Assembly: GCA_021286705.1 (NCBI GenBank)
Contig: JAJTBW010000003.1
Location: 1 to 49,491, forward strand
From: Sphingobacteriia bacterium
GTDB lineage: Bacteria; Bacteroidota; Bacteroidia; Bacteroidales; TTA-H9
Direction of reading: 5' to 3'
DNA: 49,491 bases
Shown here: one piece after another, positions 1-49,491 of the stretch
Layout of the letters: each line of letters opens with the position of its first letter
How positions within the stretch are numbered: the stretch's first letter is position 1
Position numbers and translations under genes: made by a program
Notes under the pieces: generated by a model
The model's input: only the letters and a program-made list of their open reading frames with translations
Told to the model about the DNA's origin: nothing
Database searches by the model: none

Positions 1-57
1 AACATAAGAGAACATAAGAGCGTCATAAGAGAGATATAAGAGGGATATAAGAGGGAT
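1..57. repeat. Degenerate 10-11 bp tandem repeat (core ATAAGAG x5) at window edge
   Basis: aacataagag aacataagag cgtcataagag agatataagag ggatataagag read directly. Confidence 0.8.
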
Positions 58-241
58 GCTTTAGGCGTGCTGAATATCAGAGAGTTGAAAGCATGACTAT
101 TTGGGACTGGCAGGAGAAATTTGGAATGAATGGGCGGTTGCATCCGGAAGAAACATAAAATCAGAGGATTAGCTATTTCATTTCGTTAACGTTTATTAAA
201 CAAGAATAGGTTTTCTTTGTTATTTCTACGATATTTACATT

Positions 242-934
242 ATGACAACCATTTCATTAAACACAATAGATCTCGACCAATTAGCCATTTGGCTGAAAAC
301 AAGATTAACGAAAGCCCTTCCTGGAAAAGCTGCACAATTACTCATGGCTCCTCCATTAAGAGAAGAGAGAATGACAATACCAGAAGGAGTTACCGCCATT
401 GACTCAGCTGTTTTAATCGGATTGGTAACACAAGATCAGGAGCCCTCTATAATCTTAATTAAGAGGCCTGAATATGATGGTGTACATAGTGGACAGATGG
501 CCTTTCCCGGAGGAAAAAAAGAGAAAGAAGATAGTTCAGAATGGGAGACAGCCAAACGCGAAAGCTTTGAAGAGGTCGGATTACCTCTGGATTCCCCAAA
601 GTTCTTAGGATCTATGACCCCTCTTTTTATTCCTCATTCCGGGTATATCGTCAGACCTGTAGTTGCTCACATCAATGAATTTCCTCCGTTAAAACCTGAC
701 AATAATGAGGTCGACTCTATTCATATCATCAAGTTAAGAGACCTTCTCGACCCATCTCAGCGTGAAACGCTAACCTTTAGTACCTTTTCAGGAGAGATTA
801 AAGCCCCCTGTTACGCAGTGTCAAAGCAAGCAATATGGGGTGCGACAGCTATGATATTAAGTGAGTTCTTAGTTATAGTTAGTGAATATCTGGGGATTGA
901 CGTAAAAACAATCTTCCCCGAAAGCAGATTATAA
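242..934 (+). CDS. Nudix hydrolase, CoA pyrophosphatase (NudL/YeaB-like)
   Basis: Nudix box GGKKEKEDSSEWETAKRESFEEVGL, upstream HSGQMAFPGG motif, C-terminal IWGATA. Confidence 0.9.
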   Translation: MTTISLNTIDLDQLAIWLKTRLTKALPGKAAQLLMAPPLREERMTIPEGVTAIDSAVLIGLVTQDQEPSIILIKRPEYDGVHSGQMAFPGGKKEKEDSSEWETAKRESFEEVGLPLDSPKFLGSMTPLFIPHSGYIVRPVVAHINEFPPLKPDNNEVDSIHIIKLRDLLDPSQRETLTFSTFSGEIKAPCYAVSKQAIWGATAMILSEFLVIVSEYLGIDVKTIFPESRL

Positions 935-962
935 AACATCTATAATCACTTTCGGGGAAGAT
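911..962. terminator. Long hairpin between convergent genes, probably the terminator of the minus-strand redoxin gene
   Basis: atcttccccgaaag...ctttcggggaagat plus inner gattata/tataatc; left arm overlaps the last Nudix codons; followed by TGTTTTT on the minus strand. Confidence 0.7.
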
Positions 963-982
963 ATGCTCTTAACGAGTAACTT

Positions 983-2413
983 TTATTTCTCTTTTCTCAA
1001 TTTAGCTTCGTATCGTTCAAGGAAAGACTCAAGTACATCCACCGTTAGCCGCTTTGCAATAATCTTTTTATTCTCATCAAGCAGATATAGAACGGGAGTA
1101 CTAAAGACATCATATAAATCCTTAAAGAAAGGGGTATAAGCTCTGGGGCCATTCACGTTTATGAAAGGCATCTTCTTTTCCTTTATATAATCCTTCATTT
1201 TCCTCATATTGGTATCGGTACAAACGGCAAATACCTCAAGGTTAAAACGGTTCTTATCCTTTTTCATAAAATCAATAACCAAAGGAATCTCCGTTTTGCA
1301 ATGTCCGCATTCCGGATCCCAGAATAGAAGTAAAGTATATCTGGCCTTTACACTATGTAAAGAGACAGGACGCATCGCTGTATCAAGCATCATAAGTTCA
1401 GGTGCCGGATTTCCTATCAGAATTGGACGCAGAGTGTTAGCACGTTTCAACACATTGGCTTTAACCGTCTTATTAATCCAGTAGTCCATCTCACCTGAAG
1501 AGTAGAACCGATCAGCCATCTCTACGAAAACAGCATCCATACCCATAATGGTACTTTTCTCAGAATAGGTTGTGATATACCAAACAAAATACCGGTAGGT
1601 ATCTCTGGATCTCTTCACGATTGGAAGAAGATTATTAACCTCTTTCATAACCGAATCAGGGCTCTGAACAACCAACTGAGAGAAGTATCTGTTTAATCGG
1701 GCATGATAAGCGGGTGTTCTGAGGAGTCGAGAATCTCCAAGGTCAAGATTCGAGAAGAAGCTATTTTTATATAGCAGATATAGCTTTGTAGAATCAACTG
1801 AGCCATCGGGTTTATACGGAGTAGGCGGAATAGCAGGCTCTTGCTGAGCAGCAATAAATGAACCTGCAAAGTTTGTCTTATTCTTCTCTATGAAGTTTGA
1901 AATATAATCTTTCACTTCAATATCAATCGCTCCAAGCCGTTTATCTATAATAGCAGATGAGTCGCTTTTGGGATCCAATCTCTCCTTCGTTTTTCTAAGA
2001 TCATTCACCTCTTTCTGCTTCCCGGCTAAATATTGTATATAGCTATACAACCTTTCATTATCAATTGACCCCTTGATCTTCATAGTTAAAGGGATGTCAG
2101 GTAAGGCAGCCTCAACAGTGATTTTCTGTTCCTTGTCGATAAGCAATTCAAAATACCTCGACTTATTTTGTCCGGCAACAATATACATCCCTCCTGGAAT
2201 CAGAGAATCAGCAGAAAATATATACCACCCATCCTTTGTTCTAAAAGCAGTGTCATCAACATATTGCTTTTCACCATAGTAATGCGCTAAAAGGAGAGCC
2301 GTATCAGGTGCATTCTTGATTTTAACCTTAAGTTCAAAAACAGATGCCTTCACTGACATTGATTGCAGGATGCCCCATAAGGCAAAAATTAAGATTAGAG
2401 TTTTGCTTCTCAT
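983..2413 (-). CDS. Exported TlpA/redoxin-family thiol-disulfide oxidoreductase with N-terminal Bacteroidota domains (DUF4369/DUF5106-like)
   Basis: Signal peptide; C-terminal thioredoxin fold with IGNPAPEL, FWDPECGHC (CxxC) and YDVFSTP cis-Pro motif. Confidence 0.85.
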   Translation of the reverse strand: MRSKTLILIFALWGILQSMSVKASVFELKVKIKNAPDTALLLAHYYGEKQYVDDTAFRTKDGWYIFSADSLIPGGMYIVAGQNKSRYFELLIDKEQKITVEAALPDIPLTMKIKGSIDNERLYSYIQYLAGKQKEVNDLRKTKERLDPKSDSSAIIDKRLGAIDIEVKDYISNFIEKNKTNFAGSFIAAQQEPAIPPTPYKPDGSVDSTKLYLLYKNSFFSNLDLGDSRLLRTPAYHARLNRYFSQLVVQSPDSVMKEVNNLLPIVKRSRDTYRYFVWYITTYSEKSTIMGMDAVFVEMADRFYSSGEMDYWINKTVKANVLKRANTLRPILIGNPAPELMMLDTAMRPVSLHSVKARYTLLLFWDPECGHCKTEIPLVIDFMKKDKNRFNLEVFAVCTDTNMRKMKDYIKEKKMPFINVNGPRAYTPFFKDLYDVFSTPVLYLLDENKKIIAKRLTVDVLESFLERYEAKLRKEK

Positions 2414-2531
2414 ATAGTAATTTATTGATCTATAGTAATTACATGTTTCGCTTTAAAGAAATCTAAATTGATATATAATCATGATTTCTAAAATCCCAAT
2501 AAGTTCTGCCTAATTCTAAGGTTAGAAAACA

Positions 2532-2539
2532 CAAATGTA
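2532..2539 (-). promoter_or_regulatory. Bacteroidota -7 promoter box for the redoxin gene
   Basis: TACATTTG matches TAnnTTTG. Confidence 0.55.
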
Positions 2540-2768
2540 ACCGATTTTTAAAAATTAGTTCTACTCTTATGGCGCTATTGTTCACCTTAGGCTCAAGGAT
2601 AAGAAATAAACATTTATTACCTTTACTTGCCATGATTAATTATGTAGAATTGTGGATAATGCCCCAACATCTGCCAAACCAGATGGCACCTAGATGGGTC
2701 AAAAATAAAGAAGTGACACTTCAATCAGGCATATCACATGTGACCGCTGAATACCAAATTATTATCAC

Positions 2769-3932
2769 ATGAAGACATTTTGCTCTATATTATTAATTCT
2801 TATAGCAACTCATTTTCAGGTTATCGCAGAAAATGATAGCCTCCTCAATTTAAAACTCAATCAGGCATTTGAGCTAAAAGAGAGTGGCTTAAAACAGATT
2901 GAGGCAATCAATGATTCAATGAAAGGAGCATCCTATAGTAACCTAATTGGTCTGCTTAACAATTACAAATTAGTTGCAACGGCAGACAGTACCATAAATG
3001 TCATCTATGCTGATATGTATACCAATCAGCGATTGATCCATAAAAATTTAATTATCAAACTCGATTCGTTAGGTATAAACCCGGATAAACCTAATTTCAA
3101 CAAAAGTCAGGGACGAATAGGCTGGAGCCATTATGGCTTCTTCACACTTCTCATACTTATATCAATACTCTCTCTTATTGCCATTAAGCTGTTTATGAAA
3201 CAAAAAAAACTATCACAAGAAATAGAGGCACTATCTAAAAAGCCTGAACCTGACGAAACACTAAAAAAGATAAATGAAGAATATGAACAGCGGCTTCAAG
3301 ATATCTCCGGATTGTTAACAGAGATGACATTACAGCATAACAATACCGCAACTGAGATTGAAAATCTTAACAAGGTTCTGGCTAAGGAGAGACAGACCCG
3401 AATAGCCTACTCAGAGCAGTATGAGAAAGTAGCAGATGAACTTAATAAACTAAAGGCAAGAAATGATCTTTGGCCTACCATAACCGGATCGGGAAACAGA
3501 GAAAGCACCGAGCATCTCAATGTAGAGATTGAGAAACTTCAAATTGAGATAAATGATCTAAAAGCAGGAAAATTCGCACTTGAACAACAACTTAAAGAGG
3601 CACTATTAAAATTAAACTCTGAGGAACTGCCAAATCTGCCTGATCCAAGAGTTATCAATTCAGAATTTCAAGAAAACGACCATTTAAAACAGACAGTGCA
3701 CACATTAAGAGCCTCTCTGAAAGAAAGTGTTGCCGAAGGAGAAAACCTTAAAATTGAGCTAGCATCCCTGCAAAAGGAGATAGAGATACTTAATAATAAT
3801 TCGATTGTTTCTGCTCAAAACCAAAACCGAATTGAACAGCTTGAGGAAGAATTAAAACAGAAACAATCCTTTATAGACCAGTTAAGAGCATTAATTACGG
3901 GTCAATCAGACGGACCAAATAGCGAAACATAA
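2769..3932 (+). CDS. Hypothetical membrane-anchored coiled-coil protein
   Basis: Signal peptide, one TM helix (YGFFTLLILISILSLIAIKLF), long E/K/L/Q-rich heptad C-terminus; 31-bp convergent overlap with next gene. Confidence 0.75.
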   Translation: MKTFCSILLILIATHFQVIAENDSLLNLKLNQAFELKESGLKQIEAINDSMKGASYSNLIGLLNNYKLVATADSTINVIYADMYTNQRLIHKNLIIKLDSLGINPDKPNFNKSQGRIGWSHYGFFTLLILISILSLIAIKLFMKQKKLSQEIEALSKKPEPDETLKKINEEYEQRLQDISGLLTEMTLQHNNTATEIENLNKVLAKERQTRIAYSEQYEKVADELNKLKARNDLWPTITGSGNRESTEHLNVEIEKLQIEINDLKAGKFALEQQLKEALLKLNSEELPNLPDPRVINSEFQENDHLKQTVHTLRASLKESVAEGENLKIELASLQKEIEILNNNSIVSAQNQNRIEQLEEELKQKQSFIDQLRALITGQSDGPNSET

Positions 3933-4564
3933 AGCCAGGCAAGCCCTTCTGAAATTACCGCCCGAGTGCCACGAGACGACCTCCACCATCTGCCACCATC
4001 ATAAGTATCATCTTGATAGGTCACAACACCTGTGTTCCATCCATCTGGATGCAATGTCTTCTTAAAAATCAGCCAGCTTCTTCTTGAGTGTACCCCCTGT
4101 GAAAGCAATAAAATATTACCTGGCTTTACTCCGGATGATCTTAGCCATATCGCCAAAGCCTGAGCCGAGGCCACCGACCTGTTTCTTGTAACAGGGGCAG
4201 ACGGAATACAATGTAAAATTGTTGAATCAACGCCGAGTTTTAAGAGCGTATTATAGGCAACCTCAGCAGTTGAAGTATAATCAAGCAAATACTTACCCTG
4301 CATAACTTGTTGACCTGTGACACAAACCATTGTAAAGCCCCCTTTTTTAATAAAGTCGGCAGCCGTCGTCAATGCTAGATCATCTACCCAACCCTCTACA
4401 ATAAGTATTTTAGTCGTAACGGGCTTCTGCGGAGAAAGAAAACTCACAGCATTTGTGAAAAGCAACCAAACCAACAGAGCAAACATGAGCACAAAAAGCA
4501 AAGCCCCTTGCCAGGTAGGGACTAACAACTCTTTACGATAGAATAGCTTAAACTTTATTCGCAT
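3902..4564 (-). CDS. YdcF/ElyC/SanA (DUF218)-like protein
   Basis: N-terminal TM, ILIVEGW, VCVTG, HSRRSWLIF motif, C-terminal SE..AWLY. Confidence 0.75.
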   Translation of the reverse strand: MRIKFKLFYRKELLVPTWQGALLFVLMFALLVWLLFTNAVSFLSPQKPVTTKILIVEGWVDDLALTTAADFIKKGGFTMVCVTGQQVMQGKYLLDYTSTAEVAYNTLLKLGVDSTILHCIPSAPVTRNRSVASAQALAIWLRSSGVKPGNILLLSQGVHSRRSWLIFKKTLHPDGWNTGVVTYQDDTYDGGRWWRSSRGTRAVISEGLAWLYVSLFGPSD

Positions 4565-4593
4565 CCTGTTAAAGATTTCATATCAATGATGTA

Positions 4594-4601
4594 CAAAGGT
4601 A
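4594..4601 (-). promoter_or_regulatory. -7 promoter box for the DUF218 gene
   Basis: TACCTTTG. Confidence 0.55.
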
Positions 4602-4673
4602 TGCCATTTTAAATCCGTAATCCTTCTGGGACAAGGATTACAATAATCAACGAGCAATCTGTTCATAATCATT

Positions 4674-4728
4674 TAACATACCTATAACAGATGATTAACC
4701 CACGTACTAAAAAGAGAGTATACTTTTG
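4674..4728 (+). promoter_or_regulatory. Three TAAC(A/C) direct repeats with 11-bp period upstream of a -7 box
   Basis: TAACA at 4674, TAACA at 4685, TAACC at 4696; TACTTTTG at 4721-4728. Confidence 0.55.
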
Positions 4729-4839
4729 CCTCTGAAACATTGGTCTTGCTATAAGATTACCCCAACAAAAAATGATAGGTAGAATCTTTCAAAACGGGCA
4801 GCCGAAAGTAACGAAAACATATTAAATCAAGTCATAAAA

Positions 4840-5247
4840 ATGAAAAACATTCTCTCCTCAATTCTGGTTATTTTCTGTTTATCACTTTCAGCAAACATGG
4901 TTTTAGCTGCAAGTCATAACGATAATGATGGAAAAGATTTATCAAAGGGAGTTTCTACACAAACAGCTACTCCGGCAGAACCAGCTCCAGCGGTTCAGAG
5001 TGCTATAAGTGGAAAAGTAACCGATATTCTAACCGGAGAAACACTTTCAGGTGCTGAAATTACAATTGAAGGAACGAACACTAAGGTCTACACTGACCTT
5101 GATGGTAACTTTAGCATTCCTCAGCTAAAACCAGGAAAGTATACCCTCATCTGCTCTTTAATCTCTTACAATAAGAGTTTAATAGAGAAACTTGAGGTTA
5201 GTTCTGATAAAACATCTTGTGAAATTGCTTTAGAATCTGCGCGTTAA
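4840..5247 (+). CDS. Small exported carboxypeptidase-regulatory-like domain protein (stand-alone SusC N-terminal-type domain)
   Basis: Signal peptide, P/A/T linker, ISGKVTD..TGETLSGA.I.IEGT....TDLDGNFSI..LKPGKYTL. Confidence 0.85.
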   Translation: MKNILSSILVIFCLSLSANMVLAASHNDNDGKDLSKGVSTQTATPAEPAPAVQSAISGKVTDILTGETLSGAEITIEGTNTKVYTDLDGNFSIPQLKPGKYTLICSLISYNKSLIEKLEVSSDKTSCEIALESAR

Positions 5248-5278
5248 TATAGTAACATCTCCATTCCTAAAATTTTCA

Positions 5279-5311
5279 AGAGAGAGTACCCGGGAGGCTC
5301 TCTCTCTTTTT
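5279..5311 (+). terminator. Intrinsic terminator
   Basis: agagagagt...gctctctct followed by T-run. Confidence 0.65.
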
Positions 5312-5503
5312 ATTTAGGGTGGTTAGTATTTCGGCTTTAAGACAGAGAGGTTTGGCTATTGGCATATCTTGTATGATTGTAACATTGCTAGGGTAATACC
5401 ATCGTAGGTAGTAATATATAAAGAACTATAGTAAGGCGTTTTAGTGGGAACTTGATACTAAAGCACCTCTTAATCTAATTTTTGAAAAAAAGAGAGAGAT
5501 TAG

Positions 5504-5532
5504 TGTAACTTTTTTGATAGTTGAATGTCATA
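5504..5532 (+). promoter_or_regulatory. Candidate ECF-sigma (sigmaE-like) promoter
   Basis: GTAACTT-N15-GTCATA ending 26 bp before the ATG; no TAnnTTTG box seen there. Confidence 0.45.
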
Positions 5533-5558
5533 CTTGAAAGCAAAACAACTCAAATAAT

Positions 5559-6371
5559 ATGAAGAAAATAATCTTAATTGGTCTTTTACAAGCCATCATG
5601 TTGGTAACCGGTGTTAGTCTATTTGGACAAACTACTAAAGAAAACAGAAATCCCGGAAAGTTTTCTTCCATTGAAAGCAATAGCAGCGTTGACATCATAC
5701 TAAAACAGGGTTCCGAGTGCAGCATCGTTGTAGAAGCTGACAACGATATTATCTCGAAAGTCAGAACAGAAGTAACAGGTGGTAGGCTGACCATTGGACT
5801 AGAAAGAGGAAGCTATAGAAACATTAAAGTATTACGCGCCACCGTTACCTTACCTAGTTTGAAAGAGCTCCAAATCAGAGGGTCAGGTGATGTCACATCA
5901 ATTGGAACAATTGAAGCGCAAGATCTTAAGATAGATATTTATGGGTCGGGGGATGTTGATCTTGATCTTAAATCTACAAATACAAAAGTTGAGATCAGAG
6001 GTTCAGGTGACACCGATCTGAAAGGATTAAGAGGTAACCTTGATATATCTATCGTTGGATCCGGTGATTTTGAGGCCAAAGCAGTGCAATTAGAGAAACT
6101 AATCGCAAGGATACAAGGATCGGGTGATGTATCAATTACCGGAGCAACGCAAAGTTCAGATATTGAAGTCTTAGGTTCAGGCGATGCTAGTTTAAAAGAT
6201 CTTAAAGCTCAAACAAGTAGTGTCTCATTAAGAGGATCAGGAGAAGTTGAAGTCTATGCCTCAGATGAGATCAAAGCAGAGGCTTATGGATCAGGCGATA
6301 TGATCATCTACGGTAACCCTAAAGTTAAAAAAGTTACCCATCGTGGATCAGGTGAATTAAGTTACAAATAA
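5559..6371 (+). CDS. Head-GIN domain protein (DUF2807, putative adhesin-like beta-helix)
   Basis: Signal peptide ending FG|Q; repeated I.GSGD(V) units; C-terminal IYGNP..V....GSG. Confidence 0.9.
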   Translation: MKKIILIGLLQAIMLVTGVSLFGQTTKENRNPGKFSSIESNSSVDIILKQGSECSIVVEADNDIISKVRTEVTGGRLTIGLERGSYRNIKVLRATVTLPSLKELQIRGSGDVTSIGTIEAQDLKIDIYGSGDVDLDLKSTNTKVEIRGSGDTDLKGLRGNLDISIVGSGDFEAKAVQLEKLIARIQGSGDVSITGATQSSDIEVLGSGDASLKDLKAQTSSVSLRGSGEVEVYASDEIKAEAYGSGDMIIYGNPKVKKVTHRGSGELSYK

Positions 6372-6413
6372 GACATCTGCTAAAAGGTCTTTCTTCAAAT
6401 CTCTGCGGATGTT

Positions 6414-6445
6414 AGCCCCTGAAATTAATTTCGGGGGCTTTTTTT
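6414..6445 (+). terminator. Intrinsic terminator
   Basis: agcccctgaaat-ta-atttcgggggct followed by T-run. Confidence 0.9.
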
Positions 6446-6654
6446 ATCCCTTATCACATCAGGGGTATTCAAAATACACAACCATTAGTCCAAATAATTG
6501 AAAACTGAATAGAAACTAGCCGCATCAGGCTTTTCAAAATGGGTAAAATATAGTACTTTTACCCATATCAACGTGTTTATTACCAATTTGAATATCGAGT
6601 GAGAAAACAATTCACTTATTGGTATGTTTCAAATAGAAGATATAAACTAGAAAA

Positions 6655-8556
6655 GTGGAGAGCCAGATGAATTTAAAACACATAAACAGATCAATAATTC
6701 AGTTAGTTAAACTTAGTCTCTTTAGCTTCCTACTCTTAGCTACTAATTTGATCTATGGAACTAACCTCGCTTTTACAGGTCACCCAACTACAAAGCAGTT
6801 CATTGATACTAAGGAAAGCGGGGGTTATAGTTCGACCGAACATGATCGTTTGCTTAATGAGATGAGCATTATTAAGAGCGAAAATGAGAGACTACGGATT
6901 ACTAAACAGGTTCTAACGGCACTGGTAGGATTCACTATGCTCGTATTCTTCTTTTGGTTAGTCATGAGCAGAACTAAACTTCGAAGACAGATTCAGGAAG
7001 AGAAAGATAAGCTCAGTAGATTTAAGGATGATACGATTAGAAATCTAGATATATACCTGGGAAACCTCAGCCATGAATTGAGAACGCCGTTAAATGGAAT
7101 TACCGGAGGGACGGAGCTTTTAAAGTACACTAATCTAACTGATAAGCAAGAGGAGTTTATTAACCTTTTGGATGTCTCATCCTCAAATATGTTGGCTGCA
7201 ATCAGTGATTACGTCGAGATATCAGATCTTGAAAGGAATGGAGAGACAACGCCAGTCAATCTTCATCACCTAACAGGAGACATTATCGATATGATTAGTG
7301 ATAAGGCAACAGAGCAAAGGATTAAACTAAATCTCTATACAGACACAAAGATACCTCACACTCTTTATCTGAACCAACCAGCAATCCGAAAAGCAATTAC
7401 TGGTTTTCTGAGACTGGCAATTTATCGTCCGAATACTACTGAGATCTCGTTAAAATGCGAGTTGGTAAAGCAGACAGGAAATATATCATCCTTAAAGATC
7501 TCATTTATTGATAATGGAGTGCCCATCATTCCTCAGCGTTTTAAAGAGTTGCTCAATGAAGAGCTTCCAGAGGAGGTAAATCTGTTAGATCTTATTGATC
7601 AGAACAGTGAGCATAAAATCAAAACACTCGCAAAAGTAGTTAAAGGGATAGATGGGGCTTTAGGATTAGAGCCATCATCAGAAAGAGGGAATATCATTTG
7701 GTTTACCTTAGTAGCCAACAGCGAAGAACCTTCTAGTGAAGCAATGGGGATTCACATAATGAAACTACCCAATTTAAAGGGGCTAATAGTTGATGATAAT
7801 CCGAATTCAAGAGCCATCTTCAGGCAGTATATGCAATTTTATGAGATGCGACCAAAAGAGGTGGAGACAGTAAATCAAGCTTTTGAACTACTTAAGACCG
7901 AAGAGACTCACTATCCAATAGTACTACTAAACCTAAGATATCCAACTGCCACCTCCTTATCTGGAATTCTTGAGTTCAAAAAAGCAAATCCTGAATCCAA
8001 GACACGTTTCATCTTGGTCTCTTCAACAGCTATGCCCCTAACCTATCAAGAGTTTAAAGAGTACGGAATTGATGCCATTCTGAGTAAACCTGTAAAGATT
8101 CATGAGTTATATCACATTATCGAAAAGCTTGCGGAAAAAGCCCCTATTCGACCCACCATCAACACAGAGACATCTCAAAGTGAGAAACCCGTTGTCTTGT
8201 TAGTTGAAGATAACATCATTAATGAAAAAGTCGCAAAAGCAACGCTTGAAAGACTAGGATATACAGTCGATGTAGCCGAGAACGGAAAGGTAGCCTTGCA
8301 AAAATACATTGAACACAGATATGATTTAATCTTGATGGATATAGAGATGCCTGAGATGGATGGTATACAAACTACTATCAAAATTAGAGATTTTGAAGCC
8401 TATTCTCCAATAGCGAAACATCCTAGGATCATAGCAGTAACGGCCAATGTTAAACCGGGAGACCGTGAGTTATGCATAAAAGCCGGTATGGATGACTATA
8501 TTAGCAAACCATTTAAACATGAAGAATTAATAAAAGTGCTGACATCAAACAAATAA
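6655..8556 (+). CDS. Membrane hybrid histidine-kinase-like protein: intact HisKA, degenerate HATPase, pseudo-receiver plus canonical receiver
   Basis: Two hydrophobic segments; SHELRTPLNGI; N-box Asn and G2 box absent; REC1 LLNLRYP (Asp to Asn); REC2 DLILMDIEMPEMDG...SKPF. Confidence 0.85.
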   Translation: MESQMNLKHINRSIIQLVKLSLFSFLLLATNLIYGTNLAFTGHPTTKQFIDTKESGGYSSTEHDRLLNEMSIIKSENERLRITKQVLTALVGFTMLVFFFWLVMSRTKLRRQIQEEKDKLSRFKDDTIRNLDIYLGNLSHELRTPLNGITGGTELLKYTNLTDKQEEFINLLDVSSSNMLAAISDYVEISDLERNGETTPVNLHHLTGDIIDMISDKATEQRIKLNLYTDTKIPHTLYLNQPAIRKAITGFLRLAIYRPNTTEISLKCELVKQTGNISSLKISFIDNGVPIIPQRFKELLNEELPEEVNLLDLIDQNSEHKIKTLAKVVKGIDGALGLEPSSERGNIIWFTLVANSEEPSSEAMGIHIMKLPNLKGLIVDDNPNSRAIFRQYMQFYEMRPKEVETVNQAFELLKTEETHYPIVLLNLRYPTATSLSGILEFKKANPESKTRFILVSSTAMPLTYQEFKEYGIDAILSKPVKIHELYHIIEKLAEKAPIRPTINTETSQSEKPVVLLVEDNIINEKVAKATLERLGYTVDVAENGKVALQKYIEHRYDLILMDIEMPEMDGIQTTIKIRDFEAYSPIAKHPRIIAVTANVKPGDRELCIKAGMDDYISKPFKHEELIKVLTSNK

Positions 8557-8566
8557 CAGACTAACA

Positions 8567-9670
8567 ATGAATACAATTAAGAAGATCCTTGTTATTGAAG
8601 ACACTGAGGATGTAAGAAATAACATCAAAGAGATACTTGAGACAGAAGATTACGAGGTCTCTACTGCTGAAAATGGGAAGATAGGAGTTGATGTCGCCTT
8701 AGCTAATACACCTGATCTGATCATTTGTGATATAATGATGCCAGAATTAGACGGTTATGAGGTATTAGAAAGATTAAGAAAGGATATTCGTACTGCCACT
8801 ACCCCTTTCATTTTCCTCACTGCAAAGAACACCAGAGAAGACCATCGTAGGGGAATGGCTCTTGGAGCAGATGATTACATAGCAAAACCTTTTACAATCG
8901 ATGAGCTTATTAACGCAGTTGAGGCTCGCATTAACAGAGCACATGAATTTAAGCAAAAGAGTGAGGAAAAACTTAACGAACTGACACGAAATATGGGAAC
9001 ACCCATTACACGTGTTATTCAAGAACCACTTAAGGCAGTGATAGGTTTCTCGCAATTGGTCATGACAGAATATGCCAATATGGAGAAACCCGAGATAGCT
9101 GAATTCATGTCGCTAATCTTCAAAGCCGGGCTTAAACTCAATGGGATCGTTCATAAGACGCTTCTCTATTATCAGCTTGAGGCTGCTATTTTCAACCCAA
9201 CCACATCTGATCTATTAAAAAAACAAGGTGCTTCTGATAGCCATCCAGCCATTCAGGATGCTATAAATGAGTTAGCTCAACGATATGGTCGTCAGGCCGA
9301 TCTACAACTTCATCTAGAGGCTCATAATGCCGTAAAAATCCCATTTGATCTCCTTAAAACGTTGGTTAGTGAAGTAATAGAAAATGCAATGCTCTATTCA
9401 CCAAAACGAACCCCTATTAAGGTTATCTCTGGAAGCGACCAGGAAAAGACTGTTATTACCGTAGCCGACGAAGGACTAGGGATGTCTGATGAACAAATAT
9501 CAAAGACTGGTGCTTTCTCTACACTCTCAACAGATGGGCAAGAAGCTGAAGGTGTAGGACTAGGTCTTACAATTACAAGAAAAATTGTAGATCTTTTTGG
9601 AGGCTCTCTCTCTATAAGAAGTACGCCAGGGATAGGAACAACTGTTAGGATAAACATTCCAAATATTTAA
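8567..9670 (+). CDS. Receiver + His-less HisKA-like + intact HATPase protein
   Basis: REC DLIICDIMMPELDG; PITRVIQEPLKAVIGFS in place of xxxHELRTPLNGILGFS; ENAMLYS, DEGLGM, GVGLGL, GIGTTV. Confidence 0.85.
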   Translation: MNTIKKILVIEDTEDVRNNIKEILETEDYEVSTAENGKIGVDVALANTPDLIICDIMMPELDGYEVLERLRKDIRTATTPFIFLTAKNTREDHRRGMALGADDYIAKPFTIDELINAVEARINRAHEFKQKSEEKLNELTRNMGTPITRVIQEPLKAVIGFSQLVMTEYANMEKPEIAEFMSLIFKAGLKLNGIVHKTLLYYQLEAAIFNPTTSDLLKKQGASDSHPAIQDAINELAQRYGRQADLQLHLEAHNAVKIPFDLLKTLVSEVIENAMLYSPKRTPIKVISGSDQEKTVITVADEGLGMSDEQISKTGAFSTLSTDGQEAEGVGLGLTITRKIVDLFGGSLSIRSTPGIGTTVRINIPNI

Positions 9671-9674
9671 TGAG

Positions 9675-9708
9675 AAAAGCCCCAACACTTAGTTGGGGCT
9701 TTTTTTTT
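9675..9708 (+). terminator. Intrinsic terminator
   Basis: aaaagccccaac-actta-gttggggctttt plus T-run. Confidence 0.9.
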
Positions 9709-9742
9709 ATAAACGCAGTTAATACTTTTGCGCAAAAAAACT

Positions 9743-10642
9743 TTGAAGCCATCAGCACACGTCTATACCCTCATTATCTTCTCGATGATCTTCTGGGGTA
9801 TCTCATTTGTTTGGACTAGAATTGCCTTAGGGGAGTTGCAACCTATTGCTTTGGTTTTTATCCGCTTGGTTAGTTCCTCCGCCATTTTACTAATTGGCTT
9901 AAAGCTTATTAATAAACTTGAGTTCATAAAAAAAGAAGATCTAAAACACTTTCTAATAGCCTCCTTCTTTAACCCTTTCCTCTATTTCCTTGGAGAAACC
10001 TTCGGTATAAAGTATACTAGTCCGATTATTAGCGCCGTACTTATCTCAACCATCCCCGTATTTACACCTGTTGCAGCCTTTCTCATATTGAAAGAACGAT
10101 TGACCATTCTAAACATACTGGGGCTTTTCATCTCCTTTTTTGGTGTATTAGTCATGCTTGGCTTTCAAAGTGGATCAGACGGAAACAGTATAATTGGAAT
10201 ACTATGCTTACTATTTGCCGTCTCAGCAGCCATTGCCTATTCAATTAAACTCAAGAGGCTATCCTCAACTTATGGACCCTTTTCAATTGTAGCATGGCAA
10301 AACATGATTGGAAGTCTGATGTTTCTACCATTCTTCCTAATATTTGATTTGAATTCAACATTGTCTGCAGCCTTTTCGGCTAAAGTGTTAGGATCAATCA
10401 TTCTACTGGTTGTGTTTGCCTCATCATTGGCTTTTATCTTTTATACCAAAGTGAATAGTATACTAGGTGTGAGCAGGACAGCAGTTTTCACCAATTTCAT
10501 CCCGGTATTTACCGCTCTCTTCTCTTGGATGATATTAGATGAGGAACTTTCACTTCAAAAAGCTACGGGTATGGCTCTAGTCATTGGAGGAGTTTTTCTA
10601 ACTCAAATCAAGGGTTTTAACCTTAAATTAGGAAGTAGATAA
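9743..10642 (+). CDS. DMT/EamA family transporter
   Basis: About 10 TM helices, FWGISF, PVFT...LKER twice-repeated EamA pattern; ORF-track start 9728 overlaps a TACTTTTG -7 box (9723-9730), so TTG 9743 is preferred. Confidence 0.9.
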   Translation: MKPSAHVYTLIIFSMIFWGISFVWTRIALGELQPIALVFIRLVSSSAILLIGLKLINKLEFIKKEDLKHFLIASFFNPFLYFLGETFGIKYTSPIISAVLISTIPVFTPVAAFLILKERLTILNILGLFISFFGVLVMLGFQSGSDGNSIIGILCLLFAVSAAIAYSIKLKRLSSTYGPFSIVAWQNMIGSLMFLPFFLIFDLNSTLSAAFSAKVLGSIILLVVFASSLAFIFYTKVNSILGVSRTAVFTNFIPVFTALFSWMILDEELSLQKATGMALVIGGVFLTQIKGFNLKLGSR

Positions 10643-10684
10643 AGATAAAATCACAGGTAAAAAATCGCAAAAAGCATAAAAAGG

Positions 10685-10715
10685 CTTGTAGAATAAAAAC
10701 AAATTTGTAATTTTG
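10685..10715 (+). promoter_or_regulatory. tRNA promoter (-33/-7)
   Basis: CTTG-N19-TAATTTTG. Confidence 0.75.
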
Positions 10716-10732
10716 CACTCCTCAAAACCCTT

Positions 10733-10809
10733 GGCGGGGTAGCTCAGTTGGTTAGAGCGTCGGATTCATAACCCGGAGGTCACGAGTTCAATTCTCGTCC
10801 CCGCTACCA
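10733..10809 (+). tRNA. tRNA-Met (CAT), probably elongator
   Basis: Acceptor GGCGGGG/CCCCGCT, D-arm AGCTCAGTTGGTTAGAGC, loop TTCATAA, T-loop GTTCAATT, encoded CCA; G1 paired so not initiator-like; tRNA-Ile2 not strictly excluded. Confidence 0.92.
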
Positions 10810-10811
10810 AG

Positions 10812-10851
10812 ACAGGACAAATGAAATATATTTCGTTTGTCCTGTTTTTTT
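10812..10851 (+). terminator. Intrinsic terminator after tRNA
   Basis: acaggacaaatgaaa...tttcgtttgtcctgt plus T-run. Confidence 0.85.
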
Positions 10852-10998
10852 ATGTTGAAATTCATTGCTTATCTACTACTATTTGTTCAATGATTGAATG
10901 GATAAGCAGGTAGAAATGTAAAAAAATTAGATTAGTGGTAATAGAGATATACTGGCGATAAATCAGACTGAATTTCCATGCCATGGGTTTTAATCCGA

Positions 10999-11364
10999 TT
11001 AAGCAATCATTTCATTTACCTTCTCCAGAAATTCACTTATAGAAAACGGCTTATGAAGCACCTGCTTATAGCCTATGACTTGTACCATCTTTAAGTAATC
11101 ATTTGACCCAATTCTTCCACCACCTGACATTACAAGAACTGGGAAAGTGTGACCAGAGTCTTTAAGACTAAAAAGCAGCTCGAAACCATCAGAATCGGGC
11201 ATGATAATATCAGTGACGAGCAAGTCGGGCTTAACAGTTGTAAGTAATTGCATTGCCTCCAGACCATCCTGAGCCTCATAAACAGAAAAACCTTCACGCT
11301 CTAAGACATCTCGTAATCCCTCTCGAACCATCTTTTCATCCTCAACCAGAATAATCGTTTTCAT
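10999..11364 (-). CDS. Single-domain response regulator (CheY-like)
   Basis: ILVEDE, PDLLVTDIIMPDSDG, VMSGGG, LHKPF; no output domain. Confidence 0.9.
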   Translation of the reverse strand: MKTIILVEDEKMVREGLRDVLEREGFSVYEAQDGLEAMQLLTTVKPDLLVTDIIMPDSDGFELLFSLKDSGHTFPVLVMSGGGRIGSNDYLKMVQVIGYKQVLHKPFSISEFLEKVNEMIA

Positions 11365-11657
11365 TGTAAAAAAGTTTATTAAATAAAAGTGTAATTTCCC
11401 TATCTAAAATCAACAGCAGATAACCTTAATAGAAAAAACATCCAAGTAATCTACATAACAAATATATAGAACTCCACTAATAAATTGCAGTAATATTTAA
11501 TTAATCCGAAAAAGATCTCTCTTCCAAATAAGTCACAAACTGAAATTCTTAGTCGAGAATGACAGATGACCCAAAACAGAAATAGACCTAAAAAGACAAA
11601 TCACTTGTATGATCATACAAATCAATGTCTTAATAGATCTATTCCTTATAAAATCAC

Positions 11658-12845
11658 CTATTTAGGTCTTCTTTCGTAACTTCCATATTTAACAATAACG
11701 GTATCTTTTACCATCCATTCACCTCTCGCCATTGTACTGATCAGAGAAAGATCGTCAGGTTTAAGAAGAAGAAGATCAGCATCAGCCCCAGAGGTCAATC
11801 GCCCCTTACTATTAAGCTTTAGGATTTTTGCCGGATTAAGGGTAACAGGTAACAAGGCTAAATCTAATTTCATTCCTTCATAATGAACACAGTCTGCCAT
11901 CTCCTTTAAATTTGAGTGAGGAGTTGCAGTTACCATACTGGTCAACTCGCCTGTCACAGGGTCAAAGCCGGGAAGAGAACCGCCGGCATCACTGGTAAAA
12001 GTAACATGCTCAGCAGGTACGCCTGAATCGATGAGCAATTTATAGGCTTTACTGGGTTTAATCTCCTCATCCTGATAATATGGATAGCTGGAGGTTGTTA
12101 TATCTACAAATCCTTTTACGCCATAGGACTTAGCATCTTCGAAAATCCACTCATTACGATTACAGTGAGTGGGAAGGAATTGTCTGAACTGAAGCATACT
12201 CTCATTTACCGCCTTATAAATCGGAGCAAACGGTTCTTTGGCATCTCCCATATGAAGATTCACAATTCCTGCTTTTCCACCAAGCATACCTCCTACCCTA
12301 GCATGTGCCGCAAGTCTGATCAGCTCAGCTGTAGGCGGAACAGACGAACGATGATCAGAGATAGCCACTTCGCCAACCCCAATCACTTCTTGAATCATTG
12401 AAATATCCTTAGAAACATCGCCTAGAATGGTAGGAGTTGGATGTTGATATGAACCGGTATAAATCCAAACAGATAAGCCCTCAGCATTAAGACCTTTTGC
12501 TCGCATAAGTACTGACTCAACAGTTCTGGTAACCCCATCGGTTCCCAGACAACCAATAATCGTAGTAACACCAGCTGTGGTATAATCGCTTAATTGAAGT
12601 TCTGGAGTACGTGACGCTGGGCCTCCTTCCCCCCCAGCTCCGGCTATATGTACATGCGCATCAATCAGCCCAGGTACAACTATCATTCCCTCAGCATCAA
12701 TCACCTCGACATCTTCCAAATTGATATTTATATGCTCTGAGATCTGCAGGATTTTATCACCACCTATCAGGATGTCCTTTTTTCCAAGATAAGAGGGAGA
12801 ATAAACTTCACCCCCTTTAATAAGTTTCACTAGATTTTTATGCAT
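11658..12845 (-). CDS. iadA: Isoaspartyl dipeptidase / beta-aspartyl peptidase (amidohydrolase superfamily)
   Basis: DAHVHIAGAGGEGG, GCLGTDG, TGSY, GEVAISDHRSS, NLHMG, PTHCNR, TSDAGGSLP; start moved to ATG 12845 (MHKNL); no signal peptide. Confidence 0.93.
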   Translation of the reverse strand: MHKNLVKLIKGGEVYSPSYLGKKDILIGGDKILQISEHININLEDVEVIDAEGMIVVPGLIDAHVHIAGAGGEGGPASRTPELQLSDYTTAGVTTIIGCLGTDGVTRTVESVLMRAKGLNAEGLSVWIYTGSYQHPTPTILGDVSKDISMIQEVIGVGEVAISDHRSSVPPTAELIRLAAHARVGGMLGGKAGIVNLHMGDAKEPFAPIYKAVNESMLQFRQFLPTHCNRNEWIFEDAKSYGVKGFVDITTSSYPYYQDEEIKPSKAYKLLIDSGVPAEHVTFTSDAGGSLPGFDPVTGELTSMVTATPHSNLKEMADCVHYEGMKLDLALLPVTLNPAKILKLNSKGRLTSGADADLLLLKPDDLSLISTMARGEWMVKDTVIVKYGSYERRPK

Positions 12846-12930
12846 ATAGGATTTATTTTTTAACAACTCATAAACACTTTTAAAAATAGTGTATTTTAAC
12901 GATCTTATATAAAAACTTAAAATAAAAACA

Positions 12931-14925
12931 ATGTTCACTAAAGTTAAACTTAACGTTATCAGACCATATCGAATACTTCTTGGTTTGGTTCTAGTGTCAG
13001 TAATTCACATTAACTCTTATTCTCAGGGTAGATTTTTGATTGTTGGAGGGGGCAATGAAAAAGAGACTACCAATAGTTGGAGCACGCCTGCATACAAATG
13101 GGCTGCTGAGGGGAAAAGAGTTGCCATCATCTCGACATCAGGAAGTGGTTATCCAGACTACTTTAAGAATTGGTGCAATGCCAAAGATGCAAAAGACTTC
13201 ATTGTAGCCAATAGCACTACGGCGAATCAACCCGCCTTATATGACTCCTTAACAACCTACCAAGTAATCTTCTTTGCCGGTGGAGATCAATGGGACTATT
13301 ATTCTCAATACAAAAACACAAAACTAGAAGAGGCCGTAAACGCCGTGTACATTTCAGGCGGGACAATTGGTGGAACCTCAGCCGGAATGCACATTCTTTC
13401 AGAGACCCTCTTCACTGCCGAAAACGGTACCGTTTACCCTGATGAATGCATCATCGATCCAAAAAACAAATATGTTAAACTAGCCAATGATCTCTTCAAT
13501 TTTTTCCCCGATCTGATTTTTGATACCCATATGGCAGAAAGAGGGAGAATGCCTCGATTGATCTCATTTGTTGCTAACAAAGCCCTAACTGACAATACGA
13601 AAATCATAGGACTTGGTCTGGATGACATGACATGCATGACCATCGATGAGTTTTCAGTCGGGACAGTATACGGAACGGGGGTAGCCACAATCGTTAAAAG
13701 TGAGCCAAGCAATTTTACCCAAAATGATGGAAGGTTAATTTCCGATAACGTCAGGATCACCCAACTTCTTGAAGGATCTACCGTAAATATGAAAACAATG
13801 GAGATCCTTACCCAAAACATGTCATTAACAATCACCCCAAAAACCAAAGGAGAAAATAGCTTATTGACCATTGTTGCAGGAGGAGAGGGATCAAATGGTA
13901 ATAACAATACTTTATTAGACTTCTGGGCAAAATTGGCAGCACCTTCCCAAACTACTTTGATTATCACAAAGGAGGTCAATGCTTATGTTACAGATCTAAA
14001 GAATAAAGTAGAACAACTGACTGGAAAATCTGCTATAGTGGTAATAGCATCAACAACCAATGGAAGTTCAACAACAGTTTTATCACAAATACTCTCATGT
14101 GGAAGAGTAATTTTTACTGAGAATGAAGATAATATAGCATCAACCTTCCTTCAATCCGAGAATGGACAAACACTACTAAACCAGATTAAAAGTCAAAACT
14201 TGCCGGTTGCCTTCCTAGGTTCAGATGCCAGATTCATTGGAAAATCGGTCGTAACAAACCTAGAGACCGAATATGCATCTTATGATGGAAAAATGAATTT
14301 CCTGCCCGGAATCGGACTATTATCAAACACCGTAATAATTCCGGAGACCTTCAGCAATTCTGATTTTTATGAGAATACAATTACCGCTTTGCCCTACGCT
14401 ATGATTCTTGATTCACTGCAATATGGCATTTGGTTAACGGGTGATAATTACGTATGCTACTCGACTAACGGATCAAAAGCAACCTTACTAGGTGGAGGGA
14501 AAGCCCCAGTCCTTCTTTTAACTAACAATGGTGATATTATTGCAGATTTTAGTTCAAAAACAGCCAATGGAAGTACCAGCATTAAACCTAGGCAAGTCGC
14601 TGGTTTTTCAGAGATGACCTTTACCTCGTTTGATGATTCTAAAGAGATTACAGTTGGAAACAGTGTAGCCATTGAAAACATTGAAAAAGATCATAATCCA
14701 ATTTCTATTACAGTAATTGATAATGAAGTGACATTCTCAGAGATATCATTACCATTTAGCTATAGACTAATTTCAATAGATGGAAAACTCATTGACTCGG
14801 GAATAAGTTACATGCCTCATATATCGATTCCAAGAAATGCTTTAACTTCACCCCAAGTTATTTTGTTAAATGTCTCTTACGGAAAAAACACTCAGACCTT
14901 TAAACTCATTTTCCCGACAAAGTAA
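12931..14925 (+). CDS. Secreted cyanophycinase-family (peptidase S51) protein: active domain + degenerate duplicate + T9SS-like C-terminal domain
   Basis: Signal peptide ending SYS|Q; LIVGGG, FFAGGDQ, GGTSAG (Ser150), DTHMAERGRMPRL (His200), GLDD; second copy from ~aa311; C-terminal ISIDGKLI...LLNV....TQTFKLI. Confidence 0.85.
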   Translation: MFTKVKLNVIRPYRILLGLVLVSVIHINSYSQGRFLIVGGGNEKETTNSWSTPAYKWAAEGKRVAIISTSGSGYPDYFKNWCNAKDAKDFIVANSTTANQPALYDSLTTYQVIFFAGGDQWDYYSQYKNTKLEEAVNAVYISGGTIGGTSAGMHILSETLFTAENGTVYPDECIIDPKNKYVKLANDLFNFFPDLIFDTHMAERGRMPRLISFVANKALTDNTKIIGLGLDDMTCMTIDEFSVGTVYGTGVATIVKSEPSNFTQNDGRLISDNVRITQLLEGSTVNMKTMEILTQNMSLTITPKTKGENSLLTIVAGGEGSNGNNNTLLDFWAKLAAPSQTTLIITKEVNAYVTDLKNKVEQLTGKSAIVVIASTTNGSSTTVLSQILSCGRVIFTENEDNIASTFLQSENGQTLLNQIKSQNLPVAFLGSDARFIGKSVVTNLETEYASYDGKMNFLPGIGLLSNTVIIPETFSNSDFYENTITALPYAMILDSLQYGIWLTGDNYVCYSTNGSKATLLGGGKAPVLLLTNNGDIIADFSSKTANGSTSIKPRQVAGFSEMTFTSFDDSKEITVGNSVAIENIEKDHNPISITVIDNEVTFSEISLPFSYRLISIDGKLIDSGISYMPHISIPRNALTSPQVILLNVSYGKNTQTFKLIFPTK

Positions 14926-15030
14926 GAGACTATTCCTGAAAGACTGCCGCTCGATAGTCAAGTTTCGACACCTAAAATGATATCTGATAAAATCACCTTT
15001 ACTCAGTACACACCACACAAAATGCTTAGA

Positions 15031-16281
15031 ATGAAAAAGCTAACAATACTATTATTTATCATCACTTATGTCTCTTCATATAATCTAATTGCGCAAAATG
15101 GGCACCTGATGATCGTCGGAGGGGCATTAGAGGACACTAACCAAGCTATCTACAAGCGAATGCTGGAACTTGCAGGAGGACCAACCCAGGCAAAGATTGC
15201 TATCATACCAAGTGCCAGCGGATATGCTACTACAGGACCTCAGATATTTGCCAATAACTGCATTAAATTCGGAGCCTTACCTTGGAATTGTGAAATCATT
15301 CAAATTGCATGCGTTGATGATCCGGACACTAAAGAGATAGATGAATCTACATGGGCATCAAATGCCAATAATCCCGAAATAGTTCAAAAGATCAAGGAGA
15401 GTAACCTTGTTTGGTTTACCGGTGGTGATCAGATGAGGACAATGAAACTCTTGATTCCAAATGGAAAACCTACGCCTGCATACGAAGCAGTTGTAGATGT
15501 TCTTAACCGTGGCGGTGTAGTTGCCGGATCTAGTGCCGGAGCAGCTATACAAAGCATCGTAATGATAGGTGGAGGAACCTCTTTAGGAGCTATAATCAAT
15601 GGCGAAGCTAGTTCTATCGAGATGACAGAAGAACCCGATCATGAAGGCATCTACTTAACAAAAGGCTGTGGTTTCTTTCCATACGGCATTGTTGACCAGC
15701 ACTTCAGTCAGCGGGCTAGACTAGGCAGATTAACATTAGCAGCATGGCTAAACAGAGAAAAATGGAGTCAGGCAATAGGAATTGATGAAGACACAGCCCT
15801 AGAGGTAGATTTAAAGAATGGAACTGGAATGGTATGGGGAAGAAATCACATTCTTGTAATTGACTTAAAACAGAGTCAAGGAATAAAGAACGATCAAGGA
15901 TACTCTTTCAAAAATGTCTCACTATCAATCTTACAACAAGGAGATGAAATCGATCTTAAACAAGGACAAATTACTATAGCCAAAGATAAAACACTATTAA
16001 AAAAAGAGACAAAAGACAAGAGAACCAGCTTTATTCAAACAGGTGCCCTTGGTGGCGATGGCTATTCACTTATTGACATGGTTGGAGAAATTATAACACA
16101 TAGTGAAGAAGAAGAGACTTTAAACAATTTAACACTGATTAGTCAAGATACGGCTGTACAATTTAGTCTTAAGAATACAAAAGAGACTCTTTTATATCGT
16201 TCAACCAAACAAAAGAACCGTTTCTCGGTTACTCATCTATCATTTGACATCACACCACTAAAAATTAAAGTTCTTAAATAG
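15031..16281 (+). CDS. Exported cyanophycinase (CphE-like, peptidase S51)
   Basis: Signal peptide MKKLTILL...LIA|Q; LMIVGGA, IIPSAS, VWFTGGDQ, AGSSAGAAI, VDQHFSQRARLGRL, GIDEDTAL give a complete Ser-His-Glu triad. Confidence 0.92.
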   Translation: MKKLTILLFIITYVSSYNLIAQNGHLMIVGGALEDTNQAIYKRMLELAGGPTQAKIAIIPSASGYATTGPQIFANNCIKFGALPWNCEIIQIACVDDPDTKEIDESTWASNANNPEIVQKIKESNLVWFTGGDQMRTMKLLIPNGKPTPAYEAVVDVLNRGGVVAGSSAGAAIQSIVMIGGGTSLGAIINGEASSIEMTEEPDHEGIYLTKGCGFFPYGIVDQHFSQRARLGRLTLAAWLNREKWSQAIGIDEDTALEVDLKNGTGMVWGRNHILVIDLKQSQGIKNDQGYSFKNVSLSILQQGDEIDLKQGQITIAKDKTLLKKETKDKRTSFIQTGALGGDGYSLIDMVGEIITHSEEEETLNNLTLISQDTAVQFSLKNTKETLLYRSTKQKNRFSVTHLSFDITPLKIKVLK

Positions 16282-16340
16282 ACCATTGACATTGCAAGCT
16301 AACGCAACAGAATAAGATAACTATCACCAATTTAGCTTTT

Positions 16341-19247
16341 ATGAATTATAAATTATTAACACTAATTGCTGTTATCCTATTTCCGCTTATCAGCTGGGGA
16401 CAGGATATAACTGTGAATGGCACAGTTACTTCGGCAAAAGACCAAACCCCTATACCAGGGGTTACGATTCAATTAAAAGGTACGGTGCGTGGAACAACCA
16501 CCGATATTAACGGACTCTTCCAGCTAAAAGTACCGGGAAATGGCATTTTGGTCATTTCGATGGTTGGAATGGAAAAACAAGAAGTTTCGGTTAATAACCA
16601 AACTACTATTAAAGTACAGATGACAGATGAAGCGGTTGATCTTGGCGAGGTCGTTGTTGTTGGATACTCAACAACAAGCCGTAAGTTAGTCACTGGTTCT
16701 GTTGGAGTTGTAGGAAGTGAGCAGATTAAAAACACTCCCCTAAGAACTATTGACGGAGTTCTACAGAGTAAGACCTCAGGAGTTCAAATTAACCAGAATT
16801 CCGGAACACCAGGGTCAGCAATGTCAATCAGACTTAGAGGTGGAAGCTCAATTAATGCAAGTAATGCGCCTCTGGTTGTAATCGATGGAATTCCTGTAAT
16901 TACAGGCGATTTCAGTCAAGTAGGTTTCGAAGGACAAGGTATTAATGCCCTGAGTGATCTTAACCCCGGAGACATTGAATCATTTACTGTTTTGAAAGAT
17001 GCTTCAGCGACTGCTATTTATGGTTCGAGAGGATCAAATGGCGTTATTTTAATTACAACAAAGAAGGGGCAAATAAAGAAGACGGATGTTGACATCTCAA
17101 TGTCATACGGATTCCAGACCTTCCCATGGGAGAGAAGACCAAAGCTCCTAAATGCAGCCCAGTACAATGAAGTTATGGGCACTAATGTTCAGGGAATTGA
17201 TACCGATTGGTTGAAGGAGGTGTTACAAACAGCACCAACAATGAACACAGAATTATCAATTTCGGGAGGCGACCAGAAAACGAGATTCTACATGTCAGGT
17301 AACTATTATAATCAGGATGGTATCGTAAAGGGAACAGATTATGAACGTTTCAGTGGCAGATTAAATCTTGATCACACCATCAATAATCGTTTCACAGTTG
17401 GTGGAAATCTTGCTGTTACCTATTCAAAAAATAATCGTGTTGAAGGTGACCAATCCATAAATGGGCCACTACCCAATGCTATCGCTCTTCCTGCTATCTT
17501 CCCGGTGTATGATGCAAACGGCAACTACGATGAAACAGGGCCTTACGCCAATCCAGTAGCCATTGCAAATGAAACAGTGAATCAGGCTTTCACAAACAGG
17601 ACAAATGGTAACATCTACTTGGATGCAAAAATCATTGAAGGACTAAGTTTCAACACAAAGTTAGGTGCCGATGTATATACACTCAGAGAGCACACCTACG
17701 ACCCTGTACTTACCAGACAAGGTAAGAAATACAACGGACTAGGAATCGAAGGAAATTCAACAGTGACCAATATTGTTAGCAATAATGTACTACAATATAT
17801 TACACAGATTAATGAAAAGCATAACATTGACGCATTAGCGGGTTATAGTTTTGAAAAGTACGCTCGTCGCTCAAGCTACATAGAGGCTATCGATTTCCCC
17901 AATGAAGATTTCCAATATATCACATCAGCTGGTACTATCAGAGCTGCCTCAACCAGTGCTACTGATAGAGGTATGAATTCCTGGTTTGGACAATTCAAAT
18001 ACAATTATGATTACAGATATCTTATTCAGGTAACAGCCAGATATGATGGTTCTTCTAAATTCGGAGAGAACAACCAATATGGTTTCTTCCCCGCCGTATC
18101 ATTAGGTTGGCGCTTATCACAAGAGAAATGGATGAAACAATATTCAAAACTGAATGATCTAAAACTGAGAGCAAGCTGGGGGGTAACTGGTAATGATGGT
18201 ATTTCCGATTTTGCCTCATTAGGGCTCTATAGCGGAGGCGCTAACTACAATCAAGGATCTGGTATTTATCCATCTCAACTTCCTAACCCTGACTTAAAAT
18301 GGGAGACCACTAATCAATTAGGAATTGGCGTTGATCTTGCTGCATTTAACAATCGACTCACTGTTACAGTTGATGCTTACCTCAACAAGACCAAAGACCT
18401 ATTACTTGATAGACCTTTACCTCCATCATCTGGGTTTACTACCATCACAAGTAACATTGGGGAATTGGAAAACAAAGGGTTAGAAATAACTATTAACACC
18501 GTCAACCTCAACGGCGAGTTCAAATGGGAGAGTAATTTTAACTTCACAATGAATCGTAATAAGGTTACAAAACTTTACAACGGTGAGCCTATACCAGAGG
18601 TAGGTCGTGGTTCAAACTCAGTTCGTGAGGGTGAAGCAATTGGCGTGTTCTGGGGCTTTAATTGGCTTGGAGTAGACCCAACTACCGGTGAATATGTCTA
18701 TGAAGATGTTAATAAAGACGGACAACTAACCGATGCTGACAAGATGGTTATTGGTGACCCCAATCCCGATTTCTATGGTGGCTTCTCAAACAACTTTAGT
18801 TATAAAGACTTTGAGTTGAATGTACTTCTGAGTTACAACGTTGGTAACGATATTTTCAATGGAATGAGGATTTATGCTGAAGCTATTTCAGGGTCAGATA
18901 ACCAGTTAACAACTGTTCTTGACCGCTGGCAGAAACCAGGTGATATAACGAATATGGCAAAAGTCGGTGATAGCTATGCATCCTCTAGACTTCTTGAGGA
19001 TGGATCATTCTTGAGGATAAAAAATGTTACACTGGCATATAAGTTCCCTAAATCAATCGTATCTAAGTTGCACCTCAGAAATGCCAGAGCTTTCTTTACA
19101 ATACAAAACCTGTTCACCTTTACCAACTATTCGGGCATGGATCCGGAAGTTAACTATGCAGGAGATGATAACCTTCGTAGAGGAACAGATTTCTACACCT
19201 ATCCCCAATCCAGAACATTTATGGCTGGTTTAACATTAGGTTTTTAA
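16341..19247 (+). CDS. susC: SusC/RagA family TonB-dependent transporter
   Basis: N-terminal CarboxypepD_reg-like domain, EVVVVGY, DIESFTVLKDASATAIYGSRGSNGVILITTKKG, PDLKWETT, C-terminal Phe. Confidence 0.97.
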   Translation: MNYKLLTLIAVILFPLISWGQDITVNGTVTSAKDQTPIPGVTIQLKGTVRGTTTDINGLFQLKVPGNGILVISMVGMEKQEVSVNNQTTIKVQMTDEAVDLGEVVVVGYSTTSRKLVTGSVGVVGSEQIKNTPLRTIDGVLQSKTSGVQINQNSGTPGSAMSIRLRGGSSINASNAPLVVIDGIPVITGDFSQVGFEGQGINALSDLNPGDIESFTVLKDASATAIYGSRGSNGVILITTKKGQIKKTDVDISMSYGFQTFPWERRPKLLNAAQYNEVMGTNVQGIDTDWLKEVLQTAPTMNTELSISGGDQKTRFYMSGNYYNQDGIVKGTDYERFSGRLNLDHTINNRFTVGGNLAVTYSKNNRVEGDQSINGPLPNAIALPAIFPVYDANGNYDETGPYANPVAIANETVNQAFTNRTNGNIYLDAKIIEGLSFNTKLGADVYTLREHTYDPVLTRQGKKYNGLGIEGNSTVTNIVSNNVLQYITQINEKHNIDALAGYSFEKYARRSSYIEAIDFPNEDFQYITSAGTIRAASTSATDRGMNSWFGQFKYNYDYRYLIQVTARYDGSSKFGENNQYGFFPAVSLGWRLSQEKWMKQYSKLNDLKLRASWGVTGNDGISDFASLGLYSGGANYNQGSGIYPSQLPNPDLKWETTNQLGIGVDLAAFNNRLTVTVDAYLNKTKDLLLDRPLPPSSGFTTITSNIGELENKGLEITINTVNLNGEFKWESNFNFTMNRNKVTKLYNGEPIPEVGRGSNSVREGEAIGVFWGFNWLGVDPTTGEYVYEDVNKDGQLTDADKMVIGDPNPDFYGGFSNNFSYKDFELNVLLSYNVGNDIFNGMRIYAEAISGSDNQLTTVLDRWQKPGDITNMAKVGDSYASSRLLEDGSFLRIKNVTLAYKFPKSIVSKLHLRNARAFFTIQNLFTFTNYSGMDPEVNYAGDDNLRRGTDFYTYPQSRTFMAGLTLGF

Positions 19248-19264
19248 CTTTAAATTGAAAGACA

Positions 19265-20593
19265 ATGAAAAGAAGTATATATCTTATCCTAGCTCTGATC
19301 ATTAGCTCTGCTTGCAGTAAAATACTTGATGTTGAACCGACAGCGAGCATAGATGTAAATGAGGCTATCAAAAACAAAAGAGGCGTCGAGAGAGCCTTAA
19401 ATGGGACTTATGATGCCCTACAACAGGCAGGTTCGTACGGTAGAAATATGGCTTTGATGGCTGATTTAGCCGCCGATAACCTTTCTTGGACTGGTACAAC
19501 TTACGATTATGGTCAAATAGCTGACAAGAAAATCCTATCTAATAATGTGGTCATTGATGGAATGTGGACTAGCTCTTATGATGCTATTAACCGTGCAAAC
19601 AATATCATTGAACGCCTTCCGTCGGTAACTGATATGACCGATTCTGAAAAGGCATCCGTTGAGGGTGAATGTAAGTTTATCAGAGCTTTAATGCACTTTG
19701 ATCTCGTAAGATATTGGGGGCAAATCCCTCTAAAGCTACAAGCCACGACGAATTTGAATAATATCAATACACCTGCCAGCAGTAAGATAGATGTCTTGAA
19801 CGCTGTAATTAACGACTTGAAATATGCTGTCCAGACAATGACTCCGGCCGCCAAGCAGGGTTATGCCTCTGGTGATGCTGCTAAAGCATTACTCACGAGA
19901 GCCTATCTGTACCGTTTTTATCTTACAAATGATGTAACTGATCTTAATACATTGATTCCACTTGCTAATGAGATTGTTACTGCCTACCCTTTGACTGGTT
20001 CGTATGCATCTCTCTTTGGCAATAATTCTGCTAATACTGAATCTCTCTTCGAGGTAGTATTTAATGAACAGGATAAAAACGTTATTGCTCAATATCTATA
20101 TCCAAGATCTCTAACAGGTAGATATGAGTTTGCACCAACTACAGACCTTATTAATTCTTTTGAGGCAGATGATCAAAGAGGTCAGATGATTCTGGTTGAT
20201 GGATCTAATTTCCCGTATGCTAATAAATACCAGGATGTAAGTGCCGGTACTGATAGAGTCTATGTCATCAGATCAGCTGAAGTACAACTTATTCTTGCTG
20301 AAGCAAAATACTTATTAAATGAACCAGCAGGCGATGTACTCAGTGCCCTTAATGCAATTAGATTAAGAGCGGGACTCTCATCAATTCTCTCTGCAACGCA
20401 TGAGCAATTGCTATCACTTATTCTTTTGGAATACAGACATGAATTTGCTTTTGAAGGCCATCGTTGGCACGATCTTATCAGAACGAACATGGCCGTTTCG
20501 GTTCTTGGCATTGAGCAGTTCAGAACACTTTGGCCAATCCCAATAAGTGAGACTCAATCGAATAATGCAATCAAACAAAACGAAGGTTATTAA
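19265..20593 (+). CDS. susD: SusD/RagB family outer-membrane lipoprotein
   Basis: Lipobox SSAC; Y..INRAN.II, GECKFIRA..HFDLVRYWG.IP, R.AEV.L..AEA, EFAFEGHRWHDL.R, QNEGY. Confidence 0.96.
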   Translation: MKRSIYLILALIISSACSKILDVEPTASIDVNEAIKNKRGVERALNGTYDALQQAGSYGRNMALMADLAADNLSWTGTTYDYGQIADKKILSNNVVIDGMWTSSYDAINRANNIIERLPSVTDMTDSEKASVEGECKFIRALMHFDLVRYWGQIPLKLQATTNLNNINTPASSKIDVLNAVINDLKYAVQTMTPAAKQGYASGDAAKALLTRAYLYRFYLTNDVTDLNTLIPLANEIVTAYPLTGSYASLFGNNSANTESLFEVVFNEQDKNVIAQYLYPRSLTGRYEFAPTTDLINSFEADDQRGQMILVDGSNFPYANKYQDVSAGTDRVYVIRSAEVQLILAEAKYLLNEPAGDVLSALNAIRLRAGLSSILSATHEQLLSLILLEYRHEFAFEGHRWHDLIRTNMAVSVLGIEQFRTLWPIPISETQSNNAIKQNEGY

Positions 20594-20702
20594 TCAGAAA
20601 CAGAAAAATCAGTAAAATTGAGTTGATTGATAGCTTCAAATATTGCGAAACTATAGAATAGCTAAACAGCTCAAATACTACTGGTGAAAAATATAAGATC
20701 AT

Positions 20703-21908
20703 ATGAAGAATATCTTTAAAACCCTTCTCTTCTCTTTGCTAGCCACCTTTGCGTTGGTGTCATGCAATAAAGATGATGAGATTAAAAAGCCGGCTGCTTC
20801 AACTCAAGCCGACTTCTCTTATACTGTGTCAAATGATGGGTACTTCCCATGCACCGTTACTTTCACAAACAAGTCATTAAACGCAAATTCCTACTCATGG
20901 AATTTCGGAAATGGCACTACCTCAACAGAGGTTAATCCTGCAGTTACATTTGATACCCCTGGTGTTTATACTATTACACTCACTTGCACCGGAGATAACA
21001 GTGTCTATTATAATAACCTAACAAAGACCATTCAGGTAATTGTAAAAGATCCTAATGCGGGAAAGACTCACGTAATGTATTACACTACTAGAAGTTCAAC
21101 AGGTGGTGATGTCTGGATGGTTATTCTTGATGGAAATAATCCGGTACCTCAGAGGTTTAACGCGACCCAACTGGAACGTCCATATGGAATTGCTGTTGAC
21201 ACCGCAACCAAAAAAGTCTTCGTAGCCGATTATTATAACGAGAGAATTGTTAGATATGACGCTGATGGTAAAAACGAGACGGTAATTCTTGATGCCGCAG
21301 TTCCTGGTCAGGAAATAGTGGGGTCACCTCAGGGAATTATCGTAATTAAAGACAAGCTATACTTCGGTAGCCCTAATGGTATCTACCGTTGCAATCTTGA
21401 TGGTACTTCTCCTGAGAAGTTCATCAATCTCGAAAGCACCGGGGCGTCCTATCCGCTCGATCTCTATTATGTAGCATCAACTAAGACTTTCTATTTTGCC
21501 AATGATAAAACAGACTACGAAGGAGGCCTATTTAAGGTAAACTTTGATGGTACTGGACTGACTAAGATCATTCCTGATATTGACAATACTGCCATTGAAG
21601 TTGATACTGTAAACAATAAGATCTATGCTGTCACCTATAGTCAGGATGGAACTCTGTTTAGTGAAAATGGAGTTTACATGATGAATTTAGATGGCTCAGG
21701 GGTTACGAAGATCGGCGACTTTGGGGCAAAGGCTACATGGGGAATTGCCCTTGACCAAAAAGAGAAGAACCTATACTGGAGTTTCAAAACAAGCAATGAA
21801 AACCCCGACGGTAAAATTATCAGGAGCAATCCCGATGGTTCCGGACAAACAGACTGGCTTACAGGTGCTAGTCCGCATGCCATGATTATCACTGATATCA
21901 AGCTATAA
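20703..21908 (+). CDS. Surface lipoprotein with PKD domain and LDL-receptor-class-B-like beta-propeller
   Basis: Lipobox LVSC then NKDDE; PKD motif VTFTNKS.NA.SYSWNFGNG..ST..NP..TF..PGVYTITL; repeats GIAVD..KKVF, GIALD...NLYWS, NLDGS/NPDGS. Confidence 0.85.
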   Translation: MKNIFKTLLFSLLATFALVSCNKDDEIKKPAASTQADFSYTVSNDGYFPCTVTFTNKSLNANSYSWNFGNGTTSTEVNPAVTFDTPGVYTITLTCTGDNSVYYNNLTKTIQVIVKDPNAGKTHVMYYTTRSSTGGDVWMVILDGNNPVPQRFNATQLERPYGIAVDTATKKVFVADYYNERIVRYDADGKNETVILDAAVPGQEIVGSPQGIIVIKDKLYFGSPNGIYRCNLDGTSPEKFINLESTGASYPLDLYYVASTKTFYFANDKTDYEGGLFKVNFDGTGLTKIIPDIDNTAIEVDTVNNKIYAVTYSQDGTLFSENGVYMMNLDGSGVTKIGDFGAKATWGIALDQKEKNLYWSFKTSNENPDGKIIRSNPDGSGQTDWLTGASPHAMIITDIKL

Positions 21909-21927
21909 ACCTACTAATTACTGCATA

Positions 21928-21972
21928 AGAAAAGAGGATAATCCGTTAACCGGGTATCCTCTTTTCTCTTTT
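21928..21972 (+). terminator. Terminator closing the S51-susCD operon
   Basis: agaaaagaggata...tatcctcttttct plus T-rich tail. Confidence 0.85.
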
Positions 21973-22081
21973 AGCCAATTGAAATTCATAGGAAGATCTG
22001 CCTCATGATTGACATCGAATTTGGTAGTTTGGAAATCTTAAGCATTTCACGAATCAACAATTTAAACTCTCCTTATAATTG

Positions 22082-22235
22082 AAATCCCGAATCTTGAATC
22101 TTGAATCCCGAATCTTGAATCTTGAATCTCGAATCTTGATCCTCGAATCTTGATCCTCGAATCTTGAATCTCGAATCTTGAATCTTGAATCTCGAATCCT
22201 GAATCTCGAATCTTGAATCTCGAATTTCAAATCTT
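22082..22235. repeat. Heptamer tandem repeat, 22 units (GAATCTT/GAATCTC/GAATCCC/GATCCTC)
   Basis: Units counted directly in sequence. Confidence 0.95.
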
Positions 22236-22283
22236 TCCCTCCTTAACCAATCAAGAACCCAATTTACAGATATTATAGAAAGC

Positions 22284-22316
22284 AAAAAAGGTGTCCCTAC
22301 AACTGAGAGACACCTT
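22284..22316 (-). terminator. Intrinsic terminator of the adhesin-domain gene
   Basis: Minus strand aaggtgtctct-cagttgt-agggacacctt plus T-run. Confidence 0.8.
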
Positions 22317-22336
22317 AGAAATCATTAATAGTTAAT

Positions 22337-23152
22337 CTATTTTATTAGTACCTTCTTGACGATAGTTTGCTTACCAGAGGTTACCTTAACCATATAAAGG
22401 CCTGAAACTAAAGATGAGACATTAACTTGTAACGGAGCAGTTGCGTTATCAAATGAGAGTACCTTTTCACCTGTTAAACTAAAAATATCGACGATAGCAT
22501 TATGAAAATCGCCTTTAACAACCATATTATTCACAACAGGATTAGGCATTATATCAACCCTTGAAAGCACAGGTGACTGTATGCCAATTCCAGACTGACC
22601 AGTTAGTTGAATACTATCGAGTAAAAGTTTATACATATCACTGCAGTCATAATGAACCCAAGCAAGGTAAATCGTTTTGCCGGCATAAACTGATAAGTCA
22701 ATATTTCGCGGATCCCAAATACCATTAGAGGCCCAGATGGGTAAAGTCTCTTCATAGACATTATCAGTAAATGAGGCTACCTCATTGTTTGTGCTAGAAA
22801 CCATCAATTTATAATGCTCTTGATAATAATTATCATCAGCACCTGATATTACATAGTGAAGAACCAAACCACCGGTCGCTGAAGTCAGATTAATTGCAGG
22901 AGAGATGAGCCAGTTGTCAGGTGTTAAAGGACTTCCGTCCCATGAACGACTTGTCATATACTGCTCCATTACAGGGCCTCCATCATACCAATCCCAATAC
23001 CAGTTCTGGGTATCACCATCCTGATCAACAAACTTCCAGGTGTTAACCACAGTAGCTGAGTCAGTAAATTGCTCTTCAAATAGCACAGTAGTCTGACTGT
23101 GTAAACTTCCTAAGAAGAACAAAAACAAAATACTAAGTAAAAAATTCTTCAT
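22337..23152 (-). CDS. Cleaved-adhesin (choice-of-anchor J) domain protein with T9SS type A C-terminal domain
   Basis: W..VDQDGD..NW, LTPDNWLISP, YYQEHY, DLS.YAGKTIYLAWVH, LLLDSI; CTD MPNPV...IFSLTGEKV...LVSGLYMVKV....VKKVLIK. Confidence 0.9.
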   Translation of the reverse strand: MKNFLLSILFLFFLGSLHSQTTVLFEEQFTDSATVVNTWKFVDQDGDTQNWYWDWYDGGPVMEQYMTSRSWDGSPLTPDNWLISPAINLTSATGGLVLHYVISGADDNYYQEHYKLMVSSTNNEVASFTDNVYEETLPIWASNGIWDPRNIDLSVYAGKTIYLAWVHYDCSDMYKLLLDSIQLTGQSGIGIQSPVLSRVDIMPNPVVNNMVVKGDFHNAIVDIFSLTGEKVLSFDNATAPLQVNVSSLVSGLYMVKVTSGKQTIVKKVLIK

Positions 23153-23192
23153 AACTGTTGTCTTTAGTTAATAATAAAAGTCACTTATTACT

Positions 23193-23200
23193 CAAAAATA
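23193..23200 (-). promoter_or_regulatory. -7 promoter box for the adhesin-domain gene
   Basis: TATTTTTG. Confidence 0.5.
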
Positions 23201-23457
23201 AAGCAAATTCTTTTTAAATGCAACAAAATCCTACTAGTAAAACTGTGGGCATTCGCATCCCACAAATGCATTTTAAACGCCAGAGAAAGGCTCTCTAGTA
23301 AAAAGCATAATGAGTTTAACCTAACCCACTAGAAATGTCTCATTCGGCTGAAATAATAATAAAAAAATGAATCCTCATTACCTCACTAAAGCCTTACTTT
23401 CTTTCAAACTATTGACCTCTTTAAAATCATAAGTCGAGCAAAAAAACTACCCAAAAT

Positions 23458-23501
23458 AAAAAAGCGATAAAGAGTCTATAAATAAACTCCTCATCGCCTT
23501 T
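23458..23501 (-). terminator. Terminator downstream of yidC
   Basis: Minus strand ggcgatgaggagtttat...tagactctttatcgct plus T-run. Confidence 0.7.
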
Positions 23502-23518
23502 AGAATATCTATAAAGAA

Positions 23519-25462
23519 TTAACCTTTATATCCTCTCTGCTTAGCCATGTCCTCAAGTCTCTTTTGGAAAGAAGACTTTTTCACAGGCTTTTTCTTATTT
23601 TCTTGCAGTTTAGCATGAATCTTATCCTCATTAATAGTCTTTCGGATGATAAAGATCTGAGCAAAAGTGAAGAGGTTAGCCAACAGATAATAGTAACTTA
23701 ATCCTGAAGCATAATTATTAAAGATGCCAAGGAACATGATAGGCATAATATACATTGCCGTCTTCATACCTGGAAGTTGCTGACTACCCGTTGACATCAT
23801 ATCATTATTAATCTTAGTATAGATTAAAGTTGAAATTGTCATCAATAAGGTAAAGAGACTGACATGGTTACCATAGAAGGGGATATTAAACCCTAGATTT
23901 ATTATCGAATCGTAACTTGAAAGGTCATCAGCCCATAAGAATGCTTGTTGCCTAAGTTCAATACTACTTGGGAAGAATCTAAACATAGCAATCAAGATAG
24001 GGAACTGTAAAAGCATAGGCCAACATCCTGCCATAGGATTAACACCAGCTTTGCGATACAGATCCATGGTAGCTTGTTGTTTCTTCAAGGAGTCTTCTGG
24101 TTTAAACTTTGCACCTAGTTCTTCAACTTCAGGCCTAAGAACCCTCATTTTTGCGGTTGCACGATATGACCAGTAAGCTATAGGGAACAGCAAAAGCTTT
24201 AAAAGAATAGTGAGTATCAGAATGATAATACCATAATTGATTCCAGTTGCCTCTAGTAAGTCAAAGGTGGTAATGACTAAATAAACATTGAACCACCACA
24301 TCGGGCCGAAACTCCATCCTAATGGAATCTGACGTTCAAGTCTCAGATCATATTTTTCTAATGTGCGATATTTATTGGGGCCGAAATAGAGACGCATGCC
24401 AAAGCTATTATCACCATCAGCTTTATAAGCCATAGGTATAGAGGCCTTCATTGACTCCAAATACCTCTTAGGCTGTTTTACTTCATCAAGAGTATATACA
24501 TGAAGATCAGCAGCATCAAATGATTGATCGGCAATAAGTGTACTTACAAAGAAACGTGATTTAAACGATATCCATTTTAATGACGTTCCAATATTCTTCT
24601 GTTCGTCTTTTCTCTCGTTAAGGTAATCTACATCCTTATCACGAGCATTTCTGAAATAGACGGTAGACTCATTCTTCTCATTTTCATGACTCTTTTCCTG
24701 AGTCAGAAGATTATAACTCCAATTAAGGTTAATGAAAGTGGTATTTGATTCAATGGCATTCGTCATGCCAACAAAATTTACTTTATAACCTATCATATAG
24801 TCATCCCCTTTGAGGGTGTACTTATACTCAATATATGAATTAGGTAACACCTTTCCATCAGGATCATCGGCATAAAGCCTCATAACGAAAGTGAGACTAT
24901 CCTTACCGGTAACGCTAAACTCGGTTTTACCGATGTTTTCAGCTTTATCAAAGTAGGGTTGAAAGTATAACTGATCGGTAGAAACCAGACGTTTACCACT
25001 GAAAAATTCGAATCCAAATACAGAACTGGCACTATCGAATAAAATCAGAGGTAATGAATCATAGGTCTTATAGTCTTTAAGAATAACCTTGACAGGACGA
25101 CCACCTAATTTTGCAATCTCAAGCCTTACCACATCATTCTCAACAGTATAAACCTTATTACTATCGAGAGCAGCATTCGCAAAAGCACCATACTGAGCCG
25201 TTGCAATTTTCCTTAAAGAATCTACAACAGTTGAATCAGTAGAACCTGTAGCAAGCAATTGTTGTGCTTTAGGCTCCTGTTTAGCCACCTGTGCTGCCGT
25301 GACCCTTGCTAAAGAGTCAGACTCCAACTGCTTCACAAGTGCAATGCTGTCGTTGATTTTCCGTTGTTTTTCAATTTCCTCTTTTGAGGGAGTCATCCAT
25401 AATCCCCAGCCTATAAAGATGCCGAGAATAAGTACCAGACCGATAATCGTATTTCTATCCAT
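23519..25462 (-). CDS. yidC: Membrane protein insertase YidC
   Basis: MDRNTIIG start, YFGPN, NYGIIILILTI, GVNPMAGCWPMLLQFPI, FLWADDLS, ASGLSYYY. Confidence 0.97.
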   Translation of the reverse strand: MDRNTIIGLVLILGIFIGWGLWMTPSKEEIEKQRKINDSIALVKQLESDSLARVTAAQVAKQEPKAQQLLATGSTDSTVVDSLRKIATAQYGAFANAALDSNKVYTVENDVVRLEIAKLGGRPVKVILKDYKTYDSLPLILFDSASSVFGFEFFSGKRLVSTDQLYFQPYFDKAENIGKTEFSVTGKDSLTFVMRLYADDPDGKVLPNSYIEYKYTLKGDDYMIGYKVNFVGMTNAIESNTTFINLNWSYNLLTQEKSHENEKNESTVYFRNARDKDVDYLNERKDEQKNIGTSLKWISFKSRFFVSTLIADQSFDAADLHVYTLDEVKQPKRYLESMKASIPMAYKADGDNSFGMRLYFGPNKYRTLEKYDLRLERQIPLGWSFGPMWWFNVYLVITTFDLLEATGINYGIIILILTILLKLLLFPIAYWSYRATAKMRVLRPEVEELGAKFKPEDSLKKQQATMDLYRKAGVNPMAGCWPMLLQFPILIAMFRFFPSSIELRQQAFLWADDLSSYDSIINLGFNIPFYGNHVSLFTLLMTISTLIYTKINNDMMSTGSQQLPGMKTAMYIMPIMFLGIFNNYASGLSYYYLLANLFTFAQIFIIRKTINEDKIHAKLQENKKKPVKKSSFQKRLEDMAKQRGYKG

Positions 25463-25493
25463 GCGATTTTGTAATCGATAATTTGGTTAGAGC

Positions 25494-25532
25494 AAAAAAA
25501 AGCTGCCCCATGTTTACAGGGCAGCAAAGATA
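25494..25532 (-). terminator. pyrG terminator overlapping a -7 box for yidC
   Basis: Minus strand TATCTTTG whose last G starts the stem gctgccc...gggcagc, then T8. Confidence 0.75.
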
Positions 25533-25563
25533 ATTCTAATTTCCGATATTTCAGTGCCTAAAA

Positions 25564-27192
<1,629 letters not shown>

Positions 27193-27356
27193 TTAGCTTT
27201 TTCAGTTACGGGGTTGCAAGTTACACAAAAAGCCCCCGCAAGCCAAGTTTTTTTTTAGCTAATCTTCTAATTTTTAAACTTGACTTATTAAAATTACACC
27301 TACTAATAGGTTAAAATATGTCTACATGAGACGTAGGTAGTGCCTAACATTGAGGT

Positions 27357-28673
27357 TTATAATACCTCAACAAATGAGAACATCTCTTTTAAAACCGAAT
27401 CTACCATTTCTATTGATGGATTAATATCAAAGATATAATCTGGCTTGAGATAGTACAGATTCTTTTCAGCTTTGAACAAAGCCTCACCTCCTCCGGTAAT
27501 ATTAAGCATTATCAGGTCATCGGCATGAATCTTCCCTCGAGCTACCTCATTCGATAATGATGCTACTGCAACAGCGGCTGCCGGATGAATGTCTATTCCT
27601 TCTACATCCTTAAATAATCGACCAGCACACCTACTCTCTTCGTTGGTTACTATTGAAACATCACCATCTGTATCTTTCAAAGCATCAAACAGACCACCTA
27701 CAATAGAATAAGGAGGCTTTCTATTCGATAGGACTTTAGCATCCATAATATTTACACAGTGACGTGCATGATCATCATCCATCGGTAATATATCCCTGCT
27801 ACTTGCCTTCCACGCATCGTATATAGGATGAAATGGACTATTCTGTGACACCATCAAATGCATCTTCTGCTTACCAAACCGACCATCGTCTATAAATCTC
27901 AAATTGGCTTCCCAAGCAGCTATTGCGCCGGTACCACTACCAACCGCCTGAAAGTAGTATTTCGGTATCGCCCCTATGGTTGTCACTGCCGATAAAACAG
28001 TGGTTCCCATTCCATCTCTTCGTGCTACATTCTTAGCACCTCCTTCGGCAATAAATCCGGGAAATGACACAATTATATTCGACAAATGTATCGCATCAAA
28101 ATAGTCACTACCACTTCGTGTACAAACCAATCTGACACACTCATCTAATTGATCATCAAACCATAAAGAATCAAGATTATCTTCCGGAACACATAACAAC
28201 AGTGGAATCTTATTATCTGAACAAACCTTGGCAAATGCTCTGGCTGTATTACCAGCAGAAGCAACAACCAAAACTTTTCCCAGACCATCTCCCATTCTAC
28301 CACAAACCGTATAGGCCTCTGTCTCTTTAAAACTACATGTACTCATTTGAGCCCCCTTCTCTGGCCAATATCCACTGAATGTAATCCAAAGATTTTTTAG
28401 ACCCAGAACTGATGAAAGCCCCTCACTTTTGTAAGTGACCGGTGCAGAAGAACCCTTCATACTTTTCAATACCGGCAGCCATGACCTATACTTAAACAAG
28501 CCTTCTTTATCAGATCCAATCACAAGTTGATCCTCTTTATATATCGCTCTGATTAAGCTGGCTCCTTCACCATCGGGTGGTTCTAATTGCCATCCTTTAT
28601 CGTCAAAGATTTTTCCGGTTTTAACGGACTTAAGTTTATATGGTATCGCTGGTAAATTGGTAACTTTTTCCAT
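27357..28673 (-). CDS. Cysteate synthase (threonine-synthase-like PLP enzyme)
   Basis: FSGYWPEKGA.M.TCSFKETEA (PLP Lys), ASAGNTARAF, EGGAKNVARRDGMGT, YFQAVGSGTG.IAAWEA, VLSNRKPPY, LNITGGG. Confidence 0.85.
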   Translation of the reverse strand: MEKVTNLPAIPYKLKSVKTGKIFDDKGWQLEPPDGEGASLIRAIYKEDQLVIGSDKEGLFKYRSWLPVLKSMKGSSAPVTYKSEGLSSVLGLKNLWITFSGYWPEKGAQMSTCSFKETEAYTVCGRMGDGLGKVLVVASAGNTARAFAKVCSDNKIPLLLCVPEDNLDSLWFDDQLDECVRLVCTRSGSDYFDAIHLSNIIVSFPGFIAEGGAKNVARRDGMGTTVLSAVTTIGAIPKYYFQAVGSGTGAIAAWEANLRFIDDGRFGKQKMHLMVSQNSPFHPIYDAWKASSRDILPMDDDHARHCVNIMDAKVLSNRKPPYSIVGGLFDALKDTDGDVSIVTNEESRCAGRLFKDVEGIDIHPAAAVAVASLSNEVARGKIHADDLIMLNITGGGEALFKAEKNLYYLKPDYIFDINPSIEMVDSVLKEMFSFVEVL

Positions 28674-28692
28674 TCGTTCAGATAATAAGGGT

Positions 28693-28700
28693 CAAATTTA
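28693..28700 (-). promoter_or_regulatory. -7 promoter box for cysteate synthase
   Basis: TAAATTTG. Confidence 0.55.
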
Positions 28701-29091
28701 TCAAAGTCCGCTGAAATTCCCTAACCCCTTTTCTTAACTGCACAATCAAAAACTCGAAAACATGAAATATTTAATACTTTACACTCTTCTATCTTACCCT
28801 TTTTAACTCCAACGAAGCATCATCTATGTCTAAATATAACTCAGTTGAGATAGTTGAATAGGCTTTTGATCACAAATTATTCCCAAGAAACTTCAAAATC
28901 ACCATCAGATATATAGAACACTGATTCTTACTCTCTTTATCTACTTGACCAGCTCTCAGAACGTTAAAAAATCAAAAAAGACCATTTTTAAATCTAATAC
29001 TCTTATTCAGTCTACTGGAGAAATACTAACTTTATAAATATTTTTACAAAGACTCTCTTTTAAAAGAATAACTCAAAAACAAGACTTACCA

Positions 29092-30993
29092 ATGCAGAAC
29101 AGTTTTGAGAAGATCCCCATTTTGATCTTAGATAATCACATTCAGGCTGCTAACTGGATTGCTGAAACCGTTGCAGCACTAATAAAAGCAAAAAATGCAA
29201 AGGGAGAAAAGGCGGTAATTGGCCTGGCCACAGGATCAACACCGACCAATGTATATAAGGAACTCGTCAGAAAGCATAAGACAGAGGGGTTAAGTTTCAA
29301 AAATGTTATAACCTTTAACCTTGATGAGTATTATCCTATGGAGCCTCACAGACTGCAGAGTTATGTAAGATTCATGAAAGAACACCTCTTTAACCATATA
29401 GACATTGATCCAAAAAACATTCATATACCTGATGGCACCGTCAGGAAAGAAAGTATCTCAGAGTTCTGCAACAACTACGAGAATCTGATTGAAGAGGTTG
29501 GTGGAATAGACATTCAACTTCTTGGTATAGGCAGAAACGGACATATTGGATTCAATGAACCTGGATCTGACCGAAACTCTAAAACTCGACTTATCACGCT
29601 TGAACACTCTACGATAGCTGATGCTGCGTCAGACTTTTACGGTGAAGATGATGTTCCAAGGAGAGCAGTGACAATGGGAATCTCCACGATTTTAAAAGCC
29701 CGGCAAATCATTCTGATGGCCTTAGGTGAAGGGAAATCAAAGATCATCAGAGAGGCTGTAGAAGGCACTATCACTAATCATGTACCAGCTTCATTCCTTC
29801 AGAAACATGCTAATACGATCGTTCTGCTAGATAAAGCCTCAGCCAATGATCTTACCAGATCAAAAACACCTTGGCTAGCAGATAACTGCGATTGGGAAGA
29901 TGCAAGACTAATTCGGAAAGCAGTTGTTTGGCTTTGTCAGAAAACAAATAAGCCCATTCTCAAGCTCACTGATCAGGACTTTAACAGCAATGGGATGATT
30001 GATCTTTTAGCGCTAGAGGGTTCCTCAAACAAGATAAACATCAAAGTCTTTAACGACCTCCAAAGAACGATTACAGGGTGGCCAGGAGGCAAACCTAATG
30101 CAGATAACTCTAACAGACCTGAACGAGAACTCCCTTATCCAAAGAGAGTTCTAATATTCAGCCCTCATCCTGATGATGATGTGATCTCGATGGGTGGTAC
30201 ATTCTTACGCTTGGTAGAACAGAAACACGATGTTTATACTGCCTATCAGACTACTGGCTCAATAGCAGTGCATGATGATGATGTTTTGAGGCATCTTGAT
30301 TTTGTGCTGGATACTTCAGAAACGTTTGGGCTGGGTGATAACAAACAAGAGATAGTTTCACGAGAGATCCTAGAGGCTTTAACAAACAAAAAGCCTGGAG
30401 ATACAGACCCTGAAAACGTTCGTCAGATAAAAACCCTAATACGCAGAAGTGAAGCAAAAGCTGCCTGTCGCTATGCCGGTGTAAAGCCCGAAAATGTCTT
30501 CTTCCTTGATATGCCATTTTATGACACAGGAACAATTGTTAAGAAAGAACTGAGTCAGGCAGATATTCAAATAATCATTGACCTCTTAAGGAAAATAAAG
30601 CCCCATCAAATCTTTGCTGCAGGCGACCTATCTGACCCTCATGGCACCCATCGGGTTTGTCTTCAGGCAATCTTTAAGGCATTGGAAGAGGTAAAGCAGG
30701 AAGAGTGGACTAAGGATTGTTATGTTTGGTTATATCGAGGGGCATGGCAAGAGTGGGAGATTGCCGATATTGACATGGCTGTTCCAATTAGCCCGGATGA
30801 ATTACTTAGAAAAAGAAAGAGCATATTTAAACATCAATCACAGAAAGATAAAGCTCTCTTCCCGGGTATTGATGATCGGGAATTCTGGCAGCGTGCTGAA
30901 GAACGAAACCGCACAACCGCTAAACTATACGATCAACTCGGAATGGCCGAATACGAAGCTATTGAAGCGTTTGTTCGCTACTATTTCAAATAG
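29092..30993 (+). CDS. nagB: Glucosamine-6-phosphate deaminase fused to a PIG-L/LmbE-like deacetylase domain
   Basis: GLATGSTP, TFNLDEYYP, LLGIGRNGHIGFNEPGS; C-terminal FSPHPDDDVISMGG and DPHGTH. Confidence 0.93.
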   Translation: MQNSFEKIPILILDNHIQAANWIAETVAALIKAKNAKGEKAVIGLATGSTPTNVYKELVRKHKTEGLSFKNVITFNLDEYYPMEPHRLQSYVRFMKEHLFNHIDIDPKNIHIPDGTVRKESISEFCNNYENLIEEVGGIDIQLLGIGRNGHIGFNEPGSDRNSKTRLITLEHSTIADAASDFYGEDDVPRRAVTMGISTILKARQIILMALGEGKSKIIREAVEGTITNHVPASFLQKHANTIVLLDKASANDLTRSKTPWLADNCDWEDARLIRKAVVWLCQKTNKPILKLTDQDFNSNGMIDLLALEGSSNKINIKVFNDLQRTITGWPGGKPNADNSNRPERELPYPKRVLIFSPHPDDDVISMGGTFLRLVEQKHDVYTAYQTTGSIAVHDDDVLRHLDFVLDTSETFGLGDNKQEIVSREILEALTNKKPGDTDPENVRQIKTLIRRSEAKAACRYAGVKPENVFFLDMPFYDTGTIVKKELSQADIQIIIDLLRKIKPHQIFAAGDLSDPHGTHRVCLQAIFKALEEVKQEEWTKDCYVWLYRGAWQEWEIADIDMAVPISPDELLRKRKSIFKHQSQKDKALFPGIDDREFWQRAEERNRTTAKLYDQLGMAEYEAIEAFVRYYFK

Positions 30994-31103
30994 TTTTTTC
31001 TAATCATATACACATTATTTTGGGGTTATCTTTTTCAGGTTTAATCCTTGAAACCTGACTTATACCAAGAGGTGACTCACAATAAATAAGATAGTTACCG
31101 ACT

Positions 31104-31139
31104 AAAACGGGGCAAAGAAGTACCTTTGCCCCGTTTTTT
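31104..31139 (+). terminator. nagB terminator containing a -7 box for the downstream TonB receptor
   Basis: aaaacggggcaaag-aagtac-ctttgccccgtttt plus T; TACCTTTG at 31121-31128. Confidence 0.8.
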
Positions 31140-31151
31140 AATAATCAAATT

Positions 31152-33188
31152 ATGACAAACAAATTAGAAAATCTTAACAACACTTCCTCATCTTTCAAAA
31201 GATGGAGCAGAAAAGGATGGGCTATTTTTAACAGCCTTCACCGCAACGTAAAAATCGGAACATTAAGTCTTACATGCTTAATTATTACCCTTCCCGGTAA
31301 AACACAAAACAAACCAGACACCTCATCAATCAGTAAAACGATGCAGATGGACAGTGTGGTAATCAGTGCAAGACGCACACCGGCCATAAGCTCAAAGTTG
31401 ACCAGACCAGTCCAAATACTCTCAAAAGAGGAGATACACTCTTTGCCCGGTGCAACTATTAATGAAGTCCTCGAGTTTGTACCGGGCGTTGACATTAGAT
31501 CAAGAGGGGCATTTGGTACTCAGGCCGATGTCTCAATAAGGGGAGGATCATTTGACCAAACTATGGTATTGATCAATGGTATTAATTTCACTGACCCACA
31601 AACAGGGCATCATGCACTCAACCTGCCCATCGATCCACAAGCTATCGAGAGAATAGAGGTATTAAGTGGCCCCGCAGCCCGTGTCTTTGGAGCCAATGCT
31701 TATAACGGAGTTATCAATATCTTAACTAAACCAACAAAACAGGATAAACTATCCGTTGCTCTTGCCGCTGGTGACTTCAACTGGAAAAAAGCATCAGCGA
31801 CCTTGCACCTGGGGACATCCAAGTTCAGACACCTTTTCTCAGGAACATTTAATAACTCTGACGGATTCACTAAAAACACTGACTTTCAGACCTACTCTCT
31901 CTTCTATCAAAACCAGCTAACACTGAAAGATGCCTTTTTTGAACTCCAGGCTGGTTTCTCTGATAGACAATTCGGAGCAAACGCCTTCTACTCTCCTAAG
32001 TATCCTGACCAATGGGAAGAGACCAAAACAATTAACACTAGCATTAAAGGCATCTTTGGTAGTCTTATTCGCATCAAACCAAGCATCTATTGGAGAAGAA
32101 ATTACGACCATTTCGAACTGTTTCGTTATGAAGCAGCGTCATGGTATGCTGGACATAATAACCACAGAACCGACGTGATAGGCTCACAAATACAAGCCTC
32201 AAAAGAGTGGTGGGCTGGAACCACTACAGTAGCAGTAGATTATAGATACGAGTTCGTAATTAGCAATGTCCTAGGAACGCCTCTGGCTGAACCTGTTAAA
32301 GTGCCTGGAGAAGAGGGAAGTTTCTATACAAAGAGTGATTTTAGGGACTTATACAGTATCTCAGCGGAACATACCGTCGAAATTGGCAGATTTAATCTAT
32401 CTGCTGGCTTATTAGGACAATACATCCCTCGTATGCTTGATAAAATGCGATTTTATCCGGGTATAGACGCTGGTTACAAACTCTCTGACCATCTGTTCTT
32501 AAAGGCGGCATTTAATCGTACTCTTAGACTGCCAACCTTCACCGACCTATACTATACCAGTGCTACAAACATCTCAAACCCTGATTTAAAACCCGAAGAA
32601 GCATCTACATGGGAGGCTGGTGTTAAACTTAATCACCAAAAACTCAACATTGAAATCAATGGATTTCTTCGAGATGGCCAAAACATGATTGACTGGATTT
32701 ATCGTGAATCCGACCAGAAATGGTTGTCTGTAAACTATGGATCTGTTATTATCAAAGGAGTTGATGTAGTGGCTAACTATACCTTCACGACACCAGGTCA
32801 TGGAATAAAAATCGAACGGATTAGAGCAGGCTATACTTATCAAGATGCAAACAAAGATGAAGGCAAAGTGGTATCAAAATATATCCTTGATATCCTAAGA
32901 CATAAAGCCGATCTTTCAACAACACTCTCCTACCTCAACAGATATGAGCTAACGGCAAAAGTTAGTTACCAAGAGCGCACCGGTGAGTACATTGCCTACC
33001 CCACCGGCGAATTGGTTAAATGGAAAGGTCATCTCTTAGCCGACATTCATCTTCAGGCTCGAATATGGAAAACAAACATCTTTATAGAAGCGAGTAACCT
33101 ATTCGATACTAAGTATGTTGACCATGCTAATGTTCCTCAACCCGGTAGGTGGTTCAGATGTGGATTAACTTTTAACACAAACATTTAA
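31152..33188 (+). CDS. TonB-dependent receptor (non-SusC, BtuB/CirA-like size), substrate unknown
   Basis: TonB box DSVVISA, plug PGVDIRSRG...DVSIRGG, IERIEVLSGPAARVFGANAYNGVINI, NPDLKPE, NLFD..Y...PGR. Confidence 0.9.
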   Translation: MTNKLENLNNTSSSFKRWSRKGWAIFNSLHRNVKIGTLSLTCLIITLPGKTQNKPDTSSISKTMQMDSVVISARRTPAISSKLTRPVQILSKEEIHSLPGATINEVLEFVPGVDIRSRGAFGTQADVSIRGGSFDQTMVLINGINFTDPQTGHHALNLPIDPQAIERIEVLSGPAARVFGANAYNGVINILTKPTKQDKLSVALAAGDFNWKKASATLHLGTSKFRHLFSGTFNNSDGFTKNTDFQTYSLFYQNQLTLKDAFFELQAGFSDRQFGANAFYSPKYPDQWEETKTINTSIKGIFGSLIRIKPSIYWRRNYDHFELFRYEAASWYAGHNNHRTDVIGSQIQASKEWWAGTTTVAVDYRYEFVISNVLGTPLAEPVKVPGEEGSFYTKSDFRDLYSISAEHTVEIGRFNLSAGLLGQYIPRMLDKMRFYPGIDAGYKLSDHLFLKAAFNRTLRLPTFTDLYYTSATNISNPDLKPEEASTWEAGVKLNHQKLNIEINGFLRDGQNMIDWIYRESDQKWLSVNYGSVIIKGVDVVANYTFTTPGHGIKIERIRAGYTYQDANKDEGKVVSKYILDILRHKADLSTTLSYLNRYELTAKVSYQERTGEYIAYPTGELVKWKGHLLADIHLQARIWKTNIFIEASNLFDTKYVDHANVPQPGRWFRCGLTFNTNI

Positions 33189-33239
33189 TTGCGTTAGGGT
33201 TTTTTTTACACTATGTCCTATAAATCCATCTAAAAGCAT

Positions 33240-33247
33240 TAAATTTG
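33240..33247 (+). promoter_or_regulatory. -7 promoter box for gap
   Basis: TAAATTTG. Confidence 0.6.
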
Positions 33248-33285
33248 TACAATCAATTGAATTAGTAAACCTAATTATCAGTTTT

Positions 33286-34299
33286 ATGTCAAAAATTAAA
33301 GTTGGAATCAATGGCTTCGGCCGTATCGGAAGATTAACTTTCCGTGCATTGCTTAAGAAAGAGGAAGTAGAAGTTGTTGCTATCAACGACCTTACAAATC
33401 CAGCTACACTGGCTCATCTGTTAAAGTACGATTCAGTTCATGGCAGATTCCCCGGACAAGTAGCTATTGAGGATAACTATCTTATAGTAAACGGAACAAA
33501 GATTCGTATCTACGCTGAGAAAGATCCTGCAAATATTCCCTGGAAAGAACTTAATGTTGATGTTGTTGCTGAGTGTACTGGTGTATTCCGCAATCGTGAG
33601 AAGTTGCAGAAACACATTGATGCAGGTGCTCGCAGAGTCCTGTTGAGTGTACCGGCTGACAAGGCTGAAGATGTTGATATCACAATTGTTAAGGGTGTTA
33701 ATGATGATCAACTAAAACCCGAACACATCTTCGTTTCTAATGCTTCATGCACAACAAACTGTCTGGCTCCAGTTGCAAAGGTTCTTAATGACAATTTTGG
33801 TATTGTACGTGGTTTAATGAACACCATTCACTCATATACAAATGACCAGATCATATTAGATGCTCCTCATAAGGATCTTCGTCGTGCCCGCGCTGCTGCA
33901 ATGAGTATCATCCCAACCAGCACCGGTGCTGCAAAGGCAGTTGGTCTCGTTATTCCTGAGCTGAAAGGAAAACTTGATGGCTTCGCAATGCGTGTTCCTA
34001 CTCCTGATGGATCAACCGTTGACCTGACTGTTGAGTTAGCAAAATCAGTTACTAAGGAAGAGATCAATGCTGCAATGAAGGCTGCTGCTGATGGTAAGAT
34101 GAACGGTGTTCTTGAGTATTGCATTGATCCAATCGTTAGCTCTGATATCGTTGGAACAACCGCTTCAAGTATTTTTGATAGCCTGCTAACTCAGGTTAGC
34201 GGTGGTAACTTCGTTAAGATTGTTAGCTGGTATGACAACGAGAATGGCTATTCAAACCGTATGGCTGACATGCTCGTGCTTATGTCAAAACAGAAGTAA
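33286..34299 (+). CDS. gap: Glyceraldehyde-3-phosphate dehydrogenase type I
   Basis: GINGFGRIGR, SNASCTTNCLAP, IIPTSTGAAKAV, SWYDNE. Confidence 0.99.
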   Translation: MSKIKVGINGFGRIGRLTFRALLKKEEVEVVAINDLTNPATLAHLLKYDSVHGRFPGQVAIEDNYLIVNGTKIRIYAEKDPANIPWKELNVDVVAECTGVFRNREKLQKHIDAGARRVLLSVPADKAEDVDITIVKGVNDDQLKPEHIFVSNASCTTNCLAPVAKVLNDNFGIVRGLMNTIHSYTNDQIILDAPHKDLRRARAAAMSIIPTSTGAAKAVGLVIPELKGKLDGFAMRVPTPDGSTVDLTVELAKSVTKEEINAAMKAAADGKMNGVLEYCIDPIVSSDIVGTTASSIFDSLLTQVSGGNFVKIVSWYDNENGYSNRMADMLVLMSKQK

Positions 34300-34351
34300 T
34301 CTCTAGCATTCAAAACTCAGGTGATTTTTTTTTAAATCATCCTCGAGTGTT

Positions 34352-34386
34352 AAAAAAAGAGCCGACTAACAATCGGCTCTTTTTTT
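34352..34386. terminator. Bidirectional-type intrinsic terminator
   Basis: A7-gagccga-ctaacaa-tcggctc-T7. Confidence 0.9.
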
Positions 34387-34581
34387 ATCCCATGTAAATC
34401 ATTTTTAAATGCCTCTTCCCGGGTTGAAAACTATTAAAATCGTTTTTAGACCGTTTTCCTTCTTTTTCCAGCCTGTTCGCTATACTCAATCCAGTTATTG
34501 AATAACATCTTATCATCTACCCTATCAGATAGGTCTAATTCAGGAATGGTCAATCAGGAGCATTTTATTATCAAAATCCAA

Positions 34582-36537
34582 CTAGTTAGTTTTAACACTC
34601 TCCAACTTAAAAGAGGCTTGTCGGAGAATCGTTTTCCCAATAGGAATCAAATTAACCTCTTCAATTTCCTGATTGTCATGATTTCTCAACTTGGCTATAA
34701 TCATCCCATCTTTAAACATAGCGTTATGATTAGCATAGTAATCATATTGTCTTAGATCTTTCGCCTTATATCCAAAGTCTTTGAAATCGTGGGTGTAAAC
34801 CCTACCGATAGATTCAATAGCCTCTATAGGAAAAGCGTACAGAAGAGCTCCATATCTAAAGTACTTCTCCTGATTGCTATCTTCAACAACTCTGACTTCC
34901 GTTTTAAACTCCAACTCAATGACACTATCTGATACGGAATTGTAATTAAAAATGAGAAATCCCTCTTCTGTTTTAAAAGGTTTATTTGATTCAACAGATG
35001 TAGCCCACTGGGGTCTCCTGATTTTAAGTTTAAAGCTATACTCAGATTCAGATTTAATTTTAAATACAACCCGATTACTGTATGGATACTCTGTACTCTC
35101 CTCAATCCAGACAGGATGACCGTTAATTAAGGAAGTAACATTGCAAGGTGCAATAACAGGGGCAACAAAAGTATCCTCACCCTCCTTAAGCCAGCAGGTT
35201 TGTATAAAATAAGGGGTAATTCTACCAGCATTAGGCACACAACATACGGCAACATCCTGATGAACAGAAGAGTATTTATATCTAGTCTGTGTGTGTTTCC
35301 CCTCTTTCAAACCGTTTTTACTTCCTTCCATTTCAAAGGAGTTATCAGTTTTAAGATAGGCTATACACGAATGATCAGGATTACGACTGCCTTGGGCTGC
35401 ATTAAAAAATATATTCTCAATATCGTTGGCTACCATTAGATCACCACTTTTCTGAAGCAATACAGAATAACTATCCATCAATTCATGAATAGAACAATAT
35501 TCATAACCCGTCATTGTAGCATCAGCTTTTCTACCGGCAATCCATTCATCCCCTATTGGACCACCCGATTGGGTAGTGCATGATCGGATTCGTGAAAGAT
35601 AGATATCCAGGGCCTGTATGAGGTCATGACGACCTGTGGCATAAGCGGAGACAATCAATGGTCGAAGATGTTCATAAGTATGAACACCGTGCGATTGAAG
35701 CTTAAAATCCTTATCTAGAATATTTAGGAGTTGGGCATCTTTCTCTGATGAGAAATTCCTTGAGAAGTTATCATATAGAAAAGCGGCATAGACTGGATAA
35801 CGTCGATCTCCTGTAATCTGATATAGTCTATCAAGGATATCCGTAAATGTAAGTCCGTGAGCTACACCCCCTGCGAAATCTGTCCCAGCAAAAAAAGGGT
35901 TTGAACTATTGAGTGGATAATTGGTCATTACATTCTCAACCGCCATAATAATTGAGATTAACAAAGCCGAATCATTGCAATAGTCGTAATAGGCAAGTAA
36001 TCCTCTAAGAAGAGTACTTTTAGCCCACAGTTCACCATTTTCAGAGACGAATTTATAACGAAGCTCATCATCGTAGATACCAAGATAACCATCCTCATCT
36101 TGCGTCTTTAAAACCCCATTTATATAACTTTTTATCTTTTCAAGAGCCTGATGATCATCAAGTAAAATAGCATTTCTGATAAAACCATCCCACCAGTTTG
36201 ACTGCGTTTCAGAGTTCCACCACTTGTACTGCTCATCGCCTGCAGCATCACCCGCTTTAAGATTTCCCAGATCCTTTGCCTTACTATGCTTCTTTAACCT
36301 ACCAGACCCATAAATTGAGTCATTCATCAACGTTGGTACTAACCGATCAAGATTTCCTACAAAACCTTCCATATCACACTTCATTTGGTTTCTAAGCCAT
36401 CCAGACGGCTTGATGGATCCAACGGGAAGCCGTGAATACTTTTCGTGCAATGGCATCATTTGTCCTTGAGTCATATCCGCAATTATTACCAATAAAAAGA
36501 AAACTGAATACTTAATAAAACTAGCCATATCATTCAT
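34582..36537 (-). CDS. Exported GH127/GH146-like glycoside hydrolase (beta-L-arabinofuranosidase family)
   Basis: Signal peptide; GSIKPSGWL, QDEDGYLG, GDEW, YEYCS (Glu-x-Cys), CCVPN, TEYPY, KIRRPQW. Confidence 0.85.
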   Translation of the reverse strand: MNDMASFIKYSVFFLLVIIADMTQGQMMPLHEKYSRLPVGSIKPSGWLRNQMKCDMEGFVGNLDRLVPTLMNDSIYGSGRLKKHSKAKDLGNLKAGDAAGDEQYKWWNSETQSNWWDGFIRNAILLDDHQALEKIKSYINGVLKTQDEDGYLGIYDDELRYKFVSENGELWAKSTLLRGLLAYYDYCNDSALLISIIMAVENVMTNYPLNSSNPFFAGTDFAGGVAHGLTFTDILDRLYQITGDRRYPVYAAFLYDNFSRNFSSEKDAQLLNILDKDFKLQSHGVHTYEHLRPLIVSAYATGRHDLIQALDIYLSRIRSCTTQSGGPIGDEWIAGRKADATMTGYEYCSIHELMDSYSVLLQKSGDLMVANDIENIFFNAAQGSRNPDHSCIAYLKTDNSFEMEGSKNGLKEGKHTQTRYKYSSVHQDVAVCCVPNAGRITPYFIQTCWLKEGEDTFVAPVIAPCNVTSLINGHPVWIEESTEYPYSNRVVFKIKSESEYSFKLKIRRPQWATSVESNKPFKTEEGFLIFNYNSVSDSVIELEFKTEVRVVEDSNQEKYFRYGALLYAFPIEAIESIGRVYTHDFKDFGYKAKDLRQYDYYANHNAMFKDGMIIAKLRNHDNQEIEEVNLIPIGKTILRQASFKLESVKTN

Positions 36538-36596
36538 TATCTAATTCATTTTTAATTAGTAAACAACTAACATATTTCATAACACCTTTACTGATA

Positions 36597-36965
36597 TTAA
36601 TGATTATCAGGCAAACCTTTTAATGCCTTCATTTCAAAAATCAAGCTCCCACCTCTTTGAATATCCTGAAATGTAATAAATGGTCTTTTAATGAGATTAC
36701 CTAATTCATTAATACCAGTACCACTTAGTCGGGTCTGAGAATAACCAAGAATGATAGTATCATGATACTGATATCCACTTGTATGATTCCAGCCATTATC
36801 ACAATTATCGGGACCAGGTTGAACCAAACCAAATGGCATAGAAGGTCCAGGAAAAGTATGACCAGTTCCATCTGTTCCTATAAATACATTTACAAAATCT
36901 ATGTTATTCTGCGCTGAACCAGATATTACTATCAGTATGAAAAACAGTGTAAAAAATCTCTTCAT
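36597..36965 (-). pseudogene. GH92 alpha-mannosidase remnant with large in-frame internal deletion
   Basis: N-terminal FVNVFIGTDGTGHTFPG...PFGLVQ..PD...SGYQY.D..I.GYSQTRLSGTG joined to C-terminal RPFITFQDIQRGGSLIFEM; 122 aa. Confidence 0.85.
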
Positions 36966-37097
36966 TTTATTACAGATTAGTAAAGAACAAAACTCTAACA
37001 TATAACCGTCTAAGGCTTTGCTTCTTTTACCTAAAAAATGTGTAATATTAACATCAAATACAATTTTCTTACTCTTTGATGATAATTAAAGCAACAA

Positions 37098-37952
37098 ATG
37101 AAGGCAACTCTAGAGCAAATTACAGGTAAGGAGCAGAGTTCCTTAACGATCACGAATCTTGACAGAGAATGTTTTGATGGCCCATATCATTATCATCATG
37201 AGTTGGAGTTAACATGGATAAGATCGGGTATAGGAAAAAGGATTATTGGCAGCAATATTTCGGATTATGACCAGAATGATCTTGTTTTGGTAGGATCAGA
37301 TATTTCTCATTGTTGGAAGAGCTCAGATAACAAACCAGGCATAAGGTCAAAGGCTATCGTAGTTCAATTTAGTAAAGAATTCTTAGGGTCTGCCCTAGCA
37401 GATGTACCTGAATTACGTCATATAAACTCATTGATTGAAACACTTAACAGTGGTATAATTATCAATGGAGAGACAAAAAAGATAGTCATTTCAAAAATGA
37501 AATTGCTAATAAAAACAGATGGAATAGAGAGACTAATGAAATTCATAGAGATCCTTGATGAGATCAGTAGATCAGCAGAAACGATACCTATTGGAGCCTT
37601 AACAGACAAATTAAAATACCCAACAGTTGAGAAAGATCGGTTCCAACGAATCTACAGCTACCTAATCAACAACTATCAGAAAGAGCTTAATTTAAAGGAT
37701 ATAGCTAGTCTGGCTAACATGACACCGCCCGCATTCTGTAGGTATTTCAAAACCATTGCACGAAAAACATTTACTGAAGTAGTAATAGAATTCAGGATTA
37801 ATCATGCATGTCACCAACTTAAAAGTAGTGATGAATCAATAAGTCAGGTTTGTTTTGATTCAGGTTTTGGAAACCTATCACACTTCAATAAAACCTTTAA
37901 AAGTAAAACAGGGTATTCTCCATTGCAGTACCGTAATTTATTCAAAGACTAG
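37098..37952 (+). CDS. AraC-family transcriptional regulator with cupin sensor domain
   Basis: YHYHHELEL; C-terminal IASLANMT..AFCRYFK, CFDSGF.NLSHFNK.FK...GYSP.QYR. Confidence 0.93.
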   Translation: MKATLEQITGKEQSSLTITNLDRECFDGPYHYHHELELTWIRSGIGKRIIGSNISDYDQNDLVLVGSDISHCWKSSDNKPGIRSKAIVVQFSKEFLGSALADVPELRHINSLIETLNSGIIINGETKKIVISKMKLLIKTDGIERLMKFIEILDEISRSAETIPIGALTDKLKYPTVEKDRFQRIYSYLINNYQKELNLKDIASLANMTPPAFCRYFKTIARKTFTEVVIEFRINHACHQLKSSDESISQVCFDSGFGNLSHFNKTFKSKTGYSPLQYRNLFKD

Positions 37953-38109
37953 TCTCTACTTGAATTTGTCTTTTGTAACTGACTTTATCAATTAGAAAAC
38001 AAATAATATTACCATTTTAACACACTACAGATCAAAACTGTTAACAAGCTTCCTATCCTAAATTGGTAGATATAAAAAGAAAAATCTTACCTATGTAATA
38101 CGCAACCAT

Positions 38110-38135
38110 AAAAAAAGGGCACCTTGCGGTGCCCT
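38110..38135 (-). terminator. rpoD terminator
   Basis: Minus strand agggcacc-gcaa-ggtgccct plus T-run. Confidence 0.9.
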
Positions 38136-38191
38136 AAGGATTTAGGAATTAACGAAGCCTCCCGGCACGTCGCATCCCGTCCCCAAGTATT

Positions 38192-39058
38192 TTAGTCTCC
38201 GAGATAGGCCTTTAAAAGCCTACTTCTTGAGGTATGTTTCAATCGTCTGATAGCCTTCTCTTTTATCTGACGGACACGTTCACGGGTGAGATCAAATTTT
38301 GCCGCTATCTCTTCTAGAGTAAGACCATGACTCATTCCGATACCGTAGTACAAATTTAGGACTTCTCTTTCTTTCTCCGACAAAGTATTCAAAGTTCTTT
38401 GAATTTCATCATTAAGAGACTCTTTAATAAGTCCTTCATCTGCATCAACTGTATCATCATTAACAAAGACATCAATAAATTTTGTCTCTTCGTCTTCCAT
38501 AAGAGGAGCATCCATTGAGACATAATTTGTAGAGATCTTTAATACAGCATCAATTTTTGATTCTGCCATATCCAATTTAACAGCAATCTCTTGGGGAGAG
38601 GGAAGACGTTCAAGTTCTTGCTCTAGTCTTGAGGTGACCTTTTTAATTTTATTGAGCGAACCAACTTGATTGAGAGGAAGTCTGACAATCCTGGATTGTT
38701 CGGCCAAAGCCTGAAGTATTGACTGCCTAATCCACCATACGGCATAAGAGATAAACTTAAAACCTCTTGTTTCATCAAACTTTTGGGCAGCTTTAATAAG
38801 TCCAAGATTTCCTTCATTAATTAAGTCAGGGAGACTTAGCCCCTGATTCTGGTATTGTTTAGCAACAGAAACAACGAACCTAAGATTAGCTTTTGTAAGC
38901 TTTTCCAGTGCCCTTGCATCCCCTGCTCTAATTTGTTGAGCCAAACGAACCTCTTCTTCAGCTGTAATCAACTCTTCTTTCCCAATATCCTGAAGATACT
39001 TGTCCAGTGAAGCGGTTTCGCGGTTTGTTATCGATTTAGATATCTTTAGTTGTCGCAT
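38192..39058 (-). CDS. rpoD: Primary sigma-70 factor, short Bacteroidota type without region 1.1
   Basis: [63 protein letters not shown]. Confidence 0.93.
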
Positions 39059-39204
39059 AATTGATTACTTGCTTTAAGTATAAAGTTCATCCGGCACCAA
39101 ATTGTTCAAAAAACCGGAATTAATTTCATTGCTGTTGAGCGGTAAATATACAAAACCAACTGACTTTTCCAAAATTATTCCGTTTTTTTTACAATTATTT
39201 TTAA

Positions 39205-40647
39205 TTATAGTCCCAATCCGTAGTAAGCACGTACACCATTTGGATAGACGCCTTCAATAAGAACGCCTCCACGAACATCTTTTAGGGCTTTAGCAATATC
39301 TGATGAAGAGGCTACCACAGTACGGTCAATGCGAGTAATAACAAACCCCTCCTTGATTCCGATAGAAGCCAATGCACCTTGTCTTAGCTGAACAACCTCA
39401 ACACCCTGCTTGATGCCAAGCTTTTTCGCTTTATTAGCATCAATTGGTTTGAGAGAAGCACCGAGCTGATCGATGAAATAGGTCTCATCTTTCTTTACCA
39501 ATGACTTTGTTCCCTGTTCATTCATTAACGTCACAGATAGGTTTTTAGTCTCACCATTACGTTCAACGGTGACATTCACTTTATCACCAGGGCTATAAGT
39601 TGCTACTTGCTCAAGAAGCTCAGAAGTGCCCGACACAGGAAAGTTATTTACGGCAATAATCACATCGCCTGTTTTCATACCAGCTTTTTCGGCTGCACTA
39701 TTATCCATCATGCCAGATACGTAGACGCCATTCACTCTGGTATATCCCTTCTCCTCTGCCAGACCAGCATCAACCTCTCTAATCTGAACACCCAGGTAAG
39801 CTCTTTGAACAGTCCCATATTGAATCATATCAGCAACAACCTTCTTTACAATATTAACTGGTATTGCAAAGGAGTATCCGGTATAATAACCATTGCCTGA
39901 AGCTATTGCTGCATTAATACCAATGAGTTGACCTGAAGCATTAACTAAGGCACCACCACTATTTCCCCTATTTACAGCAGCATCAGTCTGAATGAATGAC
40001 TCGATAGCTCCGCCTGCAGATCCATTATCTAAGATATTAATGTTACGAGCCTTAGCACTCACAATACCGGCAGTAACCGTTGAAGAGAGATTAAATGGGT
40101 TTCCAACGGCAAGAACCCACTCACCTACCTTTACATCATCTGAGTTACCATAAACTAAAGCAGGCAGTTCTTTTGCATCAATTTTAATAACTGCGAGGTC
40201 GGTTGATGGGTCTGTTCCAACTATCGTAGCAGGGTATACTCTTTTATCATTCAAAGTTACCTCTAACTTAGAGGCATCCTGAACAACGTGATTATTAGTT
40301 ACAATATAACCATCAGGACTAATAATCACTCCTGAGCCAGTACCAACGATGGGGCCACGTTGCCGACCAAAGCCACCGGGATTAAATAAGTTATCGAAAA
40401 ATGAATCATAATAAGCATTTTTAGTTTGCCACTCAGCACTGATATGCACTACAGCGTGTACTGAGATAGAAGCTGCATCAACAAAATCAGGGACGTTTGC
40501 GGGTACAGCTGATGCTCCTGTACGGGTTACGGGTATTGTATTCTGTAATACATAACGAGGTTGATTTTTCTCAACCAACTTCCATCCTGCAATTGCTAGA
40601 ATACCTCCAGCCAGTGCAACAAAAAACAGAGCTATGTACTTCTTCAT
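39205..40647 (-). CDS. HtrA/DegP/DegQ serine protease with two PDZ domains
   Basis: GSGVII..DGYIVTNNHV, DLAVIKI, IQTDAAVNRGNSGGAL; start set at MKKY. Confidence 0.95.
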   Translation of the reverse strand: MKKYIALFFVALAGGILAIAGWKLVEKNQPRYVLQNTIPVTRTGASAVPANVPDFVDAASISVHAVVHISAEWQTKNAYYDSFFDNLFNPGGFGRQRGPIVGTGSGVIISPDGYIVTNNHVVQDASKLEVTLNDKRVYPATIVGTDPSTDLAVIKIDAKELPALVYGNSDDVKVGEWVLAVGNPFNLSSTVTAGIVSAKARNINILDNGSAGGAIESFIQTDAAVNRGNSGGALVNASGQLIGINAAIASGNGYYTGYSFAIPVNIVKKVVADMIQYGTVQRAYLGVQIREVDAGLAEEKGYTRVNGVYVSGMMDNSAAEKAGMKTGDVIIAVNNFPVSGTSELLEQVATYSPGDKVNVTVERNGETKNLSVTLMNEQGTKSLVKKDETYFIDQLGASLKPIDANKAKKLGIKQGVEVVQLRQGALASIGIKEGFVITRIDRTVVASSSDIAKALKDVRGGVLIEGVYPNGVRAYYGLGL

Positions 40648-40942
40648 TTTAATATTTGTATTAGTTGCATATTGTAATAGTTTGAAAAAGACTACCACCC
40701 TCGAGGTTAATGATACATCTTTTCAACACCCTTACACGTTTATTGTTTTCTCATTTTTACATCGGATATCGTGCCGAACCCGTATCATCATTTTGTAAAA
40801 CTTTGGTTAATTAGTGTTAACACAAATATTGTCGATTCAAAAATCAAAGACTGAAATTGTCAATTACCCTGTAAATTCAATTACTTTTGTATAATTATAC
40901 CAAAAAATTAGCCTACTCATCTTTGCCATAAGACCCCCAATT

Positions 40943-41743
40943 ATGCAAATACCTTTCTCGAAATATCATGGTGCCGGAAATGATTTTGTCATGATTGACA
41001 ACACCTCTGCCATTTTTTCAGCTAATCCTCGAACTATAAAGTCAATATGTCACCGCCGGTTTGGAGTTGGGGCTGATGGATTAATACTGTTGGAATCATC
41101 AAATGAATATGATTTTAAGATGATCTATTTCAATAGTGATGGCAACATTGGAACTATGTGTGGCAATGGAGGAAGATCGACAGTTGCATTTGCCCATCGA
41201 TTAAATCTAATAAAGAACAAAACAACCTTCCTCGCCAGTGATGGAGCTCATTCAGCCTCTATTGATGAAATCAATGGCAATATCAAGATAGTTTCGCTCG
41301 AAATGTCACCAGTCAGTAAGATTTCACCTATAGATGAGAATAGTTATTATCTAAATACCGGGTCACCTCATCTAGTTGTTTTTAAAGATAATATTGATGA
41401 TCTTGATGTCTTTTCTGAGGGAAGAAGACTGCGTTATGATAATAGATTTGCTCCGGAAGGCTGTAATGTAAACTTTGTTGAAATCATCAACAACAATCAT
41501 CTCTACGTTAGGACCTACGAAAGAGGTGTTGAGGATGAAACCTATGCTTGCGGAACCGGCATTACGGCATCTGCTCTCTCCTATGCTTTTATCAACAAGA
41601 TCATTGATGGCACCTGCGCCATAAAAGCTAAAGGGGGTGACCTAAAGGTATCTTGGCAACAAATAGACTCGCAATTTAAGAACATTATACTCAACGGCCC
41701 TGCTGAATGGGTCTTTGATGGAATTTTAGATATCAATGATTAG
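40943..41743 (+). CDS. dapF: Diaminopimelate epimerase
   Basis: KYHGAGNDF, GVGADG, MCGNGGR, TGSPH, ERGVEDETYACGTG. Confidence 0.97.
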   Translation: MQIPFSKYHGAGNDFVMIDNTSAIFSANPRTIKSICHRRFGVGADGLILLESSNEYDFKMIYFNSDGNIGTMCGNGGRSTVAFAHRLNLIKNKTTFLASDGAHSASIDEINGNIKIVSLEMSPVSKISPIDENSYYLNTGSPHLVVFKDNIDDLDVFSEGRRLRYDNRFAPEGCNVNFVEIINNNHLYVRTYERGVEDETYACGTGITASALSYAFINKIIDGTCAIKAKGGDLKVSWQQIDSQFKNIILNGPAEWVFDGILDIND

Positions 41744-42257
41744 AGGAAAAGAGATTATACTCCGTGCCGTTGAACTGTCTGATGCAAAGATCCTTTTTGA
41801 TTGGGAAAATAATCAAGAGTTATGGCACCTATCAGGCACTCGCCTCCCCTACTCAATGTATGACATTGAACAATATGTCCTAAATGCAGGCTCATCAATT
41901 GAATCAACCGGACAATATCGATTTATCATTACGAATCAAACAGATATCATTGGTATTATTGACCTCTTTGACTATGAACAACCTCATCGTCGAGCCGGTG
42001 TTGGTATACTTATAAATGAAAAGTTCAGAAATATGGGATATGCAGCTGATGCACTAAACCTTCTCTGCAATCACTGTTTCGAACAATTGGACTTTAACCA
42101 ACTTTGGGCCACCATTGGAACTGACAATATCTCAAGTCTCTCTCTCTTCAAAAAGGTTGGCTTTAAAGAGAATGGAATAAAGGAAAAATGGACTTTTTAC
42201 AATGGTAAACTACATGATGAGTACTTCTTACAATTGATAAATCCGAAACATAGATAG
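41736..42257 (+). CDS. GNAT acetyltransferase (RimJ/RimL/SpeG-like)
   Basis: LRAVE..D, IGIIDLFD, RRAGVGI, RNMGYA, N..SL.LF.K.GF; 8-bp overlap with dapF. Confidence 0.9.
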   Translation: MIRGKEIILRAVELSDAKILFDWENNQELWHLSGTRLPYSMYDIEQYVLNAGSSIESTGQYRFIITNQTDIIGIIDLFDYEQPHRRAGVGILINEKFRNMGYAADALNLLCNHCFEQLDFNQLWATIGTDNISSLSLFKKVGFKENGIKEKWTFYNGKLHDEYFLQLINPKHR

Positions 42258-42433
42258 ATCTCATCACCGTATAACACATCAACCAGCCCACTTTTCAATC
42301 TGAAAAAGAGACATGAATCTTATATTCAATCAATATCCAGGTTTAACAAATTGCTTCATTTGGAATCCAGTCTATATTCTATCGGTTATTAAATAGCAAA
42401 GATGAATTCCAGTAAGCTGAAATACAGTTATCG

Positions 42434-43516
42434 ATGAAGAATTATTACCATGACAAATTTGGGCCTAACAGGCGCAAAAAACAAAAAAGAAAAAGGTTTA
42501 TTCTTACCACACTAGCAATACTTCTTTTAATTGCCATCGGACTAGGAATTTACGGCTATCGTGCACTATTTAAAAATAATGTCTGGATAGCGAATGGAAC
42601 CTCCGACTTTGTCTTTGTAAGAACTAATTTTGACTTCGAGCAATTCAAAAAAGAACTATATGCAAAAGGATTAATTATTGATCGAAGCACTTTTGAATGG
42701 GTCTGTAATACGTTCCATTTAAATGATAAAATGCGCCCCGGTAGATATGAACTCAAAGAGGGAATGGGAAATATGGAAATTTGTCGCCTCTTATCTTCCG
42801 GACGCCAGGTTCCTGTCAAATTAATATTTCATAATATCAGAACCAATAAACAGTTCGCTGGAAAGATTGGAAAACAAATTGAAGCCGATTCAACCGAACT
42901 ACTTCACCTCTTAACTGATACGCTCTATCTTAAAAACTTTAATCAAACCCCAGCTACCGCTGTCAGCCTCTTTATTCCAAATACCTATGAGATGTGGTGG
43001 AATACCTCAGCAGAGGAATTCATACAGAAAATGGTCAAAGAACATGACAAATTCTGGAATGACGAGAGAAAACAAAAGGCCAATAACCTTGGTTTCTCGA
43101 TTGAACAAATTGTTACCATCGCTAGTATAGTGGAAGAGGAAACCAATAAAAATGATGAGAAATCACGTATCGCTGGCGTCTATATCAACCGCCTCTCTAA
43201 AGGAATGCCTCTTCAAGCTGACCCAACTCTCAAATTCGCCGCAAACGATTTTACTCTCAAACGTATTCTCAACATACATAAAGAGATAAACTCTCCCTAT
43301 AACACCTATAAAAATGCCGGCCTTCCTCCAGGCCCTATCTGTATTCCTTCTATCGCCTCGGTTGATGCTGTTCTTAATGCAGAAAAACACTATTATCTCT
43401 TCTTCTGTGCAAGACCCGACTTCTCCGGTTACCACGACTTTGCTTCATCATATGAACAACATCAGGTAAATGCCGCAAGATACAGGGCTGCCCTCGATAG
43501 ATTAAATATCAGATAA
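42434..43516 (+). CDS. mltG: Endolytic transglycosylase MltG
   Basis: TM anchor, IASIVEEE, AGVYINRL.KGMPLQADPT, SPYNTYK.AGLPPGPI. Confidence 0.96.
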   Translation: MKNYYHDKFGPNRRKKQKRKRFILTTLAILLLIAIGLGIYGYRALFKNNVWIANGTSDFVFVRTNFDFEQFKKELYAKGLIIDRSTFEWVCNTFHLNDKMRPGRYELKEGMGNMEICRLLSSGRQVPVKLIFHNIRTNKQFAGKIGKQIEADSTELLHLLTDTLYLKNFNQTPATAVSLFIPNTYEMWWNTSAEEFIQKMVKEHDKFWNDERKQKANNLGFSIEQIVTIASIVEEETNKNDEKSRIAGVYINRLSKGMPLQADPTLKFAANDFTLKRILNIHKEINSPYNTYKNAGLPPGPICIPSIASVDAVLNAEKHYYLFFCARPDFSGYHDFASSYEQHQVNAARYRAALDRLNIR

Positions 43517-43537
43517 TGATTGGAGATAGGAAGAGGA

Positions 43538-43603
43538 GAAGACTGGGAGACTAGGAGACTCGGAGACTAGGAGACTGGGAGACTCGGAGAACAGGAGACT
43601 AGG
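43538..43603. repeat. Octamer tandem repeat GGAGACTV, 8 units
   Basis: gaagactg ggagacta ggagactc ggagacta ggagactg ggagactc ggagaaca ggagacta. Confidence 0.9.
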
Positions 43604-43621
43604 CTTTGAATAGAGTAAAAC

Positions 43622-43673
43622 AAACAAGAGATCGAAATTGGTTATAAAAAACCATCTTCGATCTCTTGTTTTT
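43622..43673. terminator. Terminator between convergent mltG and ABC-F genes
   Basis: aaacaagagatcgaa...ttcgatctcttgttt, 15-bp perfect arms. Confidence 0.85.
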
Positions 43674-43679
43674 AATGAA

Positions 43680-45575
43680 TCATTGATTAATCAACTCATC
43701 AAGTTCAAGCCAACGCATCTCCTTCTCTTCCAACTGCGATTGAACTGATGCATACTCATCGAGAAGTTTTTTCAATTCAACACCATCTGAATTTTGCGAT
43801 GAAGATAACAGGGCTTCAATTTCAATCTTCTTCTTTTCAAGTTTTGGGATTTCTTGTGAAAGATCCTCAAACTCTTTTTTCTGTTTATAGGTGGCCTTTG
43901 GCTTATCTGATGTTGGCTTCGTTACTTTAGGAGTCTCCTTAGCCGCAACCGCTTTACTCTTCTCTTTTTCGATTTGCTCCTCTTTTTTTACCCACTCAAC
44001 ATAAGCAGAATAGTTTCCGGGAAAATCCTTGATATTACCCTCGCCATCAAGAACAAATAGATGCTCAGCTACTTTGTCCAAGAAGTACCTATCATGAGAA
44101 ACAACCAGAACACAACCGGGAAACTCAAGGAGGAAATCCTCCAGCAGGTTTAATGTTTGAATGTCTAAGTCGTTTGTTGGCTCGTCAAGAATTAAAAAGT
44201 TCGGGTTCTTCATTAGAGTTAGAAGAAGACTTAATTTTCTTCTTTCGCCGCCACTAAGCAAAGAATAGGGGGCATATTGCATATCATAGGCAAAGCCAAA
44301 ATGATTGAGGAATTGAGGAGCAGCCATTGAACCATTCATCATCTTAACTTCCTCAGCAATCTCCTTAACCAAATCAATAATTCTCTTATCAGAAGGGGGC
44401 AATAGACCATCCTGCTCAAAGTAACCCGGCACGAGCGTTTCACCCATCTCCACATGACCTGAGTCAGCAGCAATCTTACCGATCAAAAGCTTCAATAACG
44501 TTGTTTTACCCGCTCCATTAGGGCCTAATAGTCCAATACGCTCCCCACGTTTGAAGATATAGCTAAAGTCCTTTAGAATAGTTCTCTTGCCAAACGATTT
44601 AGAGAGATGATCAACCTCCATAATCTTTCTACCCAGACGTTGCATAGATACCGAAAACTCCGTCTCTTTTCTCTGCGAAGGCCCTTGTAACTGTGACTCG
44701 AGTTCATAGAAGGCATCCTCCCTGTATTTCGCTTTAGTAGCTCTAGCCTGTGGCATTCTTCTCATCCACTCCAATTCTCTTCTATAGACATTCATGGCTG
44801 ATTCACGCCAAGCTGCTTCATTGGCTAATCTGAGCTCCCGATTCTCAAGATACTTTGAATAACTACCTCTATGCCTATAGATAGTTCTATCATCAAGCTC
44901 AATAATCTCATTGCAAACAGCATCCAGAAAATAGCGGTCATGGGTAACAACTAATAGGCTCAACTTTGAACGATTTAGATAATCCTCTAACCATGAAGTC
45001 ATCTCAATATCAAGATGGTTTGTCGGTTCATCTAGGATTAAAAGATCGGCATCGCTAAGCAACATTGAGGCTAATGCAACCTTTTTCCGTTGACCGCCAC
45101 TAAGGACATCAGTTGGTTGATGAAGGTCGTTAATACCAAGCTTACCCAGAACCTCCCTGGCCTTATTCTCAAAATCCCATGCCTGATGTGCCTCCATTAG
45201 TGCCATTGCCTTATCAAGCTCTTTCTGTGCCTCAGCAGAGTGGTCAGCATTCATTTTCTCGAGTGCAGATTCATACTCTCTAACCGCGGATGCAATTGGA
45301 GTATCAGAAGCAAAAAGGTAATCTGAGACGGTAATTCCTTTGGGAATAGGGGGATTTTGACGAAGAAAAGAAATATGAATGTCATTTCGCTTGGTCACCT
45401 GCCCGGCATCAGGAGAATCTAAACCAGCAAGGATATTAAGAAGAGTGGTCTTCCCTGTACCATTTCTTGCAATTAGAGCCACTTTTTGCCCCTGGTCAAT
45501 ACCAAAGGTGATATTTTCAAAGAGAAGTTTTTCACCGACACTACGGGTGAGGTTAGTAGCTAAAAGAAGATTCAT
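43680..45575 (-). CDS. ABC-F family ATPase (Uup-like)
   Basis: Two NBDs (NGTGKTT/LSGGQ/LDEPTNHLD; NGAGKTT/LSGGE/LDEPTNDLD), no TM, C-terminal coiled coil ending RWLEL. Confidence 0.93.
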   Translation of the reverse strand: MNLLLATNLTRSVGEKLLFENITFGIDQGQKVALIARNGTGKTTLLNILAGLDSPDAGQVTKRNDIHISFLRQNPPIPKGITVSDYLFASDTPIASAVREYESALEKMNADHSAEAQKELDKAMALMEAHQAWDFENKAREVLGKLGINDLHQPTDVLSGGQRKKVALASMLLSDADLLILDEPTNHLDIEMTSWLEDYLNRSKLSLLVVTHDRYFLDAVCNEIIELDDRTIYRHRGSYSKYLENRELRLANEAAWRESAMNVYRRELEWMRRMPQARATKAKYREDAFYELESQLQGPSQRKETEFSVSMQRLGRKIMEVDHLSKSFGKRTILKDFSYIFKRGERIGLLGPNGAGKTTLLKLLIGKIAADSGHVEMGETLVPGYFEQDGLLPPSDKRIIDLVKEIAEEVKMMNGSMAAPQFLNHFGFAYDMQYAPYSLLSGGERRKLSLLLTLMKNPNFLILDEPTNDLDIQTLNLLEDFLLEFPGCVLVVSHDRYFLDKVAEHLFVLDGEGNIKDFPGNYSAYVEWVKKEEQIEKEKSKAVAAKETPKVTKPTSDKPKATYKQKKEFEDLSQEIPKLEKKKIEIEALLSSSQNSDGVELKKLLDEYASVQSQLEEKEMRWLELDELINQ

Positions 45576-45584
45576 AAAGCAGGA

Positions 45585-46157
45585 TTATAACTTTAAAGAG
45601 AGCGTCAAACCCGCCCCTGAGGTGATAAAACTTTCGTTACTCGATAGTTTTGGATTGAGCAACGGCTGTGAGGTGATATTAACCGAAAGATTATCTGAGA
45701 CATCGAACCCAGAAAGATGCGCATCAACGGCCGCATCGACAATATTGAGCACGTACAACAGTGTTCCCAACAATATCGTTACCTCGAAATTTCGTCGATA
45801 ATAGTTTTTCTGGCTGAGTAGCTGGTCAGCAGTATACCTCGTTGGAAGATCATTTTCATATGTGTACGTCTGATTTGTAACCTTATACTCATATGCATCT
45901 CCCCATTTTTTATATTCACTGTAGTTATTTATCCCGAAGTAGGTAAGAGCACCCACACCGGCATAAATTATCGGTATTTTCCAATATTTCTTGTTATAAG
46001 CCTGTCCCAAACCCGGTAAAGCCATAGAATACAAAGAGGCTTTACGTGGCGATGCTTTAAACGGTTTAGATAAAGAATCAGGCCGTGACGCCCTTGAAGG
46101 GTAAGTCACGGCCATCAATATTATGATCAAAAACAGAGAGATAAACTTAATCCTCAT
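45585..46157 (-). CDS. DUF5683-type membrane protein commonly found downstream of parB in Bacteroidota
   Basis: P.KA..YS..LPGLGQAYNKKYWK.PI.Y, LNIVDA.VDAHL..FDVSD; start set at ATG overlapping the parB end. Confidence 0.85.
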   Translation of the reverse strand: MRIKFISLFLIIILMAVTYPSRASRPDSLSKPFKASPRKASLYSMALPGLGQAYNKKYWKIPIIYAGVGALTYFGINNYSEYKKWGDAYEYKVTNQTYTYENDLPTRYTADQLLSQKNYYRRNFEVTILLGTLLYVLNIVDAAVDAHLSGFDVSDNLSVNITSQPLLNPKLSSNESFITSGAGLTLSLKL

Positions 46158-47058
46158 TTTGAAAGAAGGAGAGTATCTTTTTAAATTCATCATCAGAACG
46201 AAAAGTAATGCTGATAGCACCCCGGCCTCTGACATTACGTGAAATCTGCACTTTAGTACCTAGCTTTCTGGCAACAGCATCTCTGGCAGCTAGAAATTTA
46301 TCAGGAATAGCCTCTTTTTCTGAAGGTTTCTTTTTCTCGATTGGAGCAACAGGCATATTAATCACCCTTGCTCTCTCTTCAACCTCTCGAACTGAAAGCT
46401 CTTGTTCAATGGTATCACGGAGAAGCAGAAGTTGATCTTCAATACTCTCAATGCTAACGAGAGCACGAGCATGACCCATAGAGATCTGTCTATCGCGGAT
46501 TGCTACCTGAATTTCAGGAGGAAGTTTAAGCAGACGTAAGTAGTTGGCAATTGAACTTCTGCTCTGCCCAACCTTGTCAGCCATTTCATTGACACTAAGA
46601 CTGCATTCCTCGATGAGACGTTGATAGCTCATCGCTATTTCAATGGCATTGAGATCTTCACGATGAATATTCTCAATAAGAGCCATCTCAAGCATTTGCT
46701 GATCATCGGCAATACGAATATAAGCCGGGATTTCAGTCAAACCTGCAAGTTTCGAGGCTCTTAGTCGTCTTTCACCAGAAATAAGCTGATATTTATCAAA
46801 GCCTATTTTGCGTACTGTAACAGGTTGAATTATGCCTTGTTCGCGGATTGATTGACAGAGATCATTAAGAGCCTGTTCTTCAAACTCGTTTCTTGGTTGA
46901 AACGGATTAGCTTCAATTAAATCAATACTGATATTGGCAATGGCTCCTGCTACAAACTCCCCCGAGCTATCTCTCGAGGTAATGTCAGTATCAGGGCTTT
47001 CCAAGATAGCACTGAGACCCCGTCCCAAAGCATGTTTTTTAGTTTTCATGGATGACAT
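46147..47058 (-). CDS. parB: Chromosome partitioning protein ParB/Spo0J
   Basis: ALGRGLSAIL, NPFQPR, GIIQP, ISGERRLRA, ALIENIHREDLNAIE, ISMGHARAL. Confidence 0.97.
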   Translation of the reverse strand: MSSMKTKKHALGRGLSAILESPDTDITSRDSSGEFVAGAIANISIDLIEANPFQPRNEFEEQALNDLCQSIREQGIIQPVTVRKIGFDKYQLISGERRLRASKLAGLTEIPAYIRIADDQQMLEMALIENIHREDLNAIEIAMSYQRLIEECSLSVNEMADKVGQSRSSIANYLRLLKLPPEIQVAIRDRQISMGHARALVSIESIEDQLLLLRDTIEQELSVREVEERARVINMPVAPIEKKKPSEKEAIPDKFLAARDAVARKLGTKVQISRNVRGRGAISITFRSDDEFKKILSFFQNED

Positions 47059-47851
47059 TATTCTCCTCCTGCTGGTTGAGTTTGGTCAGATTGTTATTTT
47101 GCAAAATCTCTCTGGCCAGATTCAAATAATTAACAGCTCCTGTACTGGTAGCATCAAACATAATAATGCTTTCGCCAAAACTGGGAGCTTCACTGAGTCT
47201 GGTGTTTCTGGTAATCATAGTATCAAACACCATCTGCTGGAAATGAGCCTTGACTTCTTCAGCAACTTGCTTAGAAAGTCTTAATCTGCCATCATACATG
47301 GTCAAAAGAATGCCTTCAATATCCAGTTCAGGATTTAATCTACTTTGAACGATCTTGATGGTATTAAGCAATTTGCCTAAACCTTCTAATGCAAAGTATT
47401 CACATTGAACAGGCACTATTACCGAGTCTGCAGCAGTAAGAGCATTAACCGTAATTAATCCCAGTGAAGGAGAACAATCAATAATGATAAAATCGTAATC
47501 CTCAGCAAGCTTGCTGGTCACCTTTTTCATCATTCTCTCCCTGTTAGGTAAATTGATCATTTCAATCTCTGCACCAACTAAATCAATGTGCGCAGGAATG
47601 AGATCTAAGTTAGGAGTATTCGTACTAATGATAATGCCTTTGGGATCAACATCATCTATGATACATTCATAGATGCTGGTCTTGATCGCCTTCGGATCTA
47701 AACCAACCCCTGAGGTGGCATTAGCCTGTGGATCGGCATCAATAATCAGTGTACGGAATTCTAGTACAGCCAAACTGGCTCCAAGGTTGATGGCAGTTGT
47801 AGTTTTGCCTACACCCCCCTTTTGATTCGCTATAGCGATAACTTTTCCCAT
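47039..47851 (-). CDS. parA: Chromosome partitioning ATPase ParA/Soj
   Basis: ANQKGGVGKTTT, DADPQAN, IDCSPSLG, PVQCEYFALEG, LSEAPSFG. Confidence 0.97.
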   Translation of the reverse strand: MGKVIAIANQKGGVGKTTTAINLGASLAVLEFRTLIIDADPQANATSGVGLDPKAIKTSIYECIIDDVDPKGIIISTNTPNLDLIPAHIDLVGAEIEMINLPNRERMMKKVTSKLAEDYDFIIIDCSPSLGLITVNALTAADSVIVPVQCEYFALEGLGKLLNTIKIVQSRLNPELDIEGILLTMYDGRLRLSKQVAEEVKAHFQQMVFDTMITRNTRLSEAPSFGESIIMFDATSTGAVNYLNLAREILQNNNLTKLNQQEENNVIHEN

Positions 47852-47878
47852 AGAGGTATGTGCTCAAGTCGTTTTTCA

Positions 47879-47886
47879 CAAAAGTA
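47879..47886 (-). promoter_or_regulatory. -7 promoter box for parAB
   Basis: TACTTTTG. Confidence 0.6.
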
Positions 47887-48186
47887 CGACTTTTAACCCT
47901 TATCCATACATTTACCAAAAAAAAGTGAAAAGCATTTGATTTTTAACACCTTTCAACTAAAAATCTGTATTTATTCAGATACTATTATCACGTAAAACAC
48001 AATAATACAGCAGTTTATATAACCAGCGAGCACACCCTACCTATGTTAAATTTTTACTACTTCCTAGGTAATTTCAGAGCCTCCTTAAGTCATAAAACAG
48101 TAAAGTATAAATCAATTCAGTATTAACTATTTCAATAATCTTTGAGTTTAGTTCACCCCAATCAAGGTTACTAACTGAAATTGTAT

Positions 48187-48194
48187 TATTTTTG
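48187..48194 (+). promoter_or_regulatory. -7 promoter box for nusB
   Basis: TATTTTTG followed by CA. Confidence 0.65.
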
Positions 48195-48230
48195 CACCCC
48201 ATTAAATATTACGTTCCTTTAAAACATATT

Positions 48231-49358
48231 ATGCTTAGCCGCCGCCATTTACGCATCAAAGCACTTCAAGGATTATACGCTTTCCAGCAATCCGGTAACG
48301 ACAGAATGGAGCTTGCAGAAAAACAATTACTGCAAAGCGTTGATAAAATCCTGGATTTAAGCATGCACCACTTCTCTCTCATGTTCCAGTTAGCCGACTT
48401 TGCTGAAAGAAGAATTGAAGAGAACAAGCTAAAACAGCTACCCACTGCCGAGGATCTAAACCCAAACCTGCGCTTCATTGAGAATCCTTTTCTTAAAAAA
48501 CTTAGATCTAACCGAGATATATCAAGAAATATCGATCAACTTAAAATCTCGTGGGTCGAACATGAAGATCTAGTTCGGAAAATCTATAACCTGTTGCGCG
48601 AATCTGATCTATATCAGAACTACATGGCGATGGATGATGTATCTTGGAAAGAGCATCGCGACTTTATCATCTCTCTTTATAATGATTTTATCGTCAATGA
48701 CCATGTTGTTGAGTTTATCCTCGAAGAGAAAAACATCTTCTGGGCTACTGATTACCGCGAGGAAACACTGAGAGTCAATCGTCAGAATGTCTCAAATTCT
48801 GAACTGTTCAGATTTATTGATCAGGATGTCGCCATCAAACTCCTCAAGCAAAATGCAGATGAAGAGAATGGCTCTATCGAGATCCACTGTGAAGAGTCTG
48901 GCATCTACAATGAAAATGACTATTTCATTGCACAATACGTTACCGAACGTATCCTCCGTGATGTCAACGAATCGGATGATGACCTTAAAGCTCTCCCTCG
49001 TATGATCAAAGCCGACCTCTCAGTGGAATATGATGATCGACATTACCTCCTTGAACTGTTTAGAAAAACAATTATACATCGCGACGAGACGCTTGGTATG
49101 ATTGCTAAAAGAGCCGATAACTGGGAGCCTGATCGCATCGCAGTAATTGATATCATCCTTATTCAAATGGCTCTTACTGAACTTATGTACTTCTCTTCTA
49201 TCCCTATAAAGGTTACTATGAACGAGTATATCGAACTCACTAAGATCTATAGCTCTCCGAATAGTAAAATGTTCGTAAATGGTCTTCTCGATAGACTTGT
49301 AGCGGATCTGAAAGAGGAAAACAAAATTGTTAAAACCGGCAGAGGTCTGATCGACTAA
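48231..49358 (+). CDS. nusB: Transcription antitermination factor NusB, long Bacteroidota form
   Basis: MLSRRHLRIKALQ.LYA; NWE.DRIA.ID, IP.KVTMNEYIEL.K.YS...S..FVNG.LD; K.GRGL end. Confidence 0.92.
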   Translation: MLSRRHLRIKALQGLYAFQQSGNDRMELAEKQLLQSVDKILDLSMHHFSLMFQLADFAERRIEENKLKQLPTAEDLNPNLRFIENPFLKKLRSNRDISRNIDQLKISWVEHEDLVRKIYNLLRESDLYQNYMAMDDVSWKEHRDFIISLYNDFIVNDHVVEFILEEKNIFWATDYREETLRVNRQNVSNSELFRFIDQDVAIKLLKQNADEENGSIEIHCEESGIYNENDYFIAQYVTERILRDVNESDDDLKALPRMIKADLSVEYDDRHYLLELFRKTIIHRDETLGMIAKRADNWEPDRIAVIDIILIQMALTELMYFSSIPIKVTMNEYIELTKIYSSPNSKMFVNGLLDRLVADLKEENKIVKTGRGLID

Positions 49359-49384
49359 CTATCCATTTTTTTAAGCTCATTATT

Positions 49385-49430
49385 AAGAGGTCTCCATTGA
49401 TTTCATAGAGTCAATCGAGATCTCTTCTTA
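49385..49430 (+). terminator. Imperfect hairpin downstream of nusB
   Basis: aagaggtctc.attga...tcaat.gagatctctt. Confidence 0.55.
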
Positions 49431-49436
49431 TTTCGT

Positions 49437-49491
49437 GACCCGGTGGTTGAGCGTTGCCTTCGACTTCGCTCAGGCAGCGACCCGGTGGTTG
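49437..49491. repeat. REP-like palindromic repeat array truncated by window end
   Basis: GACCCGGTGGTTG at 49437 and 49479 (42-bp period) flanking hairpin cgttgcct-TCGACTTCGCTC-aggcagcg. Confidence 0.7.

Follow-up and report, generated by a model that had tools for sequence, protein, structure and literature searches.

Two adjacent genes in a 49,491-nucleotide stretch of Bacteroidales DNA (the window) encode a pair of histidine kinase-like proteins, here called P1 and P2, with the complementary defects that the original prediction had described: by motifs and by Pfam, the phospho-acceptor histidine is found only in P1 and the ATP site only in P2. The pair is conserved in one family-level clade of the Bacteroidales and is real biology. 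P1 most resembles RetS of Pseudomonas aeruginosa, a likeness known here from sequence and fold, and P2 is, judged from its sequence, a receiver-controlled kinase of the LvrB class which has lost its histidine. The best reading, tentative as it is, would be that P1 acts as a RetS-like phosphatase/phosphotransfer partner which controls P2, a histidine-less Rec-HK.

The two genes form a unit on the forward strand of the window, with the following features:

6414–6439, forward strand: terminator-like hairpin at the end of the upstream DUF2807 gene; 11 pairs, 6 of them G-C, then a T-run
6655–8556, forward strand: P1; 633 aa, GTG start, alternative ATG at 6667
7057–7233, forward strand: P1 HisKA/DHp domain, residues 135–193; Pfam HisKA E 2.5e-12
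7255–7770, forward strand: P1 degenerate CA domain (pseudo-ATPase), residues about 201–372; Leu254 for the N-box Asn, DNGVP, no G2
7771–8154, forward strand: P1 pseudo-receiver, residues about 373–500; Asn426 at the place of the phospho-Asp, Asp380 and Lys478 kept
8191–8553, forward strand: P1 canonical receiver (REC2) with Asp562, residues 513–633; best Pfam Response_reg stretch 514–629
8567–9670, forward strand: P2; 367 aa
8585–8923, forward strand: P2 receiver with Asp55, residues 7–119; Pfam E 1.8e-31
8933–9211, forward strand: P2 DHp-like helical hairpin without His; Arg149 codon 9011–9013
9332–9667, forward strand: P2 CA domain, its N, G1 and G2 boxes all intact (Asn273, D301xGxG, G329xGxG); Pfam HATPase_c 262–365
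9672–9706, forward strand: intrinsic-terminator-like hairpin and T-run closing the P1–P2 unit

The ORF coordinates confirm the predicted 10 bp spacing between the genes, and the shared terminator after P2 is also borne out: the hairpin at 9672–9706 has a folding energy of −22.3 kcal/mol (z −6.5), and none of 200 shuffled sequences was equally stable. This hairpin is absent from the list given by a terminator consensus scan, in which the 6414–6439 site, taken as the 5′ limit of the unit, does appear. Two metatranscriptome contigs (3065 and 2965 nt; depth about 30) lie wholly inside 6572–9655; their starts, at 6572 and 6691, are downstream of the 6414–6439 hairpin and their ends are at 9636 and 9655. 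A further RNA contig, from a different study, spans the P1/P2 junction, and 6400–6530 is on a separate RNA contig whose depth differs from that of the unit. From these RNA-library contigs P1 and P2 appear to be co-transcribed and expressed.

P1 is membrane-anchored, its transmembrane segments being followed by a DHp domain with His140, a degenerate CA domain, a pseudo-receiver and a receiver; Pfam recognises HisKA and two Response_reg stretches in it, and gives no sensor domain. The N-terminal 108 residues are variable among orthologues (mean identity 0.23), some of which have a single transmembrane segment. The H-box, SHELRTPL, has the phospho-acceptor histidine of a HisKA kinase (His140, codon 7072–7074) and, as S-H-E-L-R-T-P-L-N-G-I, also contains the E/D-x-x-T phosphatase motif; Thr144 and E/D141 are present in all 10 orthologues and His140 in 8 of the 10. 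The intact CA domain of a competent hybrid kinase is lacking: the N-box region (residues 246–257) reads KAITGFLRLAIY, with Leu254 in place of Asn, the G1 box is DNGVP (residues 286–290) and G2 is missing. No HATPase_c match was found with Pfam at E ≤ 0.1, and an alpha/beta CA-like fold is seen for this region in the AF2 model. Among the orthologues the N-box Asn is lost in 9 of 10 and G2 in every one, and a replacement motif, F/L-L-D-x-L-D-P, is conserved where the ATP boxes were lost. The Asp position of the pseudo-receiver is N, S or C in 10/10 orthologues; in REC2, D519, D562, T596 and K618 are invariant in the same number.

P2 has the architecture of a Rec-HK (REC-alphaS-DHp*-CA, 367 aa) without the phospho-acceptor histidine. 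Its receiver is 97% identical between two genomes of the genus, and Asp55 is invariant in the alignments of relatives. The ATP boxes are ENAMLYS (with Asn273), DEGLGM (301–306), GVGLGL (329–334) and GIGTT (355–359). In 14 members of the P2 clade Asn273, D301-E-G-x-G and G333 do not vary and G329 and G331 hardly do, the divergent L116 being the one that departs; Asn273, D301xGxG and G329xGxG are all invariant in alignments of further P2 relatives. Pfam finds Response_reg and HATPase_c (72.6 bits), together with a borderline match to HATPase_c_2, of the anti-sigma kinase type (27.9 bits with a cut-off of 27.4), and no HisKA match in P2. Arg149 aligns to the histidine of PHELRTPL in His-bearing relatives; the alignments of P2 relatives hold no column with an invariant His, and the histidine is missing from 29 of the 33 rows of the set used for the P2-clade tree. 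The E/DxxT motif is lost too, and the motif G-x-P-I-T-x-x-x-x-E-P-L-K-A-I-x-G-F-S is conserved in the DHp-like region. In the AF2 model a long helix (111–143) and a helical hairpin (148–209) are separated by a helix break at 144–147, where Gly144 and Pro146 are invariant. All of the residues and motifs originally named for the two proteins sit where they had been placed: His140, the N box, DNGVP, Asn426 and Asp562 in P1, and Asp55, Arg149 and the N/G1/G2/G3 boxes in P2.

Routine annotation would call both genes “hybrid sensor histidine kinase/response regulator”, a name that relatives already carry.

Of 10 loci from the family, 9 have a P1 homologue as the gene immediately before P2, and over 12 loci the two are −8 to +16 nt apart. 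The 12 family genomes divide into 10 with both genes and two in which neither was found. Orthologues with no more than 31–38% identity show the losses seen here again, and the features are not due to chance. The reading frames of both genes are intact in all 10 genomes. The original prediction asked whether orthologous pairs keep their reciprocal losses under purifying selection, and the selection is indeed seen: between two genomes of the genus, for which synonymous change is saturated, dN is low in every domain, at 0.05–0.10 in the DHp, pseudo-CA and pseudo-REC domains of P1 (0.098 in the degenerate CA). The reciprocal losses are kept in 8 of 10 pairs; in the other two the P1 histidine is replaced, by Gln (L096, P0362) or by Tyr (L101, P0366), each substitution being backed by a second, non-identical sequence, and the P2 partners of these lineages keep Asn273, DxGxG and GxGxG.

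The association is not absolute from the side of P2. In one family genome (G006, 89% complete) P2 is present, no P1 orthologue was found and the gene upstream of P2 is unrelated; the best P1-like match there is an intact PAS hybrid kinase elsewhere in the genome. Furthermore, the His-less P2 clade predates P1 and extends more widely; in other lineages its members adjoin LytTR regulators or intact REC-HisKA-HATPase kinases. In the sister group of the family's P2, which has no histidine either, a REC-LytTR regulator takes the upstream place of P1, so the loss of the histidine from P2 was not a reciprocal co-degeneration with P1; by this comparison P2 lost its histidine before it was paired with P1.

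A module of this kind may derive from the arrangement of LvrA and LvrB, where a receiver-controlled kinase comes after a hybrid kinase; here each partner would have lost a different catalytic element. P1 would then be a membrane-anchored, RetS-like pseudokinase unable to use ATP, whose DHp helix, with its invariant E/D-x-x-T, could dock receiver domains and set their level of phosphorylation, the likely targets being the Asp55 receiver of P2 and its own Asp562 receiver. Its action would be that of a phosphatase and, where a lineage has retained His140, also reversible His–Asp phosphotransfer, as with RetS, RedE and ChpT. Phosphorylation of the P2 receiver may free the ATP-binding domain, as shown for LvrB, and the ATP-dependent output of P2 would have to act on another protein because P2 has no histidine of its own. 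We infer that P1 binds P2, which way phosphate passes and what the P2 ATPase domain acts on.

The pairing in 9 of 10 loci, the low dN, the RNA contigs and the kinship of P1 with RetS and of P2 with LvrB all speak for a RetS-like P1 controlling P2. The conservation of Thr144 and E/D141 in 10/10 orthologues, as against His140 in 8/10, fits a need for the phosphatase motif over the histidine. This reading nevertheless takes the histidine to be dispensable for the phosphatase activity of HisKA proteins and leaves the strictly conserved ATP boxes of P2 without a named substrate, and P1 is without the periplasmic sensor of RetS and has a variable N-terminus. The DHp of GacS, the partner of RetS, is close to that of RetS (56.9% identical; PMC8498467), whereas pairwise comparison of the P1 and P2 cores gave no significant similarity (E 0.22). 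Most of the P1 orthologues (8/10) also carry a full H-box with its histidine, although P1 cannot autophosphorylate. Retention of the histidine calls for a phosphodonor, and this is best explained by a split (bipartite) class I histidine kinase, in which P2 phosphorylates His140 of P1 in trans; phospho-Asp55 would release the P2 ATP domain, the transfer would occur within a DHp heterodimer or between dimers, and the phosphoryl group would pass to Asp562 and/or Asp55. In its favour are the complementary state of 8 of 10 genome pairs, the tight coupling of the genes with matching RNA-library contigs, and the clade-wide conservation of the P2 ATP boxes despite the missing histidine. His-less units also often adjoin a His-bearing DHp, as with the divergent intact REC-(PAS)-HisKA-HATPase genes of seven loci (L113–L116, L125, L126, L128), and in natural tandem fusions the first unit has Gln (P0241) or Lys (P0245) in place of the histidine that the second retains; class I split kinases have, moreover, been predicted from domain statistics (PMC3591291). 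Against it are the Gln and Tyr lineages described above, whose cognate P2 proteins keep their ATP boxes, the unrelated gene upstream of P2 in G006 and the REC-LytTR regulator upstream of the His-less sister group. The DHp domains of P1 and P2 come from different subfamilies, the likely cis geometry of LvrB, if P2 shares it, disfavours reaching the partner's histidine in a heterodimer, and RetS, which the original prediction did not consider, has a degenerate architecture like that of P1 and works without ATP. A split kinase is on this balance rather unlikely, though still a serious competitor. It is equally doubtful that the lineages keeping His140, this one included, hold a genuine class I split kinase with a catalytic half gated by Asp55 phosphorylation and with His140 feeding Asp562 and/or Asp55, the Gln and Tyr lineages being later derivatives that keep only the phosphatase/scaffold half. 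Of the split-kinase interpretation first proposed, the defects, conservation, coupling, selection and RNA contigs have held up; an obligate heteromeric kinase centred on His140 has not, given a P1 histidine replaced in 2/10 while the partner's ATP boxes stay intact, and P2 orthologues do occur separately, in G006 and in other lineages, which is one of the findings named beforehand as refuting it.

Less probable again is that P1 and P2 are co-regulated but biochemically independent, P2 being an ATP switch or a Ser/Thr-type GHKL kinase with outside targets and P1 serving the other kinases of the cell as phosphate sink or phosphatase; a candidate target would be a polysaccharide cluster of GT2 (436 aa), TackOD1 (about 466 aa) and HlyD-like genes. 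The P2 clade does keep its ATP site in contexts without P1, the borderline HATPase_c_2 match points the same way, and the cluster lies convergent to P2-like genes at L001, L113, L124, L126, L128 and L130 and is present on another contig of this genome. P2 has receiver- or kinase-type matches at 49 places in the genome, about 48 of them other than P2 itself, and these, with two Hpt domains, could feed REC2 of P1. However, it would be unusual for unrelated partners to stay side by side almost without exception, with frames that overlap or lie close together, at 31–38% identity; the presence and absence of P1 and P2 coincide in the 12 family genomes, no conserved Ser/Thr acceptor was identified, and the link to the GT2 cluster is one of neighbourhood in other lineages only. 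That the genes are decaying, functionless relics of an LvrA/LvrB-type cascade is very improbable. Each protein is without a residue or domain essential to canonical activity, as such relics would be, but no frame is broken in any of the 10 genomes, dN stays well under saturated dS even in the degenerate domains, new motifs have become conserved in both proteins (F/L-L-D-x-L-D-P in P1, G-x-P-I-T...E-P-L-K in P2) and RNA-library contigs cover the unit at a depth of about 30.

Histidine kinases are usually seen as self-contained enzymes; RetS is a kinase-dead relative that controls another kinase, and in LvrB a receiver switches the kinase core on. The locus joins these two ideas in one operon, with an ATP-blind protein and a receiver-controlled core that has no histidine of its own. 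No such pair and no clade of His-less Rec-HK proteins was found described in open-access papers and preprints. Being small, partly soluble, conserved and apparently expressed, the pair is a convenient system in which to ask what purpose is served by a kinase core that binds ATP but has no histidine, and whether two polypeptides can together make a working class I kinase, for which there are so far only predictions from domain statistics (PMC3591291). If the split kinase were true, a feedback loop through Asp562 and Asp55 could give switch-like behaviour.

The known system nearest to P2 is the LvrA/LvrB operon of Leptospira, in which a hybrid kinase is likewise followed by a REC-alphaS-DHp-CA protein of about 370–380 aa. 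LvrB (PDB 8vc9) is the top full-length structural match of P2, and LvrA is its best NCBIfam model. The REC/alphaS/DHp/CA order, the phosphorylatable Asp and the intact ATP boxes of the Rec-HK class are all present in P2, Asp55 being the equivalent of Asp56 in LvrB, and Arg149 stands where the class has its DHp histidine (His161 in LvrB). PMC5863495 and PMC13269768 describe an LvrA to LvrB operon logic, an LvrA that autophosphorylates and an LvrB with His161, both active kinases, and release of the CA domain of LvrB on phosphorylation of its REC; LvrB “likely” autophosphorylates in cis (PMC13269768). In P1/P2, by contrast, the first protein is without an ATP site, and the second has Arg at the place of His and has lost E/DxxT. 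P2 is further set apart from LvrB by the invariant Gly-x-Pro helix break just before the His position.

RetS carries a 7TMR-DISMED2 periplasmic/membrane sensor; this module was not found in P1 with Pfam, and P1 has only one or two transmembrane segments and a short variable loop. Otherwise the likeness is close. The best PDB sequence matches of P1 are RetS (6dk8, 6dk7 and 7n0e_B; E 4e-20), GacS being next (1e-16); in profile comparison E runs from 8e-51 to 4e-49 for GacS and RetS, against 1e-21 for HK853, and GacS and RetS are jointly top in Foldseek. Like P1, RetS has a membrane anchor, a HisKA domain with His and HExxT, an ATP-incompetent CA domain with DxGxP at G1 and no G2, and two tandem receivers of which the second works; P1 shares the degenerate HATPase without G-boxes, the retained His and HExxT and the tandem C-terminal receivers, the second with invariant Asp562 and REC1 with N, S or C at the Asp. 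In PMC5992135 the RetS HATPase is degenerate and without G-boxes and the His and HExxT are retained, and RetS, without using ATP, works by way of its HExxT phosphatase motif, its REC2 and binding of the DHp (PMC5992135, PMC8498467). RetS differs from P1 in retaining the N-box Asn, where P1 has Leu, and in a REC1 counted as a phosphorylation site (PMC5992135), where P1 has no Asp. GacS, on which RetS acts through heterodimerisation of the DHp domains, a phosphatase activity and the siphoning of phosphate, has a closely related DHp, is itself an active unorthodox kinase and is no operon neighbour, whereas the conserved neighbour of P1 is a His-less Rec-HK whose DHp is unrelated. RetS is found in Pseudomonadota and P1 in Bacteroidota, so the likeness may be one of convergence.

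CheA3/CheA4 of Rhodobacter sphaeroides and Hik36/Hik43 of Synechocystis carry the histidine and the ATP domain on two polypeptides, each inactive alone (PMC3591291, PMC7656254). P1 and P2 match such a division at the level of sequence motifs only. The known pairs are truncated class II (CheA-type) kinases with an Hpt-like P1 domain and P3–P5 domains, and their activity in mixture was demonstrated; the pair studied here, known from its sequence, consists of full-length HisKA/HATPase_c class I proteins with degenerate motifs. Nor are the complementary parts always retained together, the histidine being lost from 2/10 P1 proteins and P2 occurring without P1 in G006 and other lineages.

Spo0B of Bacillus is a kinase-like histidine phosphotransferase, as are ChpT and RedE, and all three are soluble and not known to have fused receivers. 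Like P1 they have a DHp with its histidine and a CA-like domain that does not drive autophosphorylation; for ChpT (Caulobacter) and RedE (Myxococcus; RedCDEF), published accounts have the DHp histidine charged from a receiver, not from ATP. The anatomy of P1, with the histidine kept in 8/10 orthologues, is compatible with such a phosphotransferase, but the histidine is essential in ChpT, Spo0B and RedE and is replaced in 2/10 P1 orthologues. DivL of Caulobacter has Tyr at the His position, as do the P1 orthologues L101 and P0366. DivL, deposited as a “tyrosine kinase” (PDB 4q20), and PsmA of Streptomyces (PMC12963549) are kinase-shaped proteins that signal without His phosphorylation; PsmA is without the His, the ATP motifs and D/ExxT/N (PMC12963549), whereas P1 here keeps its His and E-x-x-T. 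Unlike DivL and PsmA, the P1–P2 pair is one in which each protein retains what its partner has lost.

The two-gene unit and the features at its boundaries are as follows:

6414-6439, upstream of the unit: terminator-like site, from a consensus terminator scan
6655-8556, + strand: P1, an ORF of 633 aa encoding the hybrid histidine pseudokinase
8567-9670, + strand, as P1: P2, an ORF of 367 aa encoding the REC-alphaS-DHp-CA protein and beginning 10 bp after P1
9672-9706, downstream of the unit: hairpin and T-run, folding at -22.3 kcal/mol (z -6.5)

The downstream hairpin is absent from the list of the consensus terminator scan and is supported by folding. All the residues named in the original prediction were found at their positions when the translated ORFs were re-checked, and the complementary defects that it claimed are borne out by both the motifs and Pfam. 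P1 matches HisKA at 135-193 and has two receiver stretches, with no Pfam match to HATPase_c at E<=0.1; P2 matches a receiver at 7-119 and HATPase_c at 262-365 (72.6 bits), with no Pfam match to HisKA. The NCBIfam BarA model spans residues 134-630 of P1 in one stretch, with a score far under the cut-off, and the best NCBIfam match for P2 is the LvrA model. The AF2 model of P1 109-372 (mean pLDDT 80, pTM 0.70) consists of a helical hairpin and an alpha/beta CA-like domain. No significant pairwise similarity was found between the P1 and P2 cores.

Conservation, coupling and apparent co-transcription mark the P1-P2 pair as a functional unit. Of the 12 further genomes of the same family, ten have a P2 orthologue (55-92% identity); the searches of G002 (97% complete) and G011 (76% complete) gave none. 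Directly upstream in nine of these ten loci is a P1 homologue (33-82% identity, 566-667 aa), and over 12 loci, the window and two metagenome loci included, the gap between the genes is -8 to +16 nt. The exception is genome G006 (89% complete), where a Q_salvage-like ORF precedes the P2 orthologue; no P1 orthologue was found in this genome, the best P1-like match being an intact kinase (PAS-HisKA-HATPase_c-REC-REC) encoded on a different contig. P1 is not an orphan, since synteny exposed orthologues of 31-38% identity beside P2; its seeming orphan status was an artefact of a word-indexed search, which missed these and gave two close homologues only. Only about eight full-length, single-stretch members of the P1 family emerged when 1.84 billion representatives were searched with its profile.

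Several loci share the block order DUF218, small CarboxypepD_reg protein, DUF2807, P1, P2, EamA. In the window (3902-6371) the genes before the pair code for DUF218 (on the minus strand), a small secreted protein with a CarboxypepD_reg domain, and a 'GIN' protein of the DUF2807/toastrack type. Most loci of the family conserve these genes upstream of the pair, and the DUF2807 gene is in duplicate at some. A stand-alone receiver protein of 121 aa lies 1.3 kb downstream of the unit on the opposite strand (10999-11364, -), its orthologue being seen only in a same-genus genome (locus L095, 95% identity). The region 11658-16281 encodes an amidohydrolase (426 aa, on the minus strand) beside a pair of Peptidase_S51 proteins of 664 and 434 aa, a combination reminiscent of cyanophycin/isoaspartyl-dipeptide utilisation.

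The stretch, which comes from an uncultured environmental Bacteroidales, was found at 0.7 or more of sampled words in 14 metagenome rows from 10 studies (one perhaps the source), of wastewater, sludge, bioreactor, fuel-cell, biofilm, retting and marine-sediment types. Two assembled metatranscriptome contigs, from two runs of a single study, lie entirely inside the two-gene unit (3065 nt, 6572-9636, depth 30; 2965 nt, 6691-9655, depth 32). Their ends match the positions of the two terminators, and one of these runs also gave a separate record at 6400-6530 (depth 116). The P1/P2 junction is bridged by a 236-nt record from another study; RNA runs X17 and X20 cover the unit in part at depth 1-3, where gaps are not evidential. 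P1 and P2 are apparently co-transcribed, on contigs that prove no single transcript and may include DNA carry-over.

To judge from the aligned orthologues, the losses in P1 are a shared state and not decay. Among ten genome orthologues, the N-box Asn is kept in one (L098), the second Gly of G1 in none (Pro is the usual substitute) and G2 in none, a conserved F/L-L-D-x-L-D-P...K/R motif standing in its place; the Asp of REC1 is replaced by N, S or C in all ten, with Asp380 and Lys478 retained. E/D141 and Thr144 are also kept in 10/10, as are D519, D562, T596 and K618 of REC2. His140 is present in eight, being Gln in genome G010 and Tyr in G004, and each replacement is seen in a second P1-family sequence (Gln in the non-identical P0362, Tyr in P0366). 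His is retained by P0364, by the P1 loci L120 and L127, and by P0419, whose CA domain is half-intact (N box and DxGxG present, G2 degenerate, HATPase_c 57 bits). P2 of the Gln and Tyr genomes and of G006 retains Asn273, DxGxG and GxGxG. Comparison of two genomes within the genus gives a dN of 0.048 for the DHp, 0.098 for the pseudo-CA, 0.102 for the pseudo-REC and 0.077 for REC2, with dS saturated, so that there is no dN/dS ratio for most domains and dN is read as small against a saturated dS. Orthologous pairs had been expected to keep their reciprocal losses under purifying selection; the low dN and the shared CA losses agree with this, but the absence of His140 from two of the ten does not. 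Pseudogene decay of both genes was rejected as highly improbable on the low dN against saturated dS and the RNA-library contigs over the unit.

The loss of His from P2 extends further. Among the 120 best P2 homologues of comparable length, the first 98 (42-91% identity, ~364 aa) have REC and HATPase_c without a HisKA call, and the remaining 22 (~40% identity; cyanobacteria, Anaerolineae and others) have HisKA. The outgroup in the alignment reads P-H-E-L-R-T-P-L and the P2 clade G-x-P-I-T-x-(V/E)-I-x-E-P-L, where the His column holds R, A, D, E, N, Q, K or S, except in one of 15 aligned members (P0093), which has His. In a quick tree search of 44 rows, with SH-aLRT support only, 33 rows fall in the clade (support 99), 29 of them His-less and four His-bearing; these four form a single nested subclade, so that His was either lost on several independent occasions or regained a single time. 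The subclade (L114, L115, L128, P0093) retains H-E at the acceptor, in P-I-T-H-E-L-N-x-P-L. Just before the lost-His position Gly144-x-Pro146 is invariant (window 8996-9007, P2 144-147), and in the AF2 model these residues form a helix break in an otherwise continuous signalling helix/DHp helix 1, unlike canonical kinases.

In the quick tree the 11 P2 rows of the family have as their sister a His-less group of eight rows, in which a 253-254-aa ORF lies upstream in the five loci with available DNA (L001, L121-L124); Pfam identifies it as REC-LytTR in L001 and L124. Elsewhere the P2-like gene has beside it a divergent intact REC-HisKA-HATPase_c gene (L113-L116, L128) or REC-PAS-HisKA-HATPase_c gene (L125, L126). 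Clade members were present in four of 400 other genomes in a class-wide sample, all four from one family. A contig scan with the full-length P2 alignment, which keyed on receiver motifs, returned mostly distant His-bearing relatives, with L001 the only clade match; the C-terminal alignment was used for the metagenome scan. Since the His-less clade is wider and has other neighbours in other lineages, the loss in P2 precedes pairing with P1, and is not reciprocal co-degeneration.

Convergent to P2-like genes in L001, L113, L124, L126, L128 and L130 is a cluster of HlyD-like (~360 aa), TackOD1-domain (~466 aa) and processive-type GT2 glycosyltransferase (436 aa) genes, a possible original output of the Rec-HKs that lack His; in the window's own genome it is on a separate contig, C197 (L200:1572-5424), away from P2. 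This genome also has a fully intact paralogous cascade on contig C44 (L105:3672-7460), in which an 895-aa GAF/PAS HisKA-HATPase_c kinase is followed after 37 bp by a 354-aa Rec-HK that retains P-H-E-L-R-T-P-L and is 34% identical to P2. The two Hpt domains in the genome are uninformative on mechanism.

Longer P2 relatives (P0241, P0243, P0245; ~760-775 aa) are tandem (REC-DHp-CA)x2 fusions. At the His position, unit 1 of P0241 carries Gln, with N/G1/G2 boxes intact, and unit 1 of P0245 carries Lys; unit 2 has P-H-E-F and His, respectively, and both proteins retain the ATP-binding boxes in both units. P0243 has His in both. In sequence the fusions resemble an asymmetric kinase dimer contained in one chain. 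In the manner of a Rosetta stone, they give evidence that His-less units of this class are able to function next to a DHp with His, the fused partner being a paralogue and not of the P1 type.

The obligate split kinase of the original prediction, in which P1 and P2 together act on His140, is disfavoured by these comparisons: His140 is replaced in two lineages, P2 is found without P1, and its His loss is the older event. The same three results fit a RetS-like role for P1 as partner of the His-less Rec-HK P2, the reading that we tentatively prefer, at somewhat less than an even chance. In such a role the invariant E/D-x-x-T motif and REC2 of P1 would outweigh His140 in importance. A RetS-like role leaves unexplained the conservation of the P2 ATP site across the whole clade, the complete H-box of P1 in most lineages, and the recurrence of His-less units next to His-bearing DHp domains, all of which a split kinase would account for best. 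A split kinase is therefore placed second, as possible but unlikely; that P1 and P2 have independent functions is more doubtful again, decay comes far behind, and the remainder is left open.

The literature search, over open-access papers and preprints, turned up no account of a Rec-HK clade lacking His, nor of an operon that joins a RetS-like protein to a Rec-HK. For class I split kinases there is only prediction, from domain statistics: HATPase is missing from 3.66% of HisKA proteins, and 1.7% have HE/DxxN/T as well (PMC3591291). For the P1 DHp and pseudo-CA the best sequence match of solved structure is RetS (phmmer E 4e-20; 6dk8, 6dk7, 7n0e_B), with GacS 7z8n at E 1e-16. With the P1 family profile, GacS and RetS reach E-values of 8e-51 to 4e-49 and HK853 ~1e-21; GacS and RetS also lead the Foldseek search (E 3e-16 to 3e-14, target TM <=0.75). 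DSGHP of RetS aligns with DNGVP of P1, and G2 is missing from both. RetS and GacS DHp domains are 56.9% identical, according to PMC8498467; PMC5992135 describes three ways in which RetS acts on GacS, among them the transmitter phosphatase activity of its HExxT motif and a block on autophosphorylation by its catalytic core. The full-length P2 model (pLDDT 79) has its best structural match in LvrB (8vc9, E 5e-18), the prototype Rec-controlled kinase, whose gene adjoins that of LvrA in one operon; LvrA phosphorylates Asp56 of LvrB, which releases the CA domain and leads to phosphorylation of His161, "likely" in cis (PMC5863495, PMC13269768).

Follow-up and report, generated by a model that had tools for sequence, protein, structure and literature searches.

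A probable cyanophycin utilisation locus with a SusC/SusD system in an uncultured Bacteroidales bacterium

Organization of the locus

The window, by which we mean the whole stretch of 49,491 nucleotides analysed, carries a six-gene locus at positions 11658–21972, and open reading frame and profile checks recovered all six genes where a sequence-only reading had placed them. The gene iadA (11658–12845, minus strand) is divergent from five co-oriented genes on the plus strand: S51-1 (12931–14925), S51-2 (14977–16281), susC (16341–19247), susD (19265–20593) and a gene for a PKD-propeller lipoprotein (20703–21908). Gaps within the run from S51-1 to the lipoprotein gene are 17–109 bp, and the run is closed by a strong intrinsic terminator with a U-rich tail (21921–21975, plus strand), whose hairpin, located within 21912–21975, has a dG of -23.1 kcal/mol and a z-score of -5.46, with 0 of 200 shuffles being as stable. 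A Pfam search found no CAZyme domain in any of the six genes. The gene order, families, terminator and lack of a CAZyme described in the earlier reading all agree with these results. A PUL in the strict sense has a CAZyme linked to susCD, and the locus is PUL-like in its working only.

The product of iadA is an isoaspartyl (beta-aspartyl) dipeptidase of 395 aa that scored 439.2 bits against TIGR01975, above the equivalog cut-off of 331, and it is the only above-cut-off match to this model in the genome. Translation of iadA probably begins at the ATG at 12845, leaving exactly 85 bp before the S51-1 ATG at 12931; a mechanical ORF list prolongs the gene to a GTG at 12938. A signal peptide was not apparent by eye, suggesting that IadA is cytoplasmic. 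The AT-rich region between the two start codons (12846–12930) presumably serves as promoter region for both transcription units; a sigma-70-type scan returned 28 matches compared to 31.7 in shuffles, so no promoter is demonstrated there. By eye, a TAnnTTCG-like box upstream of S51-1 is common to many related loci.

The check for a cyanophycin synthetase gene that the sequence-only reading had proposed showed that cphA is absent from the 95%-complete genome (top match 28.5 bits against a cut-off of 850), and most likely the host cannot make cyanophycin and takes polymer released by other cells. S51-1 and S51-2 are the only two S51 cyanophycinase-like genes in the genome. Neither a regulator nor an inner-membrane transporter is linked to the locus in this genome, and a profile search of the neighbours found no adjacent HTCS, SusR or ECF-sigma/anti-sigma regulator. 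A single DcuC/ArcD-type transporter gene is located on another contig, and its orthologue is locus-linked in 17 relatives.

The two S51 enzymes

S51-2 (434 aa, or 417 aa if the MKK motif at 15031 is the start) is of the cyanophycinase type, scoring 137.1–138.2 bits against TIGR02069, above the equivalog cut-off of 126.6. Its motifs GSSAGA, DQHF, R-x-R-x-x-R and GIDEDT align with the PDB cyanophycinases 7uqv and 3en0, and the catalytic and pocket positions are all as in 3en0. Signal peptides, like the lipoboxes of SusD and the last protein of the run, were read by eye from the translations; S51-2 has a signal peptide with neither a lipobox nor a CTD, suggesting that it is periplasmic. The C-terminal part of about 100 aa matched no family in Pfam or NCBIfam.

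S51-1 (664 aa) matched Pfam S51 at 32.4 bits (cut-off 23.9) and TIGR02069 at 91–96 bits, the latter below the equivalog cut-off. Neither S51 protein matched a PepE model (NCBIfam, E ≤ 0.01), and the suggested comparison of cyanophycinase and PepE models therefore came out on the side of cyanophycinase for both. S51-1 consists of a signal peptide, a cyanophycinase-fold domain (residues ~33–295), a second alpha/beta domain (~313–577) and a C-terminal beta-sandwich (~584–664). In the AF2 model (pLDDT 82.1), the catalytic domain resembled cyanophycinases with VIA Z-scores of 25.2 (7uqv) and 23.8 (CphB), which are statistically tied, compared to 12.9–17 for peptidase E. When aligned with solved cyanophycinases S51-1 retains the Ser, the His, the GGDQ and the three Arg, and S150, D198-T199-H200, R204/R206/R209 and D231-D232 are invariant in 16 aligned homologues. 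Two departures are also invariant in these 16 homologues: Thr in place of CphB Gln173 and Asp in place of the triad Glu. In CphB we take Ser-His-Glu to be the catalytic residues and Gln/Asp-Gln/Arg-Arg-Arg to form the pocket. The second domain of S51-1 is possibly a degenerate S51 domain without the conserved Ser; its Atlas feature matches are Peptidase_S51 at 0.83–0.84, a lead only, and hhalign gave a probability of 0.1% for its relation to the first domain.

Both S51 proteins have their best PDB match, by sequence (72.5 and 53.7 bits) as well as by fold, in 7uqv, which bears the title 'Pseudobacteroides cellulosolvens pseudo-CphB'. The authors of 7uqv reportedly described a putative cyanophycinase that lacked cyanophycinase activity in spite of its very similar structure, and since 7uqv also keeps the catalytic and pocket motifs, these motifs do not prove that the S51 enzymes are active. 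The pseudo-CphB title of this relative and its reported inactivity on cyanophycin, together with the S51-1 score under the cyanophycinase cut-off, favour a rather unlikely alternative, namely that we are looking at a general peptide or necromass locus resembling RagAB, in which SusCD would import ordinary or isoaspartyl-damaged peptides for the S51 enzymes to attack as Asp-directed exopeptidases, and IadA would clear beta-Asp dipeptides resistant to other peptidases. It also fits that IadA from cyanophycin clusters is described as promiscuous towards isoaspartyl dipeptides in the available passages of PMC10206079. However, the S51-2 score above the equivalog cut-off, the unmatched PepE models and an S51-1 fold closer to cyanophycinase than to PepE all stand against it.

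The sequence-only reading had also given S51-1 a T9SS-like tail. No T9SS CTD match was found for the tail itself in Pfam or NCBIfam (PF18962 and TIGR04183), even at E ≤ 10, whereas residues 584–664 of the AF2 model matched the CTDs of PorZ (Z 10.5), mirolase (Z 7.8) and RemA (Z 7.6). Among the matches listed, most S51-1 homologues of 40–50% identity carry PF18962, and the C-terminal segments of S51-1 and the PF18962-bearing homologues align. The CTD-like fold of the model, PF18962 in the homologues, and the T9SS components SprA and GldM encoded in the genome support the predicted export of S51-1 by a T9SS.

Transporter and surface proteins

SusC (968 aa) is a TonB-dependent transporter of the SusC/RagA family that matched TIGR04056 at 891 bits, the TIGR04057 signature at 69 bits and the Pfam CarbopepD_reg, Plug and barrel domains; no STN signalling domain was reported among its profile matches. 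The susD gene starts 17 bp past susC and encodes a SusD/RagB-family outer-membrane lipoprotein of 442 aa (PF07980, PF14322; lipobox ..SSAC). The profiles and the adjacent SusD-family lipoprotein identify a SusC/RagA transporter with its SusD partner. The best PDB sequence match of SusC was 8aa4, a 'SusC homolog' (506 bits), followed by RagA (6sli, 364 bits); a peptide importer as second-best match is a further point in favour of a general peptide locus.

The last protein of the run carries the lipobox ..LVSC-NKDDE, an N-terminal PKD domain identified by Pfam and similar in its N-terminus to 7kv5 ('PKD domain protein'), and a six-bladed propeller. Foldseek searches with its AF2 model (pLDDT 90.9) had the propellers of LRP4, LRP6, LRP2, nidogen and LDLR as top matches (E ~1e-13, TM to target ≤0.8), placing the propeller in the YWTD (LDL-receptor class B) type, a ligand-binding and not a catalytic fold among its matches. 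By analogy with SusE/F-type binding proteins, we infer that this lipoprotein would bind substrate at the surface.

Beyond the terminator, and outside the coordinates of the earlier reading, a convergent gene (22337–23152, minus strand) encodes a protein with a PF07675 Cleaved_Adhesin (choice-of-anchor J) domain (89 bits) and a T9SS type A CTD (PF18962, 44.9 bits). It has its own terminator-like hairpin (22316–22288, minus strand). Of 81 loci, made up of the one in the window and the best 80 of 116 relatives, 12 have a member of the Cleaved_Adhesin family immediately downstream, and 31 others have a different, conserved T9SS-CTD protein of 366 aa as a neighbour, for the most part on the downstream side. 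It is possible that the Cleaved_Adhesin protein is an accessory surface protein of the locus.

Conservation among relatives

Relatives of the locus were confirmed by tblastn in 116 cases, and the best 80 were examined, all of them MAGs of Bacteroidales, Lentimicrobiaceae, Prolixibacteraceae and Saprospiraceae. All six genes occur in the same order in 43 of these 80 loci, an arrangement far beyond chance. An orthologous SusC (at least 40% identity) is found in 62 of the 80, is absent from 4 loci that extend 8 kb or more in each direction, and 14 loci are too short to judge. Orthologues of iadA (64/80, median identity 59%), S51-2 (65/80), susD (57/80, median identity 44.5%) and the PKD-propeller lipoprotein gene (53/80, median identity 55%) are similarly common, with gene-wise median protein identities of 37–60% across the related loci. 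SusC orthologues have a median identity of about 60%, compared to 33% or less for the paralogues in this genome. The synteny search proposed by the sequence-only reading therefore found iadA, two S51 genes, susCD and the lipoprotein gene conserved together across several Bacteroidota families.

With this in mind it is highly improbable that the genes are neighbours by chance or shared ancestry and do not act jointly. The promoter scan being no better than shuffles and the lack of a demonstrated operon-level transcript would fit such an explanation, which is disfavoured by the six-gene order persisting in several families at merely 37–60% median identity, by rearranged loci (L016, L072, L073 and L075) that still hold the genes together, and by the short gaps and single strong terminator of the run. 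RNA-library contigs from three studies map on susC and susD as well as on the genes for the propeller and adhesin proteins, and a contig of 2,688 nt spans 19169–21856; DNA may occur in such libraries, and a multi-gene contig is not proof of a single transcript.

Peptidases adjoin the locus in relatives, with M28 in 38, M14 in 25 and M64 in 7 of 81 loci, and these would also fit broader peptide scavenging. They count in favour of the general peptide locus described above, although M28, M14 and M64 peptidases are all absent from the window's own locus. Also against it is that two S51 genes have long stayed tightly coupled to iadA and to one specific SusC orthologue group, which points to a single defined substrate.

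Habitat and possible substrate

Consistent with the habitats the sequence-only reading had suggested checking, metagenomes from wastewater, sludge, fuel cells, biofloc and marine sediment contain near-identical DNA. Half or more of the sampled words are present in each of 14 runs, one of which may be the source. According to the available parts of PMC10687191, cphA is ubiquitous in activated sludge. The occurrence mainly in wastewater, sludge and reactor samples would fit a quite improbable alternative, in which the target would not be classical Asp-Arg granules but a different, cyanophycin-like polymer, for example the product of paired cphA/cphA' in sludge Betaproteobacteria. As far as the same parts of PMC10687191 go, cphA clusters of sludge Betaproteobacteria consist of two cphA genes and an ABC transporter without cphB, and a fitness study proposes polymer export in the portion available (bioRxiv 10.1101/072470). 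The two positions of the pocket or triad at which S51-1 departs from CphB, and its additional domain, also agree with another polymer. Against this, the idea is purely conjectural, S51-2 is canonical at the aligned pocket positions, and, going by record titles, lake, sulfidic-cave and marine MAGs have homologous loci as well.

Proposed pathway

Taken together, we think this is probably a cyanophycin utilisation locus, in which a SusC/SusD system has been adapted for use on a non-ribosomal polypeptide and scavenges the polymer of others. The functional reading of the locus as cyanophycin scavenging, put forward in the sequence-only reading, is supported, as each computable test proposed there was favourable; activity, compartments and imported species in it are predictions. 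S51-1, exported by the T9SS, would cut the poorly soluble polymer at the surface to soluble (beta-Asp-Arg)n, with the PKD-YWTD-propeller lipoprotein, SusD and perhaps the T9SS adhesin-domain neighbour binding the polymer alongside it. TonB-powered SusC would bring the (beta-Asp-Arg)n fragments in, and periplasmic S51-2 would convert them to beta-Asp-Arg dipeptides. The inner-membrane uptake step is missing from the earlier model and from the locus; a carrier encoded elsewhere may import the dipeptides, the candidate being the single DcuC/ArcD-type transporter on the other contig. Cytoplasmic IadA would then split the dipeptides into Asp and Arg. If this is true, an uncultured wastewater Bacteroidales bacterium captures and digests the nitrogen-storage polymer of other microbes.

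The available passages of PMC10206079 describe cyanophycinases as exo-enzymes releasing dipeptides, which makes it less obvious why a SusCD importer of oligomers would be needed. The literature searched yielded no biochemical or genetic evidence for the locus or for any of its homologues. A bolder proposal, which we hold to be unlikely, is that the locus encodes a hitherto undescribed machine for capturing an insoluble non-ribosomal polypeptide at the surface, where the second domain of the T9SS-displayed S51-1 would be a catalytically dead S51 copy serving as a polymer-binding module, the propeller lipoprotein and T9SS adhesin-domain protein would replace the SusE/F-type glycan binders, and cphA/cphA' Betaproteobacteria would export the cyanophycin-like polymer that is the substrate in wastewater, in place of granules from lysed cyanobacteria.

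Comparison with known systems

The predicted cyanophycin pathway follows the same logic as the Bacteroides Sus, levan and dextran PULs or utilisomes, namely a surface enzyme, binding lipoproteins, SusCD and a periplasmic finishing enzyme. In contrast to these, the enzymes of the locus are serine peptidases with no CAZyme domain in any of the six genes, and the predicted surface enzyme is a T9SS cargo and not a lipoprotein. RagAB of Porphyromonas gingivalis (6sli), a pair of the SusC/SusD type, takes up peptides and not glycans, and is therefore a functional precedent for the SusCD of the window. RagAB differs in taking gingipain-made ribosomal oligopeptides and has no link to S51 or IadA genes, and the SusC of the window is nearer in sequence to 8aa4 than to RagA.

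Both S51 enzymes share signal peptides with CphE of Pseudomonas anguilliseptica, which is extracellular according to the available text of PMC10206079, and the window's enzymes resemble CphB of Synechocystis (PDB 3en0, 7uqw) in the S51 fold, Ser nucleophile, His and Arg-rich pocket motif. Unlike CphB and CphE, S51-1 is a putative T9SS cargo of 664 aa and three domains with the Thr and Asp substitutions, and S51-2 carries its C-terminal extension of about 100 aa outside known families. The fold match 7uqv comes from a Firmicute and has a single domain in a chain of 275 residues; by the title of its deposit it is no true CphB.

Genome context had already led to a proposal of TonB transport of cyanophycin in Citromicrobium sp. 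JLT1363, where a TonB-dependent transporter lies beside a cyanophycinase (Tang et al. 2012, available sections of PMC3400609). This case, likewise a prediction only, is alphaproteobacterial and has, in those sections, a plain transporter without SusD.

The closest likeness is to Salinivirga cyanobacteriivorans L21-Spi-D4, a hypersaline-mat isolate, whereas the window belongs to an uncultured Bacteroidales MAG from wastewater-type samples. The transport complex of Salinivirga was reportedly described by Ben Hania and colleagues as homologous to polysaccharide utilisation loci; a SusCD-like complex of this kind would be the counterpart of susC and susD in the run described here. The likeness of the two loci is one of description, and the Salinivirga locus is absent from the best 80 loci retrieved. 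A Bacteroidetes 'cyanophycin utilization locus' was proposed for this organism (Ben Hania et al. 2017, Environ Microbiol, PMID 27943642, as cited by Sharon & Schmeing 2023, PMC10206079; organism also in PMC6243061), and the available passages of PMC10206079 describe one or more cyanophycinase genes clustered with iadA plus 'a transporter', compared to two S51 genes divergent from iadA over 85 bp in the window. Of the two Salinivirga S51 enzymes, one is plain and one has a Por secretion domain in the available text of PMC6243061; similarly, S51-1 has a CTD-like fold and homologues with PF18962, its own tail having no HMM match. The cyanophycin reading is supported yet not new, as the same kind of locus was proposed in 2017, and the locus presented here is a further case of the already proposed Bacteroidetes cyanophycin utilization locus.

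Gene content and boundaries of the locus

The sequence-only reading had proposed a cyanophycin utilisation locus at window positions 11658 to 21972, in which an isoaspartyl dipeptidase gene (iadA) diverges from a co-oriented run of two S51-family genes (S51-1 and S51-2), susC, susD and a surface lipoprotein gene. All six genes and their coordinates were confirmed using the ORF list and family scans. The iadA gene (−) matches the TIGR01975 isoaspartyl dipeptidase equivalog at 439 bits (cut-off 331). Its mechanical ORF extends to a GTG at 12938, and the TIGR01975 match starts a few residues past the ATG at 12845, from which the protein is 395 aa long and carries no signal peptide. With this ATG and that of S51-1 at 12931, the divergent gap is exactly the 85 bp first described. 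S51-1 (12931-14925, +) encodes 664 aa with a Pfam S51 match and scores 96 bits against the cyanophycinase model TIGR02069, under the cut-off of 126.6 bits, and S51-2 (14977-16281, +) scores 137.1 bits, over that cut-off. No match to peptidase E models was found for either protein at E ≤ 0.01, and the suggested comparison of cyanophycinase with PepE models therefore came out on the cyanophycinase side for both. The run continues with susC (16341-19247, +; TIGR04056, 891 bits), susD (19265-20593, +; both SusD Pfam domains) and the lipoprotein gene (20703-21908, +; a PKD domain and propeller-type repeats), here called the propeller gene. By eye, S51-1, S51-2 and SusC have signal peptides, and SusD and the propeller protein have lipoboxes. 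The predicted strong terminator closing the run is a U-tailed hairpin (dG −23.1 kcal/mol, z −5.46), and family scans found a CAZyme domain in none of the six genes, as had been noted.

The intergenic region between iadA and S51-1 contains a palindrome, ACACT-N9-AGTGT (12860-12885), that might be an operator; by eye, the same palindrome is present in L011, the locus of the closest relative. A sigma-70 promoter scan, which does not cover Bacteroidota promoters, performed no better than on shuffled sequences. Upstream of iadA are genes for a hybrid histidine kinase/response regulator, a response regulator-HATPase protein and an orphan receiver-only regulator (6655-9670 and 10999-11364). Since L011 alone shares these flanks, the genes are probably not a conserved regulator of the locus.

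The S51 proteins

Aligned to solved cyanophycinases, S51-2 retains GSSAGA, DQHF, R-x-R-x-x-R and GIDEDT. By the residue roles in the CphB structure literature, these motifs hold the nucleophilic serine, the histidine, the acidic residue and the Arg-rich pocket in the form seen in Synechocystis CphB. Across an alignment of S51-1 with 15 homologues, the equivalent catalytic and pocket positions are invariant, with two substitutions relative to CphB: Thr for the Gln preceding the His, and Asp for the triad Glu.

The AlphaFold model of S51-1 (pLDDT 82.1) divides into three regions. The first, residues 33-295, is structurally closest to cyanophycinases (Z 25.2 for 7uqv, 23.8 for 7uqw and 3en0), with lower values against peptidase E entries (Z 12.9-17). 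Residues 313-577 form a second α/β domain. An internal duplication was considered for this domain, and the hhalign probability of domain 1 against domain 2 was 0.1%, therefore giving no sequence-level sign of one. Language-model feature matches of domain 2 to Peptidase_S51 (0.83-0.84) fall under the trust level and are a weak lead, and in the homologue alignment the position equivalent to the nucleophile has no conserved Ser. Because the profile comparison is negative, this signal is weak and the Ser is not conserved, we only hypothesize that domain 2 is a dead S51 copy turned to binding. Residues 584-664 form a β-sandwich matching the C-terminal domains (CTDs) of type IX secretion system (T9SS) proteins (PorZ, Z 10.5; mirolase, 7.8; RemA, 7.6), and PF18962 is present in most of the 120 S51-1 homologues among the matches listed. 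The T9SS-like tail originally described is supported by its fold and by its homologues, and was missed in S51-1 itself by the HMMs: Pfam and NCBIfam at E ≤ 10 returned nothing useful for this tail (575-664), for the middle domain (300-580) or for the C-terminal extension of S51-2. The genome also encodes the T9SS components SprA (2,345 bits) and GldM (310 bits).

Among solved structures, the one nearest to both S51-1 and S51-2 is 7uqv, whose deposit title is ‘Pseudobacteroides cellulosolvens pseudo-CphB’. The associated paper reportedly found no activity for a putative cyanophycinase of very similar structure. Pseudo-CphB likewise retains the canonical motifs in the alignment, and motif conservation therefore cannot prove that S51-1 and S51-2 are active. 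The strict coupling with iadA argues that their products would be β-aspartyl dipeptides.

The propeller lipoprotein and a convergent adhesin gene

In its model (pLDDT 90.9), the propeller protein consists of a PKD domain and, C-terminal to it, a YWTD propeller of six blades, with the propellers of LRP4, LRP6, LRP2, nidogen and the LDL receptor as its best structural matches. These propellers are ligand-binding modules, and we read the lipoprotein, from its model, as a putative counterpart of the surface glycan-binding proteins of polysaccharide utilisation loci. Outside the range first proposed lies a convergent gene (22337-23152, −) for a Cleaved_Adhesin/choice-of-anchor J protein in which a T9SS type A CTD is clearly recognisable, plausibly an accessory surface protein of the locus. 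The intergenic stretch between the terminators of the locus and of this adhesin gene holds a tandem repeat (22083-22235) of about 20 copies of the 7-nt unit GAATCTT, with periods of 14 and 21 also scored. Contigs from other samples carry small insertions inside it, so its length probably varies between strains.

Conservation and recurrent neighbours

With each species represented by a single genome, a scan yielded 116 relatives of S51-1. We analysed the best 80 of the 116; by record label they are from MAGs of Bacteroidales, Lentimicrobiaceae, Prolixibacteraceae/Draconibacterium and Saprospiraceae, with a few Flavobacteriales. Two of the loci (L020, L021) are in MAG records under the name Draconibacterium orientale, so that isolates of this species may have the locus as well. 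When the six proteins of the locus were searched against these by tblastn (hits covering 40% or more of the query, E ≤ 1e-10), the full order iadA(−), S51-1, S51-2, susC, susD, propeller gene was found in 43 of the 80 loci. Individually, IadA was present in 64, S51-2 in 65, SusC in 63, SusD in 57 and the propeller protein in 53, at median identities of 59% for IadA, 42% for S51-1, 37% for S51-2, 60% for SusC, 44.5% for SusD and 55% for the propeller protein. Rearranged versions in which the genes are still together occur in Saprospiraceae (L016, L072) and in three further loci (L073, L075, L086). The sequence-only reading would have been undone by a gene association conserved in no other genome, and this conservation, with linkage persisting through rearrangement, clearly shows otherwise. 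SusC at 40% identity or more was found in 62 loci; four have no such SusC despite 8 kb or more of sequence to either side (L048, L071, L081, L082), and in the other 14 the sequence ends too soon to tell. There is evidence at the level of sequence that the locus SusC represents a dedicated orthologue group; the other SusC genes of the genome are at most 33% identical to it. Of 401 evenly sampled Bacteroidota genomes, 32 gave an S51-1-like match at E ≤ 1e-30, and in only 8 of those, including the window's own genome, does the match cover 560 or more of the 656 model positions; the full architecture thus has a patchy distribution in the phylum and is uncommon there.

Flanking ORFs were clustered in 81 loci, the window included. 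An M28 peptidase, usually adjoining iadA, recurs in 38, a 366-aa T9SS-CTD protein lies mostly just past the propeller gene in 31, and a DcuC-family carrier is found mostly downstream in 17. The Cleaved_Adhesin protein with a T9SS CTD, to whose family the window's gene at 22337-23152 belongs, is just downstream in 12, and the 366-aa protein is different from that family, its 31 loci being others than these 12. Usually further upstream are an M14 carboxypeptidase (25 of 81) and an MR_MLE enolase-superfamily protein (24 of 81), a pair reminiscent of the E. coli MpaA/YcjG murein-peptide module. The extended cluster, with M14, MR_MLE, M28 by iadA and DcuC downstream, occurs in L013, L016, L017, L029, L030 and others. 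None of these four genes is present at the window's own locus, and because the M14 and MR_MLE pair is missing there, we left it out of the system.

The rest of the genome and its habitats

The assembly (4.16 Mb, 322 contigs) is 95% complete. The best match to cyanophycin synthetase (cphA) in it reached 28.5 bits, where the cut-off is 850 and all 14 control genomes gave hits of similar strength, and the absence of a synthetase noted for the locus extends to the genome. The two cyanophycinase-like genes and the iadA of the locus are the only ones it has. For the inner-membrane step, left out of the original model, the candidate carrier would be the genome's single DcuC-family protein, encoded on another contig (G000:C166:6063-7664) and 53% identical to the locus-linked ones. 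An arcA-like (arginine deiminase) match is full-length at 266.5 bits, under the 489-bit cut-off, and so permits no conclusion on arginine catabolism. Elsewhere in the window, a 134-aa ORF (36597-37001, −) beside a GH127-like gene (34582-36537, −) and an AraC-type regulator is possibly a gene remnant, since it holds the N-terminal GH92 domain alone. A 135-aa ORF (4840-5247, +) encodes nothing but a CarboxypepD_reg-like domain, a module normally found at the N-terminus of SusC-type transporters; it could be either a gene fragment or a protein in its own right.

Near-identical DNA was found in metagenomes from wastewater, bioreactor sludge, a microbial fuel cell, biofloc/biofilm and marine sediment. 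Half or more of the sampled words were present in each of 14 runs, one of which may be the source; the holders belong to 11 studies. RNA libraries of three studies, which may contain DNA, yielded contigs for susC, susD, the propeller gene and the adhesin gene, among them one of 2,688 nt that spans 19169-21856, though such a contig is not a transcript. S51-1 and S51-2 are hardly covered, if at all, and this gap is uninformative on expression. Cyanophycin recovery is under exploration as a nitrogen-capture route in wastewater. The synthetase gene cphA is described as ubiquitous in activated sludge (PMC10687191), which makes a source of the substrate in such habitats plausible.

Interpretation and comparison with known systems

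Scavenging of foreign cyanophycin, the function first proposed for this locus, is the best supported reading and we consider it likely. Biochemical confirmation would establish a defined SusC/SusD system whose substrate is a non-ribosomal polypeptide; the utilisome concept would then reach beyond glycans and RagAB peptides, and recyclers of cyanophycin nitrogen in wastewater and sediment communities would be identified. The conserved six-gene core provides straightforward recombinant targets.

The abstract of Ben Hania 2017, on Salinivirga cyanobacteriivorans L21-Spi-D4, reportedly describes a transport complex homologous to polysaccharide utilisation loci. This kind of locus has already been proposed in print and is apparently still uncharacterised, and since the concept was put forward from genomes in 2017, the gain here is limited. 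The present analysis adds the breadth of conservation, the dedicated SusC orthologue group suggested by sequence, the division of S51-1 into three parts, the assignment of the lipoprotein to the YWTD propellers, the recurrent T9SS and DcuC partners, and the pseudo-CphB warning. Our literature search, thin on subscription journals, found no experimental characterisation of a cyanophycin SusC/SusD or TonB-dependent transporter. Cyanophycin was proposed earlier as a TonB-dependent substrate from alphaproteobacterial gene context (PMC3400609), and L21-Spi-D4 and Flammeovirga pacifica are named as carriers of scavenging clusters (PMC10206079). The two S51 enzymes of Salinivirga are described as differing from each other, one having a Por secretion domain (PMC6243061), and in this the pair is like that of the window, where one member has a tail resembling a T9SS CTD.

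Follow-up and report, generated by a model that had tools for sequence, protein, structure and literature searches.

A probable single-chain pseudo-dimeric cyanophycinase with a catalytically dead second domain in a conserved gene module of Bacteroidota

Cyanophycin is a widespread nitrogen store of bacteria other than those considered here, and its extracellular turnover decides who gains nitrogen in blooms, microbial mats and wastewater sludge. The cyanophycinase CphB is a dimer. Of the other described enzymes, CphI is intracellular according to PMC10206079, and CphE of Pseudomonas anguilliseptica and P. alcaligenes is presented in PMC9974463, PMC10206079 and PMC3235067 as an extracellular enzyme that scavenges environmental cyanophycin. 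In Bacteroidetes, a cyanophycin utilization locus (Ben Hania et al. 2017, Environ Microbiol 19:1134) combines clustered cyanophycinase(s), iadA and a transporter, as summarised in PMC10206079. Within the S51 family, to which the cyanophycinases belong, a Ser-His-Asp triad has already been described for MccG and clade V (bioRxiv 10.1101/2022.03.27.485901). A preprint on the theme of cyanophycinase and TonB (bioRxiv 10.1101/018465) concerns acI Actinobacteria only. Our full-text search, in which subscription journals are poorly covered, retrieved no paper joining cyanophycinase with type IX secretion (T9SS), a result that does not establish absence from print.

The window analysed here is the whole stretch of 49,491 nucleotides. 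It contains an uninterrupted forward-strand ORF (12931..14925) encoding a protein of 664 aa, which comprises a signal peptide, domain 1, domain 2 and a C-terminal beta domain (Table 1). The product is probably a cyanophycinase that digests cyanophycin. Taking all lines of evidence together, we consider it likely that the protein is a single-chain, pseudo-dimeric cyanophycinase of the cell envelope, that it belongs to a scavenging module and that its family is exported by T9SS. An earlier note on this DNA had read the gene as one live S51 domain with a dead S51 copy in tandem behind it, and this reading is supported by conservation across 63 sequences, by Foldseek and VIA-align, and by column composition. 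The motifs on which it was based were all found in the translation where they had been placed, namely GGTSAG at 147 (Ser150), DTH at 198 (His200) and GLDD at 229 (Asp232) in domain 1, and TIVAGG at 313, VIFTENED at 393, FLGSDA at 428, IIPETF at 469 and GIWLTGD at 499 in domain 2.

Table 1. Features of the two-domain gene and its neighbours in the window, with the evidence for each.
Feature	Coordinates	Strand	Evidence
IadA, isoaspartyl dipeptidase	11658..12845	-	TIGR01975, 439.2 bits (cut-off 331.25), the match starting at residue 38
Putative Sec/SPI signal peptide, aa 1-31	12931..13023	+	Hydrophobic core ILLGLVLVSVI, read from the translation
Domain 1, aa 32-300, cyanophycinase-type S51, predicted to be catalytically intact	13024..13830	+	PF03575, TIGR02069, phmmer, Foldseek
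Ser150 codon, nucleophile of G-T-S-A-G	13378..13380	+	Aligned to GTSAG of CphB 3en0; Ser in 63/63
His200 codon, D-T-H	13528..13530	+	CphB and neighbouring cyanophycinase read D-Q-H; His 63/63, Thr199 63/63
Asp232 codon	13624..13626	+	At the triad-Glu position of CphB-type enzymes (G-I-D-E); Asp 63/63
Domain 2, aa 305-575, S51/cyanophycinase fold without triad	13843..14655	+	Model, Foldseek, VIA-align, column composition
C-terminal beta domain, aa 578-664 (~87 aa), homologous to but diverged from the T9SS type A sorting domain	14662..14922	+	Family HMM
Single-domain cyanophycinase, 434-aa ORF	14977..16281	+	TIGR02069, 137.1 bits, above cut-off; GSSAG 184, DQH 240, GIDE 268 (268-271)
SusC/RagA-type TonB-dependent transporter	16341..19247	+	TIGR04056, 891.3 bits; downstream in 52/56 loci with room
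SusD-family lipoprotein, N-terminus ...ISSAC-SK	19265..20593	+	PF07980, PF14322; downstream in 50/54 loci with room
Lipoprotein (...ALVSC-NKDD), PKD domain and SGL/NHL-like beta-propeller	20703..21908	+	PF18911, 44.1 bits; SGL and NHL below cut-offs

The signal peptide is likely cleaved before Gln32, a position at which the family consensus also reads Gln, and it contains no Cys, so the protein is not expected to be a lipoprotein. In the model, this region forms a helix (residues 10-27). The model of the whole 664-aa chain has a pTM of 0.82 and retrieved 7uqw_A from the PDB at 2.1e-17 in Foldseek; matches of the same model to KaiC were discarded as meaningless (rmsd >20 A).

Domain 1 scored above the cut-off of the Pfam family Peptidase S51 (PF03575; 32.4 bits against 23.9, residues 89-240) and below that of the NCBIfam cyanophycinase equivalog TIGR02069 (96 bits against 126.6, E 2.4e-27, residues 36-284), a model that matched 63/63 homologues at E <= 0.01 (best 1.5e-27). 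A phmmer search of the PDB with this domain retrieved 7uqv (3.5e-14) and 3en0 (2.9e-9), and the alignment with CphB (3en0) runs over GTSAG, D-x-H, the R-x-R-x-x-R stretch and G-L-G-x-D-[DE]. There are 57 invariant columns among the 63 aligned sequences, and all 63 homologues keep Ser150, His200, Asp231, Asp232, Gln120, Asp198, Arg204, Arg206 and Arg209. The substrate pocket of CphB, next to the nucleophile, is reported (Law et al. 2009) to comprise Gln101, Asp172, Gln173, Arg178, Arg180 and Arg183. The positions aligned to these presumed pocket residues are Gln120, Asp198, Thr199, Arg204, Arg206 and Arg209 (each 63/63), so that, on this definition of the pocket, five of the six are matched and Gln173 is replaced by Thr199. 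The observation that Asp stands where CphB-type enzymes have Glu was confirmed, as Asp232 aligns with Glu271 of the neighbouring cyanophycinase in BLASTP and also pairs with the final Glu of GLGIDE in both 3en0 and 7uqv. The acid of the S51 triad Ser-His-Glu (PepE) is therefore unmatched in domain 1, which has Ser150, His200 and Asp232 in 63/63. The Ser-His-Asp triad announced in the earlier note is thus present, but it is not new in S51, given the description of MccG and clade V cited above. With Asp for Glu and Thr for Gln relative to CphB, the specificity of domain 1 could differ.

The two-domain gene lies in a module of six genes, encoding IadA, the two-domain enzyme, a canonical cyanophycinase, SusC, SusD and a PKD/propeller lipoprotein, which is conserved across genomes. 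Both domains occur together in 73 of 76 genome loci. The neighbours were counted in loci with room for them on the contig (65 for IadA, 66 for the second cyanophycinase, 56 for SusC, 54 for SusD and 48 for the lipoprotein). Counted in this way, 58 loci have IadA upstream of the enzyme gene, divergently in 57, the second cyanophycinase lies directly downstream in 59, and the PKD/propeller lipoprotein directly follows SusD in all 48, with 48-92 % identity; this lipoprotein is the sixth of the conserved module genes and may act in binding at the cell surface. Genes for an EamA transporter and a response regulator were seen upstream only in the closest locus and were not counted in the module. The likely start of IadA is Met32 of a 426-aa ORF running to 12938, and because it has no signal peptide the enzyme is probably cytoplasmic. 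The 434-aa cyanophycinase has a signal peptide, no Cys and no recognised C-terminal sorting domain (CTD), and the last 109 aa of its C-terminal extension of ~110 aa match no Pfam family. Contigs from RNA libraries (151-379 nt, 95-100 % alike) fell on parts of the two-domain gene, its neighbour, SusC, SusD and IadA in 4/4 runs from three studies; they are short and shallow, they do not show transcription, and their gaps prove nothing.

The genome itself (95 % complete) contains only two cyanophycinase genes, both in the module, and no cyanophycin synthetase (CphA) above cut-off. Lacking CphA, the organism presumably does not make cyanophycin, which suggests that the module serves scavenging. 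We propose that domain 1, with its Ser150-His200-Asp232 triad and its pocket of Gln120, Asp198 and Arg204/206/209, would hydrolyse cyanophycin, a beta-Asp-Arg polymer, that the adjacent SusC/SusD pair would take up the products, that the neighbouring canonical cyanophycinase, probably periplasmic, would trim what is imported, and that cytoplasmic IadA would split the trimmed products into Asp and Arg. Another isopeptide or an aspartyl-rich peptide might be the substrate instead, with the locus acting as a general peptide-uptake module, and the IadA enzymes of cyanophycin clusters do accept many isoaspartyl dipeptides (PMC10206079). The TIGR02069 score below the equivalog cut-off, the Thr in place of the Gln of D-Q-H and the Asp in place of Glu point the same way. 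Nevertheless, we regard a different substrate as very improbable, since Arg-x-Arg-x-x-Arg, Gln120 and Asp198 are each found in 63/63 sequences, aligned with the stretch that we take to form the CphB pocket, and since a canonical cyanophycinase adjoins in 59/66 loci, the one here scoring above the TIGR02069 cut-off. The same set of genes is also the "cyanophycin utilization locus" of the literature, according to PMC10206079. Cyanophycin is the substrate that we retain below.

Domain 2 alone matched no Pfam or NCBIfam family at E <= 10, and its assignment comes from its fold. With its model (pLDDT 89.0, pTM 0.88), 20/20 Foldseek matches in the PDB at E <= 0.001 were S51 proteins, the best being 7uqv_B (2.4e-13, TM 0.72/0.75). 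VIA-align gave Z scores of 25.0, 24.7 and 24.5 to 7uqv, 7uqw and 3en0 (rmsd 2.5-2.8 A, 243-247 residues), the predicted model superposing on 7uqv_A with Z 25.0 and an rmsd of 2.5 A over 243 residues; the best row outside S51 had a Z of 6.4. In the Atlas features, 30/30 matches of domain 2 fell in Peptidase_S51 clusters (top score 0.92). At the level of sequence, comparison of domain 1 with domain 2 plus the C-terminus by BLASTP gave E 0.051, not above chance, and hhalign of the domain-1 and domain-2 halves of the 63-sequence alignment gave a probability of 0.09 %. The weak BLASTP alignment falls in the register IFFAGGDQ~VIFTENED of the earlier note. Of the motif-by-motif likeness that the note had claimed for the two domains, the duplication therefore stands by fold (Z 24.5-25.0), but the likeness in sequence does not; on the predicted models, the duplication is one of folds and not of motifs.

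One of the proposed motif pairs, FLGSDA with GGTSAG (Ser431 with Ser150), proved to be coincidental, residue 431 being Asp or Glu in 49 of the 63 sequences and Ser in only 6 (D26/E23/S6). Predicted secondary structure places the nucleophile elbow of domain 2 at position 429, which is Val, Ala, Leu or Ile in 62/63 (V30/A20/L6/I6/T1), and the compositions of columns 474 (Y34/F29), 504 (N49) and 505 (H49/D6) complete a picture in which the 63 homologues have no conserved Ser, His or third triad residue at the catalytic positions of domain 2. There are 24 invariant columns in this domain. The polar residues Asn398, Asp432, Arg434 and Asn482, at the former active-site positions, are invariant or near-invariant (Asp432 in 58/63). 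A phmmer search with domain 2 against 1.84 billion representatives gave 206 matches at E <= 0.001; among the 150 of these that were listed, the full-length ones carry the domain at ~300-570 of proteins of ~650-830 aa. Four short matches were read, of which P0121, P0133 and P0154 start inside domain 1 and are fragments, and the fourth, P0189, a doubtful case, opens with domain 2; among the matches listed and read, no convincing free-standing domain 2 was found.

When domains 1 and 2 were folded as separate chains, they associated with a score of 0.94 in 3/3 runs, against 0.00 for the best of three controls. The predicted interface comprises 145-154 contacts, with at least 93 % of contacts agreeing between runs and a partner pLDDT of at least 91. 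Of 157 solved complexes, 116 attain the mark reached by this pair, as do 2 of 215 mismatched pairs. This interface is a prediction, and the PDB holds cyanophycinase structures, so that the pass may reflect likeness to a solved assembly. In the interface, strand 268-281 runs antiparallel to its own counterpart 556-568 (the residue numbers sum to ~837-838), and the other segments pair one to one (169-175 with 450-451, 202-211 with 473-492, 231 and 233 with 501-505, 248-255 with 524-530). Such self-mirroring segments are the pattern of a two-fold dimer. The single-chain pseudo-dimer suggested in the earlier note is supported by this mirrored interface and by the score of 0.94 against 0.00 for the best control, evidence that comes from the predicted model. 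The note had also pointed to pseudo-dimeric CphI enzymes; PMC10206079 describes CphI only as intracellular.

We suggest that domain 2 would be an ancient, catalytically dead duplicate of the domain-1 fold, that it would pack on domain 1 by a mirror-image, two-fold-like interface abutting the loops round the live active site, and that it would fill the place of the second protomer in a dimeric cyanophycinase. Its own conserved polar cleft (Asn398, Asp432, Arg434, Thr473, Glu481/Asn482, Thr503) may hold polymer. We tentatively put forward that this old cleft is a second, non-catalytic cyanophycin site, in an enzyme that acts as a surface depolymerase releasing oligomers, which SusCD would import and the periplasmic cyanophycinase would finish. 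Here we infer both that the dead domain binds polymer and that oligomers are released; the gene context fits both and proves neither. If true, an exo-dipeptidase scaffold would have become a surface depolymerase holding insoluble granules, and the module would provide a complete outer/inner division of labour for a polyamide, in the manner of a polysaccharide utilization locus and centred on a pseudoenzyme domain.

A purely structural domain 2 is also possible, though less likely than not: it would stand in for a second protomer within the chain, stabilising domain 1 with no ligand role, in an enzyme releasing beta-Asp-Arg dipeptides. Cyanophycinases are indeed described as exo-enzymes that release dipeptides (PMC10206079), and 9 of the 24 invariant residues of domain 2 lie in the predicted interface (Thr473, Glu481, Pro488, Trp501, Thr503, Pro526, Gly547, Arg554 and Gly558), so that upkeep of the interface could explain much of the conservation. 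However, Asn398, Asp432, Arg434 and Asn482 are outside the listed interface, where an unlisted residue is to be read as merely uncertain, and SusCD and a second cyanophycinase with a signal peptide (59/66 loci) would be difficult to account for if a ~290-Da dipeptide were all that entered the periplasm. Some of the same conserved residues could alternatively serve a new, non-serine catalysis by Asp, Glu and Thr, for example on another bond of the polymer or on oligomers, as Glu481, Thr473, Thr503, Arg434 and Arg554 are invariant and, with Asp432 (58/63), occupy the topological positions of the S51 active-site motifs. We think this very improbable: no S51 member is known to work without a Ser nucleophile, the elbow position 429 is hydrophobic in 62/63, several of the candidate residues are buried in the predicted interface between the domains, and domain 2 is recognised by no Pfam or NCBIfam model. 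A non-catalytic domain 2 with a possible polymer-holding cleft is the reading carried forward.

The earlier note had likened the C-terminus to a T9SS type A CTD, and this was found to hold by homology to the relatives and weakly for the 664-aa protein itself. TIGR04183 is matched by 54/63 homologues, and a profile HMM made from the aligned C-termini of 60 further homologues matched that of the 664-aa protein (18.6 bits, E 5e-8 at Z = 1). In contrast, the TIGR04183 check recommended in the note failed on the protein itself: neither aa 575-664 nor aa 556-664 matched any Pfam or NCBIfam family, TIGR04183 and PF18962 included, at E <= 10, and the 111 CTD matches of the organism's genome do not include the protein. 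That genome has T9SS machinery above cut-offs (SprA 2344.8 bits, PorV 351.5 bits). The P-N-P and G-x-Y positions of the CTD read I-D-N and Q-V-I in the 664-aa protein, these hallmark positions are likewise lost in P0001, P0011 and P0012, and homologues P0001-P0012 (97-100 % coverage, 68-100 % identity) are listed with PF03575 and without PF18962. The CTD evolves fastest, its mean identity to the 60 homologues being 15.7 %, against 54.5 % for domain 1 and 36.3 % for domain 2. In the family, the C-terminal domain would direct export by T9SS after Sec export and cleavage of the signal peptide. For the 664-aa protein, export appears less certain than for its family, given that it has lost these motifs and escapes the Pfam and NCBIfam HMMs.

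The sorting domain of this clade could even have decayed, leaving an enzyme that is no longer a T9SS substrate and that, periplasmic or poorly exported, acts on SusCD-imported cyanophycin fragments beside the neighbouring cyanophycinase. The failure to match any CTD HMM, the lost P-N-P and G-x-Y positions and the fast divergence just described would all be expected from decay. Against this, the domain is kept full-length and in frame across the clade (77 % identity to P0011 and 45 % to P0012), it scores 18.6 bits with the family CTD profile, and it is predicted to form seven strands between residues 592 and 661, at a pLDDT of 55 to 90 by 10-residue blocks in the whole-protein model. The seven-strand (3+4) beta-sandwich architecture of CTDs is called essential in PMC11285876, and the other genes of the module are all retained here. 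We therefore consider decay rather unlikely, and a diverged sorting domain, exporting the family by T9SS, is the reading that we prefer.

Relatives of the 664-aa protein number 316 at E <= 0.001, and databases name them no more closely than "cyanophycinase", "hypothetical" or "T9SS sorting domain protein". At least half of the sampled words of the gene-pair DNA were found in 14 metagenome runs, sampled from wastewater, fuel cells, sludge, biofloc, biofilm and marine sediment, of which three may be the source of the window. The two-domain family appears to be a main Bacteroidota tool for cyanophycin turnover outside the producers. The fused dead twin offers a clean model for the passage from a dimeric enzyme to a single-chain pseudo-dimer and for the contribution of a pseudoenzyme domain, and the module is a testable case of Sus-like uptake for a peptide polymer. 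Additionally, a secreted, stable, single-chain cyanophycinase could serve in the production of beta-Asp-Arg dipeptides or oligomers.

Among known systems, CphB of Synechocystis PCC 6803, which is intracellular (3EN0, 7UQW), and the CphB-like enzyme of Pseudobacteroides cellulosolvens (7UQV) have the fold common to both domains described here. With domain 1, CphB has GTSAG, the His, the Arg-rich stretch and GGDQ in common. CphB has one S51 domain, whereas here there are two in one chain, the second without the triad. CphB also has Glu and D-Q-H, whereas domain 1 has Asp and D-T-H, scores below the TIGR02069 cut-off and belongs to a protein that begins with a signal peptide and ends in a sorting-type domain. 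The Asp is found elsewhere in S51, in MccG of Nocardia vaccinii and in clade V, including PepE of B. subtilis, where it stands in for the triad Glu of PepE (Ser120/His157/Glu192) and is conserved throughout a clade; according to bioRxiv 10.1101/2022.03.27.485901, those enzymes act on aspartyl-nucleotides or dipeptides, whereas cyanophycinase is clade IV.

CphE is a secreted cyanophycin scavenger, as is proposed for the 664-aa protein. It is a single-domain enzyme of ~44 kDa with a leader peptide (PMC3235067) and so, by its described size, is nearer to the 434-aa neighbour than to the 664-aa protein. The window carries exactly the gene set of the cyanophycin utilization locus as summarised in PMC10206079. 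Polysaccharide utilization loci follow the same logic with the same SusC/SusD pair, and a putatively exported enzyme, an enzyme that has a signal peptide alone, and a gene for a lipoprotein following susD are found here too. In those loci, however, the substrate is a glycan and the outer enzyme is lipid-anchored, whereas here the substrate would be a polyamide, the outer enzyme has a T9SS-type CTD, and a comparable split between outer and inner enzymes would follow from their predicted locations.

The two-domain protein consists of a signal peptide, a first domain (D1), a second domain (D2), and a C-terminal domain (CTD), and all of the motifs that the earlier note had read in it were found at the residues it quoted. 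An AlphaFold model of the whole protein, based like the column conservation used here on an alignment of 63 sequences, reached a mean pLDDT of 88.2 and a pTM of 0.82. Two longer relatives, P0224 (834 aa) and P0266 (796 aa), carry extra domains between D2 and the CTD, with sequence repeats in P0224. Read by eye, the G-L-D-D of the window protein is G-M-S-D in P0224, with the second Asp alone retained.

Features of the two-domain protein and of the genes around it (window positions in nt)
Feature	Position	Strand	Remarks
Two-domain gene	12931-14925	+	664 aa
Signal peptide	aa 1-31		likely cleavage before Gln32; no Cys
D1	aa 32-300		predicted live cyanophycinase-type S51 domain
D2	aa 305-575		same fold (model); catalytic positions not conserved
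C-terminal beta domain	aa 578-664; 14662-14922
IadA	11658-12938 (longest ORF)	-	TIGR01975, 439 bits; likely start Met32; no signal peptide
Neighbour, canonical cyanophycinase	14977-16281	+	434 aa; downstream of two-domain gene; TIGR02069, 137 bits; GSSAG, DQH, GIDE
SusC	16341-19247	+	after neighbour cyanophycinase
SusD			after SusC, before lipoprotein gene
Lipoprotein	20703-21908	+	lipobox LVSC; PKD domain and SGL/NHL-like beta-propeller

D1 matches PF03575 above its cut-off and scores 96 bits against the cyanophycinase equivalog TIGR02069, under the 126.6-bit cut-off. A phmmer search of PDB sequences with D1 retrieved 7uqv, a CphB-like protein (3.5e-14), and 3en0, the intracellular cyanophycinase CphB (2.9e-9), in alignments spanning GGDQ, GTSAG, D-x-H, R-x-R-x-x-R, and G-L-G-x-D-[DE]. 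Ser150, His200, Asp231, and Asp232 are each invariant across the 63 aligned homologues, as are Gln120, Asp198, Thr199, Arg204, Arg206, and Arg209, and D1 is predicted to be a live cyanophycinase-type domain.

The second S51 copy proposed in the earlier note is supported by fold but not by sequence. BLASTP likeness between D1 and D2 reached only an E of 0.051, a profile-profile comparison of the two found no relationship, and no Pfam or NCBIfam model matches D2 at E <= 10. In contrast, when D2 was modelled alone (pLDDT 89.0, pTM 0.88), all 20 Foldseek matches at E <= 0.001 were S51 structures, the best being 7uqv_B (2.4e-13). VIA-align placed the same model at Z 25.0, 24.7, and 24.5 to 7uqv, 7uqw, and 3en0 (rmsd 2.5-2.8 A over 243-247 residues), followed by PepE-type structures at Z 15-18 and a first non-S51 row at Z 6.4; the distance between the cyanophycinases and the PepE type suggests that D2 is specifically cyanophycinase-like, including its C-terminal beta part. 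Language-model features, which are independent of the structure searches, placed 30/30 D2 matches in Peptidase_S51 clusters (top score 0.92), and the predicted order of secondary-structure elements in D2 parallels that of D1. D2 therefore appears, on its model, to be a dead, diverged copy of the D1 fold.

Where the triad would lie, 62 of the 63 homologues have Val, Ala, Leu, or Ile at the elbow (residue 429), Tyr or Phe follows the "His strand" at position 474, and Asn/His predominate at the "acid" positions 504/505. The pairing of FLGSDA with GGTSAG, which would make Ser431 the counterpart of Ser150, was rejected as coincidental because position 431 is Asp/Glu in 49 homologues and Ser in only 6. 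The alignment nevertheless holds 24 invariant D2 columns, which suggests that D2 is under constraint, and these lie largely at the places of S51 active-site motifs: Asn398 takes the GGDQ place, the elbow is conserved as Phe428-x-Gly430-[DE]-Asp432-Ala-Arg434, and Thr473, Glu481-Asn482, and Trp501-Leu502-Thr503 are conserved at further such places. Mean identity to 60 distant homologues is 54.5 % for D1, 36.3 % for D2, and 15.7 % for the C-terminal domain. A phmmer search with D2 against 1.84 billion representatives retrieved 206 proteins at E <= 0.001, and among the 150 listed the full-length ones hold D2 at ~300-570 of ~650-830 aa. Four short matches were examined, of which three are fragments starting inside D1 and one could be assigned neither way.

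We predicted the interface between D1 and D2 as separate chains, each with its own alignment slice, in three runs with three controls. The interface score was 0.94 in all three runs versus 0.00 for the best control. Each run yielded 145-154 contacts, of which the runs shared at least 93 %, and the pLDDT of the partner was never below 91. The interface mark is reached by 116/157 solved complexes and 2/215 mismatched pairs, rates that are only approximate with custom alignments, and the pass may reflect likeness to solved cyanophycinase assemblies. The predicted pairing is centred on equivalent elements of the two domains (E268-279 in D1 and E557-567 in D2), with D1 strand 268-281 running antiparallel to D2 strand 556-568 (contacts 278~559, 274~564, and 270~566-567). 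The remaining segments likewise join equivalent elements, namely 169-175 with 450-451, 202-211 with 473-492, 231/233 with 501-505, and 248-255 with 524-530. Such self-pairing is characteristic of a two-fold interface like that of a homodimer, and it agrees with the earlier proposal that D1 and D2 form a single-chain pseudo-dimer, here predicted from models. The D1 side would include 202-208 (Glu203, Arg204, Arg206) and 231/233, the loops flanking the catalytic His and acid.

Because its conserved cleft is polar, we infer that D2 may also bind the cyanophycin polymer. Much of the D2 conservation could instead serve the D1-D2 interface, whose predicted D2 side holds 9 of the 24 invariant D2 residues; the elbow (428-434) and Asn398 lie outside the listed interface.

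The earlier note had also assigned the C-terminus to the type A CTDs of the T9SS (type IX secretion system), which holds by homology to the CTDs of relatives but not by a direct match. TIGR04183 matches 54 of the 63 aligned homologues, and most relatives among the matches listed carry PF18962. The window copy's C-terminal region gave no Pfam or NCBIfam match, TIGR04183 included, at E <= 10, and it is absent from the 111 T9SS CTD model matches in its own genome. For the closest homologues, P0001-P0012 (down to 68 % identity), PF03575 is listed without PF18962, which more distant relatives have; P0012 and P0015 were negative for a CTD match. A profile of the corresponding region in 60 other homologues recognises, at 18.6 bits (E 5e-8, Z = 1), the window CTD, in which the P-N-P position reads I-D-N and the G-x-Y position reads Q-V-I, and which is modelled with seven strands. 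SprA and PorV are both present in the genome above cut-offs. Together these results suggest a T9SS cargo family whose window member has an eroded, full-length CTD, and we consider it fairly probable that T9SS export still operates for this copy. Just outside the module, a small protein (22337-23152, reverse strand) combines a Cleaved_Adhesin domain with a normal T9SS CTD (PF18962, 44.9 bits).

The longest IadA ORF, with a GTG start, overlaps the two-domain gene by 8 bases; the family match starts at residue 38, and Met32 is probably the true start, which would likely leave a divergent intergenic region of ~85 bp. The neighbour cyanophycinase has a signal peptide, no Cys, and no recognised CTD. 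Its C-terminal extension of ~110 aa (aa 326-434; 15952-16278) matched no Pfam family and appears to be fast-evolving, being recovered by tblastn at E <= 1e-5 in only 3/76 loci. The region further upstream (6655-11364) encodes two hybrid histidine kinase/response regulator proteins along with a single-domain response regulator and an EamA transporter, the last two common only to the window and its closest locus, L001.

Conservation was assessed in 76 related loci on contigs from one genome per species, counting each gene where the contig leaves room. Both domains are present in 73 loci, mostly from metagenome-assembled genomes (MAGs) of Bacteroidales, Lentimicrobiaceae, Saprospiraceae, and Prolixibacteraceae; L074-L076, which have a partial D1 only or a distant single-domain relative, were left out of the counts. 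IadA lies upstream in 58/65 loci (divergent in 57), the second cyanophycinase directly downstream in 59/66, SusC downstream in 52/56, and SusD in 50/54. The PKD/propeller lipoprotein follows SusD in 48/48 loci at 48-92 % identity, making it a sixth, unannotated member of the cyanophycin module and possibly a surface binding protein. In the nearest other genome (L001), SusC and SusD are 96 % and 87 % identical to those of the window versus 68-83 % for the enzymes (IadA 83, D1 75, D2 69, CTD 47, second cyanophycinase 68), suggesting that the transporter is either far more conserved than the enzymes or recently exchanged. In four Saprospiraceae-type loci (L003, L014, L045, L054), the single-domain cyanophycinase is found not downstream but upstream of the two-domain gene, where it is encoded on the opposite strand and separates that gene from IadA. 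L054 is on a contig labelled as a Deltaproteobacteria MAG; SusC and SusD are part of its full Bacteroidota-type module, and the label looks like a binning error.

Besides the two-domain gene and its neighbour, the window's own genome (4.16 Mb, 95 % complete) has no further cyanophycinase gene, and no cyanophycin synthetase scores above cut-off in it, which suggests that the organism is a scavenger. In the mechanism we propose, the two-domain enzyme would leave the cytoplasm by Sec export and then pass through the T9SS, a step that can be taken as firm in the family and is likely in the window copy. D1 would hydrolyse environmental cyanophycin with D2 as a built-in second protomer, the products would be taken up via SusCD and cleaved further by the second cyanophycinase, and cytoplasmic IadA would hydrolyse the dipeptides. 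Since the module pairs a TonB-dependent transporter with a second enzyme that has a signal peptide only, products longer than dipeptides presumably reach the periplasm.

In the literature searched, with key subscription papers outside its scope, no published description of the fused dead twin, the pseudo-dimeric packing, or the sixth conserved gene was found, and no full text names cyanophycinase together with T9SS. The locus type and enzyme class are already known; for the cyanophycin locus, PMC10206079 cites Ben Hania et al. The Ser-His-Asp triad read in the earlier note stands as a set of invariant residues but is not new for family S51, as bioRxiv 10.1101/2022.03.27.485901 describes such a triad for MccG and its clade V. 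Asp232 occupies the triad Glu position, where the neighbour, 3en0, and 7uqv all have GIDE, and the Asp-type triad together with D-T-H replacing D-Q-H is a family-specific variant within cyanophycinase-like sequence. In PepE, by comparison, the triad given in the same paper is Ser120/His157/Glu192.
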